This document shows, piece by piece, positions 1 through 64,000 of a stretch of 64,000 nt of DNA. Source of the stretch: an uncultured Gammaproteobacteria bacterium (lineage in GTDB: Bacteria > Patescibacteriota > Microgenomatia > UBA12405). The position numbers were made by a program, and so were the translations under genes. Location of the stretch: contig CAYPBP010000001.1 of NCBI GenBank assembly GCA_964408995.1, forward strand, positions 10,823 through 74,822. Reading direction: 5' to 3'. The stretch's first letter is position 1, and the number at the start of each line of letters is the position of its first letter. Below the pieces are notes generated by a model. The model was given only the letters and a program-made list of their open reading frames with translations. It was not told where the DNA came from and ran no database searches.

Positions 1-1
1 T

Positions 2-529
2 GTTTTTATCAGAGAAAGACCAGGTATTCGTCAAACTTCATTTGAAGATACTTTACCTATAGATATCAACCATACTTATTTTCAATCTTTTAATTCTGAT
101 CAAGACAATCTTAATTCAGTTTCTGTCTTATTAAAAAATCCTGGATTAGAAAGCTATGATGCTGTTTATTTAGAAGTTTTGGATAATAAACAAAAGATAG
201 TTAGAGAATTAAGTATCTCTGGTCGGGGTATCCAAGATCCTGGTTGGTTAAACTTTAAATTTCCAGCATTAATTTCTAAAAAAGGGGATACATTTTTTAT
301 AAAAGTTAGTGGTAACAGTCAAAGAGACAATTTACTTTATGTTTATGGAAATTATGAAAATAAAAATATTAATTTCAAAACTACTTATACTACCTTAAGT
401 TTAAAAGATTCTGTTACAAAGACAATTGAAAATCAAAAAACTAAAATTCAACAAAGAAATTTTTATCAATCTGTAACTTATTCACTTTTAATTTTTCTAG
501 TTAATATTTTAATCTTCACTTTAATATAA
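2..529 (+). CDS. hypothetical protein, C-terminal part (5' end outside window); track start 179 is a TTG inside a continuous open frame
   Basis: frame open from nt 2 without stop; C-terminal hydrophobic helix SVTYSLLIFLVNILIF; immediately precedes GT-C array. Confidence 0.45.
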   Translation, partial: VFIRERPGIRQTSFEDTLPIDINHTYFQSFNSDQDNLNSVSVLLKNPGLESYDAVYLEVLDNKQKIVRELSISGRGIQDPGWLNFKFPALISKKGDTFFIKVSGNSQRDNLLYVYGNYENKNINFKTTYTTLSLKDSVTKTIENQKTKIQQRNFYQSVTYSLLIFLVNILIFTLI

Positions 530-543
530 AATAAAGAATAGAA

Positions 544-2232
544 ATGAAAAAGAAATTTATCATCTTATTTTTAATAATATTCCTATCAGGAATAATTAGA
601 CTAATCTATTTAGATAGAATCCCTAACGGTATTAACAACGATGAATTACATTTTGTTTTAAACGCTAAGGCAATTTTTTATGGTTTTACCAATATTGAAG
701 GTAATATCAATCCTTTAAAACTTGCTGAAATGTCTAGTTTAATTTTTTCTCCCATCATAGGACTCCTCCCAACCAATCTCTTTACTGCTAAATTACCTTA
801 CGTAATTATTAGCTGCTTGTCTATACTATTAATTTATTTAATAACATTTAAATTAACTAAAAAAAATAATTTAGCCATAATTTCTTCTCTTGTTGCTGGA
901 ATTAATCCATGGAGTATTTATGTTAGTCGCACTTCTTTTGATGCTCCAATCGCTATTTTCTTTTTTTTATTAACTTTTTATCTTTTAAGTTCACTTAAAC
1001 CAAAGTATCTATATTTATCAATAATCACTGGTTATATAGCCTTCAATTCATATATTGGCACTAAAGTTTTACTTCTTCCATTTATTGTTATTAGTTCATA
1101 TTTTTTATGGAAATTTAACAAAAAAAATGGGAAACACTATTTAATAGTTACTTTAGGAGCATTACTAATCACTTTAAACTTTATTTTTACATTAAAAAGT
1201 CAACCTATTGGGAACAGGATAGGTGAAATAATAACTCCTTATTCTCAAAAAATTGTAGATCAAGTAAATCTTGAAAGAAGACAATCAATTCAATCAGAAC
1301 CATTTAAAAAAATATTAACTAATAAATATACTGTTTACACCAGAAAATTTATTGAAAAATATTTATATAATTTTTCTACAGACATTCTCTTCTTAAACGG
1401 TGATCACGCTGCTACTGGTTCACTTTGGAAACATGGTTATTTCTATTATATAGATGCATTTTTAATTATCATGGGAATCATTTATTTGTATATAAAAAGT
1501 CGAAGTTTTTTGTATCTTATCTGTTCCTTTATCCTTCTCTCTCCTGTTCCAGAAGCTATTCGGTCAGACTCTATTCCGTCTTATGTCTTTCATTCATCAT
1601 TTCAATATCCTTACCTTTTTATTCTTATTGCTGCTGGTATTCTCTTATTCTGGCAAACTTTTTCCAATAAATTTTTAAAATTTTTATTAATTGCTATCTA
1701 TTTAATAAGTTTTATCAATTTTATTGATATTTATTTTCTTAAATCTCCTATTTATCAATCAGAGTCTTTTGCTTCTAGTAATAGAATTGTTTCTAATTAT
1801 TTAAAATTAGAAAGTAGTAAAAATAGAGAAATATATGTTATTAGTCGTGAACCAGAAGTATTGTTTAGATCTTATTTATTTTTCTCTAACTCTTACCAAA
1901 AAAATAACTTCCATTTAATTAAAAATATCTATTCCAAATCGAAAGACAATATTTCATTTAAAAATATTCATTTTATAAACAACAATAAATATCTTCCTTC
2001 CGGTAACAACTACACTTTAATTTTTGATACAGATGATTTCGTTTTTAACGAAAAAGAACCAAAACTTTATATAAGTCGCCTCTCAGATGCCGGTAAAATT
2101 TTTTCAATCAACAGGGGATACACTTGCCAAAACTACAGTTTAATTAATTATCCTAATAATTTAAGTATTAAATCTATTAATATAGAAAAACTTGATGAAA
2201 AAAGTTTTTGTGAAAAATATATCACTATTTAA
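544..2232 (+). CDS. polytopic membrane glycosyltransferase, GT-C fold (PMT_2/GT39-like), tandem paralogue 1
   Basis: 562 aa; N-terminal TM helix then loop motif NNDELHF (DE motif typical of PMT/ArnT-type GT-C); many hydrophobic helices; C-terminal soluble domain. Confidence 0.6.
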   Translation: MKKKFIILFLIIFLSGIIRLIYLDRIPNGINNDELHFVLNAKAIFYGFTNIEGNINPLKLAEMSSLIFSPIIGLLPTNLFTAKLPYVIISCLSILLIYLITFKLTKKNNLAIISSLVAGINPWSIYVSRTSFDAPIAIFFFLLTFYLLSSLKPKYLYLSIITGYIAFNSYIGTKVLLLPFIVISSYFLWKFNKKNGKHYLIVTLGALLITLNFIFTLKSQPIGNRIGEIITPYSQKIVDQVNLERRQSIQSEPFKKILTNKYTVYTRKFIEKYLYNFSTDILFLNGDHAATGSLWKHGYFYYIDAFLIIMGIIYLYIKSRSFLYLICSFILLSPVPEAIRSDSIPSYVFHSSFQYPYLFILIAAGILLFWQTFSNKFLKFLLIAIYLISFINFIDIYFLKSPIYQSESFASSNRIVSNYLKLESSKNREIYVISREPEVLFRSYLFFSNSYQKNNFHLIKNIYSKSKDNISFKNIHFINNNKYLPSGNNYTLIFDTDDFVFNEKEPKLYISRLSDAGKIFSINRGYTCQNYSLINYPNNLSIKSINIEKLDEKSFCEKYITI

Positions 2233-2235
2233 ATT

Positions 2236-3957
2236 ATGAAAAAAATATACATATTAAGTTTAATCCTACTTCTAACTTTTTCCTTTTTTCTTTATTTATA
2301 TAAAATTACAATTGTTCCACCATCTATTTTTTCAGATGAAGCCGATGCTAATTATCAAGCCTTTGTTTTTAACAATAGAGGTACCGATTATTTTGGCAAC
2401 AAATTTCCAATTCATTTTCATTCATATTCAGACTGGAGAACTCCATTTTATATCTATTCAATTGCCATTGTTCAAAAGTTTGTTGGACACACTGATTTTG
2501 CTGCTAGATTACCAGCTGCTATTTTTGGCATTTTAAGCGTTTTTGTGTTTTTCTTAATTTTAAAAAGTCTTTTTGAAAATCAAGTATGGGCCTTAATTGG
2601 ATCTTTTTTATTTTCCATTACACCATGGCTGTTCCATTACAGTCGAGTTGCTTTTGAAGCCACAGGCATGCTTCTTTTTTTACTTTTAGGTTTTTATTTT
2701 TGGATAAAATTCATTAATTTAAAAAAGGACAAGTTTTTGTTCTTTTCAGCCATTTCTTTTATTTTAACTGTTTATTTTTATAGCACTGCCAAATTATTTT
2801 TAATATTTATTGGCATAATTTTATTATCTATATGGTTTAAAACTTTAATAAATCTTTCCTTAAAAACAAAATTTATTCTAAGTTTGATTATTTTTATAAT
2901 GACTATTCCTTTTGTAGTAGATACTTTTAATGGTCGTGCTGGTTATCGTTTTTCTTATATAAATATTTTTAGTGATCCAACTATTAGTAAAACAGTTGAT
3001 TATCTTCGGCAAGAAGACTCTGTAATGGTTTATGGTCAACAAATAGGACTTAAGCCAACGTTTATTTCAAAGATTTTTCACAACAAACTATCTCAATGGA
3101 CAGAAATGTTTGTTAAAAATTATTTCTCTGCTTTTTCCACTGAATTTCTATTTCTAAAAGGAGACGGTAATCTTCGTCAAGGAATTCAAACTACAGGTAA
3201 TTTACTCTTTCCAGATTTGTTTTTAATAATTATTGGAATTTCTTCAATTTTTATTAAAAAATCACCAAATCGAAAATTTTATTTTTTCTTTTTGATAAGT
3301 TTGCTTTGTGCCCCAATTCCTTTTTCTTTAACTCGTGATTCAGCTTTTCCTCACGCCACTCGTCTTATTTTAATGTTGCCATTTTTGATTTTATTTTCAA
3401 CCATAGGTCTTAAACAAATTTTTGATATTACTAAATCAAAAATCTTTATTATTTTCATTCTATTTTTATATGTAATTTGTTTTAGTAGATATATTCATCA
3501 ATACTATTTTCATTATCCAAACATTTCAGCTCGTGATTGGCATTATGGAATGAAAGAGGCAGTTATTAAGGCTATAAGTATTAATAAATCAAAAACTTTT
3601 TTTATTAATTCATACGAGCCTTTTATGCCCTTCTTTTTAAATTATAGTGAATATCTACCTTCAAACAAAAATATTTCTCCAGCCAAAGCTTTAGTTTGGG
3701 ATAATAATTCCTTTTTTACTGGTATGCAAGCTGAAAATAAATACTATCTTGGTACTATTGAGTGGTCTAATATGCTTAGTAATATTCCTAATAATTCTCT
3801 TTTTGTTATTCCAGAAAAAGAATTGATTAGAATTAAAAATAGTTTAGAAGACTATAACAAAAATCATCAAACTAAAATTAGTTTTGAACAAATTGATCAA
3901 GTTGAAAAAAAATATACCGAACAAGAAAAAATTTATTTAATCAATTTTAACCAATGA
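2236..3957 (+). CDS. GT-C fold membrane glycosyltransferase (PMT_2/GT39-like), paralogue 2
   Basis: 573 aa; FSDEADANYQAF loop motif after first TM; same architecture as neighbours; 3-nt gap to upstream gene. Confidence 0.6.
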   Translation: MKKIYILSLILLLTFSFFLYLYKITIVPPSIFSDEADANYQAFVFNNRGTDYFGNKFPIHFHSYSDWRTPFYIYSIAIVQKFVGHTDFAARLPAAIFGILSVFVFFLILKSLFENQVWALIGSFLFSITPWLFHYSRVAFEATGMLLFLLLGFYFWIKFINLKKDKFLFFSAISFILTVYFYSTAKLFLIFIGIILLSIWFKTLINLSLKTKFILSLIIFIMTIPFVVDTFNGRAGYRFSYINIFSDPTISKTVDYLRQEDSVMVYGQQIGLKPTFISKIFHNKLSQWTEMFVKNYFSAFSTEFLFLKGDGNLRQGIQTTGNLLFPDLFLIIIGISSIFIKKSPNRKFYFFFLISLLCAPIPFSLTRDSAFPHATRLILMLPFLILFSTIGLKQIFDITKSKIFIIFILFLYVICFSRYIHQYYFHYPNISARDWHYGMKEAVIKAISINKSKTFFINSYEPFMPFFLNYSEYLPSNKNISPAKALVWDNNSFFTGMQAENKYYLGTIEWSNMLSNIPNNSLFVIPEKELIRIKNSLEDYNKNHQTKISFEQIDQVEKKYTEQEKIYLINFNQ

Positions 3958-5633
3958 AGTCTAAAAAAAATATTATTCTTTTAATTTGTCTTTTTCTAAT
4001 TTCCATAATCACTTTTTATCGTCTTTTAAGACCTGGTTATTTTTCTATGATGGATGATATGCATGTTTTTAGATTAGATCAACTAGATAACTGTCTAAAA
4101 GATGGTCAAATACCTTGCAGGGTTATAAAAGATGGGGGAATGGGCTATGGTTACCCTCTCTTTAATTATTACTCACCACTAGCCTATGGTATAGCTGAAT
4201 TTTTTCACTTAATTGGTTTTAGTTTAATTAATAGTCTTAAAATAACCTTTGCTTCTTGTCATCTGATTGGTGTTTTTGGAATGTATTTTTTTGCTAGCAT
4301 TTTTTGGGGAAAACTAGGTGCTTTTATTTCAGCTATTATTTTTCTCTTAGCTCCTTACCAAGCCACCGATAGCTTTGTCAGAGGCGCTCTTTCTGAATCT
4401 TTAGCTATTAATATAATTCCCTGGGTTTTTTATTTTCTAACTAAATTCATTAAAAATTTCAAATTAAAAATTAAAAATTGGATTTTTCTAACCATATCTC
4501 TATCAGCTCTTTTGTTAAGTCACAATCTTACTAGTCTAGCTATTGCTCCAGTTCTTATTGTTTATTCGCTTTTAATTTTATTTAAAAATAAGAACTTAAA
4601 TGCTAAATCAATCTTTAAATTATCTATTCCTGTTTTAATTTCTGTTGGAATTAGTTCTTTCTTTTTATTACCAGCAATCTTTGAAAAAAACTTAGTTACT
4701 GTTGACACTATGACTCAGGGTTATTTTCAATACATTATTCATTTTGCCACTTTAAATCAATTATTTATTTCTCGCTTTTGGGGATTTGGAGCTTCACTTT
4801 GGGGCCCAATTGATGATATGGCTTTTTCAATTGGTCTTGTTCAATGGCTACTTCCTTTAATATCAATTTTATTTTTATTTTTCAAACGAAATCAAATCAA
4901 AACAAAACAATTGGCTTTGGTTATTTTATTTTTCTTTATTTTTCTTTTTTCAGTTTTTCTAACCCACAACAAATCAACTTTTATTTGGCAAATGTTTCCT
5001 CTTATGGCTTTTTACCAATTTCCATGGCGCTTTTTATCAATCGCCATTTTTGCCTCATCTTTTGTTGCTGGATCAATAATCTTATTAGTTAATAAAAAAC
5101 AACAAATATTAACAGTAGTTCTTGTCTCCATAATCACTATTATTTTAAATTTCTCTTATTTCAAAGAAGATATTTGGTTTCCTAATCTAACTGACACTCA
5201 AAAACTATCATCATCAGAAATAATTGCTCAAAGTGGTGCTGGTCTAAAAGATTATTGGCCCAAATATGGTCAAAGTTTTCCAACTTCTTTTGCTCCAGAA
5301 AAACCAATTGTTTCCGATAATATCGTTATAACTAATTACAATAAAAAAAGTAATCAAATTAATTTAACTATTATTGCCAATAGCAATGGAAAAATTACTT
5401 TACCTTTAGTTTATTTTCCAAATTGGCAATTATTTGTAAATAATCAAAAAACTAATTTTGAAATTAATAAAGAGTTAGGGTTAATTGAATTTAATGTAAG
5501 TAAGGGTAACCATTACATTTTGTTAAAATTAACCAACACTCCAATCAGAACAGCAAGCAACTTAATCAGTATTATTAGTCTAGCTTTAGCTATAATTATT
5601 GCCATAAGATCAAATCGAAAAAATGAAAAATAA
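3954..5633 (+). CDS. polytopic membrane protein, probable GT-C glycosyltransferase (divergent member of the array)
   Basis: 559 aa; ATGA start/stop overlap with upstream gene; loop motif MMDDMHVF instead of DE; multiple TM helices; C-terminal soluble domain and terminal TM. Confidence 0.45.
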   Translation: MKSKKNIILLICLFLISIITFYRLLRPGYFSMMDDMHVFRLDQLDNCLKDGQIPCRVIKDGGMGYGYPLFNYYSPLAYGIAEFFHLIGFSLINSLKITFASCHLIGVFGMYFFASIFWGKLGAFISAIIFLLAPYQATDSFVRGALSESLAINIIPWVFYFLTKFIKNFKLKIKNWIFLTISLSALLLSHNLTSLAIAPVLIVYSLLILFKNKNLNAKSIFKLSIPVLISVGISSFFLLPAIFEKNLVTVDTMTQGYFQYIIHFATLNQLFISRFWGFGASLWGPIDDMAFSIGLVQWLLPLISILFLFFKRNQIKTKQLALVILFFFIFLFSVFLTHNKSTFIWQMFPLMAFYQFPWRFLSIAIFASSFVAGSIILLVNKKQQILTVVLVSIITIILNFSYFKEDIWFPNLTDTQKLSSSEIIAQSGAGLKDYWPKYGQSFPTSFAPEKPIVSDNIVITNYNKKSNQINLTIIANSNGKITLPLVYFPNWQLFVNNQKTNFEINKELGLIEFNVSKGNHYILLKLTNTPIRTASNLISIISLALAIIIAIRSNRKNEK

Positions 5634-7326
5634 TTTAAATAAAAATAAAGGTGCCCTGTCAAGGGAAAGGTGGTACGAAGTACCAAAGGGTTTATTTATT
5701 TTAATTACCATAATTGCTTTTTTTCTTCGACTTTGGCAATTAGATAAATTCCCTGTTGGTTTAAATTGGGATGAAGTTAGTCATGGTTATAACGCTTATA
5801 GCCTCTTAAATACAGCTAAAGATCAGTGGGGGAGTAAATTACCTATTTTTAATTTTAGAGCCTATGGTGATTACCCTACTACCCTTAATATGTATCTTTC
5901 AATGCCCTTTATATATTTCTTTGGTTTAAACGAATGGACTACTAGAATTGTCTCCGCTCTTTGTGGTTTTGGGTTAGTTATAATTTCCTATTTTTTAGGA
6001 AAAGAACTATTCCGTAATTCAAAAAATGCTTATTTACTAATGTTATTAGTAGCCTTATCTCCATGGACATTATTTCCATCCAGGGCTGTTTTCCAATCCA
6101 CCGTGGCTCAATTTTTTCTTGTTCTTGGAATTTTATTCTTAATTAAATCAATCAAAAAAATAAATTTTATTTTGCCAGCAGTTTTCTTCACATCAATTTC
6201 TACTTATGCTTATCATAATACTAAAATAGTTGTTCCATTTTTGCTTTTTTTCTACTTTATTATCTTTTTTAAAAACATCAAAGAAAAATTTAATAAACAT
6301 AAAAAACTTTTTACAGCTAGTTTGTTGATTCTTTCTTTTTTACTAATTCCCCAAATAATCAATACTTTCAACAAAGAGGCTCAAGCCAGAAGTCGATGGG
6401 TTTTTGCTATTAACCCAGCTTCGATTAATGAAATAGAAAATAATCGAAATAATTATCAAGGTAATAAATTTATTGCCAAATTAAAATACAATCGAGTAAC
6501 TTTTTTTTCCTCTGTTGTCACCAAAAATTATCTTGGTTTTATTAATCCTAAAATATTATTTTTTGACAGCACTCAAAATTTTCAATTTAACATCCCAAAA
6601 AGTGGTGTTCTTTTTCCAATATGCCTCCCATTCTTTTACATTGGGCTAGTAATACTATTTATAAAATTATTCAAAAAAGATCAGCTGTCATTTTTTCTAT
6701 TATCTTGGTTCCTAATCGGTTTAATTCCAGCAGTTATCACTGTTGGAGATTTTCCAATCATTAGAGGCATGACTATATTACCTCTTCCCCAAATTTTTAT
6801 AATTTATGGTCTTTCCCAAATTATTTCTTTATTAAAAGATAAAAAATTAAAATCAATCTTTATTTCTTTATTTCTATTAATTTTAATAATTCAATCAATT
6901 ATTTATCTTAAAAATTATTTCATTGATTACTCAAAAAACTATTCTAGCTCTTGGCAATATGGTTACAAAGAATCTATTAGCTATATAAAAGAAAATTATC
7001 ATAATTATGATCAAATAATCTTCACCAAGAAATATGGTGAAGCCCATGAATTCATATTATTTTATTGGCCATGGGATCCAAAATCATATCAAACAGATAC
7101 TCGTAAAAATTGGGGTTTTCATACTGATTGGTATTGGGTTAACGCTTTTGATAAATTCAAATTTATAAATGATTGGGAAATAAAAAAAGAAACCGAAAAT
7201 GTTAATCAAAAAACTCTTTTAATAACATCCCCTGACAACTATAATAAAAACAATACTACCTTACTTAAAACTATTTATTTTTTAAACAATTCACCTGCTT
7301 TCGATATTTTAACTATCAATGACTAA
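5623..7326 (+). CDS. GT-C fold membrane glycosyltransferase (PMT_2/GT39-like), paralogue 4; N-terminal tail encoded by a 47-nt GC-rich inserted element
   Basis: 567 aa; NWDEVSHGYNAYS motif shared with paralogues 5 and 6; N-terminal extension KGALSRERWYEVPKG is translated from the 47-nt element. Confidence 0.6.
   Translation: MKNNLNKNKGALSRERWYEVPKGLFILITIIAFFLRLWQLDKFPVGLNWDEVSHGYNAYSLLNTAKDQWGSKLPIFNFRAYGDYPTTLNMYLSMPFIYFFGLNEWTTRIVSALCGFGLVIISYFLGKELFRNSKNAYLLMLLVALSPWTLFPSRAVFQSTVAQFFLVLGILFLIKSIKKINFILPAVFFTSISTYAYHNTKIVVPFLLFFYFIIFFKNIKEKFNKHKKLFTASLLILSFLLIPQIINTFNKEAQARSRWVFAINPASINEIENNRNNYQGNKFIAKLKYNRVTFFSSVVTKNYLGFINPKILFFDSTQNFQFNIPKSGVLFPICLPFFYIGLVILFIKLFKKDQLSFFLLSWFLIGLIPAVITVGDFPIIRGMTILPLPQIFIIYGLSQIISLLKDKKLKSIFISLFLLILIIQSIIYLKNYFIDYSKNYSSSWQYGYKESISYIKENYHNYDQIIFTKKYGEAHEFILFYWPWDPKSYQTDTRKNWGFHTDWYWVNAFDKFKFINDWEIKKETENVNQKTLLITSPDNYNKNNTTLLKTIYFLNNSPAFDILTIND
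5648..5694. repeat. 47-nt GC-rich hairpin element, copy 1 (identical to 58350..58396)
   Basis: aaggtgccctgtcaagggaaaggtggtacgaagtaccaaagggttta; sub-hairpins CCCT-GTCA-AGGG and GGTAC-GAA-GTACC; TA dinucleotide flanks both copies. Confidence 0.85.
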
Positions 7327-8959
7327 AAATATTAAATTTTTTCTAATAATTGTTTTTATAGTTTCTTTTTTTATAAGATTCTATAAAGTAGGGGAATATC
7401 CTCCACTTCTTTGGGATGAGGCCGCACTTGGTTACAATGCTTATTCCATAATAGAAACTGGCAGGGATGAATATGGCAAAATTACCCCAATTATTTTTAA
7501 ATCATTTGGTGACCATAAACCTGGACTTTATGTTTATCTAGCTATTCCTTTTATAAAATTATTTGGGTTAAATGCCATTGCTACCAGACTACCATCAATT
7601 TTACTTGGATCTTTATTGCCAATTTTAATTTATTTTTTAATCAAAGAGATTAATCAAAAAAGCCATAAAACAGCCATTATTGCGGCTATTATTACAAGCC
7701 TTAACCCTTATTCCATTCATTTTTCCAAAGGTGCTTGGGAAACTAATGTTTTAACTTTTGAATTAGTGTTAGCCTCATATTTTTTCTTCAAATATATTAA
7801 TAAAAAAATAAATAAATATTTGTTATTTTCTGCTATCACTTTTGGTTTAACTCTTTTTACCTATCAAGCTGGCAAAATGATAAGTTTGTTTTTAATTATC
7901 ATTTTGTTCTTAACAAATTTACAAATAGTAAAAATAAAAAATATAAAACCATTATTTTTGAATTTTGTTTTACCTCTCTTTATTTTTTCTATCCCTATTA
8001 TTTACGGAATATTTTTTTCCAATAATACTAATCGTTTAAAAGTTGTTAGTTTATTTTCTTATCCCAGATCAGAAATTGAAACTCAAACTATAATCAACGA
8101 ATCAAGTAAAATTAATTATCAAATATTCTACAATCAATCAATTTTCTTTTTAAGAAATTTTTCTTCTCGTTATCTAAATCATTTTTCTCCTAGATTTTTA
8201 GCTTTTGAAGGAGATTGGCAAAGCCCACGTCACTCAGCTCCATACGTTGGCGTTATACTTTATCCAAGTCTTTTGTTTTTAATCATCGGAATTTTCTTTG
8301 CCTTAAGTCGTCAAAAAATAGACAAACTTAATCTTTTCTTTTTCCTTTGGCTTTTAGTAGCCCCAATACCAGCGGCTCTAACCAGAGATTCCCTTCAAGC
8401 AGTTAGGGTTATGTCTCTTTCCATTCCTTTAATTTATTTTATTTCTCTTGGAATTTATGTTGTCATTAATAAATATAAAAACATATTTTTATATAGTCTA
8501 ATTATTGGTGCTTATTTAATTTCTTTTATTTACTATAGTGATCTTTATTTAAATCATATGGTTAAAAAAAGTCCAGATGATTTTCTTTATGGCTACAAAC
8601 AATCTATGGATTATTTAATAAAAAATAAGAATAATTTTAATCAAATAATTATGAGTGATTATTATGGTCAAGCTTATATCTATTACCTTTTTTATTCAAA
8701 ATATCCACCTAAAATTTATCAACAACAAGCCAAATTAACAGAAAATTTATCTGGTGATACAGGAAGAGTTGAAAAAATAGACAATATTAAATTTACTACC
8801 CCAGATTTTAATGTAATTAAAGATCAACCATCTTCTCTGGCTGTTTTTAATTATAATGAAATATACCGTCAAACAATTGACAAGTCAGATAATTTTAAAA
8901 ACTTTTTACCACTAAGTCCAATAAATAATATTTCCACTTTTTATGGCTACCAAAATTAA
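7319..8959 (+). CDS. GT-C fold membrane glycosyltransferase (PMT_2/GT39-like), paralogue 5
   Basis: 546 aa; LWDEAALGYNAYS motif; polytopic; overlaps upstream stop by 8 nt. Confidence 0.6.
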   Translation: MTKNIKFFLIIVFIVSFFIRFYKVGEYPPLLWDEAALGYNAYSIIETGRDEYGKITPIIFKSFGDHKPGLYVYLAIPFIKLFGLNAIATRLPSILLGSLLPILIYFLIKEINQKSHKTAIIAAIITSLNPYSIHFSKGAWETNVLTFELVLASYFFFKYINKKINKYLLFSAITFGLTLFTYQAGKMISLFLIIILFLTNLQIVKIKNIKPLFLNFVLPLFIFSIPIIYGIFFSNNTNRLKVVSLFSYPRSEIETQTIINESSKINYQIFYNQSIFFLRNFSSRYLNHFSPRFLAFEGDWQSPRHSAPYVGVILYPSLLFLIIGIFFALSRQKIDKLNLFFFLWLLVAPIPAALTRDSLQAVRVMSLSIPLIYFISLGIYVVINKYKNIFLYSLIIGAYLISFIYYSDLYLNHMVKKSPDDFLYGYKQSMDYLIKNKNNFNQIIMSDYYGQAYIYYLFYSKYPPKIYQQQAKLTENLSGDTGRVEKIDNIKFTTPDFNVIKDQPSSLAVFNYNEIYRQTIDKSDNFKNFLPLSPINNISTFYGYQN

Positions 8960-10565
8960 CAAAATACCATTAATAATTATTCTTCTAATTGCCTTTCTAA
9001 TTAGATTTATTAATTTAAACACTACTCCAGCCCTAAACCCTGATGAGGCCGCTCTTGGTTACAATGCTTATTCTCTTTTAGAAACTGGTAAAGACGAACA
9101 TGGAGACCCTTGGCCACTCCATTTTAAGTCTTTTGGTGATTTCAAACCGGGTGGCTATGTTTATTTAGCCTTACCTTTCGTTAAAATATTAGGGCTCACA
9201 CCATTGGCCGTCAGATTGCCAAATTTAATCTTAGCAGTATTAACCATCCTTTTTTTATATAAATTAATATTACTTCTCTCAAAATCTAACGCTCTAGCTC
9301 TCTTAAGCTCTATCGTTTTATGTTTATCTCCTTGGCACATTCATTTTAGTCGTGGAGCTTGGGAATCTTCGGCCGCTCTTTCCTTTATTGTTATTGGTAC
9401 CTATTTCTTTTTCAAATCAATTAAAGAAAAGTTTTTATTAAATTTTAGTATTTTTGTTATTCTTTACATCCTGTCTTTGTACATTTATCATTCAGCTCGT
9501 CTTATCGCTCCACTTTTAGCCTTTACCTTAGTTATTCTTTATTTTAAATTTTTGTTAACAAAACTTCCAAAAATATTAATCCCTATCATTTTTGGAATTA
9601 TTCTAGCCATACCAGTGGCTTTTTCATTTTTAAATAATGGTGGGACAAAGCGTCTCGGTGGAGTCGGGCTAACTGCCGATCAAGGTCCAATTTGGAGAGC
9701 TAATGAGCTTATAAACCATCATAATAATGTTAAGTTAATCAACAGGGGAATGCATAATAAAAGAATTTTATACTTAGTATCTTGGGCTCAAAAATATACT
9801 TCCCACTTTGATTTAAATTTTCTAGCAATTAATGGAGATGAAGTTCCTAGATCAAAAGTTCCTGAAATGGGCCAAATACATTTAATAGAATTACCATTTT
9901 TAATATTAGGTATTATATTTTTATTAAAAACTATTTTGTTTAATAAAAAATCCAAGATTTTTATCTTAGCCTTTTTATTAATATCTCCAATTGCCTCATC
10001 CTTAACTTTTCAAGCTCCATCAGCTCTTAGGGCCTTAGCCATGGTTATACCTATATCCATTTTAATTGCTAGTGGTATTTATTATTTCTTTACTTTATTT
10101 AAAAATAAAAATCTATTTAAGATAATTACTCTTATTTTTATAATCATTTATAGTTATTTTGTTGCCTATTATTTAGACGCTTATTTTGTCCATTATCCTA
10201 AAAGATATCCTTTTGCTTGGCAATATGGTTTTGATCAACTAGTTCCTTATCTAGAGCAAGAAAAAGATAAGTACAGTCAAATCTATGTAACTAATAAATA
10301 CGATCAACCTTATATCCTCTTTTTATTCTATTCTCAATATCCACCACAACTTATTCAATCACAAATAAAATTAACTCCACCAGATAATTTTGGTTTTTCT
10401 ACTGTTTTAGATTACAATAAATATCATTTTGAAAAAATTAATTGGGATAATATTCCATTAAATTCATTGGTTGTAACCAGTGATGAAGAAGCTCTTTTAA
10501 ATCCTTATAAAGTTATAAATTTCCCAAATGGCCAACCAGGGTTTAAAATATATTCAAAACAATGA
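8943..10565 (+). CDS. GT-C fold membrane glycosyltransferase (PMT_2/GT39-like), paralogue 6
   Basis: 540 aa; NPDEAALGYNAYS motif, clearly paralogous to 7319..8959; polytopic. Confidence 0.6.
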   Translation: MATKINKIPLIIILLIAFLIRFINLNTTPALNPDEAALGYNAYSLLETGKDEHGDPWPLHFKSFGDFKPGGYVYLALPFVKILGLTPLAVRLPNLILAVLTILFLYKLILLLSKSNALALLSSIVLCLSPWHIHFSRGAWESSAALSFIVIGTYFFFKSIKEKFLLNFSIFVILYILSLYIYHSARLIAPLLAFTLVILYFKFLLTKLPKILIPIIFGIILAIPVAFSFLNNGGTKRLGGVGLTADQGPIWRANELINHHNNVKLINRGMHNKRILYLVSWAQKYTSHFDLNFLAINGDEVPRSKVPEMGQIHLIELPFLILGIIFLLKTILFNKKSKIFILAFLLISPIASSLTFQAPSALRALAMVIPISILIASGIYYFFTLFKNKNLFKIITLIFIIIYSYFVAYYLDAYFVHYPKRYPFAWQYGFDQLVPYLEQEKDKYSQIYVTNKYDQPYILFLFYSQYPPQLIQSQIKLTPPDNFGFSTVLDYNKYHFEKINWDNIPLNSLVVTSDEEALLNPYKVINFPNGQPGFKIYSKQ

Positions 10566-11386
10566 AAAACAAAAAAAATACTATTTCAGTTGCTATCGCT
10601 ACATATAATGAAGAAGCTAATATTCAAAAGTGTTTGGAAGCCCTAGATTGGGTAAATGAAATTGTTATTGCTGACGGTGCTTCTCAAGATAAAACCATAG
10701 ACATAGCTTCTAAATTTAACAATGTAAAAATAATTAAAACTACCAATAAGCCAATGTTTCATATTAATAAAAACATTGCTATTGATGGCTGTACTGGTGA
10801 TTGGATACTTCAACTCGATGCTGACGAGATAGTCACTCCAGAACTTAAAGATGAAATAATTTCTTATCTTAAAAAGGATATTAATAAAGTAAAAGAAAAT
10901 GCTTTTTGGGTTCCTCGTCAAAACTATTTTTTGGGTTCTTTTTTAAAAAAAGGTGGTCAATATCCTGATCCAACCATTAGATTTTATAAAAATGGTAAAG
11001 CTAGACTTCCTTGTGTTGATGTCCATGAACAAGCCAAAGTAGAAGGGGAGATTGGTTGGTTAAAAAATGATCTTGAGCATTACGCCGACACTTCTTTTTC
11101 CAAATATCTTCTTCGTCACAATCGATATACCACTCTCTTGGCCCAAGAACTACAACAAAAAAACACAAAAATAAACTTTATAAATGCTATAAACTTTTAC
11201 TTTTTCAAACCAAATTGGTGGTTTTTCAAAACCTTTTTCCGACACCGTGGTTATGTTGATGGTTTTCCTGGTTTTGTCTTTTCTTTTTATTCTGCCCTAA
11301 GATTCCCAATTACTTATACTAAATTTTGGGAATTAACCAAAACCAATCGTAAAATTGATTTAAAAAATGATTGGGACAAAAAATAA
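10562..11386 (+). CDS. glycosyltransferase family 2
   Basis: VAIATYNEE...DGASQDKT...QLDADE motifs of GT-A/GT2; ATGA overlap with upstream gene. Confidence 0.65.
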   Translation: MKNKKNTISVAIATYNEEANIQKCLEALDWVNEIVIADGASQDKTIDIASKFNNVKIIKTTNKPMFHINKNIAIDGCTGDWILQLDADEIVTPELKDEIISYLKKDINKVKENAFWVPRQNYFLGSFLKKGGQYPDPTIRFYKNGKARLPCVDVHEQAKVEGEIGWLKNDLEHYADTSFSKYLLRHNRYTTLLAQELQQKNTKINFINAINFYFFKPNWWFFKTFFRHRGYVDGFPGFVFSFYSALRFPITYTKFWELTKTNRKIDLKNDWDKK

Positions 11387-12483
11387 TGTCTAAAAAAATA
11401 AAAATAGCTATTGATATTTCTCCAACTCTTGATGGCAATGCTCTTCGAGGGGTTGGTTATTACACTTCAAATTTAATCACTGCTCTTCAAAGCGAAGTTA
11501 AAAATAATCCTGATTATAAAGATTGGTCAATAAAATTAATCAAAGACTGGAAATTAGAAATTGGAAATTATAATTTAATCCACTATCCTTACTTTGATCC
11601 CTTCAAATTAACTCTACCCAAAAAAAGTAATCTTCCCACTATAATTACTGTTCATGATTTAATCCCTATCGAGTTTAAAAAACATTTTCCTGTTGGTATT
11701 AAAGGTTATTTAAAGTGGTTAATTCAAAAAAATAGATTATTAAAAGTTGACAAAATATTAACTGTTTCTAACTATTCAAAAAATATTATTAATCAAATCA
11801 CTAAATTTAAATTAAGTAATATTTTCGCTACTCATTTAGCTGCTGATTCAAGTTTTAAACCTTGCAATAATATAAATAAATTAAAAGAAATTAAAAAGAA
11901 ATATAAATTACCATCAAAATTTGTCCTCTTTGTTGGTGATATTAATTGGAACAAAAATATTCCAACTTTAGTAAAAGCTTGTTTAAAATTAAAATATCCA
12001 TTAGTTATAGTTGGGTCTTCTGCTACTAAAAAAGATGTCCCTAATCATCCTTGGACTCAAGATTTACTTTGGCTCCAATCTAAATCTAGAGAACCAGAGC
12101 TCCAGCGCACCAAGAAACTAATTCTTACTGGCTTTGTATCTGACGAAGAGTTACCTTTTATTTTTAATTTAGCAACTATTTATTGTCAACCATCATTTGC
12201 CGAAGGGTTTGGATTACCTCTTGTTCAAGCCATGCAATCTGGCATCCCAATCGTTTACAGCCAAGATTCTTGCCTTAATGAAATTATGGACTCTAATGGT
12301 CTAAAATTTAATCCATACTCTCAAAAAAGTTTAGAGAAAGCTTTAAATCAATTTTGGCAAAGTGGAACTCTTCGTCAAAAATATGCCCAACTTGGTTTAG
12401 TTCGCGCTAAAAATTTTAGCTGGAAAAAAACTGCTCTTCAAACACTTGCCCTTTATAACTTGACTCTTTTAAATGAAAAATAA
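11386..12483 (+). CDS. glycosyltransferase family 4 (GT-B)
   Basis: C-terminal EGFGLPLVQAMQSGIPIV motif; track start 11371 is TTG, first ATG at 11386 overlapping upstream TAA (TAATG). Confidence 0.6.
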   Translation: MSKKIKIAIDISPTLDGNALRGVGYYTSNLITALQSEVKNNPDYKDWSIKLIKDWKLEIGNYNLIHYPYFDPFKLTLPKKSNLPTIITVHDLIPIEFKKHFPVGIKGYLKWLIQKNRLLKVDKILTVSNYSKNIINQITKFKLSNIFATHLAADSSFKPCNNINKLKEIKKKYKLPSKFVLFVGDINWNKNIPTLVKACLKLKYPLVIVGSSATKKDVPNHPWTQDLLWLQSKSREPELQRTKKLILTGFVSDEELPFIFNLATIYCQPSFAEGFGLPLVQAMQSGIPIVYSQDSCLNEIMDSNGLKFNPYSQKSLEKALNQFWQSGTLRQKYAQLGLVRAKNFSWKKTALQTLALYNLTLLNEK

Positions 12484-13276
12484 CAATCACTTTTTATCTG
12501 TCATCATCCCTATCTATAAACAAGAAAAAACCATCAAAAAAGATCTTAAGTCTATTAATGAAACTTTAAAACAAATTCGTTACGATTATGAAATTATCGC
12601 TGTTGTTGATGGAACCTCTGTTGATAAGTCTTTTAAAGAAATTAAAAAACTAAAGCTTCAAAAACTAAAAGTTTTTGGCTATAAAAATAATCATGGTAAA
12701 GGTTATGCTGTTCGTTATGGTATGGCCAAAACAAAAGGGGATTATATCGCTTTTATTGATTCAGGTATGGAAATTGACCCTAATGGTATATCACTCATCC
12801 TAGAGCATATGGAGTGGTATAAGGCTGATATTATCGTCGCTTCAAAACATCATCCAGCTTCTCAAGTTGATTATCCTCTTGATCGAAAGATAATCAGTTT
12901 TGGAGCTTATCTTATCTCTAGATTTCTATTAGGTATTAAACTGCATGACACCCAAGCTGGTCTAAAGATCTTTAAACGACCAGTTTTAACCAAAGTTTTG
13001 CCCCGTCTTTTAGTTAAAAGTTATGCTTTTGATTTAGAAATTTTATCAGTTGCCAATCGTCTTGGTTTCAAAAAAATTTACGAAGCCCCAATCAAATTAA
13101 ATTATAGTTTTACCAGCCTAACCCATGCTAATGGCCTTAATGTTATTTTTAATTGCTTAAAAGAAGCTCTAGCTGTTTTTTATCGTCTTAAAATTCTTCA
13201 TTATTATGATGACAAAAATAAAAGAAAATGGATCTACAATCCAGAATTAGATATGAGAATTAATACCGGAAAATAA
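12473..13276 (+). CDS. glycosyltransferase family 2 (polyprenyl-phosphate sugar transferase-like)
   Basis: LSVIIPIYKQE...DGTSVDKS...AFIDSG motifs; Dpm1/GtrB-like length. Confidence 0.6.
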   Translation: MKNNNHFLSVIIPIYKQEKTIKKDLKSINETLKQIRYDYEIIAVVDGTSVDKSFKEIKKLKLQKLKVFGYKNNHGKGYAVRYGMAKTKGDYIAFIDSGMEIDPNGISLILEHMEWYKADIIVASKHHPASQVDYPLDRKIISFGAYLISRFLLGIKLHDTQAGLKIFKRPVLTKVLPRLLVKSYAFDLEILSVANRLGFKKIYEAPIKLNYSFTSLTHANGLNVIFNCLKEALAVFYRLKILHYYDDKNKRKWIYNPELDMRINTGK

Positions 13277-13278
13277 TT

Positions 13279-14259
13279 ATGAAATCTAAGTTTTTTTCCA
13301 TTATTATTCCCGTCCGTAAAGTTAACCCATACCTCAAAGAAACATTATTAAAATTAAAGCAACAATCCTTTAAAAATTTTGAAGTTTTAGTTATCACTGA
13401 CAAAATTTCCGGTTCTGCTAACCCTTCTGAAAAAAGAAATTTAGGTGCCAAAAAAGCCAAAGGTGAATATTTAGTTTTTTTCGATGATGATTCCTATCCC
13501 AAAAAAAACTATTTTAAAAATGCTTTTAAATTAGTTCAAAAAAATCCTGATTTTGCCGCTTTTTGTGGCCCTTGCCTTACTCCGCCAAAAGATGATTATC
13601 TAAAACAAGCTTCTGGTTTAGTTTGGTCAAGTTGGCTTGGCAGTGGTGGAGCCGGACTTTATCGAAATAGTATTCAATCCTCTCGTTTTGTCACTGATTA
13701 TCCTAGTGTTAATTTAATTGTCAAAAAAGATGATTTTAATTCAATTGGTGGTTTTAATACTTCTTTTTGGCCAGGAGAAGATACTGTTCTTTGTTTAAGT
13801 TTAGTCAAAAAACTTAATAAAAAAATTTTTTACCATCCATCTTTAGTTGTTTATCATCATCGCCGATCAGTTATCATTCCTCATCTTCAACAAATCACTC
13901 GTTATGCCATTCAAAGAGGTTTCTTTGCCAAAAAGTTTCCTGAAACTAGTTTCAAAATTGGTTATTTCATTCCCACTTTCTTTGTATTTTATACACTACT
14001 ATTAACTATTAATTATTTAACAATTAACTATAATCTATTGTATATACCATTATATTTATATCTATCAATATTAATATTAACTTTTTTTAAATTTATATTA
14101 ACCAAAAACAAATTATTAACTTCCATTTTAGCCACCATTACCATCCCTATTACTCACATTTACTACGGTATACTATTCCTACGTGGTTTATTTAAAAAAG
14201 AAGTTAAATTCAAAGCCCATGCCTTCAACAAAAAAACCGGTAAATACATCGGTGGTTAA
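13279..14259 (+). CDS. glycosyltransferase family 2 with C-terminal membrane domain
   Basis: FSIIIPVRKVNP...FFDDDS motifs; four C-terminal hydrophobic helices. Confidence 0.6.
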   Translation: MKSKFFSIIIPVRKVNPYLKETLLKLKQQSFKNFEVLVITDKISGSANPSEKRNLGAKKAKGEYLVFFDDDSYPKKNYFKNAFKLVQKNPDFAAFCGPCLTPPKDDYLKQASGLVWSSWLGSGGAGLYRNSIQSSRFVTDYPSVNLIVKKDDFNSIGGFNTSFWPGEDTVLCLSLVKKLNKKIFYHPSLVVYHHRRSVIIPHLQQITRYAIQRGFFAKKFPETSFKIGYFIPTFFVFYTLLLTINYLTINYNLLYIPLYLYLSILILTFFKFILTKNKLLTSILATITIPITHIYYGILFLRGLFKKEVKFKAHAFNKKTGKYIGG

Positions 14260-17113
14260 ATCTATTTCTATTTCCTACCCACCACTAGTTTCTTCAAAAG
14301 GAACTCCTTTTTTATCCCAAAATCGTCAATTCCAATGGACAAACACTGGCAATGTTATTTATCCTGTCATTCCTGCCTATGCTGCTACTCTACTTAGTAA
14401 ACTTGGCTACAAAGTCTTTTGGGACGATGCTATAGCCCAAAAACTCACTTATTCAGACTGGCTAAAACGTCTTAAAAAAAATAAACCGAATATTATTGCC
14501 ATTGAAACCAAAACTCCAGTTATTAAAAAACATTGGCAAATAATTAATCAGATTAAAAAAGAATGTAAATGGAAACCTATTGTTATTCTTATGGGCGATC
14601 ATGTCACTGCACTACCGCAAGAATCAATTAAAAATAGTAAAGTTGATTATATTTTAATTGGTGGCGATTATGACTTTCTCTTATCCGAATTAATTGAATT
14701 AATTAATAACAAAAAAGCTCCAAAAAATAAAATATATAAATCCACCAAAAATCACAATTTAAATCAATTGCCAATCATTGATCGAAAATTAACTCAATGG
14801 CAAATCTATGCCTACAACAACACTAACTACAAATACAAACCCGGTTCTTATATTATGTCTGGTCGTGATTGTTGGTGGGGCAAATGCACTTTTTGCATAA
14901 CTGGTGATACTGGAATTACCACCAAGGAAAAAATTGATACAATAGAAAATATTGTCAACAGTAAAATTCCCTGCGAAGTTTTAACAGCCGAACATGGATA
15001 TCAAAAAGTTATCGATTGGCATAAAAGATTTATAAATGAAAATATAAAAAATGTTTCAACTCTATATCTACCAAATGTCTTAAAAATAACTCCTAATCAT
15101 AAAGTATATTATTTATCTAAAAATTCCTTAATCAGATGTAATAATAAAAACTCCTGGTCTTATAAATGTAAACCTTCAATGGTTTCCAAATTTCTTAAAT
15201 GTGATTCTTGCTTAAAGCAATATTATAAAAACTACACTATAGATTCAATTGAAGCTGGTAATTTAAAAGTTGGAGATTTTCTTGCAATTCCTATAGATTA
15301 TGAAATAAAAGATATAAAACAACTTAATGTTGAAAACATTATCTCTAAACAGCCAACAATATTTACTACTAATAAAAAAATAGCTGATAAAAAGGTTGAA
15401 AAAATAATTAAGCTTTGGGATCTAAAAAAATCTGAAAGAGCAATAAGTAAACTATTAGAAATTGATAGAGAAACTGTACATAGATATTTATCTTTAAATA
15501 AAAAAGGTGAATTATTAGAATCTATTAATCATCTATCATCTATTGATGATAAAATTTCATTTTTTAATGGTCATCACAAAATACCTAAAACTATTGAAAT
15601 CAATAATGATTTTTTGTTTATAGCTGGATTATTTATTGCAGAAGGACATGTTAGTTTTCATAAAAATAGACCAAATTCTGCCACGATTGGATTTACTTTT
15701 AATATAAAAGAGACAGATTTAATAGATAAAACAAAACAATTTTTTGCAAAATATCTCAATTTGAAATTAACAGAAACTATTAATGAAATTAACCATTCTT
15801 GTCAAATATCAGTTAGTTCAACTATTGTCGCAAAATTATTCCAAATTTTATTTGGAGACAATTGCTATCAGAAAAAAATCCCACCAGAATTACTATATCT
15901 TCCAATAGAAAAACAAAGACACTTACTTAACGGAATATTTACAGGAGATGGTCATCTACGTCCAGAAAATAAAAAGCGCAGTGGAAAGGAATATATTCTT
16001 GAAACTACATCTCTAACTCTTGCTAATCAAGTTTTTAATATGTTGTTAAGATTTGATGTATTACCAAGCTACAAGGCAATTTCACCAAGATTAGAAAATG
16101 AATCTATAAAATATAAAATTACCTTATTTAGGCAAGACATATTAAAAGTGTTCCCTGATATCAAATTTTTTGATAATCCCAAATCAACCTACAAGAAAGG
16201 ATTTATTTTAAACAATTTTGCTTTCGTTCCAATTATAAAAATAACAGAAGAAAATTTTAATGGTTATGTTTATAACTTAACTGTCAATAAAGACCATTCA
16301 TATGTCGCCAATTTTCTGGCAGTCAAAAATTGCTCTTGGACTACTCTTTTCCCAGGCAAATGTTTTCGTCAATTTTCTGTAAAACACACTATTAAAGAAA
16401 TTGAAAATTTAGTTTACAACTTCAAAGTTAAAGAAATTTTTGATGATTCAGGCACTCTTTCAGTTGGCCCATGGTTGAAAGAACTATGCCAAGAGTTAAT
16501 TAACAGAGGTCTTAACAAAAAAGTAAAAATAGGCTGTAATATGCGCTTTGGAGCCCTATCTTTAAAAGAATATCAATTAATGTATAAAGCTGGTTTCCGA
16601 TTTATTCTTTATGGACTTGAATCAGCCAATCAAAAAACTCTAGACTTTGTTAATAAAAATGAAAAAACTAGTGATGCTCTAAAAACTCTAACCATTGCCA
16701 AAAAAGCTAAGTTAGAACCACACGTCACGGTTATTATTGGTTATCCAAATGAAGATTTAAAAGATGCCAATAAAACTCTGTCACTGGCCAGAAAAATTTT
16801 CAAAAATGGTCTTGCTGACAGTCTTCAAGCCACCATTTTAATTCCCTATCCTGGCACCCCGCTTTTTAAATACTGTCAAGATGAGAATCTTCTTTTAACT
16901 AAAAATTGGGATGATTTTGACATGCGCCAACCAGTCATCAAATCATCTATTTCTCCAACAGAACAATTAGAATTAGTTCAAAACTTATTTAAAGGTATTT
17001 TAAGTCCTAAATTTATTTTCCAAAAGATAATTTCAATTCAATCTTTTTATGACATCAAACATCTTTCAAATTACGCTATTAAATATATTAAAAAATTAAA
17101 AGATTTCTCATGA
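14219..17113 (+). CDS. B12-binding domain / radical SAM protein (class B radical SAM, probable methyltransferase) interrupted by an intein
   Basis: N-terminal cobalamin-binding-like Rossmann region (IIAIETKTPVIKK...IVILMGDHVTALP...ILIGGDYD); Cys motif CWWGKCTF-C at the radical SAM cluster position; C-terminal region with GLESANQKTLD and IIGYPNEDLKD typical of the radical SAM core; track start 14183 is GTG, first ATG at 14219. Confidence 0.65.
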   Translation: MPSTKKPVNTSVVKSISISYPPLVSSKGTPFLSQNRQFQWTNTGNVIYPVIPAYAATLLSKLGYKVFWDDAIAQKLTYSDWLKRLKKNKPNIIAIETKTPVIKKHWQIINQIKKECKWKPIVILMGDHVTALPQESIKNSKVDYILIGGDYDFLLSELIELINNKKAPKNKIYKSTKNHNLNQLPIIDRKLTQWQIYAYNNTNYKYKPGSYIMSGRDCWWGKCTFCITGDTGITTKEKIDTIENIVNSKIPCEVLTAEHGYQKVIDWHKRFINENIKNVSTLYLPNVLKITPNHKVYYLSKNSLIRCNNKNSWSYKCKPSMVSKFLKCDSCLKQYYKNYTIDSIEAGNLKVGDFLAIPIDYEIKDIKQLNVENIISKQPTIFTTNKKIADKKVEKIIKLWDLKKSERAISKLLEIDRETVHRYLSLNKKGELLESINHLSSIDDKISFFNGHHKIPKTIEINNDFLFIAGLFIAEGHVSFHKNRPNSATIGFTFNIKETDLIDKTKQFFAKYLNLKLTETINEINHSCQISVSSTIVAKLFQILFGDNCYQKKIPPELLYLPIEKQRHLLNGIFTGDGHLRPENKKRSGKEYILETTSLTLANQVFNMLLRFDVLPSYKAISPRLENESIKYKITLFRQDILKVFPDIKFFDNPKSTYKKGFILNNFAFVPIIKITEENFNGYVYNLTVNKDHSYVANFLAVKNCSWTTLFPGKCFRQFSVKHTIKEIENLVYNFKVKEIFDDSGTLSVGPWLKELCQELINRGLNKKVKIGCNMRFGALSLKEYQLMYKAGFRFILYGLESANQKTLDFVNKNEKTSDALKTLTIAKKAKLEPHVTVIIGYPNEDLKDANKTLSLARKIFKNGLADSLQATILIPYPGTPLFKYCQDENLLLTKNWDDFDMRQPVIKSSISPTEQLELVQNLFKGILSPKFIFQKIISIQSFYDIKHLSNYAIKYIKKLKDFS
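14894..16330 (+). mobile_element. intein (479 codons) with double-motif LAGLIDADG homing endonuclease domain
   Basis: starts CITGDTGI (intein block A with Cys1), block B-like ITPNHKVYY, LAGLIDADG motifs FLFIAGLFIAEGH (15611..15649) and LLNGIFTGDGH (15923..15955) about 100 aa apart, ends HSYVANFLAVKN followed by +1 Cys (CSWTT); inserted exactly at third Cys of the Fe-S motif. Confidence 0.7.
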
Positions 17114-18126
17114 TTAAAGTCTCTTTTGTAATTCCCACTCTTAATGCTCAATTAGTTTTAGAAACCTGTCTTAAATCAATTAAAAAACAAACTGTATCAT
17201 CAAAAAACTACGAGATTATTATTGCCGATGGGGGATCGACTGATAAAACTTTGTTAATTGCTAAAAAATATCATGCCAAAATATATAAAAACCCATTAAT
17301 AACTGCCGAAGCTGGTAAAGCAGTTGGTGTTAAAAAAGCTATCGGTCAATATATTGCTCTAATTGATTCTGACAACATTCTTCCTACAAAAAATTGGCTC
17401 CAAAATAATATAAACATTCTAGAAAAAGACCAAAAAATAATTGGCACAGAGCCATTATTCTTCACCTATCGACCTAAGGCAGGCTTTATAGAAAGATATT
17501 CAGCCCTAACTGGTGTCAACGATCCATATGCCTTTATTTCTGGTGTTTATGATCGCCAAAACTATATAAATTTCAAATGGACTGGCCTTAAAATAGATCA
17601 AGTTGATAAACATCAATATATAAAAATACAACTAAAACCAAATTCAGAGATTCCAACTATTGGTGCCAATGGAACTATTTTTAGGACTGATTTTCTAAAA
17701 AATAATTTAATTTCAGATTATTTATTTGATATTGATATTATTGCTAGTTTTCTATCAAAAAAGAAAAAATCTATTTATTTTGCCAAAGTTAAACAGGGGA
17801 TTATTCATACTTTTTGTGAAAGTTCTATTAAAAAATTTATTCGCAAACAAAATCGTCGTATTACTGATTATTTTTATTATCAAAACCTCCGTCAATTCAA
17901 TTGGGAAAAAACTAATAAATCTGGTATCATAAAATTTATTCTTTACGTTGTTTTGATTATTCCTATGCTTTTTGACACCCTTAAAGGCTTTTTTCACAAA
18001 CCAGACATTGCTTGGTTCTTTCATCCATTGGCTTGCATAATAACTCTCTATCTTTATACTATAAACACAATTAAAAATAAATTTGGTTTATTAAAACAAT
18101 TAAATAGACAAAAATGGCAACAATAG
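17110..18126 (+). CDS. glycosyltransferase family 2 with C-terminal TM segment
   Basis: VSFVIPTLNAQ...ADGGSTDKT...LIDSDN motifs; ATGA overlap with upstream gene; last gene of the + strand operon. Confidence 0.55.
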   Translation: MIKVSFVIPTLNAQLVLETCLKSIKKQTVSSKNYEIIIADGGSTDKTLLIAKKYHAKIYKNPLITAEAGKAVGVKKAIGQYIALIDSDNILPTKNWLQNNINILEKDQKIIGTEPLFFTYRPKAGFIERYSALTGVNDPYAFISGVYDRQNYINFKWTGLKIDQVDKHQYIKIQLKPNSEIPTIGANGTIFRTDFLKNNLISDYLFDIDIIASFLSKKKKSIYFAKVKQGIIHTFCESSIKKFIRKQNRRITDYFYYQNLRQFNWEKTNKSGIIKFILYVVLIIPMLFDTLKGFFHKPDIAWFFHPLACIITLYLYTINTIKNKFGLLKQLNRQKWQQ

Positions 18127-19134
18127 ATTAGAATAAATTTTTTCCAAATCAAATTTTATTTGTAATTTTTTCAATTTTCTAATCATTTCCTGATACTCAA
18201 AATCAGTCATTTTATTTATTGTTAATAATATATTTCTAAGTTCAGGGGCGTTACTATAAACAAAACCAATATTATTATCTTTAATATAGCTTGAAACTTC
18301 AACAACAGAAGAAGTAATCACTGGCACTAGACAAGACAAATACTCTTTAATCTTCACCGGATCACAATAATAAGTCCAATCATTAGTCAAATTACTATAA
18401 GGTGCCAGTCCAAATCCATTAAAATCAGATAAATAATCAATTACTTCTTCATGAGTCTTTCGACCCAAAAAATTAACCCTAGATTCTATTTTGTTTTTAA
18501 TAACATATTTTTTATAATTTTCTAACTCCGGCCCATCACCAATAACTTCTAAGACAAGATTATTTTTTAATATGCACTTTAGTATATCCATTAGTCCATG
18601 TTCTTTTGTAATGTGTCCAATAAAAACTAATTTTTTATTATATTTACCTTTCTTTATTTTTTTTATTTTTTTGACAAAAACTCCATTTGGGGTATATATT
18701 ATTTTTTTAAAATCAACATCTTCATCAACTCTTTTATTTATTGTCCTTTGACTGTTACAACAAATAATATCGGCCTTTTTAGCACAGTATTTATCAATAC
18801 TAATATATATAAAATTCAATAATTTATTACTAAATCTCTTTCTAGAAAAATCAGTATTAAAAAAGATTATTTTTCTTATATTTTTAAACTTTCTTAATAG
18901 CAACAAAGGCAAAGTGTCAAAACAATTCATCCCAATTCCAATATCAATTTTTTTTTCTTTAGATATTTTTATTAATGCCAAAAAAAAATCTTTAATATAA
19001 AATAAGTTATTTCTTCCATCCAGTTGAAAATATATTTTTTTTAAATTATATTTTTTATTCTCAATAAATTCTGCCAAAGTTTGAACAGGGCCAGGAATAG
19101 AAGTTACATGGGCTATCTGAATTATATTTTTCAT
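18100..19134 (-). CDS. glycosyltransferase family 4 (GT-B)
   Basis: VFIGHITKEHGLMDIL...VIGDGPE pattern of GT4 C-terminal domain; convergent with upstream operon. Confidence 0.5.
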   Translation of the reverse strand: MKNIIQIAHVTSIPGPVQTLAEFIENKKYNLKKIYFQLDGRNNLFYIKDFFLALIKISKEKKIDIGIGMNCFDTLPLLLLRKFKNIRKIIFFNTDFSRKRFSNKLLNFIYISIDKYCAKKADIICCNSQRTINKRVDEDVDFKKIIYTPNGVFVKKIKKIKKGKYNKKLVFIGHITKEHGLMDILKCILKNNLVLEVIGDGPELENYKKYVIKNKIESRVNFLGRKTHEEVIDYLSDFNGFGLAPYSNLTNDWTYYCDPVKIKEYLSCLVPVITSSVVEVSSYIKDNNIGFVYSNAPELRNILLTINKMTDFEYQEMIRKLKKLQIKFDLEKIYSNLLLPFLSI

Positions 19135-19210
19135 TTTTACTTTTATATAAACACTTTATTCTAACCTAAAAATTGATAAAATTAACCAAATGAAAATATT
19201 TCATTAATTT

Positions 19211-20371
19211 ATGAAAAATATTTCCTTATTACTTTTTGGCTTAGTTCCCGAACAGAAACATGAAGAAATTAGTGGCGGAGATATACGTTTTTTAAAAATT
19301 TTAAAAAACATTTCTTCAAAAAAAATATCTATAACACTAATTGGAACCAATAATTGGGCACACAAATTAAAGGCGAATAGTATATATTTTAAACACATAA
19401 AAATAAATTCATTATTAAAAGCAAATAATATAATAGCTCTTTGTTTATTTTCTGTTTTAAATATCTTAAAAACGCTATCAACAATATCTATTGAAAAAAA
19501 ATCTGTTATTTATTCAACTTCCGATCTTTTTTGGGAAACTATTCCTGCTTTTTACTTTAGAAAAAAATGTCTTCTATGGGTACAAGTAATTCATCATGTC
19601 TATCCACCATGGCAAAATCGTCCAGGCAATCCAATTATAAATTTTTTTGGATTTTATCTCCAAAAAATGTCTTTTTTATTAATAAGAAAAAGAGCTGATT
19701 TAATTATTGTAGTTAACAAAAACGTTAAAGAAGAACTTGTAAAGTTTGGCATACCTAAAGAAAAAATATTTTTATCTTCTAATGCTATTGATTTTAAAAA
19801 TAGCCAATCAAAGTTAAATTCAAAATATGAAGCTGCTTTCTTAGGTCGTCTTGATCCTTCAAAAGGATTAGACGATTTCATTCCAATTTGGAAAACAGTT
19901 TGTAAAAGTCTTCCAAAAGCAAAGTTAGTTTTAATGGGAGCAATTTCAACAGATAAATTAAAAAAAATAAAAGAAGATATAAATAAAAATTCACTTACTA
20001 AAAATATAAAAGTATTAGGTTATGTTAGTGATAAAAAACTTAGTCAAGTTCTAAACTCATCAAAGATTTTTGTTTTTCCCTCTCATGAAGAGGGTTGGGG
20101 AATTGCCATTGCCCAGGCCATGTCTTATGGATTACCAATAGTTTGTTGGCAACTCAAAAATCTTAAAACAATATTTAAAAATAATTTAATTTATAGCAAG
20201 CCCTTTGACATTAATGATTTTTCCAATAAAATAATCAAATTATTAAATAGTTCTAAAAGAATAGAATTTATAGGATTAAGTAATAAAAAATATGTTCAAC
20301 GTTTTTCTTGGCAAAAAGTTTCTTTAAATGAATACAACAATATTATTAAAAAAATAAAATCTATTTCTTAA
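19211..20371 (+). CDS. glycosyltransferase family 4 (GT-B)
   Basis: FLGRLDPSKGLDD...SHEEGWGIAIAQAMSYGLPIV motifs. Confidence 0.6.
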   Translation: MKNISLLLFGLVPEQKHEEISGGDIRFLKILKNISSKKISITLIGTNNWAHKLKANSIYFKHIKINSLLKANNIIALCLFSVLNILKTLSTISIEKKSVIYSTSDLFWETIPAFYFRKKCLLWVQVIHHVYPPWQNRPGNPIINFFGFYLQKMSFLLIRKRADLIIVVNKNVKEELVKFGIPKEKIFLSSNAIDFKNSQSKLNSKYEAAFLGRLDPSKGLDDFIPIWKTVCKSLPKAKLVLMGAISTDKLKKIKEDINKNSLTKNIKVLGYVSDKKLSQVLNSSKIFVFPSHEEGWGIAIAQAMSYGLPIVCWQLKNLKTIFKNNLIYSKPFDINDFSNKIIKLLNSSKRIEFIGLSNKKYVQRFSWQKVSLNEYNNIIKKIKSIS

Positions 20372-22094
20372 GTTGATCTAAAAGATCTTTAACTTCTTTT
20401 ATATTAGGAGCAACTTTAACAATTTGTTCTAAAATTGAAATAGCCTTATCTTTTTGACCCATATTAGCATAAACAACAGCTGTTATATAATAAACCTGAA
20501 CATCATTTGGTCTAACCTTATTAAGTCTTTCCAAATGATTCATTGCCAAATCATATCGCTTTTCCGCCAAATCAATTTGCAGTAAACTAAAATAACTTTG
20601 GTACAAATTAGGTCCAAAAGACAAAGCTGTTTCATAACTATCCCTGGCCAAATCCAATCTTCCTATTTTATAAAAAATATTAGCTCGATTATGAAAAGCA
20701 TCAGCATAATTTGGTTTAACTATAGTCGATTGAGTGAAACCTTTAATTGAATTTAAGTATTGCGTCATCTTCCCTTCGTTTGTAGTTTCTGCTTGAGCTA
20801 ACTTATCATAATCATCACCAATATTATTCCAAGCATTGTGGCTATTAGGTGATACTTGGCAAGTGTTTACCCATAATTTATGATTTGTCTGCCAATCACT
20901 ATTTCTATAAAAAGTTCTAACTGAATAATAACTAATCAAAGCTATAAATAAGAAAAATAAAGGCACTTCAAATTTTCTTCCAAGTCTTTGAAAAAATAAA
21001 ACCAAAAAAGCACAAAAACCCAAACTACCTAATAAAGCATATCTTTCAGCCACCAACCAACTGACTTTTACCGGAGCCATTGATGGTGCAGTTGCCAAAA
21101 AAATAAAAGCTAGAGCAAAAAATATTTTTTTATCTTTAAAGAAAAAATAACCAACAGCTGTTAGATAAGACAATAAAATTGACCAATTCAACCAAACTGG
21201 CAAAATATACATAGTGTGATACAAAGTCAAATCAGCTGGAACCAGCATTAATTGTAAATATTTAGCTATTGCCGTTGGGTATTGAAAAAATGGATTATAA
21301 AAAACACTTTCACTTCCATTATAGCCCGAATTAACATTTCCAATTCTTTGATTAATTAAAGGCCACAAAATAACCAACAAAATTATTATTCCAACAAAAC
21401 AATATAAAAATATTTTTAACCAATCAATATTTTTCTTTAATTTACTACCAAAAGATAAAATCAAAAGAGGGACTAATAATAATACTGAAATAGACCTAAC
21501 TCTTTCGGCCAAAAAAGCAATTGGTAAAGAAATTATAAAAAACCAAAAGTACTTTTTAATTCCAGTTTTTAAATATAAAACAAAAAATATTAAAGACAAT
21601 AAAACAGTCAAAGATGTAAACAAATAAGGTTTACCAGAAATCCAAGATACAGCTTCCACATGAATTGGTAATACTGCAAATAATATAGTAGTTAAAATAG
21701 CTGTTTTTTTACTAAAAATAATTTTTATGAAAATAAATGCCAAAACACAAACTCCTAAATAAATTACCAGATTAAAAACATGAAAAGGAATAGGATTTTT
21801 AATCCCAAAAAGAAATGCCAAAAACCAATTAGACAATCCTGTAATTAAACCAAAAAATCCATGTTTAAAACTCATTATTTGAGGATTGTTTGGAATTGTT
21901 GCATAATCATCTGACACAAAATCACCATATAGCGAATTAAAATACAAAACAAAAATACCGACACACAAGGCCAATAAAAATTTCCAATTCTCTTTAACTA
22001 TCTCTCTTATCCCCAAAACAGGTTCAAAAACATCTTCTTTCACTAAATTTTCCGTTTCCAATTTTCTTAATTTCTTAAGTTTCTTCTGAGACAT
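20361..22094 (-). CDS. TPR-repeat-containing GT-C membrane protein (TMTC/PMT_2-like O-glycosyltransferase architecture)
   Basis: N-terminal polytopic domain with GDFVSDDY and HVFNLVIY motifs; C-terminal soluble region with TPR-like repeats (AWNNIGDDYDKL, AFHNRANIFYKIG, VYYITAVVYANMG). Confidence 0.5.
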   Translation of the reverse strand: MSQKKLKKLRKLETENLVKEDVFEPVLGIREIVKENWKFLLALCVGIFVLYFNSLYGDFVSDDYATIPNNPQIMSFKHGFFGLITGLSNWFLAFLFGIKNPIPFHVFNLVIYLGVCVLAFIFIKIIFSKKTAILTTILFAVLPIHVEAVSWISGKPYLFTSLTVLLSLIFFVLYLKTGIKKYFWFFIISLPIAFLAERVRSISVLLLVPLLILSFGSKLKKNIDWLKIFLYCFVGIIILLVILWPLINQRIGNVNSGYNGSESVFYNPFFQYPTAIAKYLQLMLVPADLTLYHTMYILPVWLNWSILLSYLTAVGYFFFKDKKIFFALAFIFLATAPSMAPVKVSWLVAERYALLGSLGFCAFLVLFFQRLGRKFEVPLFFLFIALISYYSVRTFYRNSDWQTNHKLWVNTCQVSPNSHNAWNNIGDDYDKLAQAETTNEGKMTQYLNSIKGFTQSTIVKPNYADAFHNRANIFYKIGRLDLARDSYETALSFGPNLYQSYFSLLQIDLAEKRYDLAMNHLERLNKVRPNDVQVYYITAVVYANMGQKDKAISILEQIVKVAPNIKEVKDLLDQLKK

Positions 22095-22138
22095 ATTTCA
22101 TTCTACCAAAAATTTTCTTTTACTACTTCTCTATTTAT

Positions 22139-23122
22139 CTAAATTTCTAATGATCTAAACAACTCTCCAAGCTTCTCTTCACTATGCCTCAACCTCATAT
22201 TCGATTCATCTATTGTTGCCAAGTCAACTTTTATTGTTTTGACTGGACAAAGCATGTCTTTTTCTACCAATAGTGAATTCTCTAATTTATAAAAATAAAA
22301 GACTTTCTTTAATAATTTTTTATCCAAATCAGCTAAATCAGCCATAATTATCAGATCAAAAGGGGTTTTATTTCTTAAATATTTTTGAAATATTTCTAAA
22401 TAACCATTTTGACTAGCTTTTTTAACTTCATTACCAGTAGAAAAAATATTAACCAAAAATATCTTCTTAGCCTTACTTTTATTAAAACTTTCTACAATTC
22501 CATCAGGTAAAAAATTAGGTAATACCGATCCATAAGTCGTCCCAGGCCCAATTATAATCACATCAGCATTCTCTATTATCTCTTTTGCTTTTTTATTTGC
22601 CTCAACTTTTGGAGATAACCAAATATTATCAATTTTATCCAAAGACATTCTTAAATCATCAATAAAATTTTCTCCCTTATATTCCTTGCCACTGATAGTA
22701 GTAAAACAAACATTTGATGGTTTTAAAGACACTGGAATAACTTCTCCGCAAAGTTTAGCCCCAGTCAAACTAGAAAACAAATCATCAATTTCACCCAAAT
22801 TACCTTCTTTTTCTGACAAAAATTGCAAAAATATATTTCCAAAGTTTCTATCCCTGCCATCTCTAAATCTAAGCATATCTTGCCAAATTTCTTTTTGTTT
22901 TCCATCATCCCAAAGCGAAATCAAAGCTCTCCAATAATCAGAAAAAGCCAAAAGTTTTCCTCTTTCATCAGTTCTCATCCGACCAGTATCTCCACCATTA
23001 TCAAAAGTTGTCACTATTGATTTAATGTCCCTAAATCCTGCTTTAATCAAAGCTTTATTAACAATCGGCATTCCTGATCCACCACCAATAGTACAAACTT
23101 TAAGATTTTTATTCATAAACAT
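22139..23122 (-). CDS. YvcK/CofD-family protein (UPF0052, gluconeogenesis factor-like)
   Basis: VCTIGGGSGMPIV...TFDNGGDTGRMR...GNIFL...IIIGPGTTYGSVLPNFL motifs. Confidence 0.65.
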   Translation of the reverse strand: MFMNKNLKVCTIGGGSGMPIVNKALIKAGFRDIKSIVTTFDNGGDTGRMRTDERGKLLAFSDYWRALISLWDDGKQKEIWQDMLRFRDGRDRNFGNIFLQFLSEKEGNLGEIDDLFSSLTGAKLCGEVIPVSLKPSNVCFTTISGKEYKGENFIDDLRMSLDKIDNIWLSPKVEANKKAKEIIENADVIIIGPGTTYGSVLPNFLPDGIVESFNKSKAKKIFLVNIFSTGNEVKKASQNGYLEIFQKYLRNKTPFDLIIMADLADLDKKLLKKVFYFYKLENSLLVEKDMLCPVKTIKVDLATIDESNMRLRHSEEKLGELFRSLEI

Positions 23123-23153
23123 TATTATATAACAAATACTCTCAATTGGTTTT

Positions 23154-24125
23154 TTATCGTTTAAATATCTTATTAAATAAACCTGTTGTAATTTTTGACG
23201 ATAAAGTTAACACTATTACAACTGTAGTAATCACCAAATAACTTATTACCTTTATATTTGATGACAAAATATCATATTGAAATACCTTTTCCAAATATCT
23301 AATCACAAAACCATGAAGTAAATAAACCACCATACTATTTATTCCAATATCAGTAATTTTATATATCTTAAAATTAGGAACAACAATCATTATCATCACT
23401 GACAAAAGCAAAGCTATTAAATAAATTCCTAATCTAATAATTAAATTATAATCAAGATTGTTATAGCTCGAAAAACTATACATCCACCACACCTTTATAC
23501 TATCAATATAAAGATACAATCCCAAAACTATTAAAACAGACAATAAACTCACTAAACTTACCAATAACTTATTTTTTTTAAGCTTACTAAAATCTATTTT
23601 GTTTTTATTACAATAAAATCCCAAAAGAAAGAAAGGGAAAAAGACGATTGTTCTTGACAGACTCAAGTAAGAGCCTATTGAACTATTAAAACCCGCTAAT
23701 AATCCTAATCCAAAGGCTATTAAAATAACTTTTATATTAACTTTTTTAATAAACTGCACCATTGTTCCCCAAAACATAAAAGACAATAAATACCACAAAC
23801 TCCAAGCTGGATTTGTTAAGTCATAAGTTACCCCCGCATTCTCTAATACATATTTATTAAAGAAAAAATATAAAGTTTGAAACACCAAATAAGGAAACAC
23901 TAATCTACTAATTATTTTTTTAAAATTAATATTGGTAGCAAAATAACCAGAACAAAAAACAAACAATGGCATATGAAAAGAAAATATTAAGACGTAAAGA
24001 TATTTAACAAAACCTAAGTTCAAAAAATCTTCTAACAAGTGGCCAAAAACAACTAATATAATTAAAAATCCTTTGATATTGTCAAAATAACTATTCCTCC
24101 CTGTCTTTGTTTTTATTTTTTCCAT
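23154..24125 (-). CDS. acyltransferase family 3 membrane protein (probable O-acetyltransferase of glycans)
   Basis: YFDNIKGFLIILVVFGHLL N-terminal motif; about 10 TM helices. Confidence 0.6.
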   Translation of the reverse strand: MEKIKTKTGRNSYFDNIKGFLIILVVFGHLLEDFLNLGFVKYLYVLIFSFHMPLFVFCSGYFATNINFKKIISRLVFPYLVFQTLYFFFNKYVLENAGVTYDLTNPAWSLWYLLSFMFWGTMVQFIKKVNIKVILIAFGLGLLAGFNSSIGSYLSLSRTIVFFPFFLLGFYCNKNKIDFSKLKKNKLLVSLVSLLSVLIVLGLYLYIDSIKVWWMYSFSSYNNLDYNLIIRLGIYLIALLLSVMIMIVVPNFKIYKITDIGINSMVVYLLHGFVIRYLEKVFQYDILSSNIKVISYLVITTVVIVLTLSSKITTGLFNKIFKR

Positions 24126-24237
24126 ATTTTTGTAAATTAATTCATTATACTAAAAAAATACTCCAAATCTTTAACTCTCTAACGCTCTATGTTAAAAACA
24201 ATAATCTAGTAATATTTTTTTCTGTTATCATGTATTT

Positions 24238-24807
24238 ATGATTACAAAAAATAAAATTATTTATGCTTTCATCGACAGCCAAAATTTAAACTTAGGCACA
24301 AGTAAAGATTTGTTTAAAAACGGTCTACAAATATATACTGGATGGAAGCTAGATAATAAAAAATTTCATCAATTCCTTTTAGACAAATTTAGAGTAACAA
24401 AAGCGTTTTTATTTATTGGTTATCTTGATCAGTATAAAGATTTATATAAATTTCTTAAATCAATTGGCTACACTCTTATTTTCAAACCTACGGTTAAAGA
24501 TGAACACGGAAAACCAAAAGGGAATGTTGATGCTGAATTAGTTTTACATTCCGCTGCTATTGAATTTGAAAATTATGACAAAGCAGTAATCGTTTCAGGA
24601 GATGGTGACTTCAGTTGTTTACATAAATATCTCAAACAACACAAAAAATTAGAAAAAATTATTATTCCAAACAAATTTTCCGAATCAAGTCTTTTAAAAG
24701 ATTTTCAAGATTATAAATTGTTTTTATACCGGGAAAAAGAAAAGCTAGAATATATACCACCAAAATTACAAATTAAGTCCAAAAAAAATGGGAGGCGTCG
24801 CTCATAA
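24238..24807 (+). CDS. NYN (LabA-like) domain protein
   Basis: IYAFIDSQNLNLG...KGNVDAELVLH...VIVSGDGDFSCL motifs. Confidence 0.55.
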   Translation: MITKNKIIYAFIDSQNLNLGTSKDLFKNGLQIYTGWKLDNKKFHQFLLDKFRVTKAFLFIGYLDQYKDLYKFLKSIGYTLIFKPTVKDEHGKPKGNVDAELVLHSAAIEFENYDKAVIVSGDGDFSCLHKYLKQHKKLEKIIIPNKFSESSLLKDFQDYKLFLYREKEKLEYIPPKLQIKSKKNGRRRS

Positions 24808-25055
24808 GCACTTAGCTTAAGGGTCGTGTTCTCCCTGATGATTGTGTCAATTATACAATAATTATCCATATCATGTCAATCCCACCATAGTCCTCTAAAG
24901 CACCAGAGTACAGCAAGCACTAATGCATCAAAGTGCTAGTGTGTTAAATTAACCTCTTGACACAAAATATCGTGTCATAACCTGTAAGTGTAATATATTT
25001 ACATATAGGGGTCACATGAGCTTTATAAAAGATTTTATTAAATCAAAAAAAGTTT

Positions 25056-25826
25056 TTAAACAGTTTTTAAATTTTCTTTTATAAAATCCAAGATATAATC
25101 ATAAAATTCCAACAAACGATCTCTTTGATCAATAGGCACAAATGGTTTCAAGTCTAAGATAAACTTTTCCTTACTAAACTTATTTATCTTAGCAATTAAT
25201 TGGTCCGACATAAAAGTCTTTATATTGTAATATTTTAATTTTTCTTTCACTAATTTTTCATCTATAAAAATATTTTTACTCAATAAAAACCATAAATCAT
25301 AAATATCTCGTCCTTTATCTCGAGTTAATGTTGCTCTAATTTTTTCGGCCAATATTTCTTCAGCTGACAAATGATTCACATAAGCAGTAAATATAACTGG
25401 ATAATTTGTGTTTACAATTGATTGACTTGGATTTATCACTTTTTCCCTAAAAGAAAAATCAAGATTAATAAATATTTTATAATTAACTATATTCAAATCA
25501 GCCGTCAACAAATATTTATCTCCAGTAATAGTTTTTCTTTTCTTGAAATTAAAACCATATAATTTTTCTAGTTTCTTAAAAAATTTTATTATAAACACAT
25601 CAAATTCCTCTTTATCTCCCATAACGGTAAAATCTAAATCTTCTGAAAAACGTGTTCCTTTTAAAATTAATCTTATTGCTGTTCCTCCCTTAAAAAAAAT
25701 ATTTTGAGAATATTTTTCATCGTATAATTCCTTCAAAAATAGTGTTTGAATATACTCTCGAACCACTACACTTTCATTTATTTTTAACAGTCTTGAAAAT
25801 TCTTTTATTTGATTAGTAGTTAACAT
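25056..25826 (-). CDS. AbiEii/AbiGii-family nucleotidyltransferase toxin (type IV toxin-antitoxin/abortive infection)
   Basis: FFKGGTAIRLILKGTRFSEDLDFTV motif; 4-nt gap to upstream antitoxin gene. Confidence 0.6.
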   Translation of the reverse strand: MLTTNQIKEFSRLLKINESVVVREYIQTLFLKELYDEKYSQNIFFKGGTAIRLILKGTRFSEDLDFTVMGDKEEFDVFIIKFFKKLEKLYGFNFKKRKTITGDKYLLTADLNIVNYKIFINLDFSFREKVINPSQSIVNTNYPVIFTAYVNHLSAEEILAEKIRATLTRDKGRDIYDLWFLLSKNIFIDEKLVKEKLKYYNIKTFMSDQLIAKINKFSKEKFILDLKPFVPIDQRDRLLEFYDYILDFIKENLKTV

Positions 25827-25830
25827 ATTA

Positions 25831-26424
25831 TTATTTAATGATTTTTTTAACCAATTCCATAATATTCTTATCTGCTTTTAATTGACGACACATATCTAAA
25901 AATGTTTTTACATTAATGTTTCCCAGATCATATTCATCAAAATTAATTGATTTAAGACCTTTTGAAGCTAAATAAATTTGATCAAAAAGAGCTTTTTCTG
26001 GCAAAGCTATCAGCATATTATTTTTTTTAGTAAACATTCCAAAATATTTGGAATTTATATGACTGTAACTATATATTTTTTCATCAAATTTTTTAGTGAT
26101 ATTTTTCTTTGAAGTTACGTTAGTTATTTCAAAAGGAAATTGTGACAAAATACCCCAATAATTAAGAGCTGTTTCCAAAGAAATATAAGATGGTTGGTAC
26201 AAAAAATTAGCTATTTCAAAAGTATCTATATTTTTTCCAGTTACACAATACTTATTCTTTTCGATATTAATTAAAACTCCATTCTTTATAAAATCACTAA
26301 CAATTCGGTAATAAGTCCTTTCACTTTTTATACCCAAAATATCTTTTAATGTTTTTGAATTTATCAAAGTAAACCCAGACTCAAGTAATTTTTTTGTCAA
26401 TAAACTTAAACTATACGATTCCAT
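25831..26424 (-). CDS. AbiEi-family antitoxin / transcriptional regulator
   Basis: N-terminal winged-helix-like region, C-terminal AbiEi-like domain; directly upstream of AbiEii-like gene. Confidence 0.55.
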   Translation of the reverse strand: MESYSLSLLTKKLLESGFTLINSKTLKDILGIKSERTYYRIVSDFIKNGVLINIEKNKYCVTGKNIDTFEIANFLYQPSYISLETALNYWGILSQFPFEITNVTSKKNITKKFDEKIYSYSHINSKYFGMFTKKNNMLIALPEKALFDQIYLASKGLKSINFDEYDLGNINVKTFLDMCRQLKADKNIMELVKKIIK

Positions 26425-26433
26425 ATACTGTCA

Positions 26434-26462
26434 ATATTAGACACTATATAGAACCGTGTCAA
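26434..26462 (-). promoter_or_regulatory. sigma70-like promoter TTGACA-17-TAATAT for the abiEi/abiEii pair, overlapped by TGTC-N7-GACA inverted repeat (candidate AbiEi operator)
   Basis: minus-strand read agtacTTGACAcggttctatatagtgtcTAATATtgacagtatATG; further GACAC-N8-GTGTC and TGTCAA repeats at 24841..24981 on the other flank. Confidence 0.45.
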
Positions 26463-26539
26463 GTACTAATAAAAACAACCTCCTAGTAAATTGACCAGAC
26501 TACTAGCACACCAGAGCACTAACGTACTATAATGCATTA

Positions 26540-27340
26540 ATGCTTTCTCTTATCAAAGAAATAAAAGACATCTACAAATGGCGCGAACTATTATGGCAAA
26601 TGGTTGGCCGTGAAGTCAAAGCTCGCTACAAACAATCCATCCTCGGTTATTTCTGGGTTATCCTAAATCCACTAGCTCAAATGCTAGTCATGTCTTTTGC
26701 TTTCTCAATCATCATGCGAATTCCTACCAATTCAGCCAGCAATATTCCTTATTCTATTTTCCTTTTCGTTGCTCTTTTACCTTGGAACTTATTCACCGGT
26801 TCCCTTAGTTCAGCCGCTGGAGCCATAGTTGGAGCCGGTGGTTTAGTTACCAAAATTTATTTCCCTCGAACTATTTTAGTAATTGCCACTATCGTTGCTA
26901 AAATTATTGATTTTCTTTTTGCCAACATAGTCTTAGTTATTTATATGATTATTTACAACATACCAATCAATATAAATATTCTTTGGGTTATTCCAATCTT
27001 TTTTATTCAACAAATTTTCACTCTTGGTCTATCTCTTTTCTTTGCCGCCGCCAATCTTCTCTACCGAGACATTCAATACCTTTTATCAATGATTTTGCTT
27101 CTTTGGATGTATGTCACTCCAGTCATCTTCCCAGCCGATTTAGTCCCAGAAAGATACCGCTTTGTTTTCCAGATAAACCCTATGGCTGTCATTATTAATG
27201 CTTACAGGCAAGTAATTCTAGCTGGAGGTGTCCCTAAATACTCCAGTTTAGCCATCGCCATTGTCGTTTCTCTTATAACTCTTTTAATTGGCTTTAAATA
27301 TTTCAAATCTCGCGAAAAAATCTTCGCCGATAATATTTAG
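26540..27340 (+). CDS. ABC-2 type polysaccharide export permease (Wzm/TagG-like)
   Basis: WRELLWQMVGREVKARYKQSILGYFW signature; 6 TM helices. Confidence 0.7.
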   Translation: MLSLIKEIKDIYKWRELLWQMVGREVKARYKQSILGYFWVILNPLAQMLVMSFAFSIIMRIPTNSASNIPYSIFLFVALLPWNLFTGSLSSAAGAIVGAGGLVTKIYFPRTILVIATIVAKIIDFLFANIVLVIYMIIYNIPININILWVIPIFFIQQIFTLGLSLFFAAANLLYRDIQYLLSMILLLWMYVTPVIFPADLVPERYRFVFQINPMAVIINAYRQVILAGGVPKYSSLAIAIVVSLITLLIGFKYFKSREKIFADNI

Positions 27341-27341
27341 T

Positions 27342-27374
27342 CCTCTAGAACGCTGGTACTCTAGATCTCTAGAC
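27342..27374. repeat. degenerate period-8 array (ctctagNN)
   Basis: tcctctagaacgctggtactctagatctctagac; intergenic between the permease and the four-helix-bundle gene. Confidence 0.6.
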
Positions 27375-27409
27375 AATTAACAAATCAAAAACTAGCGAAA
27401 TAAATTAAT

Positions 27410-27775
27410 ATGAATTTTACTGATCTAAATATTTGGAAAGAAAGTAATAAATTAGCTATTACCATATATAAAATAACTAAAAATTTTCCAAAATCGGAAA
27501 TTTTTGGAATAACATCCCAACTACAAAGGGCTTCTACTTCTATTTCTGCTAATATTGCTGAAGGTTTCGGAAGGAAAGGCAATAAAGAATTTATCCAATT
27601 TTTATATCAAGCAAAAGGTTCTCTCTATGAAACTCAAAATTTTATACTTTTCAGCCGAGATATAGGTTATATTGAAAAATCAGAATCAGAAATTTTATTA
27701 AATCAATACGAATCATTAGCTAAAATGTTAAATTCCTTTATTACTAAGGTAAAATATAATAATGAAAACAAATAA
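27410..27775 (+). CDS. four-helix-bundle protein (PF05635-like, '23S rRNA intervening-sequence protein' family), copy 1
   Basis: 121 aa; LNIWKESNKLAITIYKIT...SQLQRASTSISANIAEGFGR motifs; sits between wzm- and wzt-like genes. Confidence 0.65.
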   Translation: MNFTDLNIWKESNKLAITIYKITKNFPKSEIFGITSQLQRASTSISANIAEGFGRKGNKEFIQFLYQAKGSLYETQNFILFSRDIGYIEKSESEILLNQYESLAKMLNSFITKVKYNNENK

Positions 27776-28553
27776 GGTGTCTAGCGAACCAGCGAACCAG
27801 CGAACCAGCGAACCAGACCAAATCGTTATACGATTTGGTCATGTTACCAAAGATTTTAGCAAACTCTCTCATAAAACCTTCAAAGAATTTCTTCCCGCTC
27901 TAATCAAAGGCGAAAAAACAGCTGAAAGTTTTACTGCTCTAAAAGACATTAGCTTTGAAATTAAAAAAGGGGAGACAGTTGGCATAATTGGTCCAAATGG
28001 CAGTGGCAAATCAACTATTCTAAAGCTCATTGCCGGCGTTATGTGGCCAACATCCGGAACAGTGCAAGTCAAAGGTAAAATCTCTCCTCTAATCGAGCTT
28101 GGTGCCGGCATGCATCCAGAATTAACTGGCAGTGAAAATATTTACTTAAACGGCGCCATTCTTGGTCTTTCTCAAAAAGAAATTGCGACCAATTACAAAT
28201 CTATTGTCGATTTTGCCGAAATTTGGGAATTTATCGATCAACCAATCAAACATTATTCTTCAGGTATGTATATGCGCCTTGCTTTTGCCATTGCCATTCA
28301 TGTCCACCCCGAAATTCTAATAGTCGACGAAATTCTATCTGTTGGTGATGCTGCTTTCCAAGACAAATGTTTCAAAAAGATGGAAGAATTTCAAAAATCA
28401 AAAGACATTACCATTATTTTTGTTACCCATGCTTTAGCTCAAGTCGAAAAATTCTGCACCCGCGCCATTTACATCAACAACCATCAAATCCAGTACGACG
28501 GCGATACTCAAAAAGCAACTAAAAAATATTTAGACGATCTAGAAAACAAATAA
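27762..28553 (+). CDS. ABC transporter ATP-binding protein (Wzt/TagH-like polysaccharide export ATPase)
   Basis: Walker A GPNGSGKST, signature YSSGM, Walker B ILIVDE; 5' end contains perfect octamer repeat. Confidence 0.75.
   Translation: MKTNKVSSEPANQRTSEPDQIVIRFGHVTKDFSKLSHKTFKEFLPALIKGEKTAESFTALKDISFEIKKGETVGIIGPNGSGKSTILKLIAGVMWPTSGTVQVKGKISPLIELGAGMHPELTGSENIYLNGAILGLSQKEIATNYKSIVDFAEIWEFIDQPIKHYSSGMYMRLAFAIAIHVHPEILIVDEILSVGDAAFQDKCFKKMEEFQKSKDITIIFVTHALAQVEKFCTRAIYINNHQIQYDGDTQKATKKYLDDLENK
27783..27819. repeat. perfect tandem octanucleotide repeat (agcgaacc) x4 plus partial copy, inside codons 8-19 of wzt-like gene
   Basis: ctagcgaaccagcgaaccagcgaaccagcgaaccagacc; translated SSEPANQRTSEPDQ. 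Confidence 0.9.
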
Positions 28554-28572
28554 TACACTAGCGCAAGTAGTA

Positions 28573-29397
28573 TTATTTGAGCTTAATGGATTTTTTCTGA
28601 GATAAATAGTTTTTTTTAGAAACAATTGTTTTACCAAGTTCATTTTCCAGTTCTTTTCTGGCATTTCCAGCAATTTTACCACCTCTGTTCGCGTCACTTT
28701 TTAATTTGGGTACACCAATGGATTTTTCTTGGCGATGAATTTCAGTAGTAGACCTTTCTCCTAGCATAGTGAAGATCAATTCGAAATCATCCATATGATC
28801 TCTTAAATTTTCTCTTTTGATTCCTTTGAGTTTTTTATATTCAATTGGAGTTACTCCAAAAGTGGCTTTAGAAATTTCTGCAGTCAAAATTTCATAATCT
28901 TTTTGTTCTTTAGCACCTCGTTTTTGCCATTCGTCAGTTAATTCCTCGCGGATGGCAATACCACGCATTCTTTTTTCAATCCAACTTTCTGAATAACCTT
29001 TAGCTTGGTACAAGGCACGAGTTCGCTTGGTGGCTAATTCTGGATCTTCGATTTCTTGGACTCGTTCATAACCAACTTTTGCTAACCACATTTTAAATGG
29101 TTCAGCCTTAGGTGAGGGGATTGATTGAATAATTCTAAATATTCCTTCAGTATTAGCACAATCTGTAATATATTTTTTCCCATCTGATGATTCAAGTTTC
29201 AGTTGTCGACAAATTGTCGATAACTGAAATCCATCATCATTCTTAACTCTTATTTTCATTTTAAACCAATAATCGTTAGGATTGACACTATCAGTGAGTG
29301 ATTGAACTACATCCACAACTGAAAACCACCACTCATTTGAATAAATTGTTCTTCTAATTTTTTTACCTTTAAAAATTGCCAAATAATTGTTGTTCAT
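28573..29397 (-). CDS. Bro-N domain protein with DinD-like C-terminal region, copy 1
   Basis: Bro-N pattern (KKIRRTIYSNEWWFSVVDV...NTEGIFRIIQSIPSPKAEPFKMWLAKVG); near-identical paralogue at 52925..53746. Confidence 0.6.
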   Translation of the reverse strand: MNNNYLAIFKGKKIRRTIYSNEWWFSVVDVVQSLTDSVNPNDYWFKMKIRVKNDDGFQLSTICRQLKLESSDGKKYITDCANTEGIFRIIQSIPSPKAEPFKMWLAKVGYERVQEIEDPELATKRTRALYQAKGYSESWIEKRMRGIAIREELTDEWQKRGAKEQKDYEILTAEISKATFGVTPIEYKKLKGIKRENLRDHMDDFELIFTMLGERSTTEIHRQEKSIGVPKLKSDANRGGKIAGNARKELENELGKTIVSKKNYLSQKKSIKLK

Positions 29398-29403
29398 ACT
29401 AAA

Positions 29404-29431
29404 ATAATACTAGAGTAATTGGTCTTGTCAA
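29404..29431 (-). promoter_or_regulatory. sigma70-like promoter TTGACA-16-TATTAT, 6 nt upstream of Bro-N copy 1 start
   Basis: minus-strand ttcggttttagtcaTTGACAagaccaattactctagTATTATtttagtATG; about 60 nt conserved with 51841..51888. Confidence 0.45.
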
Positions 29432-29652
29432 TGACTAAAACCGAAGAAAACACGAATGTAAATAAATAATAAAATTTAAAAAAATACATTAGTACTATAT
29501 GTTAAACTCATTAATCATCTAACAAAAGCGATTCAATAATACTCATCTTATCCCCAAATTTCAACTCAAGCAATTGTGCAAGAAAATGTGTATAAATGCT
29601 TGAAACCAAGCAATTATTCAATTTTTGTGAAACTGTGTTAAAATTATAATTA

Positions 29653-30858
29653 ATGATACAAAGACCAGAATATATTCAAAAACTTAAAGATTTACGCGAC
29701 AAAAAAATAATTAAAGTAATAACCGGTGTTCGTCGTTGTGGAAAGTCAACTTTATTAGAAATATATCAAAAAGAATTAATTAATGATGGTGTTTCCTCTA
29801 GCCAAATTCAATATTATAATTTCGAAAACCCAAAAAATTTAGTTTGGGCCGATAAATGGTTGGAACTTTATCAAAATATTATAAATAAAACCATAAAAGG
29901 TAAACAAAATTATATTTTTTTGGATGAAATTCAAAATATAAATAATTTTGAACGCCTAACTGATGGCCTTTTTGTTAAAAAGGGAATTGACTTATATGTT
30001 ACTGGGTCAAATGCTTATTTTCTCTCCCAAGATATAGCTACTATTCTTTCTGGTCGAATGTTTGAAATCAAAGTATTTCCCTTATCTTTTTCAGAGTATA
30101 TTTCAGCATTCAAAGATAAAAATGATCTTTCAGATAAGTTCGAAAAATATATTCAATATGGAGGAATGCCTCAAATTTTAGATTTTAAGAACAACCAAGG
30201 CCTTATATTAGAATATCTTCAAGGTTTATATAATACGGTTCATCTTAATGATGTTCTTAAACGACCTGGAGTTAATGATAAAGATGTTCTTAAAGATATT
30301 TCAGCTTTTATGTTAGATAATATTGGCAATATTACTGCTGCTAAAAAAATTGCTGATACTCTAACTTCAAAAGGTCGAGCAATATCTCACAGTACTGTTG
30401 AAAAATATATTTCCGCCTTAGCGGAAAGTTTACTCTTCTATTCAATTGACAAAATTGGCCTTAAAGGTCGTAAACGTTTATATTCTCAAAAAAAGTTTTA
30501 TACAATAGACACTGGTTTTAGACAAATAATTCTTAGTAGCAACCAATCAAGTGAAGACAGAGGCCATTTATTAGAAAATATTGTATATTTAGAATTACTC
30601 AGACGTAATCTTAAAGTAAATTTTGGTCGAGTTGGTGATAAAGAAGTCGATTTTGTAGTTACAACAAAAGAAGGGTATACTGAATATTACCAAGTATCTT
30701 GGAGTGTTAGAGACAAACATACATATCAAAGAGAAATAACACCCTTAGAATCTATAAAAGATCACAATACTAAATATCTGTTAACGATTGATCCAGAAGA
30801 ATCAATTAATAACGGCATCCGTCAAAAAAATGTCATCAATTGGCTTCTTGAAATTTAA
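29653..30858 (+). CDS. AAA+ ATPase (DUF4143-type 'ATP-binding protein')
   Basis: Walker A GVRRCGKST, Walker B FLDEIQ; C-terminal DUF4143-like region. Confidence 0.6.
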   Translation: MIQRPEYIQKLKDLRDKKIIKVITGVRRCGKSTLLEIYQKELINDGVSSSQIQYYNFENPKNLVWADKWLELYQNIINKTIKGKQNYIFLDEIQNINNFERLTDGLFVKKGIDLYVTGSNAYFLSQDIATILSGRMFEIKVFPLSFSEYISAFKDKNDLSDKFEKYIQYGGMPQILDFKNNQGLILEYLQGLYNTVHLNDVLKRPGVNDKDVLKDISAFMLDNIGNITAAKKIADTLTSKGRAISHSTVEKYISALAESLLFYSIDKIGLKGRKRLYSQKKFYTIDTGFRQIILSSNQSSEDRGHLLENIVYLELLRRNLKVNFGRVGDKEVDFVVTTKEGYTEYYQVSWSVRDKHTYQREITPLESIKDHNTKYLLTIDPEESINNGIRQKNVINWLLEI

Positions 30859-30864
30859 AACAAA

Positions 30865-30987
30865 ATGAAATTACAAATCAAAAAATTCTGCACCCGCGCC
30901 ATTTACATCAACAATCATCAAATTCAATATGATGGTGATACTGCAAAAGCCACTAAAAAATATTTAGCTGATTCAGAAAATAAATGA
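30865..30987 (+). pseudogene. decayed duplicate of the last ~36 codons of the wzt-like gene (mini-ORF remnant)
   Basis: aaaaattctgcacccgcgccatttacatcaacaa identical to 28442..28475, remainder ~85% identical to 28476..28553 with mostly synonymous changes; stop overlaps downstream ATG (ATGA). Confidence 0.55.
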
Positions 30988-32111
30988 ACCTCTATAGAAA
31001 ATTAGTTCCCGAAATTATCCGAACTCAAATCCGAAATCCCCAATATATTTTTGATGATCTAAAATTTCTATCAAAATTTTTATCAAAGGCTCAATCATCA
31101 ACAAATTCCACCATTGCAAAATCTATTTGTTATATCATTCCCACAACCAACATCACTGGTGGTGTGGCTGTTGTCTGTGAACACTTAAACAGGCTAAAAA
31201 AACTTGGCTACAAAACTCTAATTGCAAGTTATGACAATAAAACCGATCTTTCTTGGTTCCCAGATCAATCTGTCAAAGTTATCCCTCTAAAAGGTAACAA
31301 GGAAACTATTGAAAAATACGAAACAGTTGTGGCCACTGGTTGGATAACCGCCTATGAGCTCTTATTATTAAATGTCAAAAGAAAAATTTATTTTGTTCAA
31401 TCCGATGAAACCCGATTTTACCCCAAGGGTAGTTATCTAAAACAAAGAGTCAAAAGAACTTACTCTTTTCCTTTCGAATTTATGACCATTGCCAAATGGC
31501 TTCAAAAATTCCTAAAAGAAAATTTTAATCAAGATTCTTTTTATGTCCCCAATGGCATTAATACCGATATTTTCCATCCCGATACTCCGTTTGCTCCAAA
31601 ACCAAAAAACAAAAAAAGAATATTACTCGAAGGAGCCATAAACCTTCCTTTCAAAGGCATGGAAGAAGCATTTAAAGTTGTCCAAGACCTAGATTGTGAA
31701 GTATGGTGTGTTTCCTACGATGGCAAACCAAAACCAGAATGGCATTGCAACAGATTCTTTGAAAAAGTTCCCATGCAAGACATGAGAAAAATCTATTCAT
31801 CTTGTGACATTCTATTAAAATTATCAAAAGTAGAAGGCTTCTTTGGTCCTCCACTTGAAATGATGGCCTGTGGGGGAGTCTCAATTGTTGCCAAAGTCAC
31901 TGGCTATGATGAATATATAATCGATGGCTATAATGCACTAGTTACAGAACCAAATAACTTCAAAAAAACCAAAAAACTTTTACAAAAGCTAATTAGTGAT
32001 AAAAAATTGTATAATCATCTAAAATCCAATTCTCAAAAAACAGTTGAAAAAATGAGTTGGAATAAAACAATTTTAAATTTAAAAACATTTATAAATGAAA
32101 AAAGAAAATAA
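30984..32111 (+). CDS. glycosyltransferase family 4 (GT-B)
   Basis: YVPNGINTDIFHP and KVEGFFGPPLEMMACGGVSIV motifs. Confidence 0.55.
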   Translation: MNLYRKLVPEIIRTQIRNPQYIFDDLKFLSKFLSKAQSSTNSTIAKSICYIIPTTNITGGVAVVCEHLNRLKKLGYKTLIASYDNKTDLSWFPDQSVKVIPLKGNKETIEKYETVVATGWITAYELLLLNVKRKIYFVQSDETRFYPKGSYLKQRVKRTYSFPFEFMTIAKWLQKFLKENFNQDSFYVPNGINTDIFHPDTPFAPKPKNKKRILLEGAINLPFKGMEEAFKVVQDLDCEVWCVSYDGKPKPEWHCNRFFEKVPMQDMRKIYSSCDILLKLSKVEGFFGPPLEMMACGGVSIVAKVTGYDEYIIDGYNALVTEPNNFKKTKKLLQKLISDKKLYNHLKSNSQKTVEKMSWNKTILNLKTFINEKRK

Positions 32112-33267
32112 AAAGAAAATTTTACTTGTATGCGACACACCCAATTGGGCATTTAGCAACATTGCTAAATCAATCAAGAAAAATTTATCAAAAAACTTTG
32201 ATATAAAAATAGAATATGTAATTAATTACAAAGATATAGGTAATTTTTACAAAAAAATATTAAGAAAAAAATTTGATTTAATTCATTTTTTTTGGAGACT
32301 CATACCATGTGATTTTTTCAACCAAAATATTCATAATTCAGAAGATATTATCAACAACATAATATCTTCTACAAAACCTGTCATTACTAGTTCTGTTTAT
32401 GATCATGCTTTTTTAGACAAAGAATCTATAGAAAAATATTTTAATAAATTTAATACAATCGTTGATTTTTACACTGTTAGTTCTAAAAAACTTTATAATA
32501 TTTATTCTTCGAATGAAAAAATTAAAAAACCTAATTATATAATTCAAGATGGGGTTGATTTAAATCTTTTTTATCCAATTAATTTAAATCGATTTAATAA
32601 AGACAAAAAAGATTTAATAATTGGTTGGGTTGGAAATAGTAAATGGTCTATAAAAAAAGGAGACGACATTAAAGGTGTAAACACTATTATTAAACCAGCC
32701 ATTAAAATTCTTAAACATAAAGGATTCAATGTCGTCGAAAATTTCGCTGACAGAAATAAAATATTTATACCTCTTAAAAAAATGGTTGATTATTACAGTA
32801 ATATAGACATTTTGATTTGTGCCTCAGAAGTAGAAGGTACACCAAATCCAGTTTTAGAAGCAATGGCTTGTGGAGTACCAATAATATCAACTGATGTTGG
32901 AATTGTTTCAGAAGTCTTTGAAAAAAAACAAAAAAAATTCATAATTAATAGAAATATAGATGATTTAATACTAAAAATAGAAAAGTTATATAACAACCGA
33001 AAAATGATTTTGGAATTATCAGAAGAAAATATAAAACAAATAAAAAAATTCACTAGAATAAAAGAATCAAAAAAATGGCTTTCTTTTTTTGAAGAATCAT
33101 TAAAAAAAGAACAATCTTCTAAAGACAAAGAAAACGCTTTATTAAAAGAATTTTTAAAAGAGGCTATTGATAAAAATAAAAGAACAGAAGATAGAATAAG
33201 AATTAGACGAATTCTTTTTAATAAGATAGAAATTGGTTTGTTTTTAAAGAAAAAATCATCCCAATGA
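32095..33267 (+). CDS. glycosyltransferase family 4 (GT-B)
   Basis: GWVGNSKW...EVEGTPNPVLEAMACGVPIISTDVG motifs. Confidence 0.6.
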   Translation: MKKENKKKILLVCDTPNWAFSNIAKSIKKNLSKNFDIKIEYVINYKDIGNFYKKILRKKFDLIHFFWRLIPCDFFNQNIHNSEDIINNIISSTKPVITSSVYDHAFLDKESIEKYFNKFNTIVDFYTVSSKKLYNIYSSNEKIKKPNYIIQDGVDLNLFYPINLNRFNKDKKDLIIGWVGNSKWSIKKGDDIKGVNTIIKPAIKILKHKGFNVVENFADRNKIFIPLKKMVDYYSNIDILICASEVEGTPNPVLEAMACGVPIISTDVGIVSEVFEKKQKKFIINRNIDDLILKIEKLYNNRKMILELSEENIKQIKKFTRIKESKKWLSFFEESLKKEQSSKDKENALLKEFLKEAIDKNKRTEDRIRIRRILFNKIEIGLFLKKKSSQ

Positions 33268-35144
33268 AAAGAACTAATAAATTTTTATATATAGTAAATC
33301 TTTTCGCAGTTTCATTTATTTTATTTCTAAATATTGAAGAATATATCCCTAATTTAAAAACACCAACTTACTTAATAAGCGCAATAAATCAAAAGAACGA
33401 AAAATCTAACGATACTGAAGTTTGGATTTCAAACTATAAAAAACCAGTTTTAATTAATAAGGATATAAAAAATTGGTTTAAAAAAGATGGAGCTTATTAT
33501 TCTAATGGAAAAGAAGAAAACTATATAAATATTAGAAATCAGGAAAAAATCACATTTATAAAACACCAATGGTCGGGAATAGTTTCAATAGAAAATACTA
33601 ATACTAAAGAAAAAGAAATCATTGATTTGTATTCAACAACAGACGATTCGTACATTTATAACCTAAAAATCTTACCAACAAACCATTTTTTTTACTATCT
33701 CATAAGAATCTTAATCTTTTCTTTTACAATTGCCTTTATTAATATATTAATCAAATTAGTTTTCCTAATTAAAACTCCAAAGTTCAAATTCAACTTAAAA
33801 ATAAGTGATAAAACAATAATTATTTCTATAATATTTTTTTCACTAATTCCAATTATTTATCTAGTTACTTTTTATCCAGGATTATTAAGTGGTGACTCTT
33901 TAGGCCAATGGAAGCAATTAACAGATTTCCAATTTATAGATGCTCATCCTGCATTTCATACTCTTATATACTGGCTAATAACTCGTATTTATTACAGCCC
34001 AGTTTCAATAGTTATTTTCCAAATAATTAGTCTTTCTGCAATTTGGGTTTATGGAATATTATCTTTAATAAAAAATTTAAAACCAAATAATTTAAATAGA
34101 CTTTTAATTATACTAATCAGTCTCATTTTTTTTGCCGCACCACAAAATGGATTAATGGCAATTACATTATGGAAAGATGTTTTATTTAGTTATTCAATTC
34201 TTTTTTTAACCATCAACTTATTCAACATTATCTTCGATATTAAATGGATAAACAAAAAAAACAATCAAATACTATTAATTTCATCTTTAGTATTAGTCTG
34301 TCTTTTACGACACAACGGTATAATTACCTTTATTAGCACAATTGTTAGTTTAATTTTAATATATAAAACCAAGTTCTTAAAAATAACTTTAATTTCAATT
34401 TTAGTGATTTTATTAATTAAATACCCTTTATACAAAATATTAAAAGTTAATAAAATAGAAGAAACTTTTAGCTCAGGATACACACTAAATTATTTAAATG
34501 GTTATTTTTACGAAAATCAAATTTCAAAAGAAAAATACAAAGAATTTTACAATAGTCTTTATCCACAAAAACAAGCATCTACTTTTTATAATTCATATTG
34601 TATAAACTATGGCGGTAATGGTTTAGAAAAAGATTTTTTTATAAAAAACAATAATAAAATAAACCAATATTTAAAAAAAGAAATAATTGACAATCCAAAT
34701 ATCTTTCTTAAATTAATTAAAAAAAGAGCCTCTTTAGTATGGCAAATAAAACAACCATCAGATTCATATACATACACCACTCCAATTGATGATTATAAAT
34801 CAAGAACTATCTTAAAAGAAAACTACAATATAGATTCTTTTAATCCTGATTCTAAATTAACCTTTTTTATAAGAAAACTAGTTTATCTTACTGAAAGTGA
34901 AAAATACAAAAGTCTTTTTTGGAGACCAGCCTTAAGTTTAATAATAATTCTACTTATTTCACTATATCTATTTAAAAAAAATAAAAACAATCTCTTACTT
35001 CTTCCACTTATTCCAGTAATAACACTATCTGCTGGATTAATTTTGACCATTCCTGGACAGGATTATAGATACCTATTCTCGAATTATCTCATATCAATCT
35101 ATTTTATTTTGATACTTTTAGTGTTCAACAAAAAATTAAGATAA
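33264..35144 (+). CDS. large polytopic membrane protein, putative GT-C glycosyltransferase/polymerase
   Basis: 626 aa; N-terminal signal/TM and ~150 aa soluble region then >10 TM helices with YPGLLSGDSLGQW loop. Confidence 0.35.
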   Translation: MKRTNKFLYIVNLFAVSFILFLNIEEYIPNLKTPTYLISAINQKNEKSNDTEVWISNYKKPVLINKDIKNWFKKDGAYYSNGKEENYINIRNQEKITFIKHQWSGIVSIENTNTKEKEIIDLYSTTDDSYIYNLKILPTNHFFYYLIRILIFSFTIAFINILIKLVFLIKTPKFKFNLKISDKTIIISIIFFSLIPIIYLVTFYPGLLSGDSLGQWKQLTDFQFIDAHPAFHTLIYWLITRIYYSPVSIVIFQIISLSAIWVYGILSLIKNLKPNNLNRLLIILISLIFFAAPQNGLMAITLWKDVLFSYSILFLTINLFNIIFDIKWINKKNNQILLISSLVLVCLLRHNGIITFISTIVSLILIYKTKFLKITLISILVILLIKYPLYKILKVNKIEETFSSGYTLNYLNGYFYENQISKEKYKEFYNSLYPQKQASTFYNSYCINYGGNGLEKDFFIKNNNKINQYLKKEIIDNPNIFLKLIKKRASLVWQIKQPSDSYTYTTPIDDYKSRTILKENYNIDSFNPDSKLTFFIRKLVYLTESEKYKSLFWRPALSLIIILLISLYLFKKNKNNLLLLPLIPVITLSAGLILTIPGQDYRYLFSNYLISIYFILILLVFNKKLR

Positions 35145-35150
35145 TTAAAA

Positions 35151-36926
35151 TTATTTTGATATTTTTAAAAATCTAACATTTACATTTTCTTTTTCAACAA
35201 AATACAAAACAGAATTACTACCCCGTAAAGAATATTTTTTATATAACCTTACACAAATCTCACCATTGTTTTGACTTTTTAATATCTTCTTAAATTCTTC
35301 TAGATACCTACCTTCAATCTGTATCTTTTCTTGATTTAAATATCCCGAATGTAAAATTTTATTTCCACTGATAATTTCATATTTAAAAATATCTTTAATA
35401 TAAATATTTTCTTTTCTATTATTGGTCAAATAAATAACAAAACCCCCAATTTTATCATCCCCAATATTTTCACAAAATTTATTGTCAGTAATAGAAATGA
35501 GTTCGTATCCAGAATTTTTGTTTTTATAATCTTTATAACCATCTAAAGTTAGTTCATTTATATTTTTATAAACACTAGAATAATCATAATAACGTAAATA
35601 AACAGATTTAATTACACTAACAGACACTACAAAAACAAAAATCACACTAAAAATTAATTCCATCTTTTTCATTCCGATTATTTCAATTAAACGTACTATT
35701 CCATACATAAAAAATAAAAAAAGAATAAAGAAATATCTTCCTTGAACTCCACCAATAATTTTGTTTGCCACAGGAGTCCATGTTAAATATAAAGAAGTTT
35801 CTATAATTACATACGAACCAATCACAATTCCAAAAATAAAAAGCAATTCAAAAATATTTTTTAATTCTAATTTCTTTGTTTTAACAAATTTAATTTTAGA
35901 TACAATAAAAATTACAAAAAAAATTATTAATAAATAAACACTAAAAGGTAGTTGATAATCTAACCAACCAAAATTACCTAAAAAACTATTCCAATAAAAA
36001 TATAAATTTTCTGCAGTTGTTTTAGATAATACACTTATAAAATAAAATGGATCGTCTAAAACAATTTCTTTCTGTAAAAAAGGATTCACTAAACCACTTT
36101 GAACATTGTCAACAAAAGAAACATTTGTTTTAATCAAAAAAAATGTCAATAAAAAGTAAATTATCAAAATTAAATATTTAATAAAAATATTTTTTATATT
36201 TTTATTAAAAAAAGGATAAGATGGCAATAAAATAGGCAAAAGTAACAACAAATAATAACCGCTCTTAACTAAAACAAAGATTAGAATCAAAGCATAAAAC
36301 AAAAACAATAACCATAATTTAATCTTTGAAAAATTATTTTTTAAATAAACATAAAGAGAAAAAGACAATAAGCCTAAAGAAATATGAAAAGAATCATAAC
36401 TTATAGCTGTAACTTGATGAATTACCATTGGAATAATTGAAATGGCCATAATTAAAGGAAAATATCTCCCTGATAAATTTAATGAAATAAACACTGCAAC
36501 TAGAAAAATAATAAAACCAAATAATCTAGAAAGATAAAAAGAAAGCAATAAATTGTTACCACCAATAGTTATCCCTATTATGTTTGGCAAATAAGACAAA
36601 ATACCAAACTTAACACAAGAACCATTGTAGACTGCCTTTTCCTTCGAATTTATTTCATATTCTCTAAATAAAATCGATTTTGGAAACTTATTCTGGCTAT
36701 TCATAATAAGAGTACTTGCTTTCATTTGTTCTGGGAAATTAAGGATATCTACAGGTAAGTTATTTAAACCAACACCAAAAAAACCACACTCACCCCTAAC
36801 AGAAACACTATATGTATTGAAATAATGATAAGACTCATCTGCTTTTTGAAAAGGAGGCACCAAAAAAACAAAGATTAAACCAATCAAAATAATAAAAAGA
36901 AAAAAAACTTTATTGAATTTATTCAT
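35151..36926 (-). CDS. DUF2142-like polytopic membrane protein (GT-C-like)
   Basis: N-terminal VPPFQKADESYHYF (P-DE-H motif of DUF2142) after first TM; many TM helices; C-terminal soluble domain. Confidence 0.45.
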   Translation of the reverse strand: MNKFNKVFFLFIILIGLIFVFLVPPFQKADESYHYFNTYSVSVRGECGFFGVGLNNLPVDILNFPEQMKASTLIMNSQNKFPKSILFREYEINSKEKAVYNGSCVKFGILSYLPNIIGITIGGNNLLLSFYLSRLFGFIIFLVAVFISLNLSGRYFPLIMAISIIPMVIHQVTAISYDSFHISLGLLSFSLYVYLKNNFSKIKLWLLFLFYALILIFVLVKSGYYLLLLLPILLPSYPFFNKNIKNIFIKYLILIIYFLLTFFLIKTNVSFVDNVQSGLVNPFLQKEIVLDDPFYFISVLSKTTAENLYFYWNSFLGNFGWLDYQLPFSVYLLIIFFVIFIVSKIKFVKTKKLELKNIFELLFIFGIVIGSYVIIETSLYLTWTPVANKIIGGVQGRYFFILFLFFMYGIVRLIEIIGMKKMELIFSVIFVFVVSVSVIKSVYLRYYDYSSVYKNINELTLDGYKDYKNKNSGYELISITDNKFCENIGDDKIGGFVIYLTNNRKENIYIKDIFKYEIISGNKILHSGYLNQEKIQIEGRYLEEFKKILKSQNNGEICVRLYKKYSLRGSNSVLYFVEKENVNVRFLKISK

Positions 36927-38709
36927 TTTTATTTTTATTTAAAGAAACACTACAATTTCTACGAAATAAATCAAGATCAAATGGGGGATATATGTATATA
37001 TTAGCAGATTGTGTGGCAATTTTTATCAAACCTTCAGATTCACAATCAAATTCAAGAACTTTTATCGGATTAACAATTAATGTATTAGAATCAATTTGTT
37101 TTAATTGAGAAATATAGTAATCATAATTTTTATAATTAATCACCGATTTTAGATCATAAATTACATTATACTTCGTAAGCAAATATGAAGATGTTGCCCA
37201 TCTTGTGCTTTGATAATCACCATCAATATAAATAACATTTTTAAAATTAGAAAAATTTTCCAAAGCATAAATAACACCATTGTACTTTTCACTACTATTA
37301 GAGAAAAAATTTCCATACCCATGAATTATGTCTCCAAGAGGTGGGTTTATAATACTTGCATATTTAAAAGATATTAATATTATAAAAATAAAGATCATAA
37401 TCTTATTAAAAATGGATGTCGATGTTTTATTATTTTTTTTAAAAATAGACTTTAAAAAAACAATAAAACCTGCCACAGCAAACATACTAAAAAACAAAAT
37501 TGAAGAAGCAAAAACCTTATGGAAAGAATACGAAATTTCTCCCTTAATATAAAGTTGTAAAATTGCTAAGCCAAAACTATAAAATAGAAAGACTAAAGCA
37601 ATAATAGATAAATATTTAGAAGTTTTTGATTCTTTTTTATTATTTTTAGATAAAAAATAGATACTTAATATTACGTAAATCAAAAGTGTCATAACTGGGT
37701 AAACAGGAAAACCTCCACTTGCAGCTACTATACCACTTAGACTGAAAACAGAAGAAAATATTTGTAACATAAAAATAATAGAGAGTAGTAGGGTTATTAT
37801 TAATAAAGATAAATATTCTTTTTCTTTTTTAAAAAACCATAAATAACCATAAAAAATACACAAAACTGGGGCAAAAAAACTGTATGAAAAGAAAAAACCA
37901 AACGATAATGGAATTAATAAAAAAATTGATTTCGATTCATTACGAGACAATAAATAAATCATTCCTAAAGAAAATAGCTGATTAAACCAGTTTGATAAAA
38001 AACCATGTTTAACAAAATACAAACTAATCACAGATCCAAATACTACGGTAACAATTGGAATTATTATTTTCCAATAAAAATTACTTTTTTCATTATTATT
38101 CACTAAATCAAAAACAATTATCGACATTAACGAAATTGTTAAAAAGAATATTAACCATATATACATAGAAAAAATGTTAGTTATTAACACAATATCATTA
38201 TTAACCCCGATTAATCGTGTAACTAATTTTATAGACAACCAAGCATTACCATGAAAAGCATGTGGATAAAAACCCCCAGATAACTTGTTGTTCGATAAAA
38301 AATTTAACGCATAATTAAAATGTGCCGCAGCATCTTCAGTAAATGAAGGTATTGGAACTCTGAAACCATTATTAAAACTTTTAAAATTAAAAATAAACAG
38401 AACTATACAAAAAATGGCTGCGGTAATTATAACTATTTCATAACTATTGCTTTTACTCTTAAGAGGGTTTTTTATTCTTATATTTTTACCAACACAATAA
38501 AACAATATACTGTATACAAAATTTAGAAGAAACAGTGAAAATATACTTAACTCCAAATTAAAAATAGATACAATAAAAAAATAAACAGAGTTTACACCAA
38601 AAAAGATAATAAATCCAAATACTATACTCTCAAATATTTTTTTATTCCAAAATTTTTTATATATAAATATATAAATTAAAAAAACAATTAAAAGCAAATA
38701 ATTTACCAT
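36919..38709 (-). CDS. polytopic membrane protein, unknown family (likely glycan polymerase/GT-C)
   Basis: 596 aa, >12 hydrophobic helices, C-terminal soluble domain; 8-nt overlap with downstream membrane gene. Confidence 0.35.
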   Translation of the reverse strand: MVNYLLLIVFLIYIFIYKKFWNKKIFESIVFGFIIFFGVNSVYFFIVSIFNLELSIFSLFLLNFVYSILFYCVGKNIRIKNPLKSKSNSYEIVIITAAIFCIVLFIFNFKSFNNGFRVPIPSFTEDAAAHFNYALNFLSNNKLSGGFYPHAFHGNAWLSIKLVTRLIGVNNDIVLITNIFSMYIWLIFFLTISLMSIIVFDLVNNNEKSNFYWKIIIPIVTVVFGSVISLYFVKHGFLSNWFNQLFSLGMIYLLSRNESKSIFLLIPLSFGFFFSYSFFAPVLCIFYGYLWFFKKEKEYLSLLIITLLLSIIFMLQIFSSVFSLSGIVAASGGFPVYPVMTLLIYVILSIYFLSKNNKKESKTSKYLSIIALVFLFYSFGLAILQLYIKGEISYSFHKVFASSILFFSMFAVAGFIVFLKSIFKKNNKTSTSIFNKIMIFIFIILISFKYASIINPPLGDIIHGYGNFFSNSSEKYNGVIYALENFSNFKNVIYIDGDYQSTRWATSSYLLTKYNVIYDLKSVINYKNYDYYISQLKQIDSNTLIVNPIKVLEFDCESEGLIKIATQSANIYIYPPFDLDLFRRNCSVSLNKNKNE

Positions 38710-38803
38710 AAATTAATACAAATAATTTTTATAAAAAAATAATATAAATTCTACAAAATAAATCATGTTATTATAAACACATAGTAACAAATATCTTTTA
38801 AAA

Positions 38804-39829
38804 ATGATAATCTCTATATTCAACCATATCTGGAATCGTTTTAGTAATAACTACAAATTTAACACAAAAATAAGAAAGTATATAAATTTGTTGTTAGATA
38901 TGGTTGAAATTATTTTTAATAGAAATTTATTTAAAACAATTAATAAAAAAAATAATAATCCTAAAAAAATAATTATTTTTGCATATGGAACTACTGGCGA
39001 TATTGCTGTTTTCTCTTCATTTACTAAATATCTAAAAACACTATTTCCAAATTCAAAAATATTTTATATTATAAATTATGTCGATAAAGTAAAATATATA
39101 TCCTCATTGGATAAAAACATATACAAAATAATCACCATAAATATACCTAGATTTTTTACATTCAAAATAATTAATAAAATCAAAAAAAAATACCCTGATT
39201 ATGATTTATTCATTAATTTGAATCTCTATCCTAGTCTAAGACACTTAATGTCATATATAAAATTCATTGAAATGCCGTATTTTATTTTTAAAAAGAAACC
39301 AAATAAACTTCCTATACCAAAACTTTATCTTGATTTTAAAGTAAAACAACAAAAAATAATTTTTTTAAATTTAGAAATGATATCTCTAAATTTTAATAAT
39401 AGTTATCTACAATCACAAGAAATGGAAGAAATAATATTTTTTTTAGCCAATAAATTCAAAGAATATCAATTTATAGTAAATAATTATTCAAAGTTAACAA
39501 ATATAAAAAACATTAAAAATGTAAAATTATTTAATGGAAATTATAAAGAATTGGTTAAAATAGCAGCTTCTGCAAAAATATTTATCTCATCAAGAAATGG
39601 CCTTTGCGACGTTATAGCTGCTTCTGTTAGTAACAAACCAATGTTTATTATCTATCCCAACCTATTATTTCCTGGAAATAATGGAACCGAATTTATTTAT
39701 ATTTATGGCATGAAAGATATTGAATACCCAAATCCAATCGAAGAAACTATTTTTGATAGAGATATTAATGGTGTTAATAATTTAAAAAAACAAATAAAAA
39801 CTTTTATAGAAAAGCATTATGAAAAATAA
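38804..39829 (+). CDS. GT9-like glycosyltransferase (heptosyltransferase-family resemblance)
   Basis: KIIIFAYGTTGDIAVFSSF and YDLFINLNLYPSL resemble GT9 N-domain motifs (kILiir.sa.GDvv.t.P, YDlviDL); alternative ATG at 38900. Confidence 0.35.
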   Translation: MIISIFNHIWNRFSNNYKFNTKIRKYINLLLDMVEIIFNRNLFKTINKKNNNPKKIIIFAYGTTGDIAVFSSFTKYLKTLFPNSKIFYIINYVDKVKYISSLDKNIYKIITINIPRFFTFKIINKIKKKYPDYDLFINLNLYPSLRHLMSYIKFIEMPYFIFKKKPNKLPIPKLYLDFKVKQQKIIFLNLEMISLNFNNSYLQSQEMEEIIFFLANKFKEYQFIVNNYSKLTNIKNIKNVKLFNGNYKELVKIAASAKIFISSRNGLCDVIAASVSNKPMFIIYPNLLFPGNNGTEFIYIYGMKDIEYPNPIEETIFDRDINGVNNLKKQIKTFIEKHYEK

Positions 39830-41351
39830 TATTAAGTTTGTAGTTATTCAAGCTGGAGGATTAGGTACAAGATTAGAACATCTCACTCACAATAAACCGA
39901 AATGTCTAGTTTCTATTATTGGTAAACCAATTCTTTTTCATACTTTTGATAATTTCAAAAATGCAAAATTTATAATCATTGCCGACTATAAAAAGGATGT
40001 ACTAAAAAAATATTTAGAAATATTTGCAAAAGATATAAACTATAAAATAGTAACTTCAGAAGAAAAAGGTACTTGCGCTGGAATAAATGAAGCTCTCGAT
40101 TTAATACCTAAAAAAGAACAATTTATTATCACTTGGAGTGATTTACTTTTTACCGGGAAACCTTTTAAAAACACAAGTAACAATACTAATAGTATTGGCT
40201 TATCACAAAACTTTACTTGTCGATGGAGATTTTACAATAATTCTTTAAATGAAAATAAAAGTAAAAAAAATGGAGTAGCTGGTTTTTTTATTTTTAAAGA
40301 TAAAAATGAATTAAATAATTTGCCTCAAGGTGGTGAATTTGTTCGATTTCTTAAAGAAAAAAAAATCAAATTTAAGCCACTAAAACTAATAAATACTTAT
40401 GAAGTAGGTACTATTGAAAAATATCTAAAAATTCAAAAGGATTATCCACCAGTCAGACCTTTCAATCAAATTATCAAACAAAAAAAAGTAATTATAAAAA
40501 AACCATTAGATCAACAAGGTAAAAATGTAGCCATAGATGAAAAAAATTTTTATAAAAAATTTGAAAAATTTAAATACAATTTTATCCCTAAAGTTTTTAA
40601 ATACAATCCATTTACAATGGAAAGAATTAATGGAAATTCATTATTCCTTTATAAGGAATTAACTAATAAAAATAAAAAAGAAATTTTACAAAATATAGTT
40701 TTGTCTTTAAAGAAAATTCACGAATCGTTTCCACCAATTTCTTCAAATAAGAATAATGACTATCAAGCTATAATTGGAAAAACATTTGATAGATTAAATA
40801 AAATTAAAGATCTCATTCCAAATATTGATTCTGATTTTTTTTATATAAATGAAAAAAAATGTATTAATGTTTTTAAAAACTGGAATCTAGTTGAAGAAAC
40901 AATGAATCATTTTTATCCGAAAGAATATTTTCCAATCCATGGAGACTTAACCTTCTCTAATACTCTTTACAATCCAAAAAAAAACAAAATATATATTATT
41001 GACCCAAGAGGATATTATGGTAATACTAAAATATTCGGTGATATTGATTATGATTGGGCAAAAATCTATTATTCCCTAGTTGGTAATTATGATCAATTTA
41101 ACATAAAAAATTTCAAACTTGAAATCGATAAAGAAAAAATCAAAATTGATATTAATTCAAACAATTGGGAATTTATAGAAAGTTATTTTTTTGAACTAAC
41201 CAACACAAATAAAGATAAAATTAAATTCTTTCATGCTATTATTTGGCTTTCTTTAACCACATATGCCTGGGATAACATTGACTCGATTCTAGGTGCCTTC
41301 TATAATGGTAGTTATTATTTACAAGATTTTTATGATAAAAAAACATTTTAA
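39819..41351 (+). CDS. bifunctional sugar nucleotidyltransferase / APH-fold kinase (LicC-LicA or MurU-AmgK-like fusion)
   Basis: N-terminal FVVIQAGGLGTRLEHLTHNKPKCLV (NTP-transferase); C-terminal HGDLTFSNTLY...IIDPRG (aminoglycoside/choline-kinase-type phosphotransferase motifs). Confidence 0.6.
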   Translation: MKNNIKFVVIQAGGLGTRLEHLTHNKPKCLVSIIGKPILFHTFDNFKNAKFIIIADYKKDVLKKYLEIFAKDINYKIVTSEEKGTCAGINEALDLIPKKEQFIITWSDLLFTGKPFKNTSNNTNSIGLSQNFTCRWRFYNNSLNENKSKKNGVAGFFIFKDKNELNNLPQGGEFVRFLKEKKIKFKPLKLINTYEVGTIEKYLKIQKDYPPVRPFNQIIKQKKVIIKKPLDQQGKNVAIDEKNFYKKFEKFKYNFIPKVFKYNPFTMERINGNSLFLYKELTNKNKKEILQNIVLSLKKIHESFPPISSNKNNDYQAIIGKTFDRLNKIKDLIPNIDSDFFYINEKKCINVFKNWNLVEETMNHFYPKEYFPIHGDLTFSNTLYNPKKNKIYIIDPRGYYGNTKIFGDIDYDWAKIYYSLVGNYDQFNIKNFKLEIDKEKIKIDINSNNWEFIESYFFELTNTNKDKIKFFHAIIWLSLTTYAWDNIDSILGAFYNGSYYLQDFYDKKTF

Positions 41352-41922
41352 ACAACAAATTGACACTTTATCTCAAGTATATAATTCATTTGATTCAAAA
41401 AATGCTGATCTTCTGCTTGAAGAATGCATAAAAACCATAAAATCAGGAAAAAAGATAATTTCAAGCGGACTAGGTAAAAATGCACCAATCTGTGAAAAAT
41501 TTAATGGAACACTAAATTCAATCGGAATTAAAGGATACTTTATGAATACTAATTCCGCTGTTCATGGTGATTTAGGTGTTATAGAAGATGGTGATCTTGT
41601 TATTTTATTATCAAAAAGTGGAAATACAGAAGAAACTGTTCATCTAGCCAAGTTAATTAAAAAATTTAAATCCCAAAACTGGCTTCTTACTTGTAGTGAA
41701 TCTTCAAAAACCGAAAAATTAGTAAACAATACAGTTGTATTTAATTTACTAAATGAAGGAGATCCTTGGAATCTTCTTCCAAATAATTCAACTATTCTTT
41801 TTCTTGTGTTTCTTCAATCACTAGCTATGGCTTTAATAGAAAAACAAAATATACCAATTAGAGTAATTAAAAGAAATCATCCAGGCGGAGCCATAGGAGA
41901 AAAACTTTTAAAAATAAAATAA
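41332..41922 (+). CDS. SIS-domain sugar-phosphate isomerase (KpsF/GutQ/GmhA-like, single domain)
   Basis: SSGLGKNAPICEKF...AVHGDLGVIEDGDLVILLSKSGNTEE matches KpsF-type SIS motifs; track start 41293 is GTG, ATG at 41332. Confidence 0.55.
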   Translation: MIKKHFKQQIDTLSQVYNSFDSKNADLLLEECIKTIKSGKKIISSGLGKNAPICEKFNGTLNSIGIKGYFMNTNSAVHGDLGVIEDGDLVILLSKSGNTEETVHLAKLIKKFKSQNWLLTCSESSKTEKLVNNTVVFNLLNEGDPWNLLPNNSTILFLVFLQSLAMALIEKQNIPIRVIKRNHPGGAIGEKLLKIK

Positions 41923-41923
41923 T

Positions 41924-42274
41924 ATGAATCAATTAGATAATCTTTCCGACTTACCAAAAACATGGTTAATAGATTTAGATGGTGTAATTTTTATTCATAA
42001 TTATTATTTAGAACACAATAAAGATAAACTAGTTACAGGAATAAAAAAACTTCTTAAAAAAATAGATAAAGACGATTGTTTAATTTTATTAACTGCACGT
42101 GAAGAAAAATATAAAGATTTAACTTTAAATTCACTTAAAAAATACAATATTAAATACAATCAAATAATATTTAACCTTCCTGTTGGAGAAAGAATACTTA
42201 TTAACGATGAAAAACCAAGAGGATTAAAAACAGCAATTGCAATAAATACAATTAGAAATAAAGCTCACTATTAG
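41924..42274 (+). CDS. small HAD-like phosphatase
   Basis: 116 aa; motif I LIDLDGVIF, later LLTAREE and ILINDEKP. Confidence 0.4.
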   Translation: MNQLDNLSDLPKTWLIDLDGVIFIHNYYLEHNKDKLVTGIKKLLKKIDKDDCLILLTAREEKYKDLTLNSLKKYNIKYNQIIFNLPVGERILINDEKPRGLKTAIAINTIRNKAHY

Positions 42275-42285
42275 TAAATTGAAAG

Positions 42286-43524
42286 ATGTATCACAAAAAA
42301 ACAACTAAAAAAATTCTAGTAATTTGCCAACATTATTGGCCAGAAAATTTTCGAATAACCGATATGTGTGAAGGCTTTATTGAAAGAGGATATGAAGTAG
42401 ATGTTTTATGCGGTATTCCAAATTATCCACTAGGTATTTTTTTTAATGGGTATTCTTATTTTAAAAACAGAAAAGAAATTCATAATAAAGTAAAAATTAA
42501 CCGCGTTTTTGAAATTCCCAGAAGAGGGAACTCTAATCTAATGATTTTTTTAAATTATATTTCTTTTCCAATCGCCAGTTTATTCCATTTACCAAGATTA
42601 TTAACTAAAAAATATGACAAAATATTTGTCTATCAACTTTCTCCAGTATTAATGGGAATTACCGGTATTATCTTGGGAAAAATAAAAAAAATCGAAACAA
42701 TTTTTTATGTTTTAGATTTATGGCCAGAAAATCTTTACTCGGTTTTAAAAATAAAAAATAAAACTTTACAAAAAATAGCCTTCAATGTTTCAACTTGGTT
42801 CTACAAAAAAGCTGACAAACTTATAGCTGTTTCTCCAGAAATGGAAACCTTATTAAGAAATAGGACCAGTAAACCTAAAAATAAAATAACAACTGCCTAT
42901 CAATACTGCGAAAAAATTTATGAGATACCTAAAAAGGATAAAAAATTAGAATCTAAATTTTCCAAATTTTTCAATATAGTTTTTACTGGAAACTTAAGTC
43001 CTGCTCAATCTTTAGAAACAATTACCAAAACAGCCATTTTGCTTAAAAAAAATGGTTATGAAAATAAAATACGTTTTATCGTTGTTGGTAATGGAATGTC
43101 TATGGTTTCTTTTACAAAAGAAATAGAAAAAAATAATTTAAATAAAATATTCATTTTTGAAGGTTTAAAGCCAAAAGAAGATATTCCTAAATACACAAAC
43201 CTTGCTAATGCACTTTTGGTAACCATGGCAAAAAGTGATTTATTAGAGTTAACCATACCAGCAAAAATTACCTCTTATATCGCCGCTAGCAAGCCAATTT
43301 TAGCATCAGTAGATGGATCTAGTAGCAAATTAATTAAGGAAATAAATTGTGGTCTTGTTTCTAAATCAGAAGATAGTCTTTCTTTGTATAAAAACATTGT
43401 ACTTTTATATAAAATGGACAAATCAAAAATAAAAAATCTTTGTAATAATGCCAAAGAATATCACTTAAAACATCTAGAAAGAAATAAAAGCCTTAGTAAG
43501 ATAATTAAATTTATTTTTAGCTAA
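42286..43524 (+). CDS. glycosyltransferase family 4, WbuB-like (L-FucNAc-type transferase)
   Basis: N-terminal ILVICQHYWPENFRITDMCEGFIERGYEVDVLCGIPNYP typical of WbuB-type GT4; adjacent to fnlABC-like genes. Confidence 0.55.
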   Translation: MYHKKTTKKILVICQHYWPENFRITDMCEGFIERGYEVDVLCGIPNYPLGIFFNGYSYFKNRKEIHNKVKINRVFEIPRRGNSNLMIFLNYISFPIASLFHLPRLLTKKYDKIFVYQLSPVLMGITGIILGKIKKIETIFYVLDLWPENLYSVLKIKNKTLQKIAFNVSTWFYKKADKLIAVSPEMETLLRNRTSKPKNKITTAYQYCEKIYEIPKKDKKLESKFSKFFNIVFTGNLSPAQSLETITKTAILLKKNGYENKIRFIVVGNGMSMVSFTKEIEKNNLNKIFIFEGLKPKEDIPKYTNLANALLVTMAKSDLLELTIPAKITSYIAASKPILASVDGSSSKLIKEINCGLVSKSEDSLSLYKNIVLLYKMDKSKIKNLCNNAKEYHLKHLERNKSLSKIIKFIFS

Positions 43525-44641
43525 TCTTTTTCCAAACTTCTCGGTTAACATAATCTGTATAAGACAGAATAATTTTCAAAATTTTATCCGATACATTGGG
43601 AACATTGTAATCAGAAACTATTCTTGTCTTATTTTCTGTTTCAAGTATTTTTAATCCTTGTAATATTCTGTCTTTTTTTAATCCAACCATCATAACAGCC
43701 ACTTCTTCCATAGCCTCAGGTCTTTCATGGGCTTGTCTTATATTAAGAGCTTTAAATCCAAGAATAGAAGATTCTTCACTAATTGTTCCACTATCACTAA
43801 TTACTGCTTTAGAATTAACTTGAAGATTTAGATAATCATTAAAACCAAGTGGCTTCATCAATGAAATCAATGAATTTAAAACAACTCCCTTAGAGTCTAT
43901 CATTTTTCTAGTTCTTGGATGAGTACTAACTATAATTGGTAATTTAAATTCTTCAGCTAGTGTGTTTAAACTTTCAATTAAATCCTCAAAATTATTTTCA
44001 ATGTTTATATTTTCTTCTCTGTGAGCAGATACTACAAAATATTTTCCTTGCTTCAATGACAGTTTTTTTAAAACATCAGATTTTTCAATGTCTCTCTTTT
44101 TGGAATTAATAACTTCAAACATCGGACTACCAGTTTTAATTATCCTATCAGCAGGCAAACCTTCTTTTAATAAATATTCTCTGGCAATAGAACTATAAGT
44201 TAAATTAATATCAGAAATATGATCAACTATTTTTCTATTGGTTTCTTCAGGAACTCTTTGATCAAAACATCTATTTCCGGCTTCCATATGAAAAATAGGA
44301 ATATGTCTTCTCTTTGCAGCTATTGCACATAAACAACTATTTGTATCTCCAAGGATAAGAAAAGCATCAGGTTTTACTTCTTCTAAAACAATATCTATTT
44401 TGATTAAAATATTCCCAATAGTCTCAATAGCATTTTCACCAGCTGCATCAAGAAAATAATCCGGTTTTTTTAAATTAAAATCTTTAAAAAAGATTTCATT
44501 AAGTTCATAATCATAATTTTGACCAGTGTGTACAAGAATATGATCTATTGCCTCTGATTCTTCTAATTTTTTGATTACTGCCGACAATCTTATTATTTCT
44601 GGTCTAGTTCCAACCACTGTTATTACTTTAAGTTTTTTCAT
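43517..44641 (-). CDS. fnlC: UDP-N-acetylglucosamine 2-epimerase (non-hydrolysing), FnlC/CapG-like
   Basis: MKKLKVITVVGTRPEIIRLS N-terminus; HTGQNYDYELNEIFF; FHMEAGNR; 374 aa. Confidence 0.7.
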   Translation of the reverse strand: MKKLKVITVVGTRPEIIRLSAVIKKLEESEAIDHILVHTGQNYDYELNEIFFKDFNLKKPDYFLDAAGENAIETIGNILIKIDIVLEEVKPDAFLILGDTNSCLCAIAAKRRHIPIFHMEAGNRCFDQRVPEETNRKIVDHISDINLTYSSIAREYLLKEGLPADRIIKTGSPMFEVINSKKRDIEKSDVLKKLSLKQGKYFVVSAHREENINIENNFEDLIESLNTLAEEFKLPIIVSTHPRTRKMIDSKGVVLNSLISLMKPLGFNDYLNLQVNSKAVISDSGTISEESSILGFKALNIRQAHERPEAMEEVAVMMVGLKKDRILQGLKILETENKTRIVSDYNVPNVSDKILKIILSYTDYVNREVWKKIS

Positions 44642-44644
44642 AAA

Positions 44645-45751
44645 TTAAATCTCCATTAAATATGTATCTGGTGAATTTTGATCAAATATCTCATTACACC
44701 ACAATAATAATACCATCTCATCTTTTCCTATATTTTCTATTTTATGTGTATATCCAACTGGTATATTAATTATTTTAAATTCTTTATCATTTACAAGAAA
44801 TTCTTTTGAATCATTTGTAATGATATGTTTAAAAGTAATTTTTGCACTTCCTTTTACCACTATAAACTTTTCCATTTTTGTATGGTGATAATGATTTCCC
44901 CTAATAACTCCTGGTTTTGATACGGAAACAGACATCTGCCCACTATCAACAGTTCTAATTAATTCTGTAAAATTTCCTCTCTCGTCTATATTCATTTTAG
45001 GAATAAAAACAATATCATCTAATTCAACATAAGAAAGATAAGTCGAAAATAATTTCTTTACAAATTCATCACCTGTCTGAGGAACCAATATACTATCCAT
45101 ATTATTCTTAAACCCTTTTATTCTATTTGCTAACTCACCAACAGTAATCTTGTAAAGCGGTTTTATAGAATAAAAATCATTTCTCTTTATCAGCTTATTT
45201 GTTTTCAATATATTTAGAAATTCTTTTATTACATCATCAATATATATTAATTCTAATTCAGCTTTTTTATCATTAACAATGATATTTAAATTATGAGAAA
45301 CATTGTAACAAAAAGTTGCAACTACTGAATTATAATTCGGTCTACACCACTTTCCAAATACGTTATTTAATCTATATATATATGAATTATTATAATCTTT
45401 TAATAAATCCTCTGCCAATTTTTTACTTTTTCCATAGTCATTATCCTTGGTAACTTGAATACTAGACGTCATTACAATCGGTATATTAAGTTTATTCTCT
45501 TTTAATAAATCTATGATTGACTTAGTTAAATCAGTATTCCCTTTATAAAACTCCTTTATATCTTCAGGTCTATTAACACCAGCTAAATGAAAAATAAAAT
45601 CTATATTTTTAATATTATCTCTAATAATAGAAAAATCATCTTCTTTATCAAAATAAATAATTTCTATATTATTTATTTCTTTTAAATGAGAACATAAATT
45701 TTTTCCAATAAAACCATTCGAACCAGTAACTAAAACTTTAATCTTTTTCAT
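44645..45751 (-). CDS. fnlB: FnlB/CapF-like bifunctional reductase/epimerase (SDR N-domain plus cupin C-domain)
   Basis: VLVTGSNGFIGKNL Rossmann motif; C-terminal GNHYHHTKMEKFIVVKGSAKI cupin; between fnlA- and fnlC-like genes. Confidence 0.6.
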   Translation of the reverse strand: MKKIKVLVTGSNGFIGKNLCSHLKEINNIEIIYFDKEDDFSIIRDNIKNIDFIFHLAGVNRPEDIKEFYKGNTDLTKSIIDLLKENKLNIPIVMTSSIQVTKDNDYGKSKKLAEDLLKDYNNSYIYRLNNVFGKWCRPNYNSVVATFCYNVSHNLNIIVNDKKAELELIYIDDVIKEFLNILKTNKLIKRNDFYSIKPLYKITVGELANRIKGFKNNMDSILVPQTGDEFVKKLFSTYLSYVELDDIVFIPKMNIDERGNFTELIRTVDSGQMSVSVSKPGVIRGNHYHHTKMEKFIVVKGSAKITFKHIITNDSKEFLVNDKEFKIINIPVGYTHKIENIGKDEMVLLLWCNEIFDQNSPDTYLMEI

Positions 45752-45752
45752 T

Positions 45753-46784
45753 TTACTTTTGTTTTAATTCATTTTGAATAAAATCTAGTTTAATCAATTT
45801 TTCTACTACCTCATCAACAGTAAGTCTTTTTGTATTATGTGAAGTATAATCTTCCTCTTTTGAAATTTCTTTATCACCTTGGGTAAAATATTTTGCATAA
45901 TTTAAATCACGACTATCAATAGGCACTCTAAAGAATCCCCCAAGATCTTCTGCCTTTGCCATTTCTTCCCGATTTACTAAAGTTTCATACAATTTTTCAC
46001 CATGACGAGAGCCAATTACTTTAATATTATTTTTTGCTTTAAATATCTTTTGTAAAGCTAGAGCCAAATCCATGATTGTTGACGCTGGTGCTTTTTGCAC
46101 AAAAATATCACCACTTTTTGCATTTTCATAAGCATATAAAACCAAACTTACTGATTCATCCAAAGACATCAAAAATCTAGTCATATTTGGATCCGTTACT
46201 GTAATATCTTTATTTTCTTTAATTTGCTTCACAAATAGGGGAATAACAGAACCTCTCGAAGCCATCACATTTCCATATCTAGTTGCACAAAAAGTTGTTT
46301 GATTACAATCCACAGACCTTGCTTTTGCCATCATTAATTTTTCCATTAATGCTTTGGTCATCCCCATAGCATTAACTGGATATACTGCCTTATCAGTACT
46401 CAAAACTATTACTTTTCCAACTTTGTTATTCTCGGCTGCGTTCAAAACATTGTTTGCTCCAATTATATTTGTTTTAACAGCTTCCATTGGAAAAAACTCA
46501 CAAGAAGGCACTTGTTTTAATGCTGCTGCATGAAACACAAAATCAACTCCACACATTGCCTTATTTATACTTTCATAATCTCTAACATCTCCAATAATGA
46601 ATTTTAATTTAGAATCACAAATTTCATTTCGCATTTTATCTTGTTTTTCTTCATCACGGCTAAAAATACGGATTTCACCAATATCAGTATTATTCAAAAA
46701 ATATCTAAGCATTCTATTACCAAAAGATCCAGTTCCCCCAGTAATAAGTAATGTTTTATTTTTAAAATTCATTTGTTTTTTCAT
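45753..46784 (-). CDS. fnlA: UDP-GlcNAc 4,6-dehydratase/5-epimerase, FnlA/CapE/WbjB-like
   Basis: KTLLITGGTGSFGN, extended SDR; YGNVMASRGSVIPLF. Confidence 0.7.
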   Translation of the reverse strand: MKKQMNFKNKTLLITGGTGSFGNRMLRYFLNNTDIGEIRIFSRDEEKQDKMRNEICDSKLKFIIGDVRDYESINKAMCGVDFVFHAAALKQVPSCEFFPMEAVKTNIIGANNVLNAAENNKVGKVIVLSTDKAVYPVNAMGMTKALMEKLMMAKARSVDCNQTTFCATRYGNVMASRGSVIPLFVKQIKENKDITVTDPNMTRFLMSLDESVSLVLYAYENAKSGDIFVQKAPASTIMDLALALQKIFKAKNNIKVIGSRHGEKLYETLVNREEMAKAEDLGGFFRVPIDSRDLNYAKYFTQGDKEISKEEDYTSHNTKRLTVDEVVEKLIKLDFIQNELKQK

Positions 46785-47116
46785 AATTTTTTATTTTTAA
46801 CTGCTATTTTTCTAACCAATATTTCCATTTGTGTTTCCATTTTTTTTATTTTTATATTATTTTCAATCGATACATAAGTCAAAATCATAAAAGCCCCAAT
46901 CATTCCTAAATCCATTACTCTTACAAGAAATAACTCTTTTAATAAAGGTTCTAGAATTTTTGGAAATATAGCTATAAAAATAAAAACAATAAAAACAAAC
47001 ATCCAAAAAAAGAACAAATTATTTGAAATATCTTTCTTTTTCCAATGCAAAAACAAGGAATACATCATTAATATTGCAAAAGCCAACAAGACTATTTGTA
47101 GTGTGATTACATTCAT
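46781..47116 (-). CDS. small membrane protein (DUF2304-like; GtrA-like role inferred)
   Basis: 111 aa, 3-4 TM helices; ATGA overlap with upstream GT2. Confidence 0.4.
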   Translation of the reverse strand: MNVITLQIVLLAFAILMMYSLFLHWKKKDISNNLFFFWMFVFIVFIFIAIFPKILEPLLKELFLVRVMDLGMIGAFMILTYVSIENNIKIKKMETQMEILVRKIAVKNKKL

Positions 47117-47787
47117 ATATTAAAATACCAAAAGGGGATTTTAAATAATATTTTTAATGCATCAAAAATTGTTACCCCTTTGTACTTGTCAATATAAATT
47201 GTATCAATTTTTACTTCAAAAAAGGGTATTTTATTTTTTCCAACCTTTGTTGCCATTTCAGTTTCAATCCCATATCTAGACGACTTCCAATTAATCTTTT
47301 TATAAACATCCTTTCTAAAACCCAAAAATCCACAAAGTAAATCTTTTCTCTTTATATTAAACAAAAATCCAATTAAAAAACCAGCAAATCTATTACCATT
47401 TCGCCTTATCCAAGGCGCATTTTTGTTTAGCTCTCTGTAACCAAACACCACTGGATATTTTTCTAATTCTTCTATAAATTTTGGTAAATATTTTGGATTG
47501 TGTTGACCATCAGCATCTATAAAAATTACAGCCTCTCCACCCAATTTCCAAGCAATTTTTAAACCAGTTTTCATTGCTGCACCTTTACCAAGATTTATTA
47601 TATGACTAGAAATAATTACTTTAGAATTATTTTTAAAATTATTCTCTAAAATTTCTAAAGAATTGTCTGATGACCCATCGTCTATCACAATTATATTTAA
47701 ATCTTTATCTGTCTTTAGAATTTGTTTAATTGTTTCTACAGCTCTATTTTCTTCATTATAAACTGGAACAATTACAAAAATATTCAT
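47113..47787 (-). CDS. GT2 polyprenyl-phosphate glycosyltransferase (GtrB/DPM1-like)
   Basis: IFVIVPVYNEE...IDDGSSDNS...IFIDADGQH motifs; 224 aa. Confidence 0.6.
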   Translation of the reverse strand: MNIFVIVPVYNEENRAVETIKQILKTDKDLNIIVIDDGSSDNSLEILENNFKNNSKVIISSHIINLGKGAAMKTGLKIAWKLGGEAVIFIDADGQHNPKYLPKFIEELEKYPVVFGYRELNKNAPWIRRNGNRFAGFLIGFLFNIKRKDLLCGFLGFRKDVYKKINWKSSRYGIETEMATKVGKNKIPFFEVKIDTIYIDKYKGVTIFDALKILFKIPFWYFNI

Positions 47788-49367
47788 TTCTTTAATTCTA
47801 ATTTATATAATTTACATTCATCAAGACAACCACTTTTAACTTGGATAAATCTAAAAACTTTTTCTAAACTATAATATTGACTATCTAAAGAACCTTTGTA
47901 GTAAGTCAAATAATAATTTGTTACATAAATTTCTTTCCCTTGATTCAATAAGTTTTTATATAAATCAACTACAGTTTTATCTTTCTCAAAATATCTATCA
48001 ATAAAACCTTTTCCAGGACCAGAAAATTCTTGACCTTTTGATAATGGCAAAAAATTATAATTTTCATTACCAAAAAACATTACATAAAAAGGATTCAGTG
48101 CTGTTCCTAAATAAACATCTTTTTTATCCTTAAAATATTCATTAATATTTTGAATAGCAATATAACTCCAAGGAATTTCATTTTGTTCTAACTGATTATT
48201 TAAAATTTGTCTTTTCAAACTAGTAGCTTTTCTTTCATAAAATCCATTTACAGTTCCTCTTGTTAAGAGATACATGCCTAAAAATAAAATAATCCAAATA
48301 GAATTTTTAAATCTTATTAAAATTATTCCAGAAAATAATAAAAATAAAGGTATTACTGTTGAAATATATCTTCCCTCAGGATAACTCATCATTGAATGAA
48401 ACAATGTCACCCCAAAAATAACAGACGCTAAAATCAATATATTACTTCTATATTTCTTCAAAAACAAACCTAAAAACATCCCACCTAAACAAAAAAAACA
48501 AATAATTTGTTCCAATTGTTGATTATTGTACCATAGATAACTTCCATCAACACCTATAAATTCCTTAAGAAAAATAGGCAAAGTTTTTTTAATAAAATTT
48601 ATTGAAAAAAGACCACTAGAAGCAGGTAAAGCTTTCGCATTTGGCAAAACAATTTTAATAAAAGTTATACTCGTTATTAGTATAAATAAAACACCTAAAA
48701 ACAAGCACCATTTTTTAGGAATTTTATATATAAATTTTGATTTTATAACTTTAATTAACAAAACTACTCCCATCACTAATACCACAGGAAAACTCGACAA
48801 TTTAGTAAAAGCTAATAATACTATAACCACTAAACTCAAAATAAAATTTAATAAATCTATTTTTTTTAAAGATAAAATTACAGCTACTAAAGTTAATGGA
48901 ATCAAAATATTTTCTGCCATTAATAATGTTGGTAAATTATAGAAATAAAAATTAGTTACTAAAACCAACCCTAAAGCAAATTTTAAAAAATATTTTTCTT
49001 TTTCAAAAAAAGTTTCAGCTAAAATCAAAAACAAATATATACTTATAAAACACAAAACTAAGTTAGCAAAATAATAACTTCGAACATCATCAAAAACTAA
49101 AAAAAATGGAGTTAAATAAAAGCTATATAAAGGAGTAGAAAGTTTTCCAATTTCAATTCCAAAAGCTTCCATCTTAAATCCTTTTTCATGAACTAAATTC
49201 CATGCTGGCACTGAATAATAAAAAACATCTGGTGATGGTTCTAGGTTGGATATTAAATTATTAGTTTTATATGGATTTTTAAAAGCTAAACTCAAATAAA
49301 TAAAAGCTAAAAAAATAAAAGCAATTAAAAAACTATTTTTATTTAAAAAAACATTAATTCTCTTCAT
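47784..49367 (-). CDS. polytopic GT-C-like membrane glycosyltransferase (acceptor-specific partner of the GtrB-like GT2)
   Basis: 527 aa; >10 TM helices; C-terminal soluble domain; ATGA overlap with GT2 gene. Confidence 0.45.
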   Translation of the reverse strand: MKRINVFLNKNSFLIAFIFLAFIYLSLAFKNPYKTNNLISNLEPSPDVFYYSVPAWNLVHEKGFKMEAFGIEIGKLSTPLYSFYLTPFFLVFDDVRSYYFANLVLCFISIYLFLILAETFFEKEKYFLKFALGLVLVTNFYFYNLPTLLMAENILIPLTLVAVILSLKKIDLLNFILSLVVIVLLAFTKLSSFPVVLVMGVVLLIKVIKSKFIYKIPKKWCLFLGVLFILITSITFIKIVLPNAKALPASSGLFSINFIKKTLPIFLKEFIGVDGSYLWYNNQQLEQIICFFCLGGMFLGLFLKKYRSNILILASVIFGVTLFHSMMSYPEGRYISTVIPLFLLFSGIILIRFKNSIWIILFLGMYLLTRGTVNGFYERKATSLKRQILNNQLEQNEIPWSYIAIQNINEYFKDKKDVYLGTALNPFYVMFFGNENYNFLPLSKGQEFSGPGKGFIDRYFEKDKTVVDLYKNLLNQGKEIYVTNYYLTYYKGSLDSQYYSLEKVFRFIQVKSGCLDECKLYKLELKK

Positions 49368-49702
49368 TCTAATTACTTTTATAACATAAAATGTATTCTA
49401 TAATTCACTATAGTGAAAAAATCTTTCTATTTAAATTCATTAACTCAAAATGGCACAACTCTAAATAAATATTCTCAAAACAATTTTAATTCCGATCAAT
49501 TAAAAAACTACCAACTCATCCAATATGACATTTTATCTGGTAAACAATATTCTTTGAAATAAACTTTTGTGCTAAAATATTCCACTAATAGACAATAGCG
49601 TCTAATTAGTCACACTTTAAAAAAGGAAAGGGGAGAAAAAATGTTTTGAGCTAAGATATCTTTCTTTGATCACCAAATCTACTATGAAGAAAGGAAATAA
49701 TA

Positions 49703-49885
49703 ATGTCCGATTATCTTGAAATTAGGCATTCCCTTGTAAGTGGAGGAAAAACAATTAACCAAATTTGTGAAGAAACAAAACTCCAAATGGGAAAAGTGAT
49801 GAAAATTATACACCGCACCCATAAAAAGCATTTTTGTGTTATCGATTGTAAAATCCATATTAAAAGACAAAAAGAGGGAAAATAG
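49703..49885 (+). CDS. small winged-helix-like protein, tandem paralogue 1
   Basis: 60 aa; RBS aaggaaa; HTH-like TINQICEETKLQMGKVMKII. Confidence 0.4.
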   Translation: MSDYLEIRHSLVSGGKTINQICEETKLQMGKVMKIIHRTHKKHFCVIDCKIHIKRQKEGK

Positions 49886-49886
49886 T

Positions 49887-50066
49887 ATGTGTAAATATTC
49901 GCAGATTATTGAATGTCTTCAAGGCGGTCCTATCCATGTTTCAAAATTATCCAAAAAAACCGATTGTTCTTTAAAAGAAATAAAAGATGAACTCAAAAGA
50001 AAGGGCAAGAAGTTTTTAATAGCCAACGGCAAAATCAGCTTAATAGAAAGTACGGAGGCAAAATAA
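49887..50066 (+). CDS. small winged-helix-like protein, tandem paralogue 2
   Basis: 59 aa from ATG 49887 (track 49836 start lies inside previous gene); RBS agaggga; SKLSKKTDCSLKEIKDEL. Confidence 0.4.
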   Translation: MCKYSQIIECLQGGPIHVSKLSKKTDCSLKEIKDELKRKGKKFLIANGKISLIESTEAK

Positions 50067-50249
50067 ATGACCAAATTCAGAAAAGTCACAACGGCCTTAA
50101 ACAAATCAGGTAAAAAAACCCTAAAAGAAATTGCAAATGAAACAGGCCTGAGTGAAGAAGCGGTTAATGATGTTATTTTAAAACACCAAGACATTATCGA
50201 ATCCAAACAAAACGGAATATATTTTTACTCATACCAATACCCCTCTTAA
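50067..50249 (+). CDS. small winged-helix-like protein, tandem paralogue 3
   Basis: 60 aa; RBS ggagg; HTH-like TLKEIANETGLSEEAVNDVILKH. Confidence 0.4.
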   Translation: MTKFRKVTTALNKSGKKTLKEIANETGLSEEAVNDVILKHQDIIESKQNGIYFYSYQYPS

Positions 50250-50272
50250 AAACCCTTTTCCTTTAAAATAGT

Positions 50273-50328
50273 CGCCGGCAGGATATTGTAAATAATTTAT
50301 TATTTATCTCTATCTCTGCCGGTTTTTT
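50273..50328 (+). terminator. putative rho-independent terminator after the mini-WH operon
   Basis: cgccggcag ... ctgccgg stem followed by tttttt (50323..50328); loop is long (~30 nt). Confidence 0.4.
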
Positions 50329-50410
50329 CGTATTTTTAGGTCTAAATTTGAAATGTAATGCCAAATTTTGCCTAAAAATACAATCCCGCAACTGCGGGAT
50401 GATATCCTCT

Positions 50411-50440
50411 CTCTAAAGTTCTAACCATCTAAAGTTCTAT
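50411..50440. repeat. degenerate period-8 array (tctaaagt/tctaacca/tctaaagt/tctattat) immediately upstream of ugd
   Basis: ctctaaagttctaaccatctaaagttctat; GC hairpin cccgcaactgcggg just upstream at 50385..50398. Confidence 0.6.
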
Positions 50441-50459
50441 TATGCTTTATAATATTCCT

Positions 50460-51755
50460 ATGAACAAAATAACAGTTATTGGAGTTGGTTATGTAGGTTT
50501 AGTTACTAGTACTTGTTTTGCCGAACTCGGCAATCAAGTCATTGGTGTTGATATTGATCAAAACAAAATTGACAATTTAAACAAAGGTATTATTCCAATC
50601 TACGAAGAAGACTTAACAGATTTAGTTGTCAAAAATCATAAATCTGGAAACTTATCTTTTACTACTGATATTTCTAAAGCTGTTAAAGAATCAGAAATCA
50701 TTTTTATTGCTGTTGGTACTCCACCAATGCCCGATGGCAGTGTTAATTTGGAATATGTTAAAGCTGTGGCCCAATCTATTGGCAAAAATATGAACGGTTA
50801 TAAAGTGATTATCAACAAATCTACTGTTCCTATTGGCACCGGTAACATTGTTAAAACCATTATTAATGAAAACTATAAAGGCAAATTCGATGTTGTTTCT
50901 AATCCAGAATTTTTAAGAGAGGGGAGTGCTGTCTATGATTTTATGAACCCTGATCGAATTATTGTTGGCACTGATTCGCCAAAAGCTCAAAAAATAATAA
51001 ATGATTTATATGCTCCTCAAAATTCAACTATTGTTAATACCGACATCAAAACAGCTGAACTAATTAAATATGCTTCTAATGCCTTTCTGGCCACTGAAAT
51101 CTCCTTTATAAATTCTATTGCTAATATCTGTGAAAAAATTGGAGCTGATGTCAATGATGTTTCCCAAGGTATGAAACTTGATAATCGAATTGGTAAAAAA
51201 GCTTTTTTAAGTGCTGGAATTGGTTATGGTGGTAGTTGTTTTCCAAAAGATGTTAAAGGCCTAATTCAAATTGCCCAAGAAAATGGTGTTCCTTTTAGTA
51301 TTCTTGATGCTGTGGAAGACACTAATTTAGCTCAAAAACAATCTTTATTACCTAAGATCCAATCTCTTTTAGGTCAAGATTTAAACGATAAAAATATTAC
51401 TATTTGGGGATTAGCTTTTAAACCAAATACTGATGATATGCGTGAAGCTCCATCATTGGTTGTCATTAAACAACTCTTAGATCGCAATGCCAATATCACT
51501 GTAGTTGATAAAGTCGCTACCAATCAAGCTAAATTAATTTTAAAAAATACTGTAAATTATGAAACTGATTTAATCAAATCGGTCACCAATGCTGATTGTT
51601 TAGTTATTGCTACCGAATGGGAAGAATTTAAAAATGTTGATTTAAAACAAATTAAAAAATCAATAAAAAAAGCAAATGTTGTTGACGGCCGAAATATTTT
51701 TGACAAAAAAGAAATGAAAAAACTAGGCTTTAAATATATTTCTGTTGGTAGATAA
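50460..51755 (+). CDS. ugd: UDP-glucose 6-dehydrogenase
   Basis: MNKITVIGVGYVGLVTSTCFAELG NAD-binding N-terminus; GYGGSCFPKD catalytic Cys motif; track start 50442 is 6 codons upstream. Confidence 0.8.
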   Translation: MNKITVIGVGYVGLVTSTCFAELGNQVIGVDIDQNKIDNLNKGIIPIYEEDLTDLVVKNHKSGNLSFTTDISKAVKESEIIFIAVGTPPMPDGSVNLEYVKAVAQSIGKNMNGYKVIINKSTVPIGTGNIVKTIINENYKGKFDVVSNPEFLREGSAVYDFMNPDRIIVGTDSPKAQKIINDLYAPQNSTIVNTDIKTAELIKYASNAFLATEISFINSIANICEKIGADVNDVSQGMKLDNRIGKKAFLSAGIGYGGSCFPKDVKGLIQIAQENGVPFSILDAVEDTNLAQKQSLLPKIQSLLGQDLNDKNITIWGLAFKPNTDDMREAPSLVVIKQLLDRNANITVVDKVATNQAKLILKNTVNYETDLIKSVTNADCLVIATEWEEFKNVDLKQIKKSIKKANVVDGRNIFDKKEMKKLGFKYISVGR

Positions 51756-51854
51756 AAATAAAAACCTCTTTGTCTCACTTCATTCGACATCTCCCCTTAA
51801 AAAAGGGAGATAAAAAAATAATTTACAGATTTGGGTTTTATTCGGTTTTAGTCA

Positions 51855-51882
51855 TTGACAAGACTAACTAGTCGAGTATTAT
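51855..51882 (+). promoter_or_regulatory. sigma70-like promoter TTGACA-16-TATTAT, 6 nt upstream of RhuM-like gene start
   Basis: ttcggttttagtcaTTGACAagactaactagtcgagTATTATtttgatATG; conserved with the minus-strand copy at 29404..29448. Confidence 0.45.
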
Positions 51883-51888
51883 TTTGAT

Positions 51889-52932
51889 ATGAACAATAAA
51901 AAATTAATCATTCCGGAAAATTCTTTTACAGAATTTCTCTTATATACCACTCCAAATGAAAAAGTAAAAGTTGAAATCTTTTTACATAATGAAAATATCT
52001 GGCTTACTCAAGAAAAAATTGCTGGACTTTTTGATATAGAAAGAAGTGTTGTTACTAAACATCTACAAAATATTTATAAAGATAATGAACTTGATAAAAA
52101 ATCAACATGTGCAAAAATTGCACAAGTTCAAGTTGAAGGACAAAGAAAAGTTACTAGAAATATTGAATTTTATAATCTAGATGCAATTATTTCTGTTGGA
52201 TATAGAGTAAATAGTAAAAAAGCCACACTTTTTCGTATTTGGGCAACAGAAAGACTTAAAGAATATATTATTAAAGGTTTCACCATGGATGATGAAAGAC
52301 TAAAAAATCCTAATAATTTTTTTGGGCAAGATTACTTTGAAGAACAACTCGCCAGAATTAGAAATATTAGATCCAGTGAAAGACGTATGTATTTAAAAAT
52401 CACTGATATTTATGCTCAATGTAGTGCTGATTATTCACCAGAGAGTGAAATTACTAAACAATTTTTTGCAACCGTTCAAAACAAACTACATTTTGCTATT
52501 ACTGGAAAAACAGCAGCTGAGATTATTTCCCAAAGGGCAAATAATAAAAAAGTAAACATGGGTTTAACTGTTTGGAAAAATTCACCAAAAGGTATTATAC
52601 GTGAATCTGATGTTGTTGTTGCTAAAAATTATTTAAACGAAAAAGAACTTGACCAACTCAACCGCATTGTGACAATGTATCTTGATTATGCTGAAATGCA
52701 AGCCCAAAAAGGAATCATTATGTATATGAAAGATTGGATATCAAAGCTTAATGCTTTTCTAAAATTTAATGAACAAGAAATATTAAAAAACACTGGCAAT
52801 ATAAGTCATGAGGTTGCCCAAGCGTTAGCTTTAAAAGAGTATGAAAAATATAGAATACAACAAGATAAAAACTATATCTCTGATTTTGAAATTGCAGTAA
52901 AAAAACTTTTAGAAAAAAACAAAAATGAATAA
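51889..52932 (+). CDS. RhuM-family protein (PF13310-like)
   Basis: EIFLHNENIWLTQEKIAGLFD...YNLDAIISVGYRVNSKKATLFRIWATERLKEYIIKGF signature. Confidence 0.6.
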   Translation: MNNKKLIIPENSFTEFLLYTTPNEKVKVEIFLHNENIWLTQEKIAGLFDIERSVVTKHLQNIYKDNELDKKSTCAKIAQVQVEGQRKVTRNIEFYNLDAIISVGYRVNSKKATLFRIWATERLKEYIIKGFTMDDERLKNPNNFFGQDYFEEQLARIRNIRSSERRMYLKITDIYAQCSADYSPESEITKQFFATVQNKLHFAITGKTAAEIISQRANNKKVNMGLTVWKNSPKGIIRESDVVVAKNYLNEKELDQLNRIVTMYLDYAEMQAQKGIIMYMKDWISKLNAFLKFNEQEILKNTGNISHEVAQALALKEYEKYRIQQDKNYISDFEIAVKKLLEKNKNE

Positions 52933-53746
52933 TAACCATCTAGCCATTTTTAAAGGCAAAAAAATTAGAAGAACAATTTATTTAAATGAGTGGTATTTCT
53001 CAGTTGTGGATGTGATTGAAGCACTCACTAATAGTGTTAATCCTAACGACTATTGGTTTAAAATGAAAATACGAGTTAAAAACGATGATGGATTTCAGTT
53101 ATCGACAATTTGTCGACAACTGAAACTTGAATCATCTGATGGGAAAAAATACTCAACTGATTGTGCCAATACAGAAGGAATATTTAGAATTATTCAATCA
53201 ATTCCATCGCCAAAAGCCGAACCATTCAAACTTTGGTTAGCCAGAGTTGGTTATGAACGAGTTCAAGAAATTGAAGATCCAGAGTTAGCTACCAAAAGAA
53301 CAAGAGCCTTATATAAAGCCAAAGGTTATCCAGACTCTTGGATTGAAAAACGAATGCGAGGAATTGAAGTTAGGGAAACCCTAACTGATGAATGGAAAAA
53401 AAGAGATGTTGGTGGTGATCTTGAATATGCCATATTGACAGCCGAAATTTCTAAAGCCACTTTTGGAATGACACCATCTGAATATAAAGAATTCAAAGGC
53501 ATTAAAAGAGAAAATCTTCGAGATCATATGAATGATTTAGAACTAATTTTTTCAATGCTAGGTGAAGCTTCAACTACTGAAATTGCCAAGAATAAAGACA
53601 CTAAAGGATTTGTGGAAAACAAACAAGTAGCTAAAGAAGGTGGCACTGTGGCTGGCCATGCCAGAAAAGAACTAGAGCAAAAAAGCGGAAAAAAAGTATC
53701 AACTAAAAAAAATTATTTATCAATAAACAAAAATTACCTGAAATAA
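52925..53746 (+). CDS. Bro-N domain protein with DinD-like C-terminal region, copy 2
   Basis: about 80% aa identity to 28573..29397 product; 8-nt overlap with RhuM-like gene. Confidence 0.6.
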   Translation: MNNNHLAIFKGKKIRRTIYLNEWYFSVVDVIEALTNSVNPNDYWFKMKIRVKNDDGFQLSTICRQLKLESSDGKKYSTDCANTEGIFRIIQSIPSPKAEPFKLWLARVGYERVQEIEDPELATKRTRALYKAKGYPDSWIEKRMRGIEVRETLTDEWKKRDVGGDLEYAILTAEISKATFGMTPSEYKEFKGIKRENLRDHMNDLELIFSMLGEASTTEIAKNKDTKGFVENKQVAKEGGTVAGHARKELEQKSGKKVSTKKNYLSINKNYLK

Positions 53747-53747
53747 T

Positions 53748-54998
53748 TTATTTAACAAAAGATTTTAGTCCAATCACCATTGCCACCAACACCACCAATT
53801 CGCTGATTATTAAACTTATTCCACCTTGGACAAATCCTAATTTTGGAACTAATAAATAATTAGTTGTCAAATTTACTATAGTTCCAATTAAAATTGCCCA
53901 AAAAATCATTTTTTGTTTATGTTTTATTAAAAGTAAATTCCCCACAAAAACTCTAAAATAATTAATTACTCCCGACCAAATTAAAAGACTCATAACTCCA
54001 GACGAAACTACAAAAGACTCTCCATAAATCAGTCTAATAATTAAATCTCTTTGCCAAGTTATCAATAAAGCCAAAGGAATTAACCCAACTAAAGACAAAG
54101 ATAAAACTATTTTCATCAATTTCTTAGCCGTTTCTAATTTATCTTGATGAAATAAAACTGTTAACCGAGGAAAAATCACATTGTTAATCACATTAATACT
54201 TTGAAAAGCAAAAAGTATTTTATAAGCAGTTTGATACCAACCAACTTGACTATTACCAAAATATCGACCAATCAATAAAGTGTCATTATTTGCATAAATC
54301 ACTGTCGCTATTGTTATCCCCAAAAGAGGCAAAGCTTCTATTATCAATTCTTTCCAAAAAACAAAATCAAAGGCTATTTTAATTTTAATTTTTAACAAAC
54401 TTGTTTGCCACATTCCCAAAAACATAGCTATTAAAGTTGCTATGCTATAACCCAAAGCCAAATGAATAGCTCTCCCATTGAAATTGACAATTAATAAAGC
54501 AGTTACCAAAAATCCTAAATAAAAAACCATTTGATTTAAAAAAACCATTTCCATTTTTTCCCAAGCCCTAAAAATTGATCCAAATAATCCCAAGAAACTT
54601 TGACTTAAACAAAAAACCAAAGTTAGTATTAATAGTTCTATTGAAACTGGTTTGTTAATAAACAAAAAAGAACTGGCAAATAATAAAACAACTAATAACG
54701 ACAAAGCCAACTTTAATCCAAGTAAATTATTTAAATATTTTTCACTTAAATCTTTATGCTTAGCAATATCCCTAATTGCTATCGTTGATAATCCAAAATC
54801 AGCTAAAACCACAAATAAAGACACATAAGCAAAAGCTAGATTATAAGCTCCAAATTCTTCTGGACCCCAAAATCTAACCAAAGCAACAATCACTACAAAC
54901 ATCAAGATCTTGGAAAAAAATTCCAAAGCACTTAACCAAAAAGTATTTTTGATTAGAATATGTTTGTTAGATAATTCTTTTTCAGTATTTAAAATCAT
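53748..54998 (-). CDS. wzx: polysaccharide flippase (Wzx/MOP superfamily)
   Basis: 416 aa; about 12 TM helices; N-terminal KNTFWLSALEFFSKILMFVVIVALVRFWGPEEFGAY typical of Wzx. Confidence 0.6.
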   Translation of the reverse strand: MILNTEKELSNKHILIKNTFWLSALEFFSKILMFVVIVALVRFWGPEEFGAYNLAFAYVSLFVVLADFGLSTIAIRDIAKHKDLSEKYLNNLLGLKLALSLLVVLLFASSFLFINKPVSIELLILTLVFCLSQSFLGLFGSIFRAWEKMEMVFLNQMVFYLGFLVTALLIVNFNGRAIHLALGYSIATLIAMFLGMWQTSLLKIKIKIAFDFVFWKELIIEALPLLGITIATVIYANNDTLLIGRYFGNSQVGWYQTAYKILFAFQSINVINNVIFPRLTVLFHQDKLETAKKLMKIVLSLSLVGLIPLALLITWQRDLIIRLIYGESFVVSSGVMSLLIWSGVINYFRVFVGNLLLIKHKQKMIFWAILIGTIVNLTTNYLLVPKLGFVQGGISLIISELVVLVAMVIGLKSFVK

Positions 54999-55966
54999 TT
55001 TTTAAATTGTTTATGCCAATTCCAAGCACTGCTGACAATGATTTCCAAATCAAAATACTTTGGCTCCCATTTTAAAACATTTTTAGCTTTGCTTGCGTCA
55101 GCAATTAATTCTGGTGGATCACCAGCCCTGCGATCTTTGGGAGTTACTTTAAAATCAATTTGAGTAACTTTTTTGGCCATATCAATTACTTCTTTGACAG
55201 AAAAGCCTTTACCGTTGCCCAAATTAAAACAATCACTTTGACCCCCGTCCATCAAATATTTCAAAGCCAACACATGAGCATCGGCCAAATCAGTCACATG
55301 GATATAATCACGAATACAAGTTCCATCTGGGGTTGGATAATCAGTTCCAAAAACTCCAATTTCTTCCCTGGCCCCAATAGCCGCATCTAGCACCAATGGA
55401 ATCAAATTTGAACTGCTTCCTTGCCATTCACCAGTTTCACCATCTAAATCAGCTCCACAAGCGTTGAAATATCTCAATGACACATACTTAAAACCATAAG
55501 CTGAAGAATAATCACGCATTATATGTTCTGTTATTAATTTAGTTTCGCCATATGGATTGATAGGGGATTGTGGGTGTTTTTCATCAAGAGGCATATATTG
55601 TGGTTCTCCATAAACTGCCGCTGATGAAGAAAAGATAAATTTATCCACCTTATTTTCCATCATCACCTTAAATAAATTCAAAGCGTTAGATACATTATTA
55701 ATATAATATTTTTGAGGATCAACTACCGATTCACCAACTGCTTTAAAAGCAGCAAAATGAAATACTGCTTCAATCGGATATTTTTTAAAAACTTCTCTAA
55801 TATTTTCAATATTTCCCAAATCACCTTCGAAAAATTCTCCCCATTTAACCAAATCTTTTTTACCCGAAGACAAGTTATCAAAAACAACTGTTTTGTAACC
55901 TTGTTTAGTCAGTTCTTTGTTAATATGAGAACCAATATATCCAGCTCCCCCTACAATTAAAATCAT
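54995..55966 (-). CDS. galE: UDP-glucose 4-epimerase
   Basis: MILIVGGAGYIGSH; YGETK catalytic motif; 323 aa. Confidence 0.8.
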   Translation of the reverse strand: MILIVGGAGYIGSHINKELTKQGYKTVVFDNLSSGKKDLVKWGEFFEGDLGNIENIREVFKKYPIEAVFHFAAFKAVGESVVDPQKYYINNVSNALNLFKVMMENKVDKFIFSSSAAVYGEPQYMPLDEKHPQSPINPYGETKLITEHIMRDYSSAYGFKYVSLRYFNACGADLDGETGEWQGSSSNLIPLVLDAAIGAREEIGVFGTDYPTPDGTCIRDYIHVTDLADAHVLALKYLMDGGQSDCFNLGNGKGFSVKEVIDMAKKVTQIDFKVTPKDRRAGDPPELIADASKAKNVLKWEPKYFDLEIIVSSAWNWHKQFKK

Positions 55967-56008
55967 ATTTAGTTTAATAGATAAATAGATAAATAGTTTA
56001 ATAGATAA

Positions 56009-56374
56009 TCAATAACTACAACTTTTTACCTTTGTTAATAATGAGTTTAACATTTTTGCTACTTCTATTGATAAATTAACAAGTCTTTCAAATTCATCAT
56101 TATTAATATATTCCAAATCTCTCGATAATTCTAAAAAATACTGTGTTTCAGACAAAGAACCTCTAGCCTGAACTAAAAACTGAGCAAATTCTTTGCTTGA
56201 TCTTCTGGCATTACCTTCTACAATATTTGCTGGAACAGAGCTAGAAGCTCTTCTTAATTGAGAAATAATTCCAAACAATTCATCTTTTGGATATGTTTTA
56301 GTAATTTTATACACCTCTAAAGTATACTCGTGGGCTTTTTTCCAAACTAATATATTATGGTACAACACAAACAA
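56009..56374 (-). CDS. four-helix-bundle protein (PF05635-like), copy 2; non-ATG (TTG/GTG) start
   Basis: ILVWKKAHEYTLEVYKIT...SQLRRASSSVPANIVEGNAR; no in-frame ATG near the N-terminus. Confidence 0.55.
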   Translation of the reverse strand: MFVLYHNILVWKKAHEYTLEVYKITKTYPKDELFGIISQLRRASSSVPANIVEGNARRSSKEFAQFLVQARGSLSETQYFLELSRDLEYINNDEFERLVNLSIEVAKMLNSLLTKVKSCSY

Positions 56375-56407
56375 TTCTACTACTCAACTACTTATCTAAT
56401 CAACTAC

Positions 56408-57511
56408 TTATCTAATCTCTTCCCATGGATACTCTTCATACCCAAAATGCCCATATTTAGCTGTGTTTTTATAGATTGGTCTTTTTAAATCAAATTTATC
56501 AATAATTCCTTTAACTGATAAATCCATTAAATTCCAAGCAAAATCATTAATTTCTGACAAATCTTTTTTGGATGTTCCAAAAGTTTCAATTGATTTACAA
56601 ATAAGATCCCGAAGACCAATTACATAGGCCAATTGCACTTCACATCTATCGGCCAACCCTGCTGCTACAATATTTTTAGCAATATATCTGGCTGCATAGG
56701 CTGCACTACGATCAACTTTTGTTGGATCTTTTCCCGAAAAACAACCACCACCAATTCTGCCCATGCCACCATAAGTATCCACCACAATTTTTCTACCAGT
56801 CACTCCCGTATCTGATGCTGGACCACCAATTTCCCAAGCCCCAGTTCCATTAAAAATAATTTCTTCTTCTGTTAACTTGTTTAGATTATATTTTTGCAAA
56901 ACTGGTAAAACAGCCAAATTATATAAATCAGATTTAACTTTTTCTTTATCAACTTGAGGATCAAATGGTTTGGCTAAAACTATTTTTTCAATTTTAGAAA
57001 CTTTACCATTTTCGTAACTAACACTTACTTCTGCTTTTCCATCCGGTCTTAAATAATTTAATTCACCAAATTGAAGTTCATCCATTTTTTTACAAAGTTC
57101 ATGAGACAAAACAATTGGCAAAGGCATTAGTTGTGGCGTTTCATTACAAGCATAACCAAACATCATTCCCTGATCTCCAGCTCCATCATTATCTGCACCA
57201 ATAGCAATATCTTTTGATTGCTGATGAACTAAAACCTCAATATCTGCACTTTCATCAAAATTTAAAATTGGATCTGTGTAACCAATTTCTTTAATTACTT
57301 TTTTAGCAATTTCAATATAATCCAAACTTTGACTACAAGTAACTTCACCTGCCATCACTATTTTATTAGTTGTTACTAAAGTTTCCAAAGCTACTCTAGC
57401 ATTTTTATCAACTATTAAAGCTGCATCTAGAACAGCATCTGAAATTTGATCCGAAACCTTATCTGGATGACCACAACACACTGACTCTGACGTAAATAGG
57501 AGATAATTCAT
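56408..57511 (-). CDS. metK: S-adenosylmethionine synthetase
   Basis: FTSESVCCGHPDKVSDQISDAVLDA, GDQGMMFGYA, GGGCFSGKDPTKVDRSAAYAARY motifs. Confidence 0.85.
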   Translation of the reverse strand: MNYLLFTSESVCCGHPDKVSDQISDAVLDAALIVDKNARVALETLVTTNKIVMAGEVTCSQSLDYIEIAKKVIKEIGYTDPILNFDESADIEVLVHQQSKDIAIGADNDGAGDQGMMFGYACNETPQLMPLPIVLSHELCKKMDELQFGELNYLRPDGKAEVSVSYENGKVSKIEKIVLAKPFDPQVDKEKVKSDLYNLAVLPVLQKYNLNKLTEEEIIFNGTGAWEIGGPASDTGVTGRKIVVDTYGGMGRIGGGCFSGKDPTKVDRSAAYAARYIAKNIVAAGLADRCEVQLAYVIGLRDLICKSIETFGTSKKDLSEINDFAWNLMDLSVKGIIDKFDLKRPIYKNTAKYGHFGYEEYPWEEIR

Positions 57512-57660
57512 TATTTTTCCTCCGTTTTAATTAATAAAGAGGCTTGTCTTTCTACTATTTAGTAGAAAAAAGCACCGCGAGTCTCGATTTATCGGACCTC
57601 GGTTGCTGCCCTGAAATTAATCAGGACTCTTAACAAAGCAAAGTTATTCTAGCAAAAAAA
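57512..57660 (-). promoter_or_regulatory. structured GC-enriched metK leader; candidate divergent SAM riboswitch (uncertain)
   Basis: minus-strand leader holds AAGAG ... CCUGA-UUAAUU-UCAGG hairpin ... GCAGCAACC ... bulged hairpin ... GCGGUGC ... CUACUAAAUAGUAG hairpin ... CUCUU; GCAACC and GGUGC islands recall SAM-I/IV but canonical GAGGGA/GGCCC is absent. Confidence 0.25.
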
Positions 57661-57714
57661 TAATTAATATTCCAACAATTAATTATAGATAACAAGTATA
57701 ATTAAGCTAATTAA

Positions 57715-58938
57715 ATGAAAATCTTATTATTAAGCCACATTTTTCCACCTGCAATTGATGGTGGTTCAAAAGTAATTTATAAACTTGGTCAATATTTTGA
57801 ATCTCAAGACCATCAAACCCTTTATCTTTCTTCCAATTGCACCAGCACCGACGATTTTGTTAAAGCAAAAAATTATCGACAATCTAACAGCAACGATCCA
57901 ACCTCTCTTTTAAAACTTCCTGTCTATCACCATCTTCGTCGTCCACTAAAATTTTTAAACTTATTTTTAAAAAAAGATCTATTAAAAGTTTTTCAAAAAG
58001 GCCCCATTTTTAAATTTATTCCATTTATAAAAGCCACTTATCAAGTAATAAAATTCAAACCCGATTTAATTGTTGCCGGACCACTTCCCACCACCATAGT
58101 CCTCTACGCCAGATTTTTCAAATTTATTTCTAAAGCTCTAACACTCAAAAGTTCTAAAGTTCTAATCAATTCTTCTTTCCATCAAACTGATCAAGACTTT
58201 CAACAAAAATCCTTAATCAAATCTCTTCAAAATGCTGATTATCTTTGGACCTTAACTCAATTTGAAACTGATTACTTTATTAAAAATTTTAAAATTAACC
58301 CTCAAAAAATAATCCTCGCCGGCAATGGCATAGATAATAACTTCTTAGTAAGGTGCCCTGTCAAGGGAAAGGTGGTACGAAGTACCAAAGGGTTTAATAT
58401 CTTGTTTATAGGAAGCCTTGCTGCCCATAAACGCGTAGATCTTCTTATCAAATCTTTTTCTAAAGTTCTAAAGCTCTACAGCTCTAACCCTCTAACTTTA
58501 ACCATCGCTGGTCAAAAAACCCTCTTTTATCCCCAAATACAAAAAACCATAAAGTCTCTTCCCAAAAATATTCAAAAACAAATAAAATTTATTTTTAATT
58601 TTAAAGAATCAGATTTAGCCAAATTAATCGATAATTGCGATATATTAGTTTTACCTTCAGTCCAAGAAAGTTTTGGTTTAGTTCTCGTCGAAGCCTGGGC
58701 CAGACAAAAACCAGTTATTACTAGTGACATTCCATCATTGAAAGAATTAGTTTCTAAGACTAAAGGGGGATTAACTTTTAAAACTGATAACCAAAAAGAT
58801 CTTAGTCAAACAATTATTAAACTAATTAACAACCAGAAACTTTGCCACCAATTGGGCCAAAATGCTTTTGAATATGTTAAAACTAATTATACTTGGAAAA
58901 AAGTAGGAGAAAAAATATGTCAAAAAATATTATCTTAA
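57715..58938 (+). CDS. glycosyltransferase family 4 (GT-B) carrying the 47-nt element and two period-8 arrays in-frame
   Basis: NGIDNNF ... FNILFIGSLAAHKRVDLL ... SVQESFGLVLVEAWARQKPVITSD motifs; 15 inserted residues VRCPVKGKVVRSTKG encoded by the element. Confidence 0.6.
   Translation: MKILLLSHIFPPAIDGGSKVIYKLGQYFESQDHQTLYLSSNCTSTDDFVKAKNYRQSNSNDPTSLLKLPVYHHLRRPLKFLNLFLKKDLLKVFQKGPIFKFIPFIKATYQVIKFKPDLIVAGPLPTTIVLYARFFKFISKALTLKSSKVLINSSFHQTDQDFQQKSLIKSLQNADYLWTLTQFETDYFIKNFKINPQKIILAGNGIDNNFLVRCPVKGKVVRSTKGFNILFIGSLAAHKRVDLLIKSFSKVLKLYSSNPLTLTIAGQKTLFYPQIQKTIKSLPKNIQKQIKFIFNFKESDLAKLIDNCDILVLPSVQESFGLVLVEAWARQKPVITSDIPSLKELVSKTKGGLTFKTDNQKDLSQTIIKLINNQKLCHQLGQNAFEYVKTNYTWKKVGEKICQKILS
58129..58168. 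repeat. degenerate period-8 array (tctaaagc/tctaacac/tcaaaagt/tctaaagt/tctaatca) inside GT4 coding sequence
   Basis: translated FISKALTLKSSKVLINSS. Confidence 0.65.
58350..58396. repeat. 47-nt GC-rich hairpin element, copy 2 (identical to 5648..5694), translated in a different frame
   Basis: aaggtgccctgtcaagggaaaggtggtacgaagtaccaaagggttta. Confidence 0.85.
58459..58498. repeat. degenerate period-8 array (tctaaagt/tctaaagc/tctacagc/tctaaccc/tctaactt) inside GT4 coding sequence
   Basis: translated SKVLKLYSSNPLTL; the 'tctaa' unit is read in all three frames. Confidence 0.65.
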
Positions 58939-59372
58939 TTATTACCCCATTATTAATAATCGCCACTATTTTAATTTGGCGTTTATTTTTTTATATGCCA
59001 TCAGCAGAATTTATTAATCTGAATATTAAAGATCAAAAATATAAAATCGAATTAGCCAAAACTTCTGCTCAAAAAATCAAAGGTTTATCAAAAAGAGAAA
59101 AACTTTGTAAAAATTGTGGCATGCTTTTTATTTTTGCTTTTGAAACCGAACTTCCTTTTTGGATGAAAGACACTCTGATTCCTCTTGACATTATTTGGCT
59201 TAATAAAGATGGTAAAGTAGTTGATATTCAAACAGCCACCACTACCAGCTCTCAAAAAATTTATAAAAATAAATCAAAAGCTCAATATGTTTTAGAACTA
59301 AATGCCACTGATTCTCAAAAATTGAATTTAAATATCGACGATATTATTCAATTACCCAATTTCAATGACTAA
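58917..59372 (+). CDS. DUF192-family protein
   Basis: CGMLFIFAFETELPFWMKDTLIPLDIIWLNKDGKVVDI signature; RBS aggaga before ATG 58917 (track start 58893 is TTG). Confidence 0.55.
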   Translation: MSKNIILIITPLLIIATILIWRLFFYMPSAEFINLNIKDQKYKIELAKTSAQKIKGLSKREKLCKNCGMLFIFAFETELPFWMKDTLIPLDIIWLNKDGKVVDIQTATTTSSQKIYKNKSKAQYVLELNATDSQKLNLNIDDIIQLPNFND

Positions 59373-60384
59373 AAAATCCAGAGCACCAGAGCACCAGAGC
59401 ACCAGAGCACCAAATTTCTCCATAATCATTCCCAACTACAACGGTGCTCAATTTATAGCTGATTGTTTGAACTCACTTTATCAATCAATTCAAAATTGTC
59501 CCAATTCAGAATTTGAAATAATTCTTGTCGACAATGGATCTAAAGATAATAGTATTGAAATTTTTCAAAAAATAATTCCCAAAAATATTCACTATAAAAT
59601 TTTATTGAATTCTCAAAATAAAGGTTTTGCCCCAGCTGTTAATCAAGGCATAAATAAAGCCAAATATGAATATGTTGTCTTACTAAATAATGACTTAACT
59701 ATGGAACCTGATTGGTTTCAATTAATTTCTAATCAAATAAAAATTAATAAAGATCCAAAAATCACTACTTTCTTTGGCACAGTTTTGACTAAAGATGGCT
59801 CTAAATTTGAATCCCAAGGTTTAGAGTTTTTCTATTCTGGCAAAGCTCAAAATATCTCCAATGGCAAAGATTTTACCCCATCTACGACCTACGACCTACA
59901 ATCTACTAAACTAGTTTGGGGTGCTTCCGCCGCTCTAGTTGTTTACAAAAAAGAAACTCTAGAAAAAATTGGCCTCTTTGATGAAGATTTTTTTGCCTAT
60001 GAAGAAGATGTTGATTTGGCCCTGCGACTCCACAATTTAAACTATAAAACTCTTTATATCCCCGCTGCCATTTCCTATCATATAGGAGGCGGAACCAGCA
60101 ACAAAATGGGGATTTTTAGATACAAAATGGATGCTAAAAATTGGATTTACATTATAATCAAAAACTTTTCCAAAAAAGAAATAATAACTAATTTACCCAA
60201 AATTATAGAAGAACGATTAAGAAACTTATCTGGTTTAAGTAAGCAAACTATTCGTATTTATAAACTGAAATCAATTTTCTATTTACCATACATATTATTT
60301 TCTACTTACGGTGAAGTTTTAGTTAAACTACCAAAAATGTTTAACAAACGTAAATCTATCAAAAAACTTGATAGACTATGCTAA
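59365..60384 (+). CDS. glycosyltransferase family 2 with octamer repeat in its 5' end
   Basis: FSIIIPNYNGAQF...VDNGSKDNS...VLLNNDL motifs; N-terminal SRAPEHQSTRAP encoded by repeat. Confidence 0.65.
   Translation: MTKKSRAPEHQSTRAPNFSIIIPNYNGAQFIADCLNSLYQSIQNCPNSEFEIILVDNGSKDNSIEIFQKIIPKNIHYKILLNSQNKGFAPAVNQGINKAKYEYVVLLNNDLTMEPDWFQLISNQIKINKDPKITTFFGTVLTKDGSKFESQGLEFFYSGKAQNISNGKDFTPSTTYDLQSTKLVWGASAALVVYKKETLEKIGLFDEDFFAYEEDVDLALRLHNLNYKTLYIPAAISYHIGGGTSNKMGIFRYKMDAKNWIYIIIKNFSKKEIITNLPKIIEERLRNLSGLSKQTIRIYKLKSIFYLPYILFSTYGEVLVKLPKMFNKRKSIKKLDRLC
59378..59411. repeat. perfect tandem octanucleotide repeat (ccagagca) x4, codons 5-16 of GT2 gene
   Basis: ccagagcaccagagcaccagagcaccagagcacc. 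Confidence 0.9.
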
Positions 60385-60405
60385 TTAAAATTTAAAAACT
60401 AAAAT

Positions 60406-60436
60406 TCTAGTGCTCTAAAGCTCTAAAACTCTAAAA
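60406..60436. repeat. degenerate period-8 array (gtgctcta/aagctcta/aaactcta) immediately upstream of GT4 start
   Basis: tctagtgctctaaagctctaaaactctaaaatATG. Confidence 0.6.
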
Positions 60437-60437
60437 T

Positions 60438-61580
60438 ATGATCATCGGTATTGATATCTCCACCATTCCCTACAAAACTGGCGTCAGTAATTACACCTTA
60501 AATCTAATTAGAAATCTTTTAAAAATAGATAAGCTTAATACTTATAAATTTTTTTATTCATCCCTAAGACTTCCACTTCCAGAAGAAATTGTTCAACTAA
60601 AAAAAAGTCATTCCAACCTTGAAATTTATCAATTTAAATTACCACCAACCTTACTTCAAATTTTATGGAATCAACTTCACTTATTTCCAATCGAATTTTT
60701 TATTGGCAAATGCCATCTTTTTCATACTTCAGATTGGACTCAACCTCCAACATTAAAAGCCAAAACCATCACTACTGTCCATGACCTAACTCCTTTTTTG
60801 TTTCCAAAGTGGCATCATCCAAAAGTTGTTAAAGCTCATCACCACAAAATGAAATTGGCCATTAAAAAATGTAGTCAATTTATTTGTGTTTCCCAAAATA
60901 CTAAAAACGATTTATTGAAATTATTTCCCAAAGTTGATGCTCAAAAGATTACTGTCATTTATGAAGCTGCTGAAAATAAGTACGATAGTTTCTTAAAACT
61001 TAGTAAAGAAATTCAACAAAAAAAACTTGACACTATTAAAAAACAATATGGTCTTGATAAATTTATTCTAGCTCAAGGAACCAGAGAACCCCGAAAAAAT
61101 TTAAAAAGATTAATTGATGCTTTCATGATATTTAAAAAGAAGTACCCCAGTTGCCATGTTGAATTGGCTATTGCTGGTAAATATGGTTGGGGCCAAGATG
61201 TCGATGGTAAAAAAGATCCATCAATAAAAATACTTGGATTTATCCCCGAAAAAGATATGGTTGCTCTTCATGCCAGTACTATTTGTTTGGCTTATCCATC
61301 ACTTTATGAAGGTTTTGGTTTGCCTTTGGTAAAATCCCTAAAAGTTAAAGTCCCTATTATTACTAGTAATATTTCTTCTATGCCAGAAGTTGCCGGTAAA
61401 GCCGCTATTTATGTTAATCCAGAATCAACCTCTGAACTTGCAAAAGCCATTGAAACAATTGTTAAATCAGCTGCCACCAGAAACAGATTAAAATCTAGAA
61501 GTTTAGATCAAGCCAAAAATTTCAGTTGGATTAAAACCGCCAAAGAAAGCTTAAATGTCTATGTCAAAACCATTAACTGA
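60438..61580 (+). CDS. glycosyltransferase family 4 (GT-B)
   Basis: MIIGIDISTIP...; YEGFGLPLVKSL...ITSNISSMPEV motifs. Confidence 0.6.
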   Translation: MIIGIDISTIPYKTGVSNYTLNLIRNLLKIDKLNTYKFFYSSLRLPLPEEIVQLKKSHSNLEIYQFKLPPTLLQILWNQLHLFPIEFFIGKCHLFHTSDWTQPPTLKAKTITTVHDLTPFLFPKWHHPKVVKAHHHKMKLAIKKCSQFICVSQNTKNDLLKLFPKVDAQKITVIYEAAENKYDSFLKLSKEIQQKKLDTIKKQYGLDKFILAQGTREPRKNLKRLIDAFMIFKKKYPSCHVELAIAGKYGWGQDVDGKKDPSIKILGFIPEKDMVALHASTICLAYPSLYEGFGLPLVKSLKVKVPIITSNISSMPEVAGKAAIYVNPESTSELAKAIETIVKSAATRNRLKSRSLDQAKNFSWIKTAKESLNVYVKTIN

Positions 61581-62244
61581 CTATTACCAAAATAATTCAA
61601 ACAAATTTGGATGGGGGACTGATAATAAAATTTCTGATTACAAAATAAAAGAAATAATTCCTCATATTTCTGGTAAAAAAGTTCTTGATATAGGTTGTGG
61701 CCCAGGTCATTTGGTTGATATTTTGTCTAAAAAAGGTTTTGATTCTTTTGGTATCGATTCAACCCCTAGTTTTATTAACTATGCCAAAAAAAATAAAAAA
61801 GGTACTTTTAAAATTGGTAACGCCAATAAAACTCAATTTAAATCAAAAGAATTTGATACTGTAATTTTAAAAAGTGTTTTAGAACATTTAAAAGACGACA
61901 AAATAGCCCTAAAAGAAGCTCTAAGAATAGGTAAAAAAATAATCATAATTGTCCCTCAAAAAACTAGTTTTAAATTAAAAAAAAGAGGTTTAATTTACTC
62001 TCATTATCAAGACAAAAGTCATCTTAGAAACTACACCAAAAAATCATTAACCAAATTGATTAACTCTTGTAACGCTAAAATAATTAAATTAATCCCAATT
62101 GAACCCTTACCAATCAAATCCATCTTTTTTGAATTATTTATAGCTCCTAAATTACTAAAAAGAATAATCACAAAAATTTTCTTTTTAATTTTTAAACAAG
62201 AAAAATATTATTTAGAACTTTTAGTTATAATTAAAGCATGTTAA
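61555..62244 (+). CDS. class I SAM-dependent methyltransferase
   Basis: VLDIGCGPGHLVDIL motif I; about 100 aa later VLEHL. Confidence 0.6.
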   Translation: MSMSKPLTDYYQNNSNKFGWGTDNKISDYKIKEIIPHISGKKVLDIGCGPGHLVDILSKKGFDSFGIDSTPSFINYAKKNKKGTFKIGNANKTQFKSKEFDTVILKSVLEHLKDDKIALKEALRIGKKIIIIVPQKTSFKLKKRGLIYSHYQDKSHLRNYTKKSLTKLINSCNAKIIKLIPIEPLPIKSIFFELFIAPKLLKRIITKIFFLIFKQEKYYLELLVIIKAC

Positions 62245-63368
62245 TTGGTATTGATGGTAACGAAGCTAATATTAAAAACCGAGTTGGTGTTGGTCAATAT
62301 GCTTTTAATTTATTATTAAACATTTATTCCCTGGACAAAAAAAATAAATATATTATTTATTTAAAAGAAGAAGCCCAAGATGATCTGCCAAAAGCTAATC
62401 CTAACTGGCAATACAAAGTTTTTGGACCGAAAAAACTTTGGACTAAAATAGCCCTACCAATTAAATTGTTTACCCAATCAGATAAATTAGATTTATTCTA
62501 TTCACCTAGCCATTATTCACCATCTCTTTGCCCTTGTCCCACTGTTCCTACTATTCACGATTTAGGTTATCTTCAATCTCAAGATCAATTCACTAAAAAA
62601 GATTTATATCAATTAATCAATTGGACCGAAAAATCTCTCAAAAAATCCAGTCATATTATTACTGTTTCTAATTTTTCCAAAAACGAAATTGAAAAAATCT
62701 ACAAAATAAATCCTAAAAAAATTACTATTGCCTATAACGGAGTTAGTTCGCCACCAAAGATTGATACAAAAGATCAACAAAAAATCCTTTCTCTATACAA
62801 TCTTCAATCTAAAAACTATTATCTCTACTTAGGTACTCTTAAACCCAACAAAAACCTCCCATTTTTAATCAAATCTTTTTCTGAATTTATAAAAAAATCT
62901 AAAGCTCTAAAGATCCAAAGTTCTAACGTTCTAGTTATTGCTGGTAAAAAAGGCTGGCTCTTTGATGAAATTTTTAGTTGTGTCAAACAAGAAGGAATCG
63001 AAAACAATATTGTTTTCACTGACTTTATTGATGAATCTCAAAAGTGGACTTTGTATCAAAATGCTAAAGCTTTGATTATGCCAAGTCTTTATGAAGGTTT
63101 TGGTATTCCTGTTATTGAAGCCATGAAAGTAAACACTCCAGTAATTTCAAGTAATATTATCCCTTTAAAAGAAGTCCTTCAAAACAATGCTTTCTATTTC
63201 AACCCAACTAAAGAAAAAGAACTGATCGATCAATTAATCAAGTTTGAAAAACTTAATTCTTTAGGCATCAAAAAAATAACTGATAAAGCCAAGCTTAGGG
63301 CTGATTTTTTTAGCTGGCAAAACACTGCCAAATCAGTCATTTCTGTTTTTGAAAAATTTAAAAATTAA
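62238..63368 (+). CDS. glycosyltransferase family 4 (GT-B)
   Basis: MLIGIDGNEAN...; SLYEGFGIPVIEAMKVNTPVISSN. Confidence 0.6.
   Translation: MLIGIDGNEANIKNRVGVGQYAFNLLLNIYSLDKKNKYIIYLKEEAQDDLPKANPNWQYKVFGPKKLWTKIALPIKLFTQSDKLDLFYSPSHYSPSLCPCPTVPTIHDLGYLQSQDQFTKKDLYQLINWTEKSLKKSSHIITVSNFSKNEIEKIYKINPKKITIAYNGVSSPPKIDTKDQQKILSLYNLQSKNYYLYLGTLKPNKNLPFLIKSFSEFIKKSKALKIQSSNVLVIAGKKGWLFDEIFSCVKQEGIENNIVFTDFIDESQKWTLYQNAKALIMPSLYEGFGIPVIEAMKVNTPVISSNIIPLKEVLQNNAFYFNPTKEKELIDQLIKFEKLNSLGIKKITDKAKLRADFFSWQNTAKSVISVFEKFKN
62898..62935. repeat. degenerate period-8 array (tctaaagc/tctaaaga/tccaaagt/tctaacgt/tctag) inside GT4 coding sequence
   Basis: translated SKALKIQSSNVLV; same position in the GT4 fold as the array at 58459. 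Confidence 0.65.
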
Positions 63369-63377
63369 AATATAACT

Positions 63378-63407
63378 TTCTAATGCTCTAACCTTCTAAT
63401 GCTCTAT
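63378..63407. repeat. degenerate period-8 array (tctaatgc/tctaacct/tctaatgc/tctattta), intergenic
   Basis: ttctaatgctctaaccttctaatgctctattta upstream of acetyltransferase gene. Confidence 0.6.
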
Positions 63408-63427
63408 TTATTTGCTAAACTATTAAT

Positions 63428-64000
63428 ATGAAAGACCGAACCGGTAATAATTTAAACTCTAAGCAAATTTTTCAAAAAGTAATTATCCGTATTAAAACCA
63501 TTTTTCTAGAATTATTTTTGATGATTTTAAGATTTGTTGGCTATATTCCTATCCACAGCATCAGAAAGATATTCTATCTTGCCTCTGGCATTGATATCCC
63601 TTTTAATTCAACCATTCATATCGGAGCTAATTTCTTTAATCCTTCAAACATCACTATTGGCAATGACACTATTATCGGTGACCATTGTTTTTTGGATGGT
63701 CGAGATAAATTAACCATCGGCAGTCATGTTGGCATCGCCAGTCAAGTTTTAATTTACAACGATGAACACAATATTAATTCTGACAATTATGAAAATTCTT
63801 TTGGCCCAGTTGAAATTGGAGATTATGTTTTTATTGGACCAAGATCAATAATTTTACCCAATATTAAAATAGGTAAAGGTGCCGTTGTGGCCGCTGGAGC
63901 AGTGGTTACTAAAAATATTCCTGACTTTGAAATTTGGGGTGGAGTTCCAGCCCAAAAAATAAGTGATAGGAAAAATAAAAATCCAACTTATAAACTTGGT
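63428..64000 (+). CDS. hexapeptide-repeat (left-handed beta-helix) acetyltransferase, 3' end outside window
   Basis: ITIGNDTIIGDHCF, IGSHVGIASQVLI, IGDYVFIGPRSIILPNIKIGKGAVVAAGAVV hexapeptide repeats; frame open to window end. Confidence 0.65.
   Translation, partial: MKDRTGNNLNSKQIFQKVIIRIKTIFLELFLMILRFVGYIPIHSIRKIFYLASGIDIPFNSTIHIGANFFNPSNITIGNDTIIGDHCFLDGRDKLTIGSHVGIASQVLIYNDEHNINSDNYENSFGPVEIGDYVFIGPRSIILPNIKIGKGAVVAAGAVVTKNIPDFEIWGGVPAQKISDRKNKNPTYKLG

Follow-up and report, generated by a model that had tools for sequence, protein, structure and literature searches.

Intrastrand triplex motifs of the BoxC/PIT/TMECO type have been described from bacteria including E. coli (Hoyne et al. 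2000; Holder et al. 2015, PMC4666352). TMECO, which is composed of CCCTCGCCCC-TTT-GGGGAGAGGG-TTA-GGGTGAGGGG, occurs in proteobacterial genomes and forms a triplex in vitro; a stable triplex was not detected by in vivo footprinting, and the motif is reported to be always intergenic in E. coli MG1655 (PMC4666352). The ITxF criteria that are used to search for such motifs call for stems of 6-15 nt and loops of 1-6 nt (PMC4666352). BoxC-type triplex motifs as such have been known for decades. Further points of comparison are provided by short repeats of other kinds. Rickettsia palindromic elements (RPEs), reportedly described by Ogata et al. in 2000, are simple palindromes of about 100-150 bp that are confined to Rickettsia. 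Double-hairpin elements of Allomyces mitochondria are said to have been reported by Paquin et al. in 2000, and REPs are extragenic by definition.

The locus analyzed here is referred to as the window, i.e. the whole stretch of 64,000 nucleotides. As stated in a preliminary description of this DNA, the 47-mer AAGGTGCCCTGTCAAGGGAAAGGTGGTACGAAGTACCAAAGGGTTTA occurs in two exact copies, each inside a gene (Table 1). No further copy was found in the window at up to three mismatches, and the chance expectation for such a pair is 0.00 (100 shuffles). Since the GC content of the window is 27.7%, the element forms a GC-rich island. Both short hairpins that had been pointed out (CCCT/AGGG and GGTAC/GTACC) are present, and their fold energy is unexceptional (z of -0.5 to -2.0 against shuffles). 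The structural evidence is thus comparative only, as thermodynamic folding of the element is indistinguishable from that of shuffled sequences; the folding programs used consider Watson-Crick pairs only. The two 47-mers are probably type A copies of dispersed repeats of Candidatus Shapirobacteria (Patescibacteria/CPR) that share the class II purine-motif triplex layout of the BoxC/PIT/TMECO kind.

Table 1. Positions of the two repeat copies, their sequence blocks, the host genes and a further candidate in the window.
Feature	Position	Strand	Remarks
Six tandem paralogues	544-10565		host gene 1 is no. 4
Host gene 1, GT-C / PMT-like (GT39) glycosyltransferase	5623..7326	+	Pfam PMT match from residue 27, downstream of the insert
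Part of host gene 1 unalignable with orthologous DNA	5634..5690	+	net excess 48 nt
Copy 1, type A subfamily	5648..5694	+	exact repeat, block parse; read as GALSRERWYEVPKGL, residues 10-24 of ORF 5623..7326
Copy 1, pyrimidine-side block GTGCCCT	5651-5657	+	
Copy 1, loop GTCA	5658-5661	+	
Copy 1, purine block AGGGAAA	5662-5668	+	
Copy 1, linker GGT	5669-5671	+	
Copy 1, hairpin 2 GGTAC-GAA-GTACC	5672-5684	+	
Copy 1, mirrored purine block AAAGGGT	5685-5691	+	
Copy 1, TTTA	5692-5694	+	
Putative decayed third superfamily member	51763..51812	-	intergenic; pyrimidine/purine/mirror scan and sequence reading; TCTCCCTT-tttt-AAGGGGAGAT-gtcgaatgaagtgagac-AAAGAGGTTTTT
Host gene 2, GT4 glycosyltransferase	57715..58938	+	Pfam Glyco_transf_4 residues 15-207, Glycos_transf_1 residues 223-385
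Copy 2	58350..58396	+	exact repeat; read as VRCPVKGKVVRSTKG, residues 212-226 of ORF 57715..58938
Copy 2, block GTGCCCT	58353-58359	+	
Copy 2, loop GTCA	58360-58363	+	
Copy 2, block AGGGAAA	58364-58370	+	
Copy 2, hairpin 2	58374-58386	+	
Copy 2, block AAAGGGT	58387-58393	+	

The superfamily comprises about 60 distinct variants, which are GC/purine-rich and have a repeat length of 39-70 nt. On one strand, its first half proceeds from an A-rich lead-in via a pyrimidine block and a GTCA loop that is invariant in all subfamilies to a purine block with Watson-Crick complementarity to the pyrimidine block. The second half consists of a short T-loop or a hairpin of variable length, a purine block mirroring the first, and TTT. 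Minimal members are reduced to Y-GTCA-R-TTT-mirror(R)-TTT, for example AAGTCTCCCCTGTCAAGGGGAGATTTAGAGGGGTTTA. In hairpin 1, pairing amounts to 83% compared with 69.7% in shuffles (0/500 as high), 63 double-change cells were counted compared with 28.9 (0/500), and seven of nine pairs covary; as the variants are related by descent, these counts are not independent events, with about 6-16 independent block types sampled. Pyrimidine/purine polarity of the duplex is near-absolute (C-G 179, T-A 96, G-C 1, A-T 0). The mirror rule is obeyed by 84 of 91 positions in the correct register and by no more than 55% after shifting (27/20000 permutations), and the own mirror block ranks top in 9 of 16 element types. 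Among 248 triads from 31 distinct variants, 197 (79%) are canonical for the purine motif, i.e. C-G*G (127), T-A*T (36) and T-A*A (34), and 19 more are G-A*A triads as in the TMECO 'mm' types. Hairpin 2 displays compensatory changes from GGTAC/GTACC to GGTGC/GCACC and from GCCC/GGGC to GCCT/AGGC, in addition to base-paired extensions. The earlier label of a double hairpin is correct with regard to the two hairpins, but it misses the family-wide rule of pyrimidine, purine and mirrored-purine blocks, which is an intrastrand-triplex design.

The window copies (GTGCCCT / AGGGAAA / AAAGGGT) have no mirror mismatches and two Watson-Crick mismatches. With five canonical triads, two G.A*A positions and a second loop of 16 nt, type A is the weakest triplex candidate of the superfamily. 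Type A and members with a 10-33-nt hairpin in loop 2 fall outside the published loop criteria of 1-6 nt, within which the hairpin-less members are found (loop 1 of 4 nt, loop 2 of 0-6 nt). A generic scan of the window for triplex blocks was noisy in A/T-rich DNA, and its sole addition was the intergenic candidate on the minus strand. Its loop is changed from GTCA and its tail is shorter; by resemblance to members in the loci L014 and L040, it may be assigned to the superfamily, albeit weakly.

The superfamily shares with BoxC/PIT/TMECO the succession of a C-rich block, its G-rich complement and a G-rich mirror on one strand (class II purine motif), as well as short loops and a total of 34-37 nt in minimal forms. 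Both groups also are multi-copy with very high identity among copies, lack a strand bias and an associated transposon, and occasionally form inverted doublets, as found here in L005 and L033. The three-block layout of class II triplex repeats is recognizable from the mirror register, the covariation in hairpin 1 and the minimal members, and the triads (C-G*G, T-A*A, T-A*T, with a homopurine duplex strand) are those of the purine motif. Similarity to TMECO extends to the blocks themselves, as illustrated by TCGCCCC / GGGGAGA / AGAGGGG in L014 compared with CTCGCCCC / GGGGAGAGGG / GGGTGAGGGG, and to a G.A mismatch triad five positions from loop 1 in some Shapirobacteria members. In contrast to the known motifs, loop 1 is invariably GTCA, loop 2 often is a covarying 11-33-nt hairpin that a search with loops of 1-6 nt misses, and the pyrimidine block of the type A copies in the window is degenerate. 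The hosts are AT-rich CPR bacteria, and the repeats are not strictly intergenic, unlike TMECO in E. coli MG1655; such a location has been reported for TMECO but does not enter into its structural definition. The suggestion of an undescribed family has to be divided: the Shapirobacteria sequence family appears to be new, whereas its structural class has been described as BoxC/PIT/TMECO (PMC4666352).

By their sequence, the 47-mers of the window belong to the most conserved subfamily, type A. The proposal of a dispersed repeat was borne out by a wider search for further copies, which recovered nine loci with the element from species-representative genomes (eight of them titled Shapirobacteria) and 31 from metagenomes. 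The exact 43-nt core was observed in 21 distinct flank contexts, including at least seven species-level Shapirobacteria genomes and many metagenome contigs. Among the sites are the spacer between groES and groEL, tRNA clusters and the rRNA operon, as well as a variable loop of the 16S rRNA (tip of helix 6). In the groES-groEL spacer of three species, all but two element positions are identical, while many positions of the coding flanks differ. The perfect identity of the two window copies had been taken to imply recent mobility. This does not follow, as type A is near-invariant across at least seven species, even at this orthologous site with its diverged coding flanks.

The copy in host gene 1 follows the start codon and precedes the first transmembrane segment. 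All five other paralogues show a 16-aa gap at the element (5/5), and the 79 listed orthologues, with about 50-78% identity and the start MKNKKYLLFIL..., lack it without exception (79/79). Orthologous DNA of L044 and L045 provides two empty sites at the DNA level with a 48-nt gap: the stretch that separates the shared ATGAAAAATAA from TTTATTT measures 57 nt in the window and 9 nt in the orthologues. The exact borders of the insertion are ambiguous within the A/T-rich flanks. According to these alignments, the GT-C gene has gained 48 nt net by a lineage-specific insertion, as had been proposed for this N-terminal tail in terms of an in-frame insert, but with a unit of 45 nt. No ATG, GTG or TTG was seen between the element and the conserved TM1 codons upon reading of the sequence, and the exact 567-aa product had no match in the protein collection searched.

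In host gene 2, the element coincides with the linker that joins the N- and C-terminal Rossmann-like domains. This linker is hypervariable among the 120 orthologues compared, and between the conserved junctions FL and N[IL]LF five orthologues contain four different subfamilies of the element, or none. Its length is 16 aa in the GT4 protein of the window versus 13 aa in the closest orthologue. The sequence comparison thus confirms the location within the linker but not a simple insertion: the GT4 copy replaces or constitutes the linker instead of being added to it. The two genes are unrelated and read the element in different frames, as had been recognized, to give GALSRERWYEVPKGL and VRCPVKGKVVRSTKG; the predicted read-through peptides are GALSRERWYEVPKG and CPVKGKVVRSTKGF. 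The copies are probably translated, which would add about 16 residues to the cytoplasmic N-terminal tail of the GT-C protein and form the GT4 linker, respectively; such a translated insert would imply no role in the host proteins.

Of 65 copies, 27 are contained in ORFs with a minimum length of 90 aa, among them the two copies of the window and those in three genes of L041 with public gene calls, and one is located inside a 16S rRNA gene; the in-ORF counts are upper bounds, since some apparent N-terminal cases reflect over-extension of an ORF through the stop-free element. An example is L005, where a promoter-like box and an ATG follow downstream of the element. The sense-oriented copies observed contain no stop codon in any frame, and in-ORF copies use three sense and two antisense phases, i.e. 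five of the six possible ones. Overall, copies are concentrated at the borders of genes, the ends of proteins, linkers between domains and variable loops of rRNA.

As to signs of a conventional mobile element, no target duplication or terminal inverted repeat emerged from 34 contexts and the empty site, and no transposase came to notice among the genes tabulated for the loci read. The bases bordering the 47-mer differ between copy 1 and copy 2 (a versus t before, t versus a after). The TA brackets that had been ascribed to both copies are out of register, with AAGG preceded by TA in copy 1 and by gT in copy 2, and a TA target-site duplication was dropped, as no consistent flanking direct repeat exists among the 34 related copies. 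What stands of the selfish in-frame element of the preliminary description is a dispersed insert that is read in frame, without the TA duplication and the recent movement. Several further readings were tried and abandoned. The reverse complement of the loop reads TTGACA, and TATAAT follows many copies, but a -10 box at distances of 0 to 14 nt downstream, or about 26 nt or more away on the other strand, does not fit a promoter. Shine-Dalgarno or anti-Shine-Dalgarno mimicry lacks a start codon at a consistent distance, and a G-quadruplex suits hairpin-less G-rich variants only, with just two G-tracts in several members. Scans of viral contigs for types A, B and C gave no matches, and the window contains neither tRNA nor tmRNA genes.

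Among repeats that enter genes, RPEs are a close counterpart. The likeness that had been noted is upheld: both occur in frame in protein-coding genes as inserts in tolerant surface segments, in RNA genes and between genes of reduced, AT-rich genomes. In-frame inserts relative to orthologues are represented here by the GT-C gene and the GT4 linker, and the element behaves like RPEs in that its relatives also reside in intergenic DNA and the 16S variable loop. It is set apart by its size of 45-48 nt and its pyrimidine/purine/mirror plan, as well as by matches that are nearly all titled Candidatus Shapirobacteria. Moreover, further copies exist, and the inserted segment is not conserved protein sequence in the orthologues. 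GC clusters of yeast mitochondria and the Allomyces elements are likewise short, GC-rich, folded elements that colonize very AT-rich genomes, with intergenic, rRNA variable region and occasionally in-frame coding locations and with subfamilies of a common fold. However, they are organellar, differ in sequence and are described as hairpin or double-hairpin folds without a mirrored third block, and the yeast M-type clusters have defined target duplications, which were not found for the Shapirobacteria element. With REP/BIME and RAYT as well as MITEs (Correia), the element has in common that it is short, structured, non-autonomous, dispersed, lineage-conserved and often placed just past stop codons. 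In contrast to REPs, it lacks a GTAG-type 5' tetranucleotide and is not extragenic, and the genes tabulated for the loci read included no apparent RAYT or transposase-like gene. As opposed to MITEs, the ends, (A)AAG(T/C)... and ...GGGTTT, show only A/T complementarity, and a recurrent direct repeat was found neither in the 34 contexts nor at the empty site.

An alternative that deserves consideration, although we regard it as unlikely, is a host-maintained cis-acting signal that is kept by purifying selection or molecular drive, with in-gene copies as tolerated side effects. It might serve recombination, repair or replication, or be a signal of the DNA-uptake type in these competence-dependent bacteria. 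The identity of all but two element positions in the groES-groEL copies of three species, an identical 43-nt core in 21 contexts from many samples, and the GTCA loop that is invariant in every subfamily would all be in keeping with such a signal. The same applies to the frequent vicinity of the low-copy type A to loci with presumably high expression (groESL, tRNA genes, rRNA operon) and to a single GT4 linker site that has accommodated four subfamilies, each obeying the structural rules. Near-invariant and low in copy number, type A is accounted for by a selected function in the host no less well than by selfish spread. Yet, copies in both orientations, within ORFs, in a 16S loop and at arbitrary promoter distances are at odds with a cis-signal, as is the great difference in density between genomes, with L014 and L041 at 4-6 copies per 14-21 kb and the window at two in 64 kb. 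Uptake signals normally arise through point mutation rather than a 48-nt insertion. In addition, the GT-C copy is missing in all listed orthologues, so that no conserved site-specific function is lost without it.

Less probable still is a structured RNA double hairpin that acts after transcription, for instance as a REP-like mRNA stabilizer, processing site or regulator, and is passive in coding regions. The compensatory changes and variable base-paired extensions of hairpin 2 are typical of functional RNA stems, T.G wobbles outnumber C.A on the plus strand (9 versus 2), sense orientation is in moderate excess, and twelve intergenic copies begin no more than 10 nt after the stop codon of a same-strand upstream gene. 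On the other hand, 11 of the 27 in-ORF copies are antisense, and some copies are antisense to tRNA and rRNA genes. The ordinary fold energy also speaks against such an RNA, as does the search of Rfam 15, which gave no gathering-level match in the window and, at E values up to 10, only chance-level matches around the element. Watson-Crick pairing in RNA would leave the pyrimidine/purine polarity and the mirrored third block unexplained, and purine-motif triplexes are reported to be absent in RNA (PMC4666352). A purely local event, such as gene conversion or chance duplication, an assembly artefact or a peptide module at the protein level, would agree with just two, 100% identical copies in the window. 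It is nonetheless highly improbable, given that more than 40 independent contigs from different projects share the core in unrelated contexts. A protein module in particular is ruled out by the different frames, with unrelated peptides from the two window copies and five of six phases used by the other in-ORF copies.

For the preferred reading as dispersed repeats of triplex layout, the GT-C gene with its net gain of 48 nt demonstrates that copies arrive by insertion. The folded form, i.e. the hairpin with its third strand, would arise only for short periods, when DNA is single-stranded in the course of replication, repair or transcription, and could then be recognized by the process that spreads or maintains the repeats. 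Such recognition would account for the three-way covariation and the invariant loop, which persist in dozens of variants, even inside ORFs and at the GT4 linker site. That an intrastrand triplex indeed forms in vivo and is read by a machinery which is specific for this structure and inserts, replaces or preserves the elements is a more speculative step, which we put forward tentatively and with some doubt. If this is true, the repeats would be the first DNA signal, mobile or maintained, to depend on a triplex, and they would provide the first evidence from evolution for the biological reality of BoxC-type triplexes.

Taken together, the CPR family adds comparative evidence for a co-evolution of all three blocks that is not explained by hairpin models. 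On the practical side, the repeats give rise to odd peptide inserts and can lengthen ORF calls, and they may mislead the annotation and binning of CPR genomes as well as their 16S analysis. The tolerance of the motif in N-terminal tails, GT4 linkers and 16S rRNA extends the phenomenon of selfish DNA in genes to the Patescibacteria, and the near-invariance of type A across species at an orthologous site needs selection or an active homogenizing process.

The preliminary description claimed a two-copy 47-nt repeat, and this proved real: both copies are exact, lie on the plus strand and are read in different frames. No further copy was found in the window at up to three mismatches (chance expectation: none). 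As the window has a GC content of only 27.7%, the element forms a conspicuous GC-rich island. Both of its small hairpins are present, with a folding energy that is not unusual relative to shuffled sequences (z −0.5 to −2.0). The proposed TA brackets did not hold up, their register differing between the two copies.

Gain by insertion has occurred in at least one gene. Copy 1 lies in a GT-C glycosyltransferase of PMT-like type, with a Pfam match that begins at residue 27, directly past the element, and the corresponding segment is missing from all five tandem paralogues as well as from the 79 inspected orthologues (about 50–78% identity), which all start with MKNKKYLLFIL. In the orthologous DNA of two other fetched loci (L044, L045), the element site is exactly 48 nt shorter: between the shared ATGAAAAATAA and TTTATTT there are 9 nt, compared with 57 nt in the window. 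An A-rich AAAATAAA-type sequence is often found ahead of the element and also exists at the empty site. Neither terminal inverted repeats nor duplications were seen at the element. Since the stretch from the element to the conserved first transmembrane segment contains no canonical start codon, translation most likely includes the element.

The second copy resides between the two domains of a GT4 glycosyltransferase, in a linker that is hypervariable in length and sequence among 120 orthologues. The closest orthologue (80% identity; locus L043) has an unrelated 13-residue linker, and three other subfamilies of related repeats occupy the same junctions in the same frame elsewhere. Hence, the element constitutes or replaces the linker rather than being a simple addition. 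Judging from these loci, the site is recurrently occupied, which reflects either a recurrent target or in-place replacement.

Features of the window (window coordinates) and of related loci.
Feature	Position	Strand or locus	Remarks
Type A copy 1	5648-5694	+	in ORF 5623..7326, reading GALSRERWYEVPKGL
Type A copy 2	58350-58396	+	in ORF 57715..58938, reading VRCPVKGKVVRSTKG
Glyco_transf_4 (Pfam)	residues 15-207	ORF 57715..58938	N-terminal to element
Glycos_transf_1 (Pfam)	residues 223-385	ORF 57715..58938	C-terminal to element
Decayed candidate	51763-51812	−	intergenic; TCTCCCTT-tttt-AAGGGGAGAT-gtcgaatgaagtgagac-AAAGAGGTTTTT
GT-C/PMT-like array	544-10565		six tandem paralogues, 20-30% mutual identity, starts/stops overlapping
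GT4 linker elements	10679; 10627; 2914; 58350	L041; L046; L047; window	four different subfamilies in orthologous genes; L043 empty
L041 copies		L041	metK C-terminus (antisense); GT2 N-terminus; two GT4 linkers
Type A, groES-groEL		five loci, ≥3 species	immediately 3' of groES stop codon, ahead of groEL
Type A, tRNA-Met			between two tRNA-Met genes, antisense
Type A, tRNA-Ile			adjoining tRNA-Ile in rRNA operon, antisense
Type A, tRNA-Tyr			upstream of tRNA-Tyr
Type A, 16S rRNA gene (422-1186)	about 521-570	L012 (metagenomic relative)	in 80-nt insertion, helix 6 tip (V1)
Head-to-head members	about 5040-5150	L005 (= L033 locus)	two different members, gap about 12 nt (TTAAAAAAAATG)
8-nt tandem repeat	27783-27816		AGCGAACC ×4.2, perfect; just past start of ORF 27762..28553
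8-nt tandem repeat	59378-59412		CCAGAGCA ×4.4, perfect; just past start of ORF 59365..60384
Degenerate 8-nt arrays	58128-58165; 58459-58495; 60413-60436; 62893-62933; 9273-9329; 50412-50456		TCTAAAGN; within genes and intergenic
Inverted repeat	28956-29397 vs 52925-53366		442 nt
Inverted repeat	29387-29457 vs 51829-51899		71 nt

When one genome was scanned per species, the central 23-mer was found at nine loci. Eight carry the title Candidatus Shapirobacteria, and the remaining one, although labelled Gammaproteobacteria, has the groES-groEL context of the Shapirobacteria locus L004. Contig L008 (CAYXLS010000005.1, titled 'uncultured Gammaproteobacteria'), which carries groES-element-groEL and aligns over its full length with L004, is probably a mis-binned CPR contig. 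A gapped-pattern metagenome scan added 31 loci. A total of 21 different flank contexts share the exact 43-nt core GTGCCCTGTCAAGGGAAAGGTGGTACGAAGTACCAAAGGGTTT, and this subfamily (type A) was represented by ten sequence variants; the search patterns fixed 23–24 positions, so that invariance is informative at the remaining ones only, which are nearly constant as well. At the groES-groEL site of three species, the coding flanks differ at many positions and the element at only two, both in hairpin 2. The identity of the window copies, previously read as recent mobility or gene conversion, is therefore by itself no sign of a recent event.

Type A belongs to a dispersed, structured DNA repeat family. 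A loop-core search of about 0.5 Mb of fetched loci, which were selected for containing an element and supplied all comparative data, revealed about 60 distinct, phylogenetically non-independent variants with a common plan: A-rich lead-in, pyrimidine block, GTCA loop, purine block, spacer or hairpin, second purine block and TTT. The spacer is either short and T-rich or a hairpin of variable length and sequence; minimal members have 39–40 nt (e. g. AAGTCTCCCCT-GTCA-AGGGGAGA-TTT-AGAGGGG-TTTA). The GTCA loop, closed by T-A, is invariant in 38 distinct hairpins. The three blocks covary. Hairpin 1 pairing reaches 83% compared with 69.7% in shuffles, with 63 double-change cells compared with 28.9 (each 0/500 shuffles as high, for variants related by descent); seven of nine pairs covary, and every slid register scores lower. 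Such covariation supports hairpin 1. Its pairs are polarised (C-G 179, T-A 96, G-C 1, A-T 0), and G.A mismatches cluster at positions 5 and 7. The second purine block is the mirror image of the first at 84 of 91 positions in register versus at most 55% when shifted, exceptions being mostly T opposite A. When tails were permuted between six conservative core types, 27 of 20000 trials matched the observed score, and in a register-free test the own mirror was the best match for 9 of 16 types. Triads of the C-G*G, T-A*A or T-A*T type account for 197 of 248 positions, G-A*A for 19 more. In the window, type A (GTGCCCT / AGGGAAA / AAAGGGT) has a perfect mirror and two G.A positions in the duplex. Hairpin 2 displays compensatory changes (GGTAC/GTACC to GGTGC/GCACC; GCCC/GGGC to GCCT/AGGC) and base-paired extensions.

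This layout is that of a predicted class II purine-motif intrastrand triplex, as known from the E. coli BoxC/PIT/TMECO repeats described by Holder et al. 2015 (PMC4666352) and earlier by Hoyne et al., with the pattern CCCTCNCCC-N3-6-GGGNGAGGG-N3-GGGNGAGGG. TMECO has 23 near-identical copies in MG1655, intergenic without exception, lacking strand bias or links to transposons, occasionally forming inverted doublets and associated with local genome instability; its triplex forms in vitro by CD and NMR, while no stable triplex was detected in vivo (PMC4666352). Its 'A mm' copies (CCCTCGCCCC-TTT-GGGGAGAGGG-TTA-GGGTGAGGGG; PMC4666352) share with CPR members a G.A*A triad located five positions away from loop 1 and, within the third block, T facing A, and TMECO blocks nearly coincide with some CPR ones (e. 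g. TCGCCCC / GGGGAGA / AGAGGGG in locus L014). The head-to-head pair in L005 resembles the TMECO doublets.

Up to 27 of 65 unique copies lie within ORFs of at least 90 aa (16 sense, 11 antisense; 10 internal, 13 within 15 codons of the start, 4 near the C-terminus), all upper bounds because some N-terminal cases, as in L005, are ORF over-extensions through the stop-free element. Copies use all three sense and two antisense phases, and in-frame copies are tolerated. Twelve of 38 intergenic copies start at most 10 nt past the stop codon of a same-strand upstream gene. Density varies widely, from six per 14 kb in L014 to two clear copies per 64 kb in the window, plus one intergenic candidate resembling a decayed member with a mutated loop; L041, with publicly called genes, has four in 21 kb.

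The GT-C array is syntenic with L044. As the 8-nt unit is not a multiple of three, gain or loss of units in the two start-proximal tandem repeats would shift the frame, and they may mediate slipped-strand phase variation; ORF 59365..60384 is a GT2 gene of the glycosyltransferase cluster, whose L041 orthologue has a triplex-type element at the corresponding N-terminal position. Degenerate arrays appear to be a second repeat kind at the same hot spots: one lies in the inter-domain linker of GT4 gene 62238..63368, where it encodes SKALKIQSSN, and GT4 orthologues have comparable SK.LK.. linkers. The inverted repeats of 442 nt and 71 nt (86% complementary) mark paralogous genes on opposite strands with shared upstream regions.

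The favoured reading is that single-stranded DNA folds into a hairpin with a reverse-Hoogsteen third strand and hairpin 2 as connecting loop. This fold would be recognised by a spreading or maintenance process; the element would act at the DNA level, and its encoded peptides would be passengers in tolerant segments. Less probably, a DNA signal selected by the host could underlie the repeats, of which one subfamily barely varies between species. They could also be a structured RNA element; purine-motif triplexes are stated to be unable to form in RNA (PMC4666352). Local duplication or a protein module is refuted. The earlier comparison with Rickettsia palindromic elements as selfish in-frame DNA fits part of the behaviour, whereas for classification the element is better regarded as a CPR variant of the BoxC-type intrastrand-triplex class. 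Compared with the known class, this variant adds an invariant GTCA loop, a hairpin replacing loop 2, copies located within coding and rRNA sequence, and one subfamily that is invariant across species.

Follow-up and report, generated by a model that had tools for sequence, protein, structure and literature searches.

The octamer tract at the 5' end of a wzt gene is probably the right arm of an intervening-sequence-like cassette

Introduction

The closest described systems are the intervening sequences (IVS) of rRNA genes. The 23S IVS of Coxiella has a length of 428 nt and contains an S23p ORF; its terminal inverted repeats form a stem that is cut by RNase III, and its tandem heptamers differ between strains (2 vs 3 copies) (PMC4990558). 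IVS carrying the S23p protein, or intervening-sequence protein (IVP), occur in the rRNA genes of Coxiella burnetii and Leptospira (PMC4990558), and also in CPR rRNA genes (PMC11270868). The IVP/S23p/"four helix bundle protein" family is without known function (PMC4990558, PMC11270868). Most of what is known of it comes from rRNA intervening sequences and from its kinship with the Avd proteins of diversity-generating retroelements (DGR).

Simple sequence repeats (SSRs) of surface genes are the other group to be compared. Octanucleotide phase variation was reportedly described by Erwin in 2006 for losA of H. influenzae, in a paper cited in PMC6156194. Contingency loci show documented heterogeneity in copy number, and alleles that are out of frame are to be expected in them. 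An operational criterion for a phase-variable tract is the presence of at least 3 octanucleotide units inside an ORF (PMC7383803). In H. influenzae hmw1A, RNase III processes the hairpin of a 5'-UTR heptamer SSR, and the structure of this hairpin is linked to the number of repeats (PMC12721329).

In the window, which is the whole 64,000-nt stretch of DNA analysed here, the first-pass annotation had described a perfect octamer repeat at the 5' coding end of wzt as a candidate contingency switch. Our analysis suggests that the tract is probably the right arm of an IVS-like cassette inserted between wzm and wzt (Table 1).

Table 1. Coordinates of the genes, cassette arms and octamer-family arrays in the window.
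Feature	Position	Strand	Evidence or context
Solo degenerate array CCAGACTA CTAGCACA CCAGAGCA CTAACGTA	26495..26526	+	13 nt before wzm ATG
wzm, ABC-2 permease	26540..27340	+	PF01061; adjoins wzt directly in 27 related loci
Left arm of cassette A, antisense octamer array (reverse complement CTAGAGAT CTAGAGTA CCAGCGTT CTAGAGGA)	27340..27375	.	Inverted-repeat pair, family scan, arm covariation
Lone sense unit CTAGCGAA	27392..27399	+	Shortly 5' of IVP A start
IVP gene A, 121-aa 23S rRNA intervening-sequence protein / four-helix-bundle protein	27410..27775	+	PF05635 E=1.9e-39
wzt/tagH-like polysaccharide-export ABC ATPase, 263 aa	27762..28553	+	PF00005; closest models TagH/Wzt; filled vs empty site
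Right arm of cassette A, sense array CTAGCGAA CCAGCGAA x3 CCAGACCA	27778..27820	+	Inverted pair, folds, family scan
Perfect tract AGCGAACC x4.25 (= CCAGCGAA units)	27783..27816	+	wzt codons 8-19; TRF, exact scan, simulations
Cassette B arm, period-8 array AATAGATA x4.1	55965..56008	.	TRF, inverted pair, fold, flank duplex z=-5.1
IVP gene B, 121 aa, 53% identical to IVP A	56009..56374	-	PF05635 E=6.9e-39; BLASTP 3e-43
Cassette B second arm, period-8/16 array CTAATCAACTACTTAT x2.4, reverse complement of first	56374..56417	.	TRF, inverted pair, fold
Decayed in-frame array, inter-domain loop of GT1 gene 11371-12483, CTAGAGAA CCAGAGCT CCAGCGCA ...	12086..12125	+	Family scan
Solo non-coding array CTAAAGTT CTAACCAT CTAAAGTT	50413..50436	+	Family scan
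Decayed in-frame array inside GT1 gene 57715-58938	58130..58169	+	Family scan
Decayed in-frame array, inter-domain loop of GT1 gene 57715-58938, before LTIAGQ	58460..58499	+	Family scan
Perfect array CCAGAGCA x4.4	59378..59412	+	Codons 5-16 of GT2 glycosyltransferase (59365-60384)
Solo non-coding array CTAAAATT CTAGTGCT CTAAAGCT CTAAAACT CTAAAATA	60399..60438	+	Adjoins GT1 gene ATG
Decayed in-frame array, inter-domain loop of GT1 gene 62238-63368, before LVIAGKKGW	62899..62938	+	Family scan
Solo non-coding array CTAATGCT CTAACCTT CTAATGCT	63380..63403	+	Family scan

Results

The octamer tract of wzt

TRF analysis found AGCGAACC with period 8, 4.2 copies and 100% matches, and the exact-repeat scan gave 4.25 copies; the perfect repeat reported earlier is therefore confirmed. 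Its placement in codons 8-19 also holds, as seen from the translation of the ORF, which begins MKTNKVSSEPANQRTSEPDQIVIRF. Degenerate first and last units extend the array to 27781-27820. Two perfect period-8 arrays with at least 4 copies occur in the window; none was obtained in 200 Markov-2 simulations. Downstream of the tract, no in-frame ATG, GTG or TTG occurs before the Walker A motif, so that the tract is translated, as had been claimed; upstream of the tract there is no start codon in another frame. The gain or loss of one unit would cut Wzt to 29-49 aa, which bears out the predicted loss of the product. Only 1, 4 or 7 units give full-length Wzt, and every other number gives 21-57 aa.

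The GC content of the array (27781-27820) is 60%, compared with 28% for the window. The GC-richness noted earlier is real, but the idea that it sets the tract apart is not supported: the right arm must be stop-free and in frame because translation of Wzt reads through it, and the GC-rich CCAG form of its units follows from this need. Ribosome binding and the supply of stops in three frames were considered as roles of the arrays and set aside; the genome lacks Shine-Dalgarno sequences altogether.

The IVP cassette between wzm and wzt

An inverted array matching the wzt tract was found 402 nt upstream, directly preceded by the TAG stop codon of wzm (27338-27340). The two arms (27340-27375 and 27778-27813) form an inverted pair of 36 nt with 72% complementarity, and they enclose an IVP gene whose product scores 128.8 bits against TIGR02436 (cutoff 24). 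The stop codon of this gene overlaps the ATG of wzt by 14 nt, and the right arm is translated as the N-terminal tail of Wzt. The arrays were at first taken for direct repeats because their CTAG core is palindromic; this arrangement was rejected, since reverse-complement comparison, repeat search and folding all identified them as inverted. The Rfam search found neither rRNA nor any other known RNA family in the window.

The arms of cassette A are paired in both the MFE and the centroid folds, and the arms-only duplexes have energies of -25.1 and -26.3 kcal/mol. In six of seven cassettes, the flank duplex gave z values from -2.3 to -5.1 against shuffles that kept base composition only; such duplex scores are inflated by the palindromic CTAG core. 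The whole-cassette A fold was not better than its shuffles (z=-0.95). Three of the four left-arm units now mismatch the homogenised right arm.

The wzm and wzt genes adjoin each other with a gap of 17-27 nt in 27 related loci, none of which has the octamer tail. The tail is present in all 8 loci in which an IVP gene precedes wzt, and L242 is a ninth case. This association gave Fisher p=4e-8 against the 27 tail-free loci, a value that ignores kinship; the 8-vs-27 contrast may reflect one ancient insertion because the compared loci are related. In 7/7 loci checked, the overlap of the IVP stop with the wzt ATG measures 4-14 nt. Filled and empty sites were compared at the nucleotide level, and the site of the cassette corresponds to the normal junction stop-TT-ATG. 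IVP divergence tracks wzt divergence among the loci. In L129 and L242, a sense array of 3-4 units stands at the position of the lone unit found in the window at 27392-27399.

The two arms also covary across six cassettes. The right arm of L130 carries CCAG followed by TTAT, TAAT or TTGT, and the reverse complement of its left arm has the matching variants. Both arms share the motif CTAAAG in L141 and CTAGAG in L129; CCAGCG/CTAGCG occurs in the window and in L139, whose left units match.

Copy number among relatives

Comparison of the window with L202 showed that all four units differ, each at one shared unit position, as in concerted evolution. Near-identical strains are distinguished by a 48-nt (6-unit) duplication, and in L242 there are about 10 vs 5 units. 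Repeat number varies across relatives, but the differences are 3, 6 and 6 units, all multiples of three, and the start is in frame in 52/52 complete orthologous loci, where tail-bearing proteins are in frame by construction. The orthologous arrays are mostly decayed (lag-8 identity 0.53-0.82). Perfect arrays with at least 4 units are limited to the two in the window; L138 is perfect at 3 units. One candidate for an out-of-frame, start-less allele (P0260/L243) was rejected as a slippage product, since its array is broken and its contig is rearranged and of low coverage (4.7x). A search for proteins identical to the Wzt and GT2 of the window found no second occurrence.

Cassette B and IVP genes elsewhere

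A second IVP gene in the window lies between two co-directional minus-strand genes. Its arms form an inverted pair of 38 nt with 74% complementarity (87% in a 23-nt core) and are paired in the folds; the first arm stops about 9 nt short of the ATG of the downstream gene (54995-55966, minus strand). The IVP proteins score about 128 bits against TIGR02436. Both cassettes are flanked by protein-coding genes and lie outside any 23S/16S rRNA gene; their neighbours include wzm, wzt, Bro-N, AAA_14, AbiE and NYN.

In the collections searched, the IVP/S23p family is present in several phyla. IVP genes of Chitinophagales and of another Bacteroidota MAG are placed between operon genes and have inverted 7/8-mer arrays, as do six of the eight plasmid-borne IVP genes sampled. 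Taken together, arms of this kind accompany IVP genes in Bacteroidota, Cyanobacteria and Azospirillum.

Other arrays of the octamer family

The window contains 12 octamer-family arrays, against 0.41 expected. The cassette does not account for the whole family because 11 of the 12 are solo, among them the perfect array of GT2 and the four that lie in frame within GT1 genes. The GT2 array has no IVP gene and no inverted partner, and its orthologues have exactly one unit vs about four in the window. It is a better candidate for a simple switch than the wzt tract. The array before wzm has a counterpart in L129. By TRF, one non-coding array (50412-50439) stops 2 nt short of the ATG of a UDP-glucose dehydrogenase gene, and another (63373-63406) begins 4 nt past the stop at 63368. 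The L015 orthologue of the GT1 gene at 62238-63368 has about 10 GC-rich units at the equivalent site.

The sense consensus of the units is C-Y-A-R-N-G-N-W. The register was set on the CYAR core, so that conservation of this core is partly circular; only for G at position 6 and A/T at position 8 is the conservation independent of this choice. The non-coding arrays are built of CTAA/CTAG units, whereas the translated wzt arm has the CCAG form. A universal sequence-specific generator of the octamer was also considered. It was dropped, since scrambled six-frame-open controls gave 15, 12 and 3 hits in viral contigs vs 1 for the family; the octamer unit is therefore not special globally. A genome-wide scan for (CCAGMGHA)x3 found, among the matches listed, mostly GC-rich taxa.

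Comparison with known systems

The cassettes resemble the rRNA IVS in several features: the PF05635/TIGR02436 protein, a similar length (474 and 453 bp vs 428 nt), complementary termini that enclose the ORF with a predicted stem, and 7-8 nt tandem direct repeats in the flanks whose number varies between strains. However, they are located between protein-coding genes of a glycan operon and not in a 23S/16S helix. Their stems are weaker, with 72-74% complementarity over 36-38 nt compared with a near-perfect 28 bp in Coxiella. Moreover, one cassette arm is translated and provides the downstream gene with its reading frame and start context.

Like losA and other 5'-coding SSR loci, the wzt tract is a tandem octanucleotide in a surface-glycan gene, where a change of one unit shifts the frame. 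Unlike these loci, the wzt relatives show in-frame alleles only, decayed arrays and an inverted-repeat cassette. The likeness to hmw1A is that the repeat forms one arm of a long predicted RNA hairpin beside a surface-structure gene; the hmw repeats, however, are non-coding and give graded expression, whereas the wzt arm is coding and the predicted hairpin encloses a whole gene.

The IVP family has a four-helix-bundle fold homologous to that of Avd (PMC10053308). The IVP proteins match the bAvd and Avd models weakly, with 22-28 bits for the Avd equivalog NF033474 (cutoff 80). No reverse transcriptase was found among the scanned ORFs of the window, and no long TR/VR-like repeat near the cassettes. 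Unlike the variation of DGR, that among the octamer units is not adenine-specific. DGR/Avd adenine mutagenesis was rejected, since the variable unit positions are not adenines and the Avd model scores far below its cutoff.

Discussion

The association with the IVP gene and the arm structure suggest that the wzt tract probably arose as part of cassette A, which spans 27340-27813 (474 bp) and consists of the 121-aa IVP/S23p gene within inverted octamer arrays. The insertion would have removed the native start of wzt. Translation of Wzt would now begin at the ATG overlapping the IVP stop codon and pass through the right arm, giving a short hydrophilic N-terminal tail. The arrays turn over via slipped-strand mispairing, with the two arms co-evolving. 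The tract is a latent frameshift hotspot, because only 1, 4 or 7 copies leave Wzt intact. In the polycistronic RNA, the arms are predicted to pair like those of the rRNA intervening sequences (about -25 kcal/mol for the arms alone), and the stem may be a substrate of RNase III or may mask the 5' end of wzt. Ribosomes completing IVP could unfold the stem and then re-initiate on wzt, whose ATG overlaps the IVP stop. With a useful gene relying on it for a start codon, the cassette would not easily be lost.

Phase variation of wzt is mechanistically possible, but the tract can be accounted for without it. The proposed contingency switch stands in part: the tract is translated, frame-sensitive and variable in copy number. 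It is not a stand-alone tract but an arm of the inverted pair around the IVP gene, and on/off switching could only be a side effect of this. A true contingency locus, maintained for on/off switching of the glycan exporter (and of GT2 at 59378) and for surface variation, is conceivable but appears doubtful. There are four perfect units, of a length not divisible by 3, in the 5' coding end; frameshifts truncate the product to 14-57 aa with no rescue start; another glycan gene has a second perfect array with related units at its 5' end; and losA offers an octanucleotide precedent. Copy number varies among orthologues and close strains, and the concerted evolution points to repeated slippage. However, every start in the 52 complete orthologous loci is in frame, with copy differences in multiples of three, and the perfection of the arrays has mostly not been kept. 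Judging from tetranucleotide tracts, four units are short for a high switching rate, which also counts against this reading. The tract exceeds the operational minimum of 3 units (PMC7383803), and N-terminal SSR enrichment is a recognised signature of such loci, although termini tolerate SSRs on structural grounds alone (PMC3315296). Arrays of the family also occur at non-switch sites, namely protein loops and non-coding spacers, and an enrichment in glycan genes cannot be claimed because the entire window consists of glycan genes. The IVP cassette, by comparison, explains why the tract exists and where it lies, as well as its sequence and its GC content.

Could the arms instead be the terminal inverted repeats of a non-autonomous, transposon-like DNA element that moves the IVP gene, with the octamers as transposase sites or footprints? 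The inverted arms do bound the IVP gene, filled and empty alleles occur side by side in 90%-identity clusters, and a transposition origin of IVS elements has been proposed (PMC4990558). The wzm/wzt junction is also a hotspot, which holds NYN, AbiEi/Eii, RhuM or GNAT in other loci, and IVP genes lie between operon genes in many phyla. Nevertheless, this origin seems very unlikely: a transposase is missing from the cassette, neither cassette A nor cassette B shows a visible target-site duplication, and the parallel divergence of IVP and wzt is consistent with vertical inheritance. The empty allele diverges from the filled ones across about 70 nt of the adjoining wzt sequence, which points to homologous recombination and not to precise insertion or excision. 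The tract might also be a coding microsatellite of the ordinary kind, with no function and no relation to the neighbouring gene, that grew by chance within an N-terminal tail able to accommodate it. Insertions are indeed tolerated in N-termini and loops (PMC3315296), none of the six frames of the unit contains a stop, and scrambled six-frame-open octamers form viral-contig arrays at least as often. Such a chance origin is extremely improbable, being already largely refuted by the perfect IVP association, the inverted array 402 nt upstream, the arm covariation and the excess of family arrays in the window.

A broader extension of the cassette reading is unlikely, though it can be stated. IVP genes might be the cargo of widespread selfish "operon intervening sequences", with inverted 7-8-mer arms and RNase III-type stems in both mRNA and rRNA. 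Such an element would have captured start codons of glycan genes in these CPR bacteria, its coding arm would make the genes phase-variable, and the solo arrays would be relics or landing pads. If so, the cassette would addict the host and impose a hypermutable switch on surface-glycan export.

Conclusions

Operon-located IVP genes with co-evolving inverted 7-8-mer arrays, found in CPR, Bacteroidota, Cyanobacteria and Azospirillum, provide a concrete and testable element anatomy outside rRNA. Perfect non-triplet 5' repeats in such genomes should not automatically be annotated as contingency loci. The conversion of an arm into coding sequence at the 5' end of an exporter ATPase gene would be an unusual route to the fixation of a small insert, and the insertion would leave a surface-glycan gene of this episymbiotic-type bacterium with a tract prone to frameshifts.

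The octamer array in wzt

As the first-pass annotation had described, a perfect octamer repeat lies in the 5' coding end of wzt, the export ABC ATPase gene; TRF recovered it with 100% matches, and an exact scan gave 4.25 copies. The tract-bearing ORF, translating MKTNKVSSEPANQRTSEPDQIVIRF..., is an ABC ATPase (PF00005) with TagH/Wzt as nearest models. Judged from the names that its homologues carry, the source is a CPR bacterium close to Candidatus Shapirobacteria. Perfect period-8 arrays of at least four copies occur just twice in the 64-kb window and were absent from 200 Markov-2 simulations. The coordinates are collected in the table.

Features of the window discussed in the text
Feature	Position	Strand	Remarks
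Six tandem paralogous ORFs	544-10565		540-573 aa
First paralogue discussed	544-2232
Second paralogue discussed	5623-7326		PMT-type GT-C glycosyltransferase
47-nt element, two copies	5648-5694; 58350-58396		AAGGTGCCCTGTCAAGGGAAAGGTGGTACGAAGTACCAAAGGGTTTA
Radical-SAM ORF	14183-17113		976 aa
NYN and AbiEii/AbiEi-like genes	24238-26424		directly 5' of wzm
wzm	26540-27340		ABC-2 permease, upstream of wzt; stop TAG 27338-27340
Left cassette arm	27340-27375
IVP gene	27410-27775		121 aa, 23S_rRNA_IVP family, upstream of wzt
wzt	27762-28553
Right cassette arm	27778-27813
Reported tract	27783-27816		AGCGAACC x4.2
wzt end, two copies	28440-28560; 30874-30994		83% identity
Bro-N gene	28573-29397	-	in 2.4-kb insertion
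Bro-N inverted duplicates	28573-29457; 51829-53746		442 nt at 86%
AAA_14/DUF4143 ATPase	29653-30858		in 2.4-kb insertion
40-aa ORF	30865-30987
RhuM	51889-52932
Second IVP gene	56009-56374	-	PF05635 6.9e-39; 53% identical to first IVP
Second perfect array	59378-59412		CCAGAGCA x4.4; codons 5-16 of GT2 glycosyltransferase
GT1 loop array	62899-62938		CTAAAGNT units

The tract as an arm of an IVP cassette

The tract is interpreted as the right arm of an IVS-like IVP cassette, which has taken the place of the native wzt start; this accounts for where the tract lies, for its sequence family and GC content, and for its tandem structure. The window order is the wzm stop, a left array starting directly after it, the IVP gene (23S rRNA intervening-sequence protein, S23p), and the reported array. 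In reverse complement, the left array reads CTAGAGAT CTAGAGTA CCAGCGTT CTAGAGGA. A repeat search showed that the arms are inverted (36 nt, 72% complementary), and they are paired in both the MFE and centroid folds. The palindromic CTAG core can make the flanks look like direct repeats, a reading that was rejected.

The arms co-vary across cassettes. In one related locus (L130), the right arm carries CCAG-TTAT/TAAT/TTGT, and the left arm, once reverse-complemented, has the same three variants. Both arms carry CTAAAG in L141 and CTAGAG in L129; in the window and L139, the units are CCAGCG/CTAGCG with matching left units. The wzm gene adjoins wzt in 27 loci (gap 17-27 nt, e.g. ...ATCTAATTATG...), none with a tail; the IVP gene lies directly 5' of wzt in eight loci, all with an octamer tail, and L242 is a ninth. 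The association gave a Fisher p of 4e-8, uncorrected for relatedness among these related loci. The wzt ATG and the IVP stop overlap by 4-14 nt in all seven loci checked, and in the L131/L244 lineage the IVP gene was lost but the arm kept. Between the filled and empty alleles of close strains, some 70 nt of the adjoining wzt sequence differ, a pattern more suggestive of homologous recombination between alleles than of transposition.

IVP genes with repeat arms elsewhere

The second IVP gene is wedged between two co-directional genes, and its arms are again period-8 arrays in inverted orientation (38 nt, 74%; 23-nt core, 87%; z=-5.1 for the flank duplex). Both IVPs pass TIGR02436, not the Avd equivalog; Avd, an accessory protein of diversity-generating retroelements, is a homologue of the IVP family (PMC10053308). 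Among the pattern-scan matches listed, two unrelated genomes likewise have IVP genes with arms of this kind: a Chitinophagales MAG with arms (TGGTACGC)x7 ... GCGTACCA GCGTACTA, and another Bacteroidota MAG with inverted heptamers. Inverted tandem 7- or 8-mer arrays flank six of the eight plasmid-borne IVP genes sampled (Riemerella, Geminocystis, Azospirillum, Stanieria, Picosynechococcus, and Nostoc punctiforme), with duplex z of -3 to -7 in five of the six. Several plasmid IVP genes lie between operon genes, such as cmr2 and cmr3.

The Coxiella 23S rRNA IVS is a 428-nt 'selfish' element, whose S23p ORF belongs to the same family as the window IVPs; its terminal inverted repeats pair into a stem of 28 bp that RNase III cuts, and it contains tandem heptamers in two or three copies by strain (PMC4990558). 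S23p has no known function (PMC4990558). The rRNA insertions of CPR bacteria also carry IVP ORFs (PMC11270868). A functional analogue is hmw1A, whose heptamer SSR makes up one arm of a hairpin that RNase III processes (PMC12721329). An Rfam search of the window returned no RNA family, and the literature, within searchable limits, gave no account of non-rRNA IVP genes flanked by tandem-repeat arms.

The octamer family

TRF was run, blind to the repeat unit, on 335 kb of Shapirobacteria-like DNA, made up of the window and 69 related loci. Periods 8 and 16 account for 23 of the 42 tandem repeats whose GC is 0.35 or more, and nearly all of these belong to one family, C-Y-A-R-N-G-N-W on the gene-sense strand. 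The window contains 12 family arrays (0.41 expected). Non-coding arrays have CTAA/CTAG units with stops in three frames, and finish 1-15 nt 5' of the next start codon. In coding arrays, unit position 2 is C wherever an in-frame TAA/TAG would result; in perfect arrays every unit is CCAG.

Eleven of the 12 window arrays, including the perfect GT2 array, are solo, with neither an IVP gene nor an inverted partner. They might be cassette relics, cassette targets, or independent microsatellites. The GT2-array unit differs from CCAGCGAA at two of eight positions. GT1 genes contain four of the solo arrays in frame, and three of these four fall in inter-domain loops. In the orthologous GT1 loop of L015 (1841-1920), there are about 10 GC-rich CCAGAGCA/CCAGCGAA units, and the window counterpart has 4-5 AT-decayed units; this is thus one site with arrays differing in length and 'age' by lineage. 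In L082 (2518-2640) and L119 (501-600; Nitrospinota MAG), a CCAGAGCA array is followed within about 40 nt by its own inverted copy with no ORF between. These pairs look like cassette arms reduced to a hairpin that lacks an ORF; the L082 pair encodes a protein N-terminus and a signal-peptide-like segment.

Array turnover and phase variation

A Wzt core query, with the tail excluded, retrieved 80 metagenomic loci. The 5' end is complete in 52, all with an in-frame ATG. Eleven Wzt loci have N-terminal tails encoded by decayed octamer arrays (lag-8 identity 0.53-0.82), and similar tails occur in about 20 of the best 120 database Wzt proteins. Within 90%-identity protein clusters, the tail is absent, a single block, or an exact 16-aa (48-nt, 6-unit) tandem duplication; these differences were confirmed in the DNA of near-identical contigs. 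L242 (GCA_028685145.1) has about 10 units of the window's own family, against five. The L202 wzt array has the same length and site as in the window, with A in all four units where the window has C, which is concerted evolution. The GT2 orthologues follow the same pattern as the Wzt tails. Between conserved flanks, L200 (87% aa identity) and L201 each show a single unit where the window has four, a gap of exactly 24 nt. The lone start-less wzt allele (L243, 1-260) has a tail array broken after three units, and the sequence before it is unrelated and has many small GC hairpins. This allele is either null or the product of a chimeric assembly (rearranged contig, 4.7x coverage).

The tract had been proposed as a candidate contingency switch. 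The frameshift logic holds: when wzt was rebuilt in silico with 0-8 units, full-length Wzt resulted from one, four, or seven units alone, and any other number gave 21-57 aa. As also claimed, the stretch from the tract to Walker A has no in-frame ATG, GTG, or TTG. Starts in another frame are likewise absent upstream. The tract has at least three octanucleotide units within an ORF, an operational criterion for phase-variable tracts (PMC7383803), and coding phase variation by an octanucleotide has a precedent in losA (Erwin 2006, cited in PMC6156194). The suggested comparison with relatives showed that copy number does vary, always by multiples of three units, and no out-of-frame allele was found among the loci compared. 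The GC contrast is real (60% in the right arm, 27.7% in the window), but it is not a special mark, since a unit read as protein must be stop-free. Phase variation of wzt is mechanistically possible and fits the turnover seen, but the IVP cassette explains the tract without it, and an adaptively maintained switch is unlikely. If any array here is a simple switch, the perfect GT2 array is the likeliest one.

Other insertions and features

The last 120 nt or so of wzt are present twice, flanking a 2.4-kb insertion, and the 40-aa ORF repeats the Wzt C-terminus; the 3' end of wzt thus also took an insertion, with the end regenerated. The Bro-N duplicates share further segments. A 71-nt duplicate (86%) spanning a promoter-like TTGACA-N17-TATTAT lies upstream of the first Bro-N and upstream of RhuM, which precedes the second. 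In other Shapirobacteria-like contigs (L121, L155, L158, L160, L162, L149, L128), the wzm-wzt junction is filled by NYN-domain, AbiEii/AbiEi, RhuM, and GNAT genes. Within this glycan cluster, the junctions between genes form hotspots of small genes of accessory or defence type.

The perfect 47-nt GC-rich element, with two small hairpins, lies inside unrelated PMT-like GT-C and GT1 genes, read in differing frames and open in both. N-terminal peptides such as ...SPALSREGLGEGF... in some GT2 homologues (P0126, P0140, P0168) look like a translated related element. Among the tandem paralogues, the GT-C enzyme is the lone family match of those scanned, and 544-2232 matched no family in the scan. An intein that carries a LAGLIDADG homing-endonuclease domain lies within the radical-SAM ORF. 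Shine-Dalgarno sequences are essentially absent upstream of 54 ORFs across the window, because these regions are simply AT-rich; in several genes a TATAAT-like box stands only a few bases from the ATG, which suggests leaderless or non-SD initiation.

A possible role of the cassette

In the operon transcript, the arms would pair at about -25 kcal/mol, and the resulting stem may undergo cleavage or may cover the 5' end of wzt. Translation of the IVP gene, ending 2 nt 5' of the arm, could open the stem and allow re-initiation at the overlapping ATG. The cassette may be stabilised by holding the start of a useful gene.

What the first reader, a model, noticed from the sequence alone, without database searches (positions are those of the whole stretch)
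28437..30987. 2.3 kb Bro-N + AAA-ATPase cassette flanked by a duplicated wzt 3' end (integration-site signature)
The last ~110 nt of the wzt-like gene (28442-28553) are repeated at 30878-30987. The first 34 nt are identical; the remainder is ~85% identical with mainly synonymous substitutions (QYDGDTQKATKKYLDDLENK versus QYDGDTAKATKKYLADSENK). The downstream copy forms a 41-codon mini-ORF whose stop overlaps the next GT4 start (ATGA). It therefore looks like the ancestral wzt end, now separated from wzt by an insertion carrying a Bro-N/DinD-like gene (minus strand, own strong promoter) and a DUF4143 AAA ATPase. The insertion supplied a replacement 3' end. Gene-end duplication of this kind is typical of site-specific integrative elements, yet no integrase is present in the window.
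Basis: seen in the sequence. Interest (0 to 1): 0.55.

Follow-up and report, generated by a model that had tools for sequence, protein, structure and literature searches.

The report
Displaced gene end beside inserted cassettes
Two small accessory (candidate anti-phage) genes have been slotted between a sugar-polymer export gene (wzt) and the glycosyltransferase gene that normally follows it; the export gene received a new tail and its old tail was left behind as a stub, and the same kind of scar turns up next to the same ATPase gene family at unrelated genes in other microbes.

Summary
The repeat is real. Window 28440-28553 (wzt 3' end) recurs at 30874-30987 with a 34/34-nt identical core and 58/73 identity after it.

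Four relatives have wzt directly followed by the GT4 orthologue with the same ATGA overlap, so the downstream copy marks the ancestral junction. The 2.3-kb insert is two separate modules, both matching untested PADLOC defence candidates: Bro-N (PDC-S13) and AAA_14+DUF4143 ATPase (PDC-S01). Each occurs elsewhere on its own.

I found no integrase or transposase in the ORFs scanned. The junction position inside wzt differs between relatives. The two copies differ almost only at synonymous sites (dS about 1.8 after the core), so they are diverged alleles, not a decaying in-situ duplicate. One pair of loci shows a sharp recombination breakpoint inside the stub.

Best reading: 3' end displacement by recombination anchored in the conserved wzt, comparable to rhs C-terminal displacement, rather than integrase-mediated integration.

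Unexpectedly, DUF4143 ATPase genes are flanked by 50-190-nt copies of neighbouring sequence in about 8 of 20-25 contexts (wzt, terL, M23 peptidase, radC, a GmrSD/HNH gene), against about 0.6% of control genes. A cassette-specific insertion mechanism therefore stays open.

The parts
26540..27340 (+). wzm-like ABC-2 permease; conserved partner of wzt
   Evidence: Pfam ABC2_membrane; 78-87% aa identical in relatives
27410..27775 (+). Four-helix-bundle '23S rRNA-intervening sequence protein' gene inserted between wzm and wzt; a separate insertion, absent from L087
   Evidence: Pfam 23S_rRNA_IVP 1.9e-39; TIGR02436; present in some relatives only
27762..28553 (+). wzt-like polysaccharide/teichoic-acid export ATPase, intact; body closest to L163 (about 90% nt); 3' end from about 28434 has a different ancestry
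   Evidence: Pfam ABC_tran; NCBIfam TagH/Wzt-type, below cut-off; max-chi2 breakpoint at 28434, p=0.0045
28440..28553 (+). Repeat copy A: the functional, replacement 3' end of wzt. Core 28447-28480; post-core GC3 0.29, like the wzt body
28573..29463 (-). Bro-N module: gene 28573-29397 plus its promoter region (-35/-10 at 29431-29404). PADLOC candidate PDC-S13. A paralogous module lies at 51821-53746
   Evidence: Pfam Bro-N; PDC-S13 2.6e-118; 78.7% nt to 52925-53721 and 85% for 29387-29463 vs 51821-51899; promoter-like 11/12; the wzt|Bro-N junction is 90% identical in L085
29464..29559 (.). Spacer between the two modules; no homologue found
   Evidence: boundaries
29560..30858 (+). AAA_14+DUF4143 ATPase module: conserved upstream inverted-repeat region 29560-29652 plus gene 29653-30858. 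PADLOC candidate PDC-S01. Homology to relatives ends at 30851-30863
   Evidence: Pfam; PDC-S01 7e-140; module boundaries shared with L165, L166, L167
30859..30873 (+). Joint: 'aacaaaATGAAATTA'. It resembles the piece after the ATPase genes in L166, which carries a GT4 5' start fused to a wzt stub. It supplies the ATG of the mini-ORF
   Evidence: sequence comparison; the match is weak for the window's 9 nt
30865..30987 (+). Mini-ORF (40 aa) made of the joint plus the displaced wzt 3' end; its stop overlaps the GT4 start (ATGA)
   Evidence: in frame in all four independent stubs: window, L006/L102, L093, L166
30874..30987 (+). Repeat copy B: displaced wzt 3' end. Core 30881-30914 is identical to copy A. 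Post-core (GC3 0.04) shares 6 consecutive synonymous states with the L163 allele
30984..32111 (+). GT4 glycosyltransferase; follows wzt directly in L087, L090 and L131, and 6 nt after the wzt stop in L088
   Evidence: Pfam Glycos_transf_1; synteny

Best explanation
This is a 3' end displacement scar at a recombination hot spot. wzm-wzt is a highly conserved pair that borders a variable block of glycan genes. DNA from a lineage carrying a diverged wzt allele, followed by accessory genes (Bro-N and the DUF4143 ATPase), recombined into a resident wzt-GT4 locus. The left crossover used wzt homology at about 28400-28447. The right end joined just 5' of, or within, the last ~110 nt of the resident wzt. 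The gene therefore ends in the incoming allele (copy A). The resident's own last ~110 nt (copy B) stay attached to GT4 and now begin with an ATG from the joint. The identical 34-nt core is the crossover or conversion tract. Steps shown: insertion relative to empty-site relatives; two separate modules; allelic (mostly synonymous) divergence of the copies; a breakpoint at the repeat's 5' edge; a recombination breakpoint inside the stub in other loci. Steps inferred: which DNA was incoming; the route (transformation with one-sided homology, i.e. homology-facilitated illegitimate recombination, or Campbell-type entry of a circle as proposed for rhs tips); and that the stub is kept because translating the mini-ORF preserves translational coupling into GT4.
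For: Empty sites: L087 has NYN(91%)-wzm-wzt-GT4(83%) contiguous, and L090, L131 and L088 are similar. Modules are separable. The Bro-N paralogue at 52925-53746 has the same promoter but RhuM in between. The ATPase module has the same boundaries in a plasmid-like context (L165) and another context (L167), with no flanking repeat. No integrase was found. The copies are old alleles: dN 0.075, dS 0.73 overall; dS about 1.8 after the core and 0 in the core. Copy A shares synonymous states with the L003, L092 and L109 alleles, copy B with the L163, L083, L086 and L090 alleles. The breakpoint against the closest wzt is at 28434, p=0.0045. The architecture recurs with other junctions: L006/L102 at codon ~197, L093 at ~222 (131 nt, 100% identical), and L166 with two ATPases each followed by a stub. 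L006 and L102 are 98% identical over 8.1 kb up to 52 nt into the stub, then unrelated. This is direct evidence that crossovers happen there. Published models for the same pattern: rhs C-terminal displacement via homologous recombination and a circular intermediate (PMC2935791); T6SS effector-immunity arrays via homology-facilitated illegitimate recombination (PMC5361080).
Against: Simple one-sided homology does not explain why the ATPase stop codon abuts the stub within 0-25 nt in every same-strand case (window, L006, L093, L166, L233). It also does not explain why DUF4143 ATPase genes are far more often flanked by copies of local sequence than control genes. No close relative of either copy was sampled, so the donor/resident assignment rests on a handful of sites. 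Competence of this organism was not examined. The translational-coupling role of the mini-ORF is untested, and L102 and L093 have no overlapping downstream start.
Confidence: 0.55

Rival explanations
1. The AAA_14+DUF4143 (PDC-S01) gene is itself a mobile cassette. It embeds at or near gene ends, either by duplicating 50-190 nt of the target or by carrying a replacement end. Its PD-(D/E)XK domain may drive this in a homing-like way. The wzt stub is then the footprint of that mechanism, and Bro-N is a later nested arrival.
For: In the wzt sample, every locus with an ATPase downstream of wzt has a stub and none of about 30 others does. Flanking copies of local sequence also occur at unrelated targets: terL (L233/L234, 118 nt 93%), an M23 peptidase in a T4SS operon (L188/L189, 109 nt 93%), the radC 5' region (L265, 105 nt 84%, in an array with a YhcG/DUF1016 nuclease), and a GmrSD/HNH gene on an Acinetobacter plasmid (L271). 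In the control set, strong flanking repeats occur in 2 of about 356 other ORFs of similar size. The ATPase stop abuts the stub within 0-25 nt. DUF4143 is classed as PD-(D/E)XK (PMC3424549). The mechanism of 'embedding' is stated to be unexplored (bioRxiv 10.1101/2024.01.29.577857).
Against: Most sampled ATPase genes have no flanking repeat: 64 of 68 IMG/VR loci (similar to shifted controls, 6/112), plus L165, L038, L272-L274. The window-type subfamily has Q-V-[S/A] where the (D/E)xK motif should be. Repeat copies differ mainly at synonymous sites, which fits allelic exchange better than a fresh target duplication. Toxin-antitoxin cassettes show the same scar without any ATPase (L019, L020, L081). 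The count of 'independent contexts' is my own rough grouping.
Confidence: 0.22
2. It is a remnant or satellite of a site-specific integrative element (CIME-like). An integrase encoded elsewhere recombined an attP that contained the wzt 3' end with the 34-nt core in wzt, as phage 21 and e14 do in icd (from my own knowledge of those systems).
For: An identical core lies at the 5' edge of the repeat, followed by a diverged replacement end, and there is a stub at the far side. Empty sites exist. Tandem stubs in L166 resemble accretion at one att site.
Against: No integrase was found in 64 kb. Junctions lie at four different wzt positions. B's 7 nt upstream of the core are also wzt-like, of another allele type. 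The element is two modules with independent distributions and no shared ends. The ATPase module elsewhere lacks any att-like repeat.
Confidence: 0.13
3. It is an in-situ tandem duplication of the wzt end, followed by insertion between the copies and divergence. Alternatively, it is an assembly chimera of two strains.
For: L093 has a perfect 131-nt repeat. The contig is a metagenome-assembled one.
Against: dS of about 1.8 with dN/dS of about 0.05 after the core is not what a decaying duplicate gives. The ATPase-to-stub joint and the stub-to-GT4 link are each present, 100% identical, in assemblies from two other samples.
Confidence: 0.04

Closest known systems
rhs / CDI / T6SS 'C-terminal displacement' and orphan arrays (PMC2935791; PMC5361080)
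   Same: A conserved 5' part of a gene acts as the recombination anchor. A new 3' end arrives together with a linked downstream gene. The old 3' end is pushed downstream and retained, and arrays of stubs can build up (L166). No dedicated recombinase is involved. [quoted passage not shown]
   Different: The displaced ends here are functionally equivalent wzt tails, not alternative toxins. The linked cargo is a candidate defence gene, not an immunity gene. The host is a CPR bacterium (Shapirobacteria-like).
Integrative elements that target a gene's 3' end and supply a replacement end (phage 21 and e14 in icd; tRNA-targeting islands; CIMEs). Cited from my own knowledge.
   Same: A direct repeat made of the gene end; an identical core followed by a diverged replacement end; a stub at the distal side; empty sites in relatives.
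   Different: No integrase; variable junction positions; cargo made of independently distributed single-gene modules; a 2.3-kb size.
Mobile endonuclease ORFs in fungal mitochondria that carry a substitute C-terminus for the invaded gene (Allomyces atp6/ORF360). Cited from memory, not checked here.
   Same: Gene, then foreign ORF, then the displaced original 3' end. The invaded gene stays functional.
   Different: No evidence here that the ATPase cleaves wzt. The window-type protein lacks the canonical (D/E)xK lysine.
PADLOC phage-defence candidates PDC-S01 (AAA_14+DUF4143), PDC-S13 (Bro-N type) and PDC-S05 (RhuM), defined as genes embedded in BREX, DISARM and type I RM operons (bioRxiv 10.1101/2024.01.29.577857)
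   Same: Strong full-length HMM matches. As there, the genes sit embedded inside an operon without breaking it.
   Different: The host operon is a glycan export/biosynthesis cluster, not a defence system. Defence activity is untested for these candidates.

Membership tests
Site-specific integrative element (integrase-mediated) | Integrase/recombinase gene in or next to the element | tested here: not met
   No recombinase, integrase or transposase Pfam family in the ORFs scanned across the 64-kb window
Site-specific integrative element (integrase-mediated) | Identical att core flanking the insert | tested here: met
   34/34 nt at 28447-28480 and 30881-30914
Site-specific integrative element (integrase-mediated) | Same attachment position in independent carriers | tested here: not met
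   Stub starts at different wzt codons: ~197 (L006/L102), ~222 (L093), ~226 (window), ~231 (L166)
Site-specific integrative element (integrase-mediated) | Empty target sites in relatives | tested here: met
   L087, L090, L131, L088
3' end (C-terminal) displacement by recombination (rhs-type process) | Conserved 5' part, new 3' end plus linked gene, old 3' end retained downstream | tested here: met
   array of two stubs in L166
3' end (C-terminal) displacement by recombination (rhs-type process) | The two ends are diverged alleles rather than a fresh duplication | tested here: met
   dN 0.075 / dS 0.73; post-core dS about 1.8; L006 dS saturated. L093 is the exception (identical copies)
3' end (C-terminal) displacement by recombination (rhs-type process) | Recombination breakpoints located in the conserved/stub sequence | tested here: met
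   L006 vs L102: 98% over 8.1 kb, break 52 nt into the stub; window vs L163 break at 28434
Homology-facilitated illegitimate recombination | One homologous anchor and one microhomology joint | tested here: inconclusive
   The anchor is plausible (wzt). The joint 30859-30880 has no assignable donor sequence, so microhomology cannot be scored
Homology-facilitated illegitimate recombination | Naturally transformable host | not tested
   Competence genes were not looked for; only 64 kb is available
Homing-endonuclease-type selfish cassette | Element-encoded nuclease with an intact active site | tested here: inconclusive
   DUF4143 is classed PD-(D/E)XK (PMC3424549). The L006, L093 and L038 proteins have E..D..E[IV]K, but the window subfamily has E..D..QV[S/A]
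Homing-endonuclease-type selfish cassette | Cleavage of the cassette-free allele near the insertion point | not testable with these tools
   Needs biochemistry
Integron gene cassette | attC-type imperfect palindrome at the cassette 3' end, and IntI | tested here: not met
   The flanking repeat is wzt coding sequence. No structured repeat was found at the module ends and no integrase. The L168/L178 repeat is a GC-rich double hairpin but belongs to another locus
PADLOC PDC-S01 / PDC-S13 | Full-length match to the candidate's HMM | tested here: met
   PDC-S01 7.2e-140 over residues 1-400; PDC-S13 2.6e-118 over residues 1-271
PADLOC PDC-S01 / PDC-S13 | Anti-phage activity | not testable with these tools
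   The source describes these candidates as untested

The most novel reading that the evidence does not exclude
AAA_14+DUF4143 ATPase genes (COG1373, PADLOC PDC-S01) are a widespread class of single-gene mobile cassettes. They embed themselves at the ends of unrelated genes (wzt, terL, M23 peptidase, radC, GmrSD/HNH) without inactivating them, by duplicating or replacing 50-190 nt of the target. This would be a mechanism for how 'embedded' defence genes enter operons. It may be driven by their own PD-(D/E)XK domain and needs no integrase or transposase.
Probability: 0.22. Interest if true: 0.8.

Novelty: new variant of a known kind. Interest (0 to 1): 0.5.

Why it matters
The window's feature on its own is a tidy but ordinary recombination scar. 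It shows that the wzm-wzt pair of these CPR bacteria is a hot spot. Relative to L087, every junction of NYN-wzm-wzt-GT4 has been colonised by an accessory cassette (AbiE, the four-helix-bundle gene, Bro-N plus ATPase), and downstream glycan genes are swapped with crossovers inside wzt.

What makes it more than routine is the recurrence. The same 'gene, ATPase, displaced gene end' layout appears with two ATPase lineages only 27% identical at wzt, and again at a phage terminase gene, a conjugation-operon peptidase gene, radC and a plasmid nuclease gene.

How candidate defence genes come to be embedded inside operons without breaking them is explicitly open in the paper that defined these candidates. 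These scars make that question testable, both by a genome-wide census and by a simple excision/transfer assay.

Tried and rejected
1. Exact-protein look-ups for the window's Wzt and Bro-N proteins found nothing on record.
2. Rfam at gathering threshold found no RNA family in the window.
3. I tried to decide which copy is ancestral by nearest-neighbour identity of the 73 post-core nt. This was inconclusive: both copies are 75-88% identical to all sampled alleles. Only the run of shared synonymous states with L163 is informative.
4. I looked for similarity of the 20 nt after copy A's stop to the GT4 start. It is 12/25, not above chance in AT-rich DNA, so I dropped it.
5. I rejected the idea that the flanking repeat is a general property of the ATPase module. 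L165 and L167 lack it, and 64 of 68 IMG/VR loci lack it, no better than shifted controls.
6. The opposite idea, that the repeat is only a wzt-locus property, is contradicted by L188, L233, L265 and L271.
7. In-situ duplication was rejected on dS.
8. Assembly chimera was rejected on independent assemblies.
9. The literature holds nothing on mobility of DUF4143/COG1373 genes: 3 and 8 papers respectively, none relevant.
10. The 51-nt repeat round the ATPase in the lepA loci (L168/L178) is a GC-rich double hairpin. I left it as ambiguous rather than counting it as a gene-end copy.
Full report
**The observation**

The repeat exists as described. The repeat finder reports 28440-28560 vs 30874-30994 (83%). 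blastn reports 112 nt at 85.7%. The identical 34-nt core lies at 28447-28480 and 30881-30914. The following 73 nt match at 58 positions.

The downstream copy is a 40-codon ORF (30865-30987) whose stop overlaps the start of the GT4 gene. Pfam confirms the following genes:
- wzm, 26540-27340
- a four-helix-bundle '23S rRNA IVP' gene, 27410-27775
- wzt, 27762-28553
- Bro-N, 28573-29397 on the minus strand
- AAA_14+DUF4143, 29653-30858
- GT4, 30984-32111

Wzt homologues place the organism among Candidatus Shapirobacteria-like CPR bacteria. Two Logan assemblies from other samples are identical to the window and stop inside the core (L002 = 29209-30910; L001 starts at 30885). A 34-nt repeat has this effect at k=31. 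This also shows that both junctions are real.

**Is it an insertion?**

Yes. In L087 the order NYN (91% aa) - wzm - wzt - GT4 (83%) is contiguous, with the same AAATGA stop/start overlap. L090 and L131 are the same. In L088 the GT4 start lies 6 nt after the wzt stop.

Relative to L087 the window carries three separate insertions:
- AbiEi/AbiEii between NYN and wzm
- the four-helix-bundle gene between wzm and wzt
- Bro-N plus the ATPase between wzt and GT4

**What was inserted**

The insert is not one element but two modules.

*Bro-N module.* The Bro-N gene with its promoter (11/12 match to consensus) has a paralogue at 52925-53746 (78.7% nt). The promoter and first codons (29387-29463) recur at 51821-51899, there followed by a RhuM gene and then Bro-N. 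The junction 'wzt stop | Bro-N 3' end' is 90% identical at a contig end in L085, whose Wzt C-terminus differs.

*ATPase module.* The ATPase module (about 29560-30851/63, including a conserved inverted repeat upstream) recurs with the same boundaries in three places:
- L166
- L165, a plasmid-like context (Replic_Relax, HTH_38)
- L167

All three gene types match untested PADLOC phage-defence candidates: PDC-S13 for Bro-N, PDC-S01 for the ATPase and PDC-S05 for RhuM. These candidates were defined as genes embedded in BREX, DISARM and type I RM operons.

No integrase, recombinase or transposase family hit any ORF scanned in the window.

**Nature of the two copies**

The copies are diverged alleles, not a decaying duplicate. 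Over 37 codons, dN is 0.075 and dS is 0.73. After the core, dS is about 1.8 with dN/dS of about 0.05. Within the core, dS is 0.

GC3 of copy A after the core (0.29) matches the wzt body (0.30-0.34). Copy B has GC3 of 0.04.

Against the closest wzt (L163, 92% aa), the window shows a maximum-chi-square breakpoint at 28434: 9.9% mismatch upstream and 23% downstream, permutation p=0.0045. This is the 5' edge of the repeat.

At 28481-28502, copy B shares six consecutive synonymous states with L163 where copy A differs. B's core, however, equals A's core and differs from L163 at 8 of 34 sites.

Copy B therefore reads as [A-like core] + [resident-like remainder]. The core is a crossover or conversion tract.

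**Recurrence at wzt**

- L006 and L102 have wzt - DUF4143 ATPase (27% identical to the window's) - wzt stub of ~190 nt - next gene.
- L093 has an 83%-related ATPase and a perfect 131-nt repeat ending at the wzt stop.
- L166 has both ATPase types in tandem, each followed by a stub. Each stub is preceded by a piece homologous to the GT4 5' start, although the next gene there is not GT4.

The stubs start at different wzt codons. In a sensitive profile search, stubs occur only where an ATPase follows wzt.

L006 and L102 are 98% identical over 8.1 kb up to 52 nt into the stub. They are about 70% identical to its end and unrelated beyond it. This is a sharp homologous-recombination breakpoint that swaps the downstream glycan genes.

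All four independent stubs are in frame behind an ATG. This suggests, but does not prove, selection for translation into the downstream gene.

**Mechanism**

The evidence consists of:
- allelic divergence of the copies
- variable junctions
- breakpoints inside wzt and inside the stub
- separable modules
- absence of a recombinase

Together these fit recombination anchored in a conserved gene, with a non-homologous or short-homology joint on the other side. That process has been proposed for rhs C-terminal displacement, via homologous recombination and a circular intermediate (PMC2935791). It has also been proposed for T6SS effector-immunity arrays, via homology-facilitated illegitimate recombination (PMC5361080). 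I give this reading 0.55.

**An unexplained excess**

When I tested ATPase genes in other contexts, several were again flanked by copies of neighbouring sequence:
- L188/L189: a T4SS operon, with 109 nt (93%) of the M23 peptidase 3' end retaining its own stop
- L233/L234: a prophage, with 118 nt (93%) of the terL 3' end starting at the ATPase stop codon, then a second DUF4143 gene
- L265: 105-nt copies of the radC upstream region and first codons round the ATPase, and again after a YhcG/DUF1016 nuclease gene
- L271: an Acinetobacter plasmid, with a decayed copy of a GmrSD/HNH gene's 3' region

Among 362 control ORFs of 300-500 aa, strong flanking repeats (E ≤ 1e-10) occurred only at the four ATPase genes and two others.

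Against this:
- 64 of 68 IMG/VR loci, and L165, L038 and L272-L274, have none. The IMG/VR rate equals that of shifted controls.
- The window-type subfamily lacks the canonical (D/E)xK lysine.
- Toxin-antitoxin cassettes show the same scar (L019, L020, L081).
- The repeats differ mostly at synonymous sites.

I therefore keep 'the ATPase is itself a mobile, gene-end-duplicating cassette' as the main rival (0.22) and as the most novel reading not excluded. The tight abutment of the ATPase stop codon with the stub (0-25 nt in five cases) is the observation that the preferred explanation handles worst.

**Verdict**

The feature is a new variant of a known kind of recombination scar. It comes with a lead on how embedded defence-candidate genes enter operons.

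Noticed in passing
window 5648-5694 and 58350-58396: A 47-nt perfectly identical, GC-rich element (AAGGTGCCCTGTCAAGGGAAAGGTGGTACGAAGTACCAAAGGGTTTA, two short hairpins) sits inside two unrelated coding regions: the N-terminus of a PMT-like gene and a GT4 gene. None is expected by chance. It is reminiscent of small palindromic elements that insert into ORFs. Its fold energy is not unusual (z = -0.7).
   Followed up: partly
window 14183-17113: A 976-aa radical-SAM protein carries an intein with a LAGLIDADG homing-endonuclease domain (Pfam Intein_splicing below its cut-off, LAGLIDADG_3, Radical_SAM), in the middle of the glycan gene cluster.
   Followed up: no
window 51821-53746: A second Bro-N (PDC-S13) gene, 77% aa identical to the first, is preceded by a RhuM (PDC-S05) gene placed between the shared promoter/first codons and Bro-N. 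L165 likewise has an HTH_38 gene between the conserved ATPase promoter region and the ATPase. In both cases a gene appears to be slotted in just behind a promoter.
   Followed up: partly
window 27410-27775 and 56009-56374: Two four-helix-bundle '23S rRNA-intervening sequence protein' genes (53% aa identical). The first sits between wzm and wzt and overlaps the wzt start. The same insertion is present in only some relatives (L007, L012, L089, L093, L094). Other relatives carry different genes at that spot (a NYN-like gene in L085; DUF5674 plus a 90-aa gene upstream of wzt in L163).
   Followed up: partly
window 27783-27814: A tandem octamer AGCGAACC (four to five overlapping copies) lies inside an N-terminal extension of wzt (…SSEPANQRTSEP…) that relatives lack.
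   Followed up: no
window 24238-26424: A NYN-domain gene is followed by an AbiEi/AbiEii toxin-antitoxin pair on the minus strand. The pair is absent between NYN and wzm in L087. AbiEii also sits directly upstream of DUF4143 ATPase genes in the lepA loci L168-L187.
   Followed up: partly
L019 3966-4723; L020 3128-4900; L081 3444-4316: In proteobacterial loci, small toxin-antitoxin cassettes are flanked by 53-87-nt copies of the neighbouring sequence: RelE/ParE-like in L019, a RAYT-like gene plus BrnT/BrnA-like genes in L020, and ParD-like in L081 (named from sequence recognition, not searched). In L019 and L020 the upstream copy covers the 3' end of the upstream gene. This is the same scar without any ATPase.
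   Followed up: partly
L168 3835-3884 / 5295-5345 (also L178, L180): The DUF4143 ATPase upstream of lepA is bracketed by a ~51-nt GC-rich double-hairpin repeat (86-88% identical) that overlaps the AbiEii stop codon. It could be a terminator/REP-like element or a cassette boundary.
   Followed up: no
window 26400-32100 vs flanks: wzm, wzt and the first GT4 are 33-40% G+C (GC3 0.27-0.35), against 21-28% for neighbouring genes (GC3 0.15-0.20). Wzt is 70-92% identical across many CPR lineages. The transporter block looks horizontally exchanged as a unit.
   Followed up: partly
window 49703-50249: Three small tandem ORFs (60-76 aa) lie in the gap before the UDP-glucose dehydrogenase-like gene. Two of them were scanned and have no Pfam match.
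   Followed up: no
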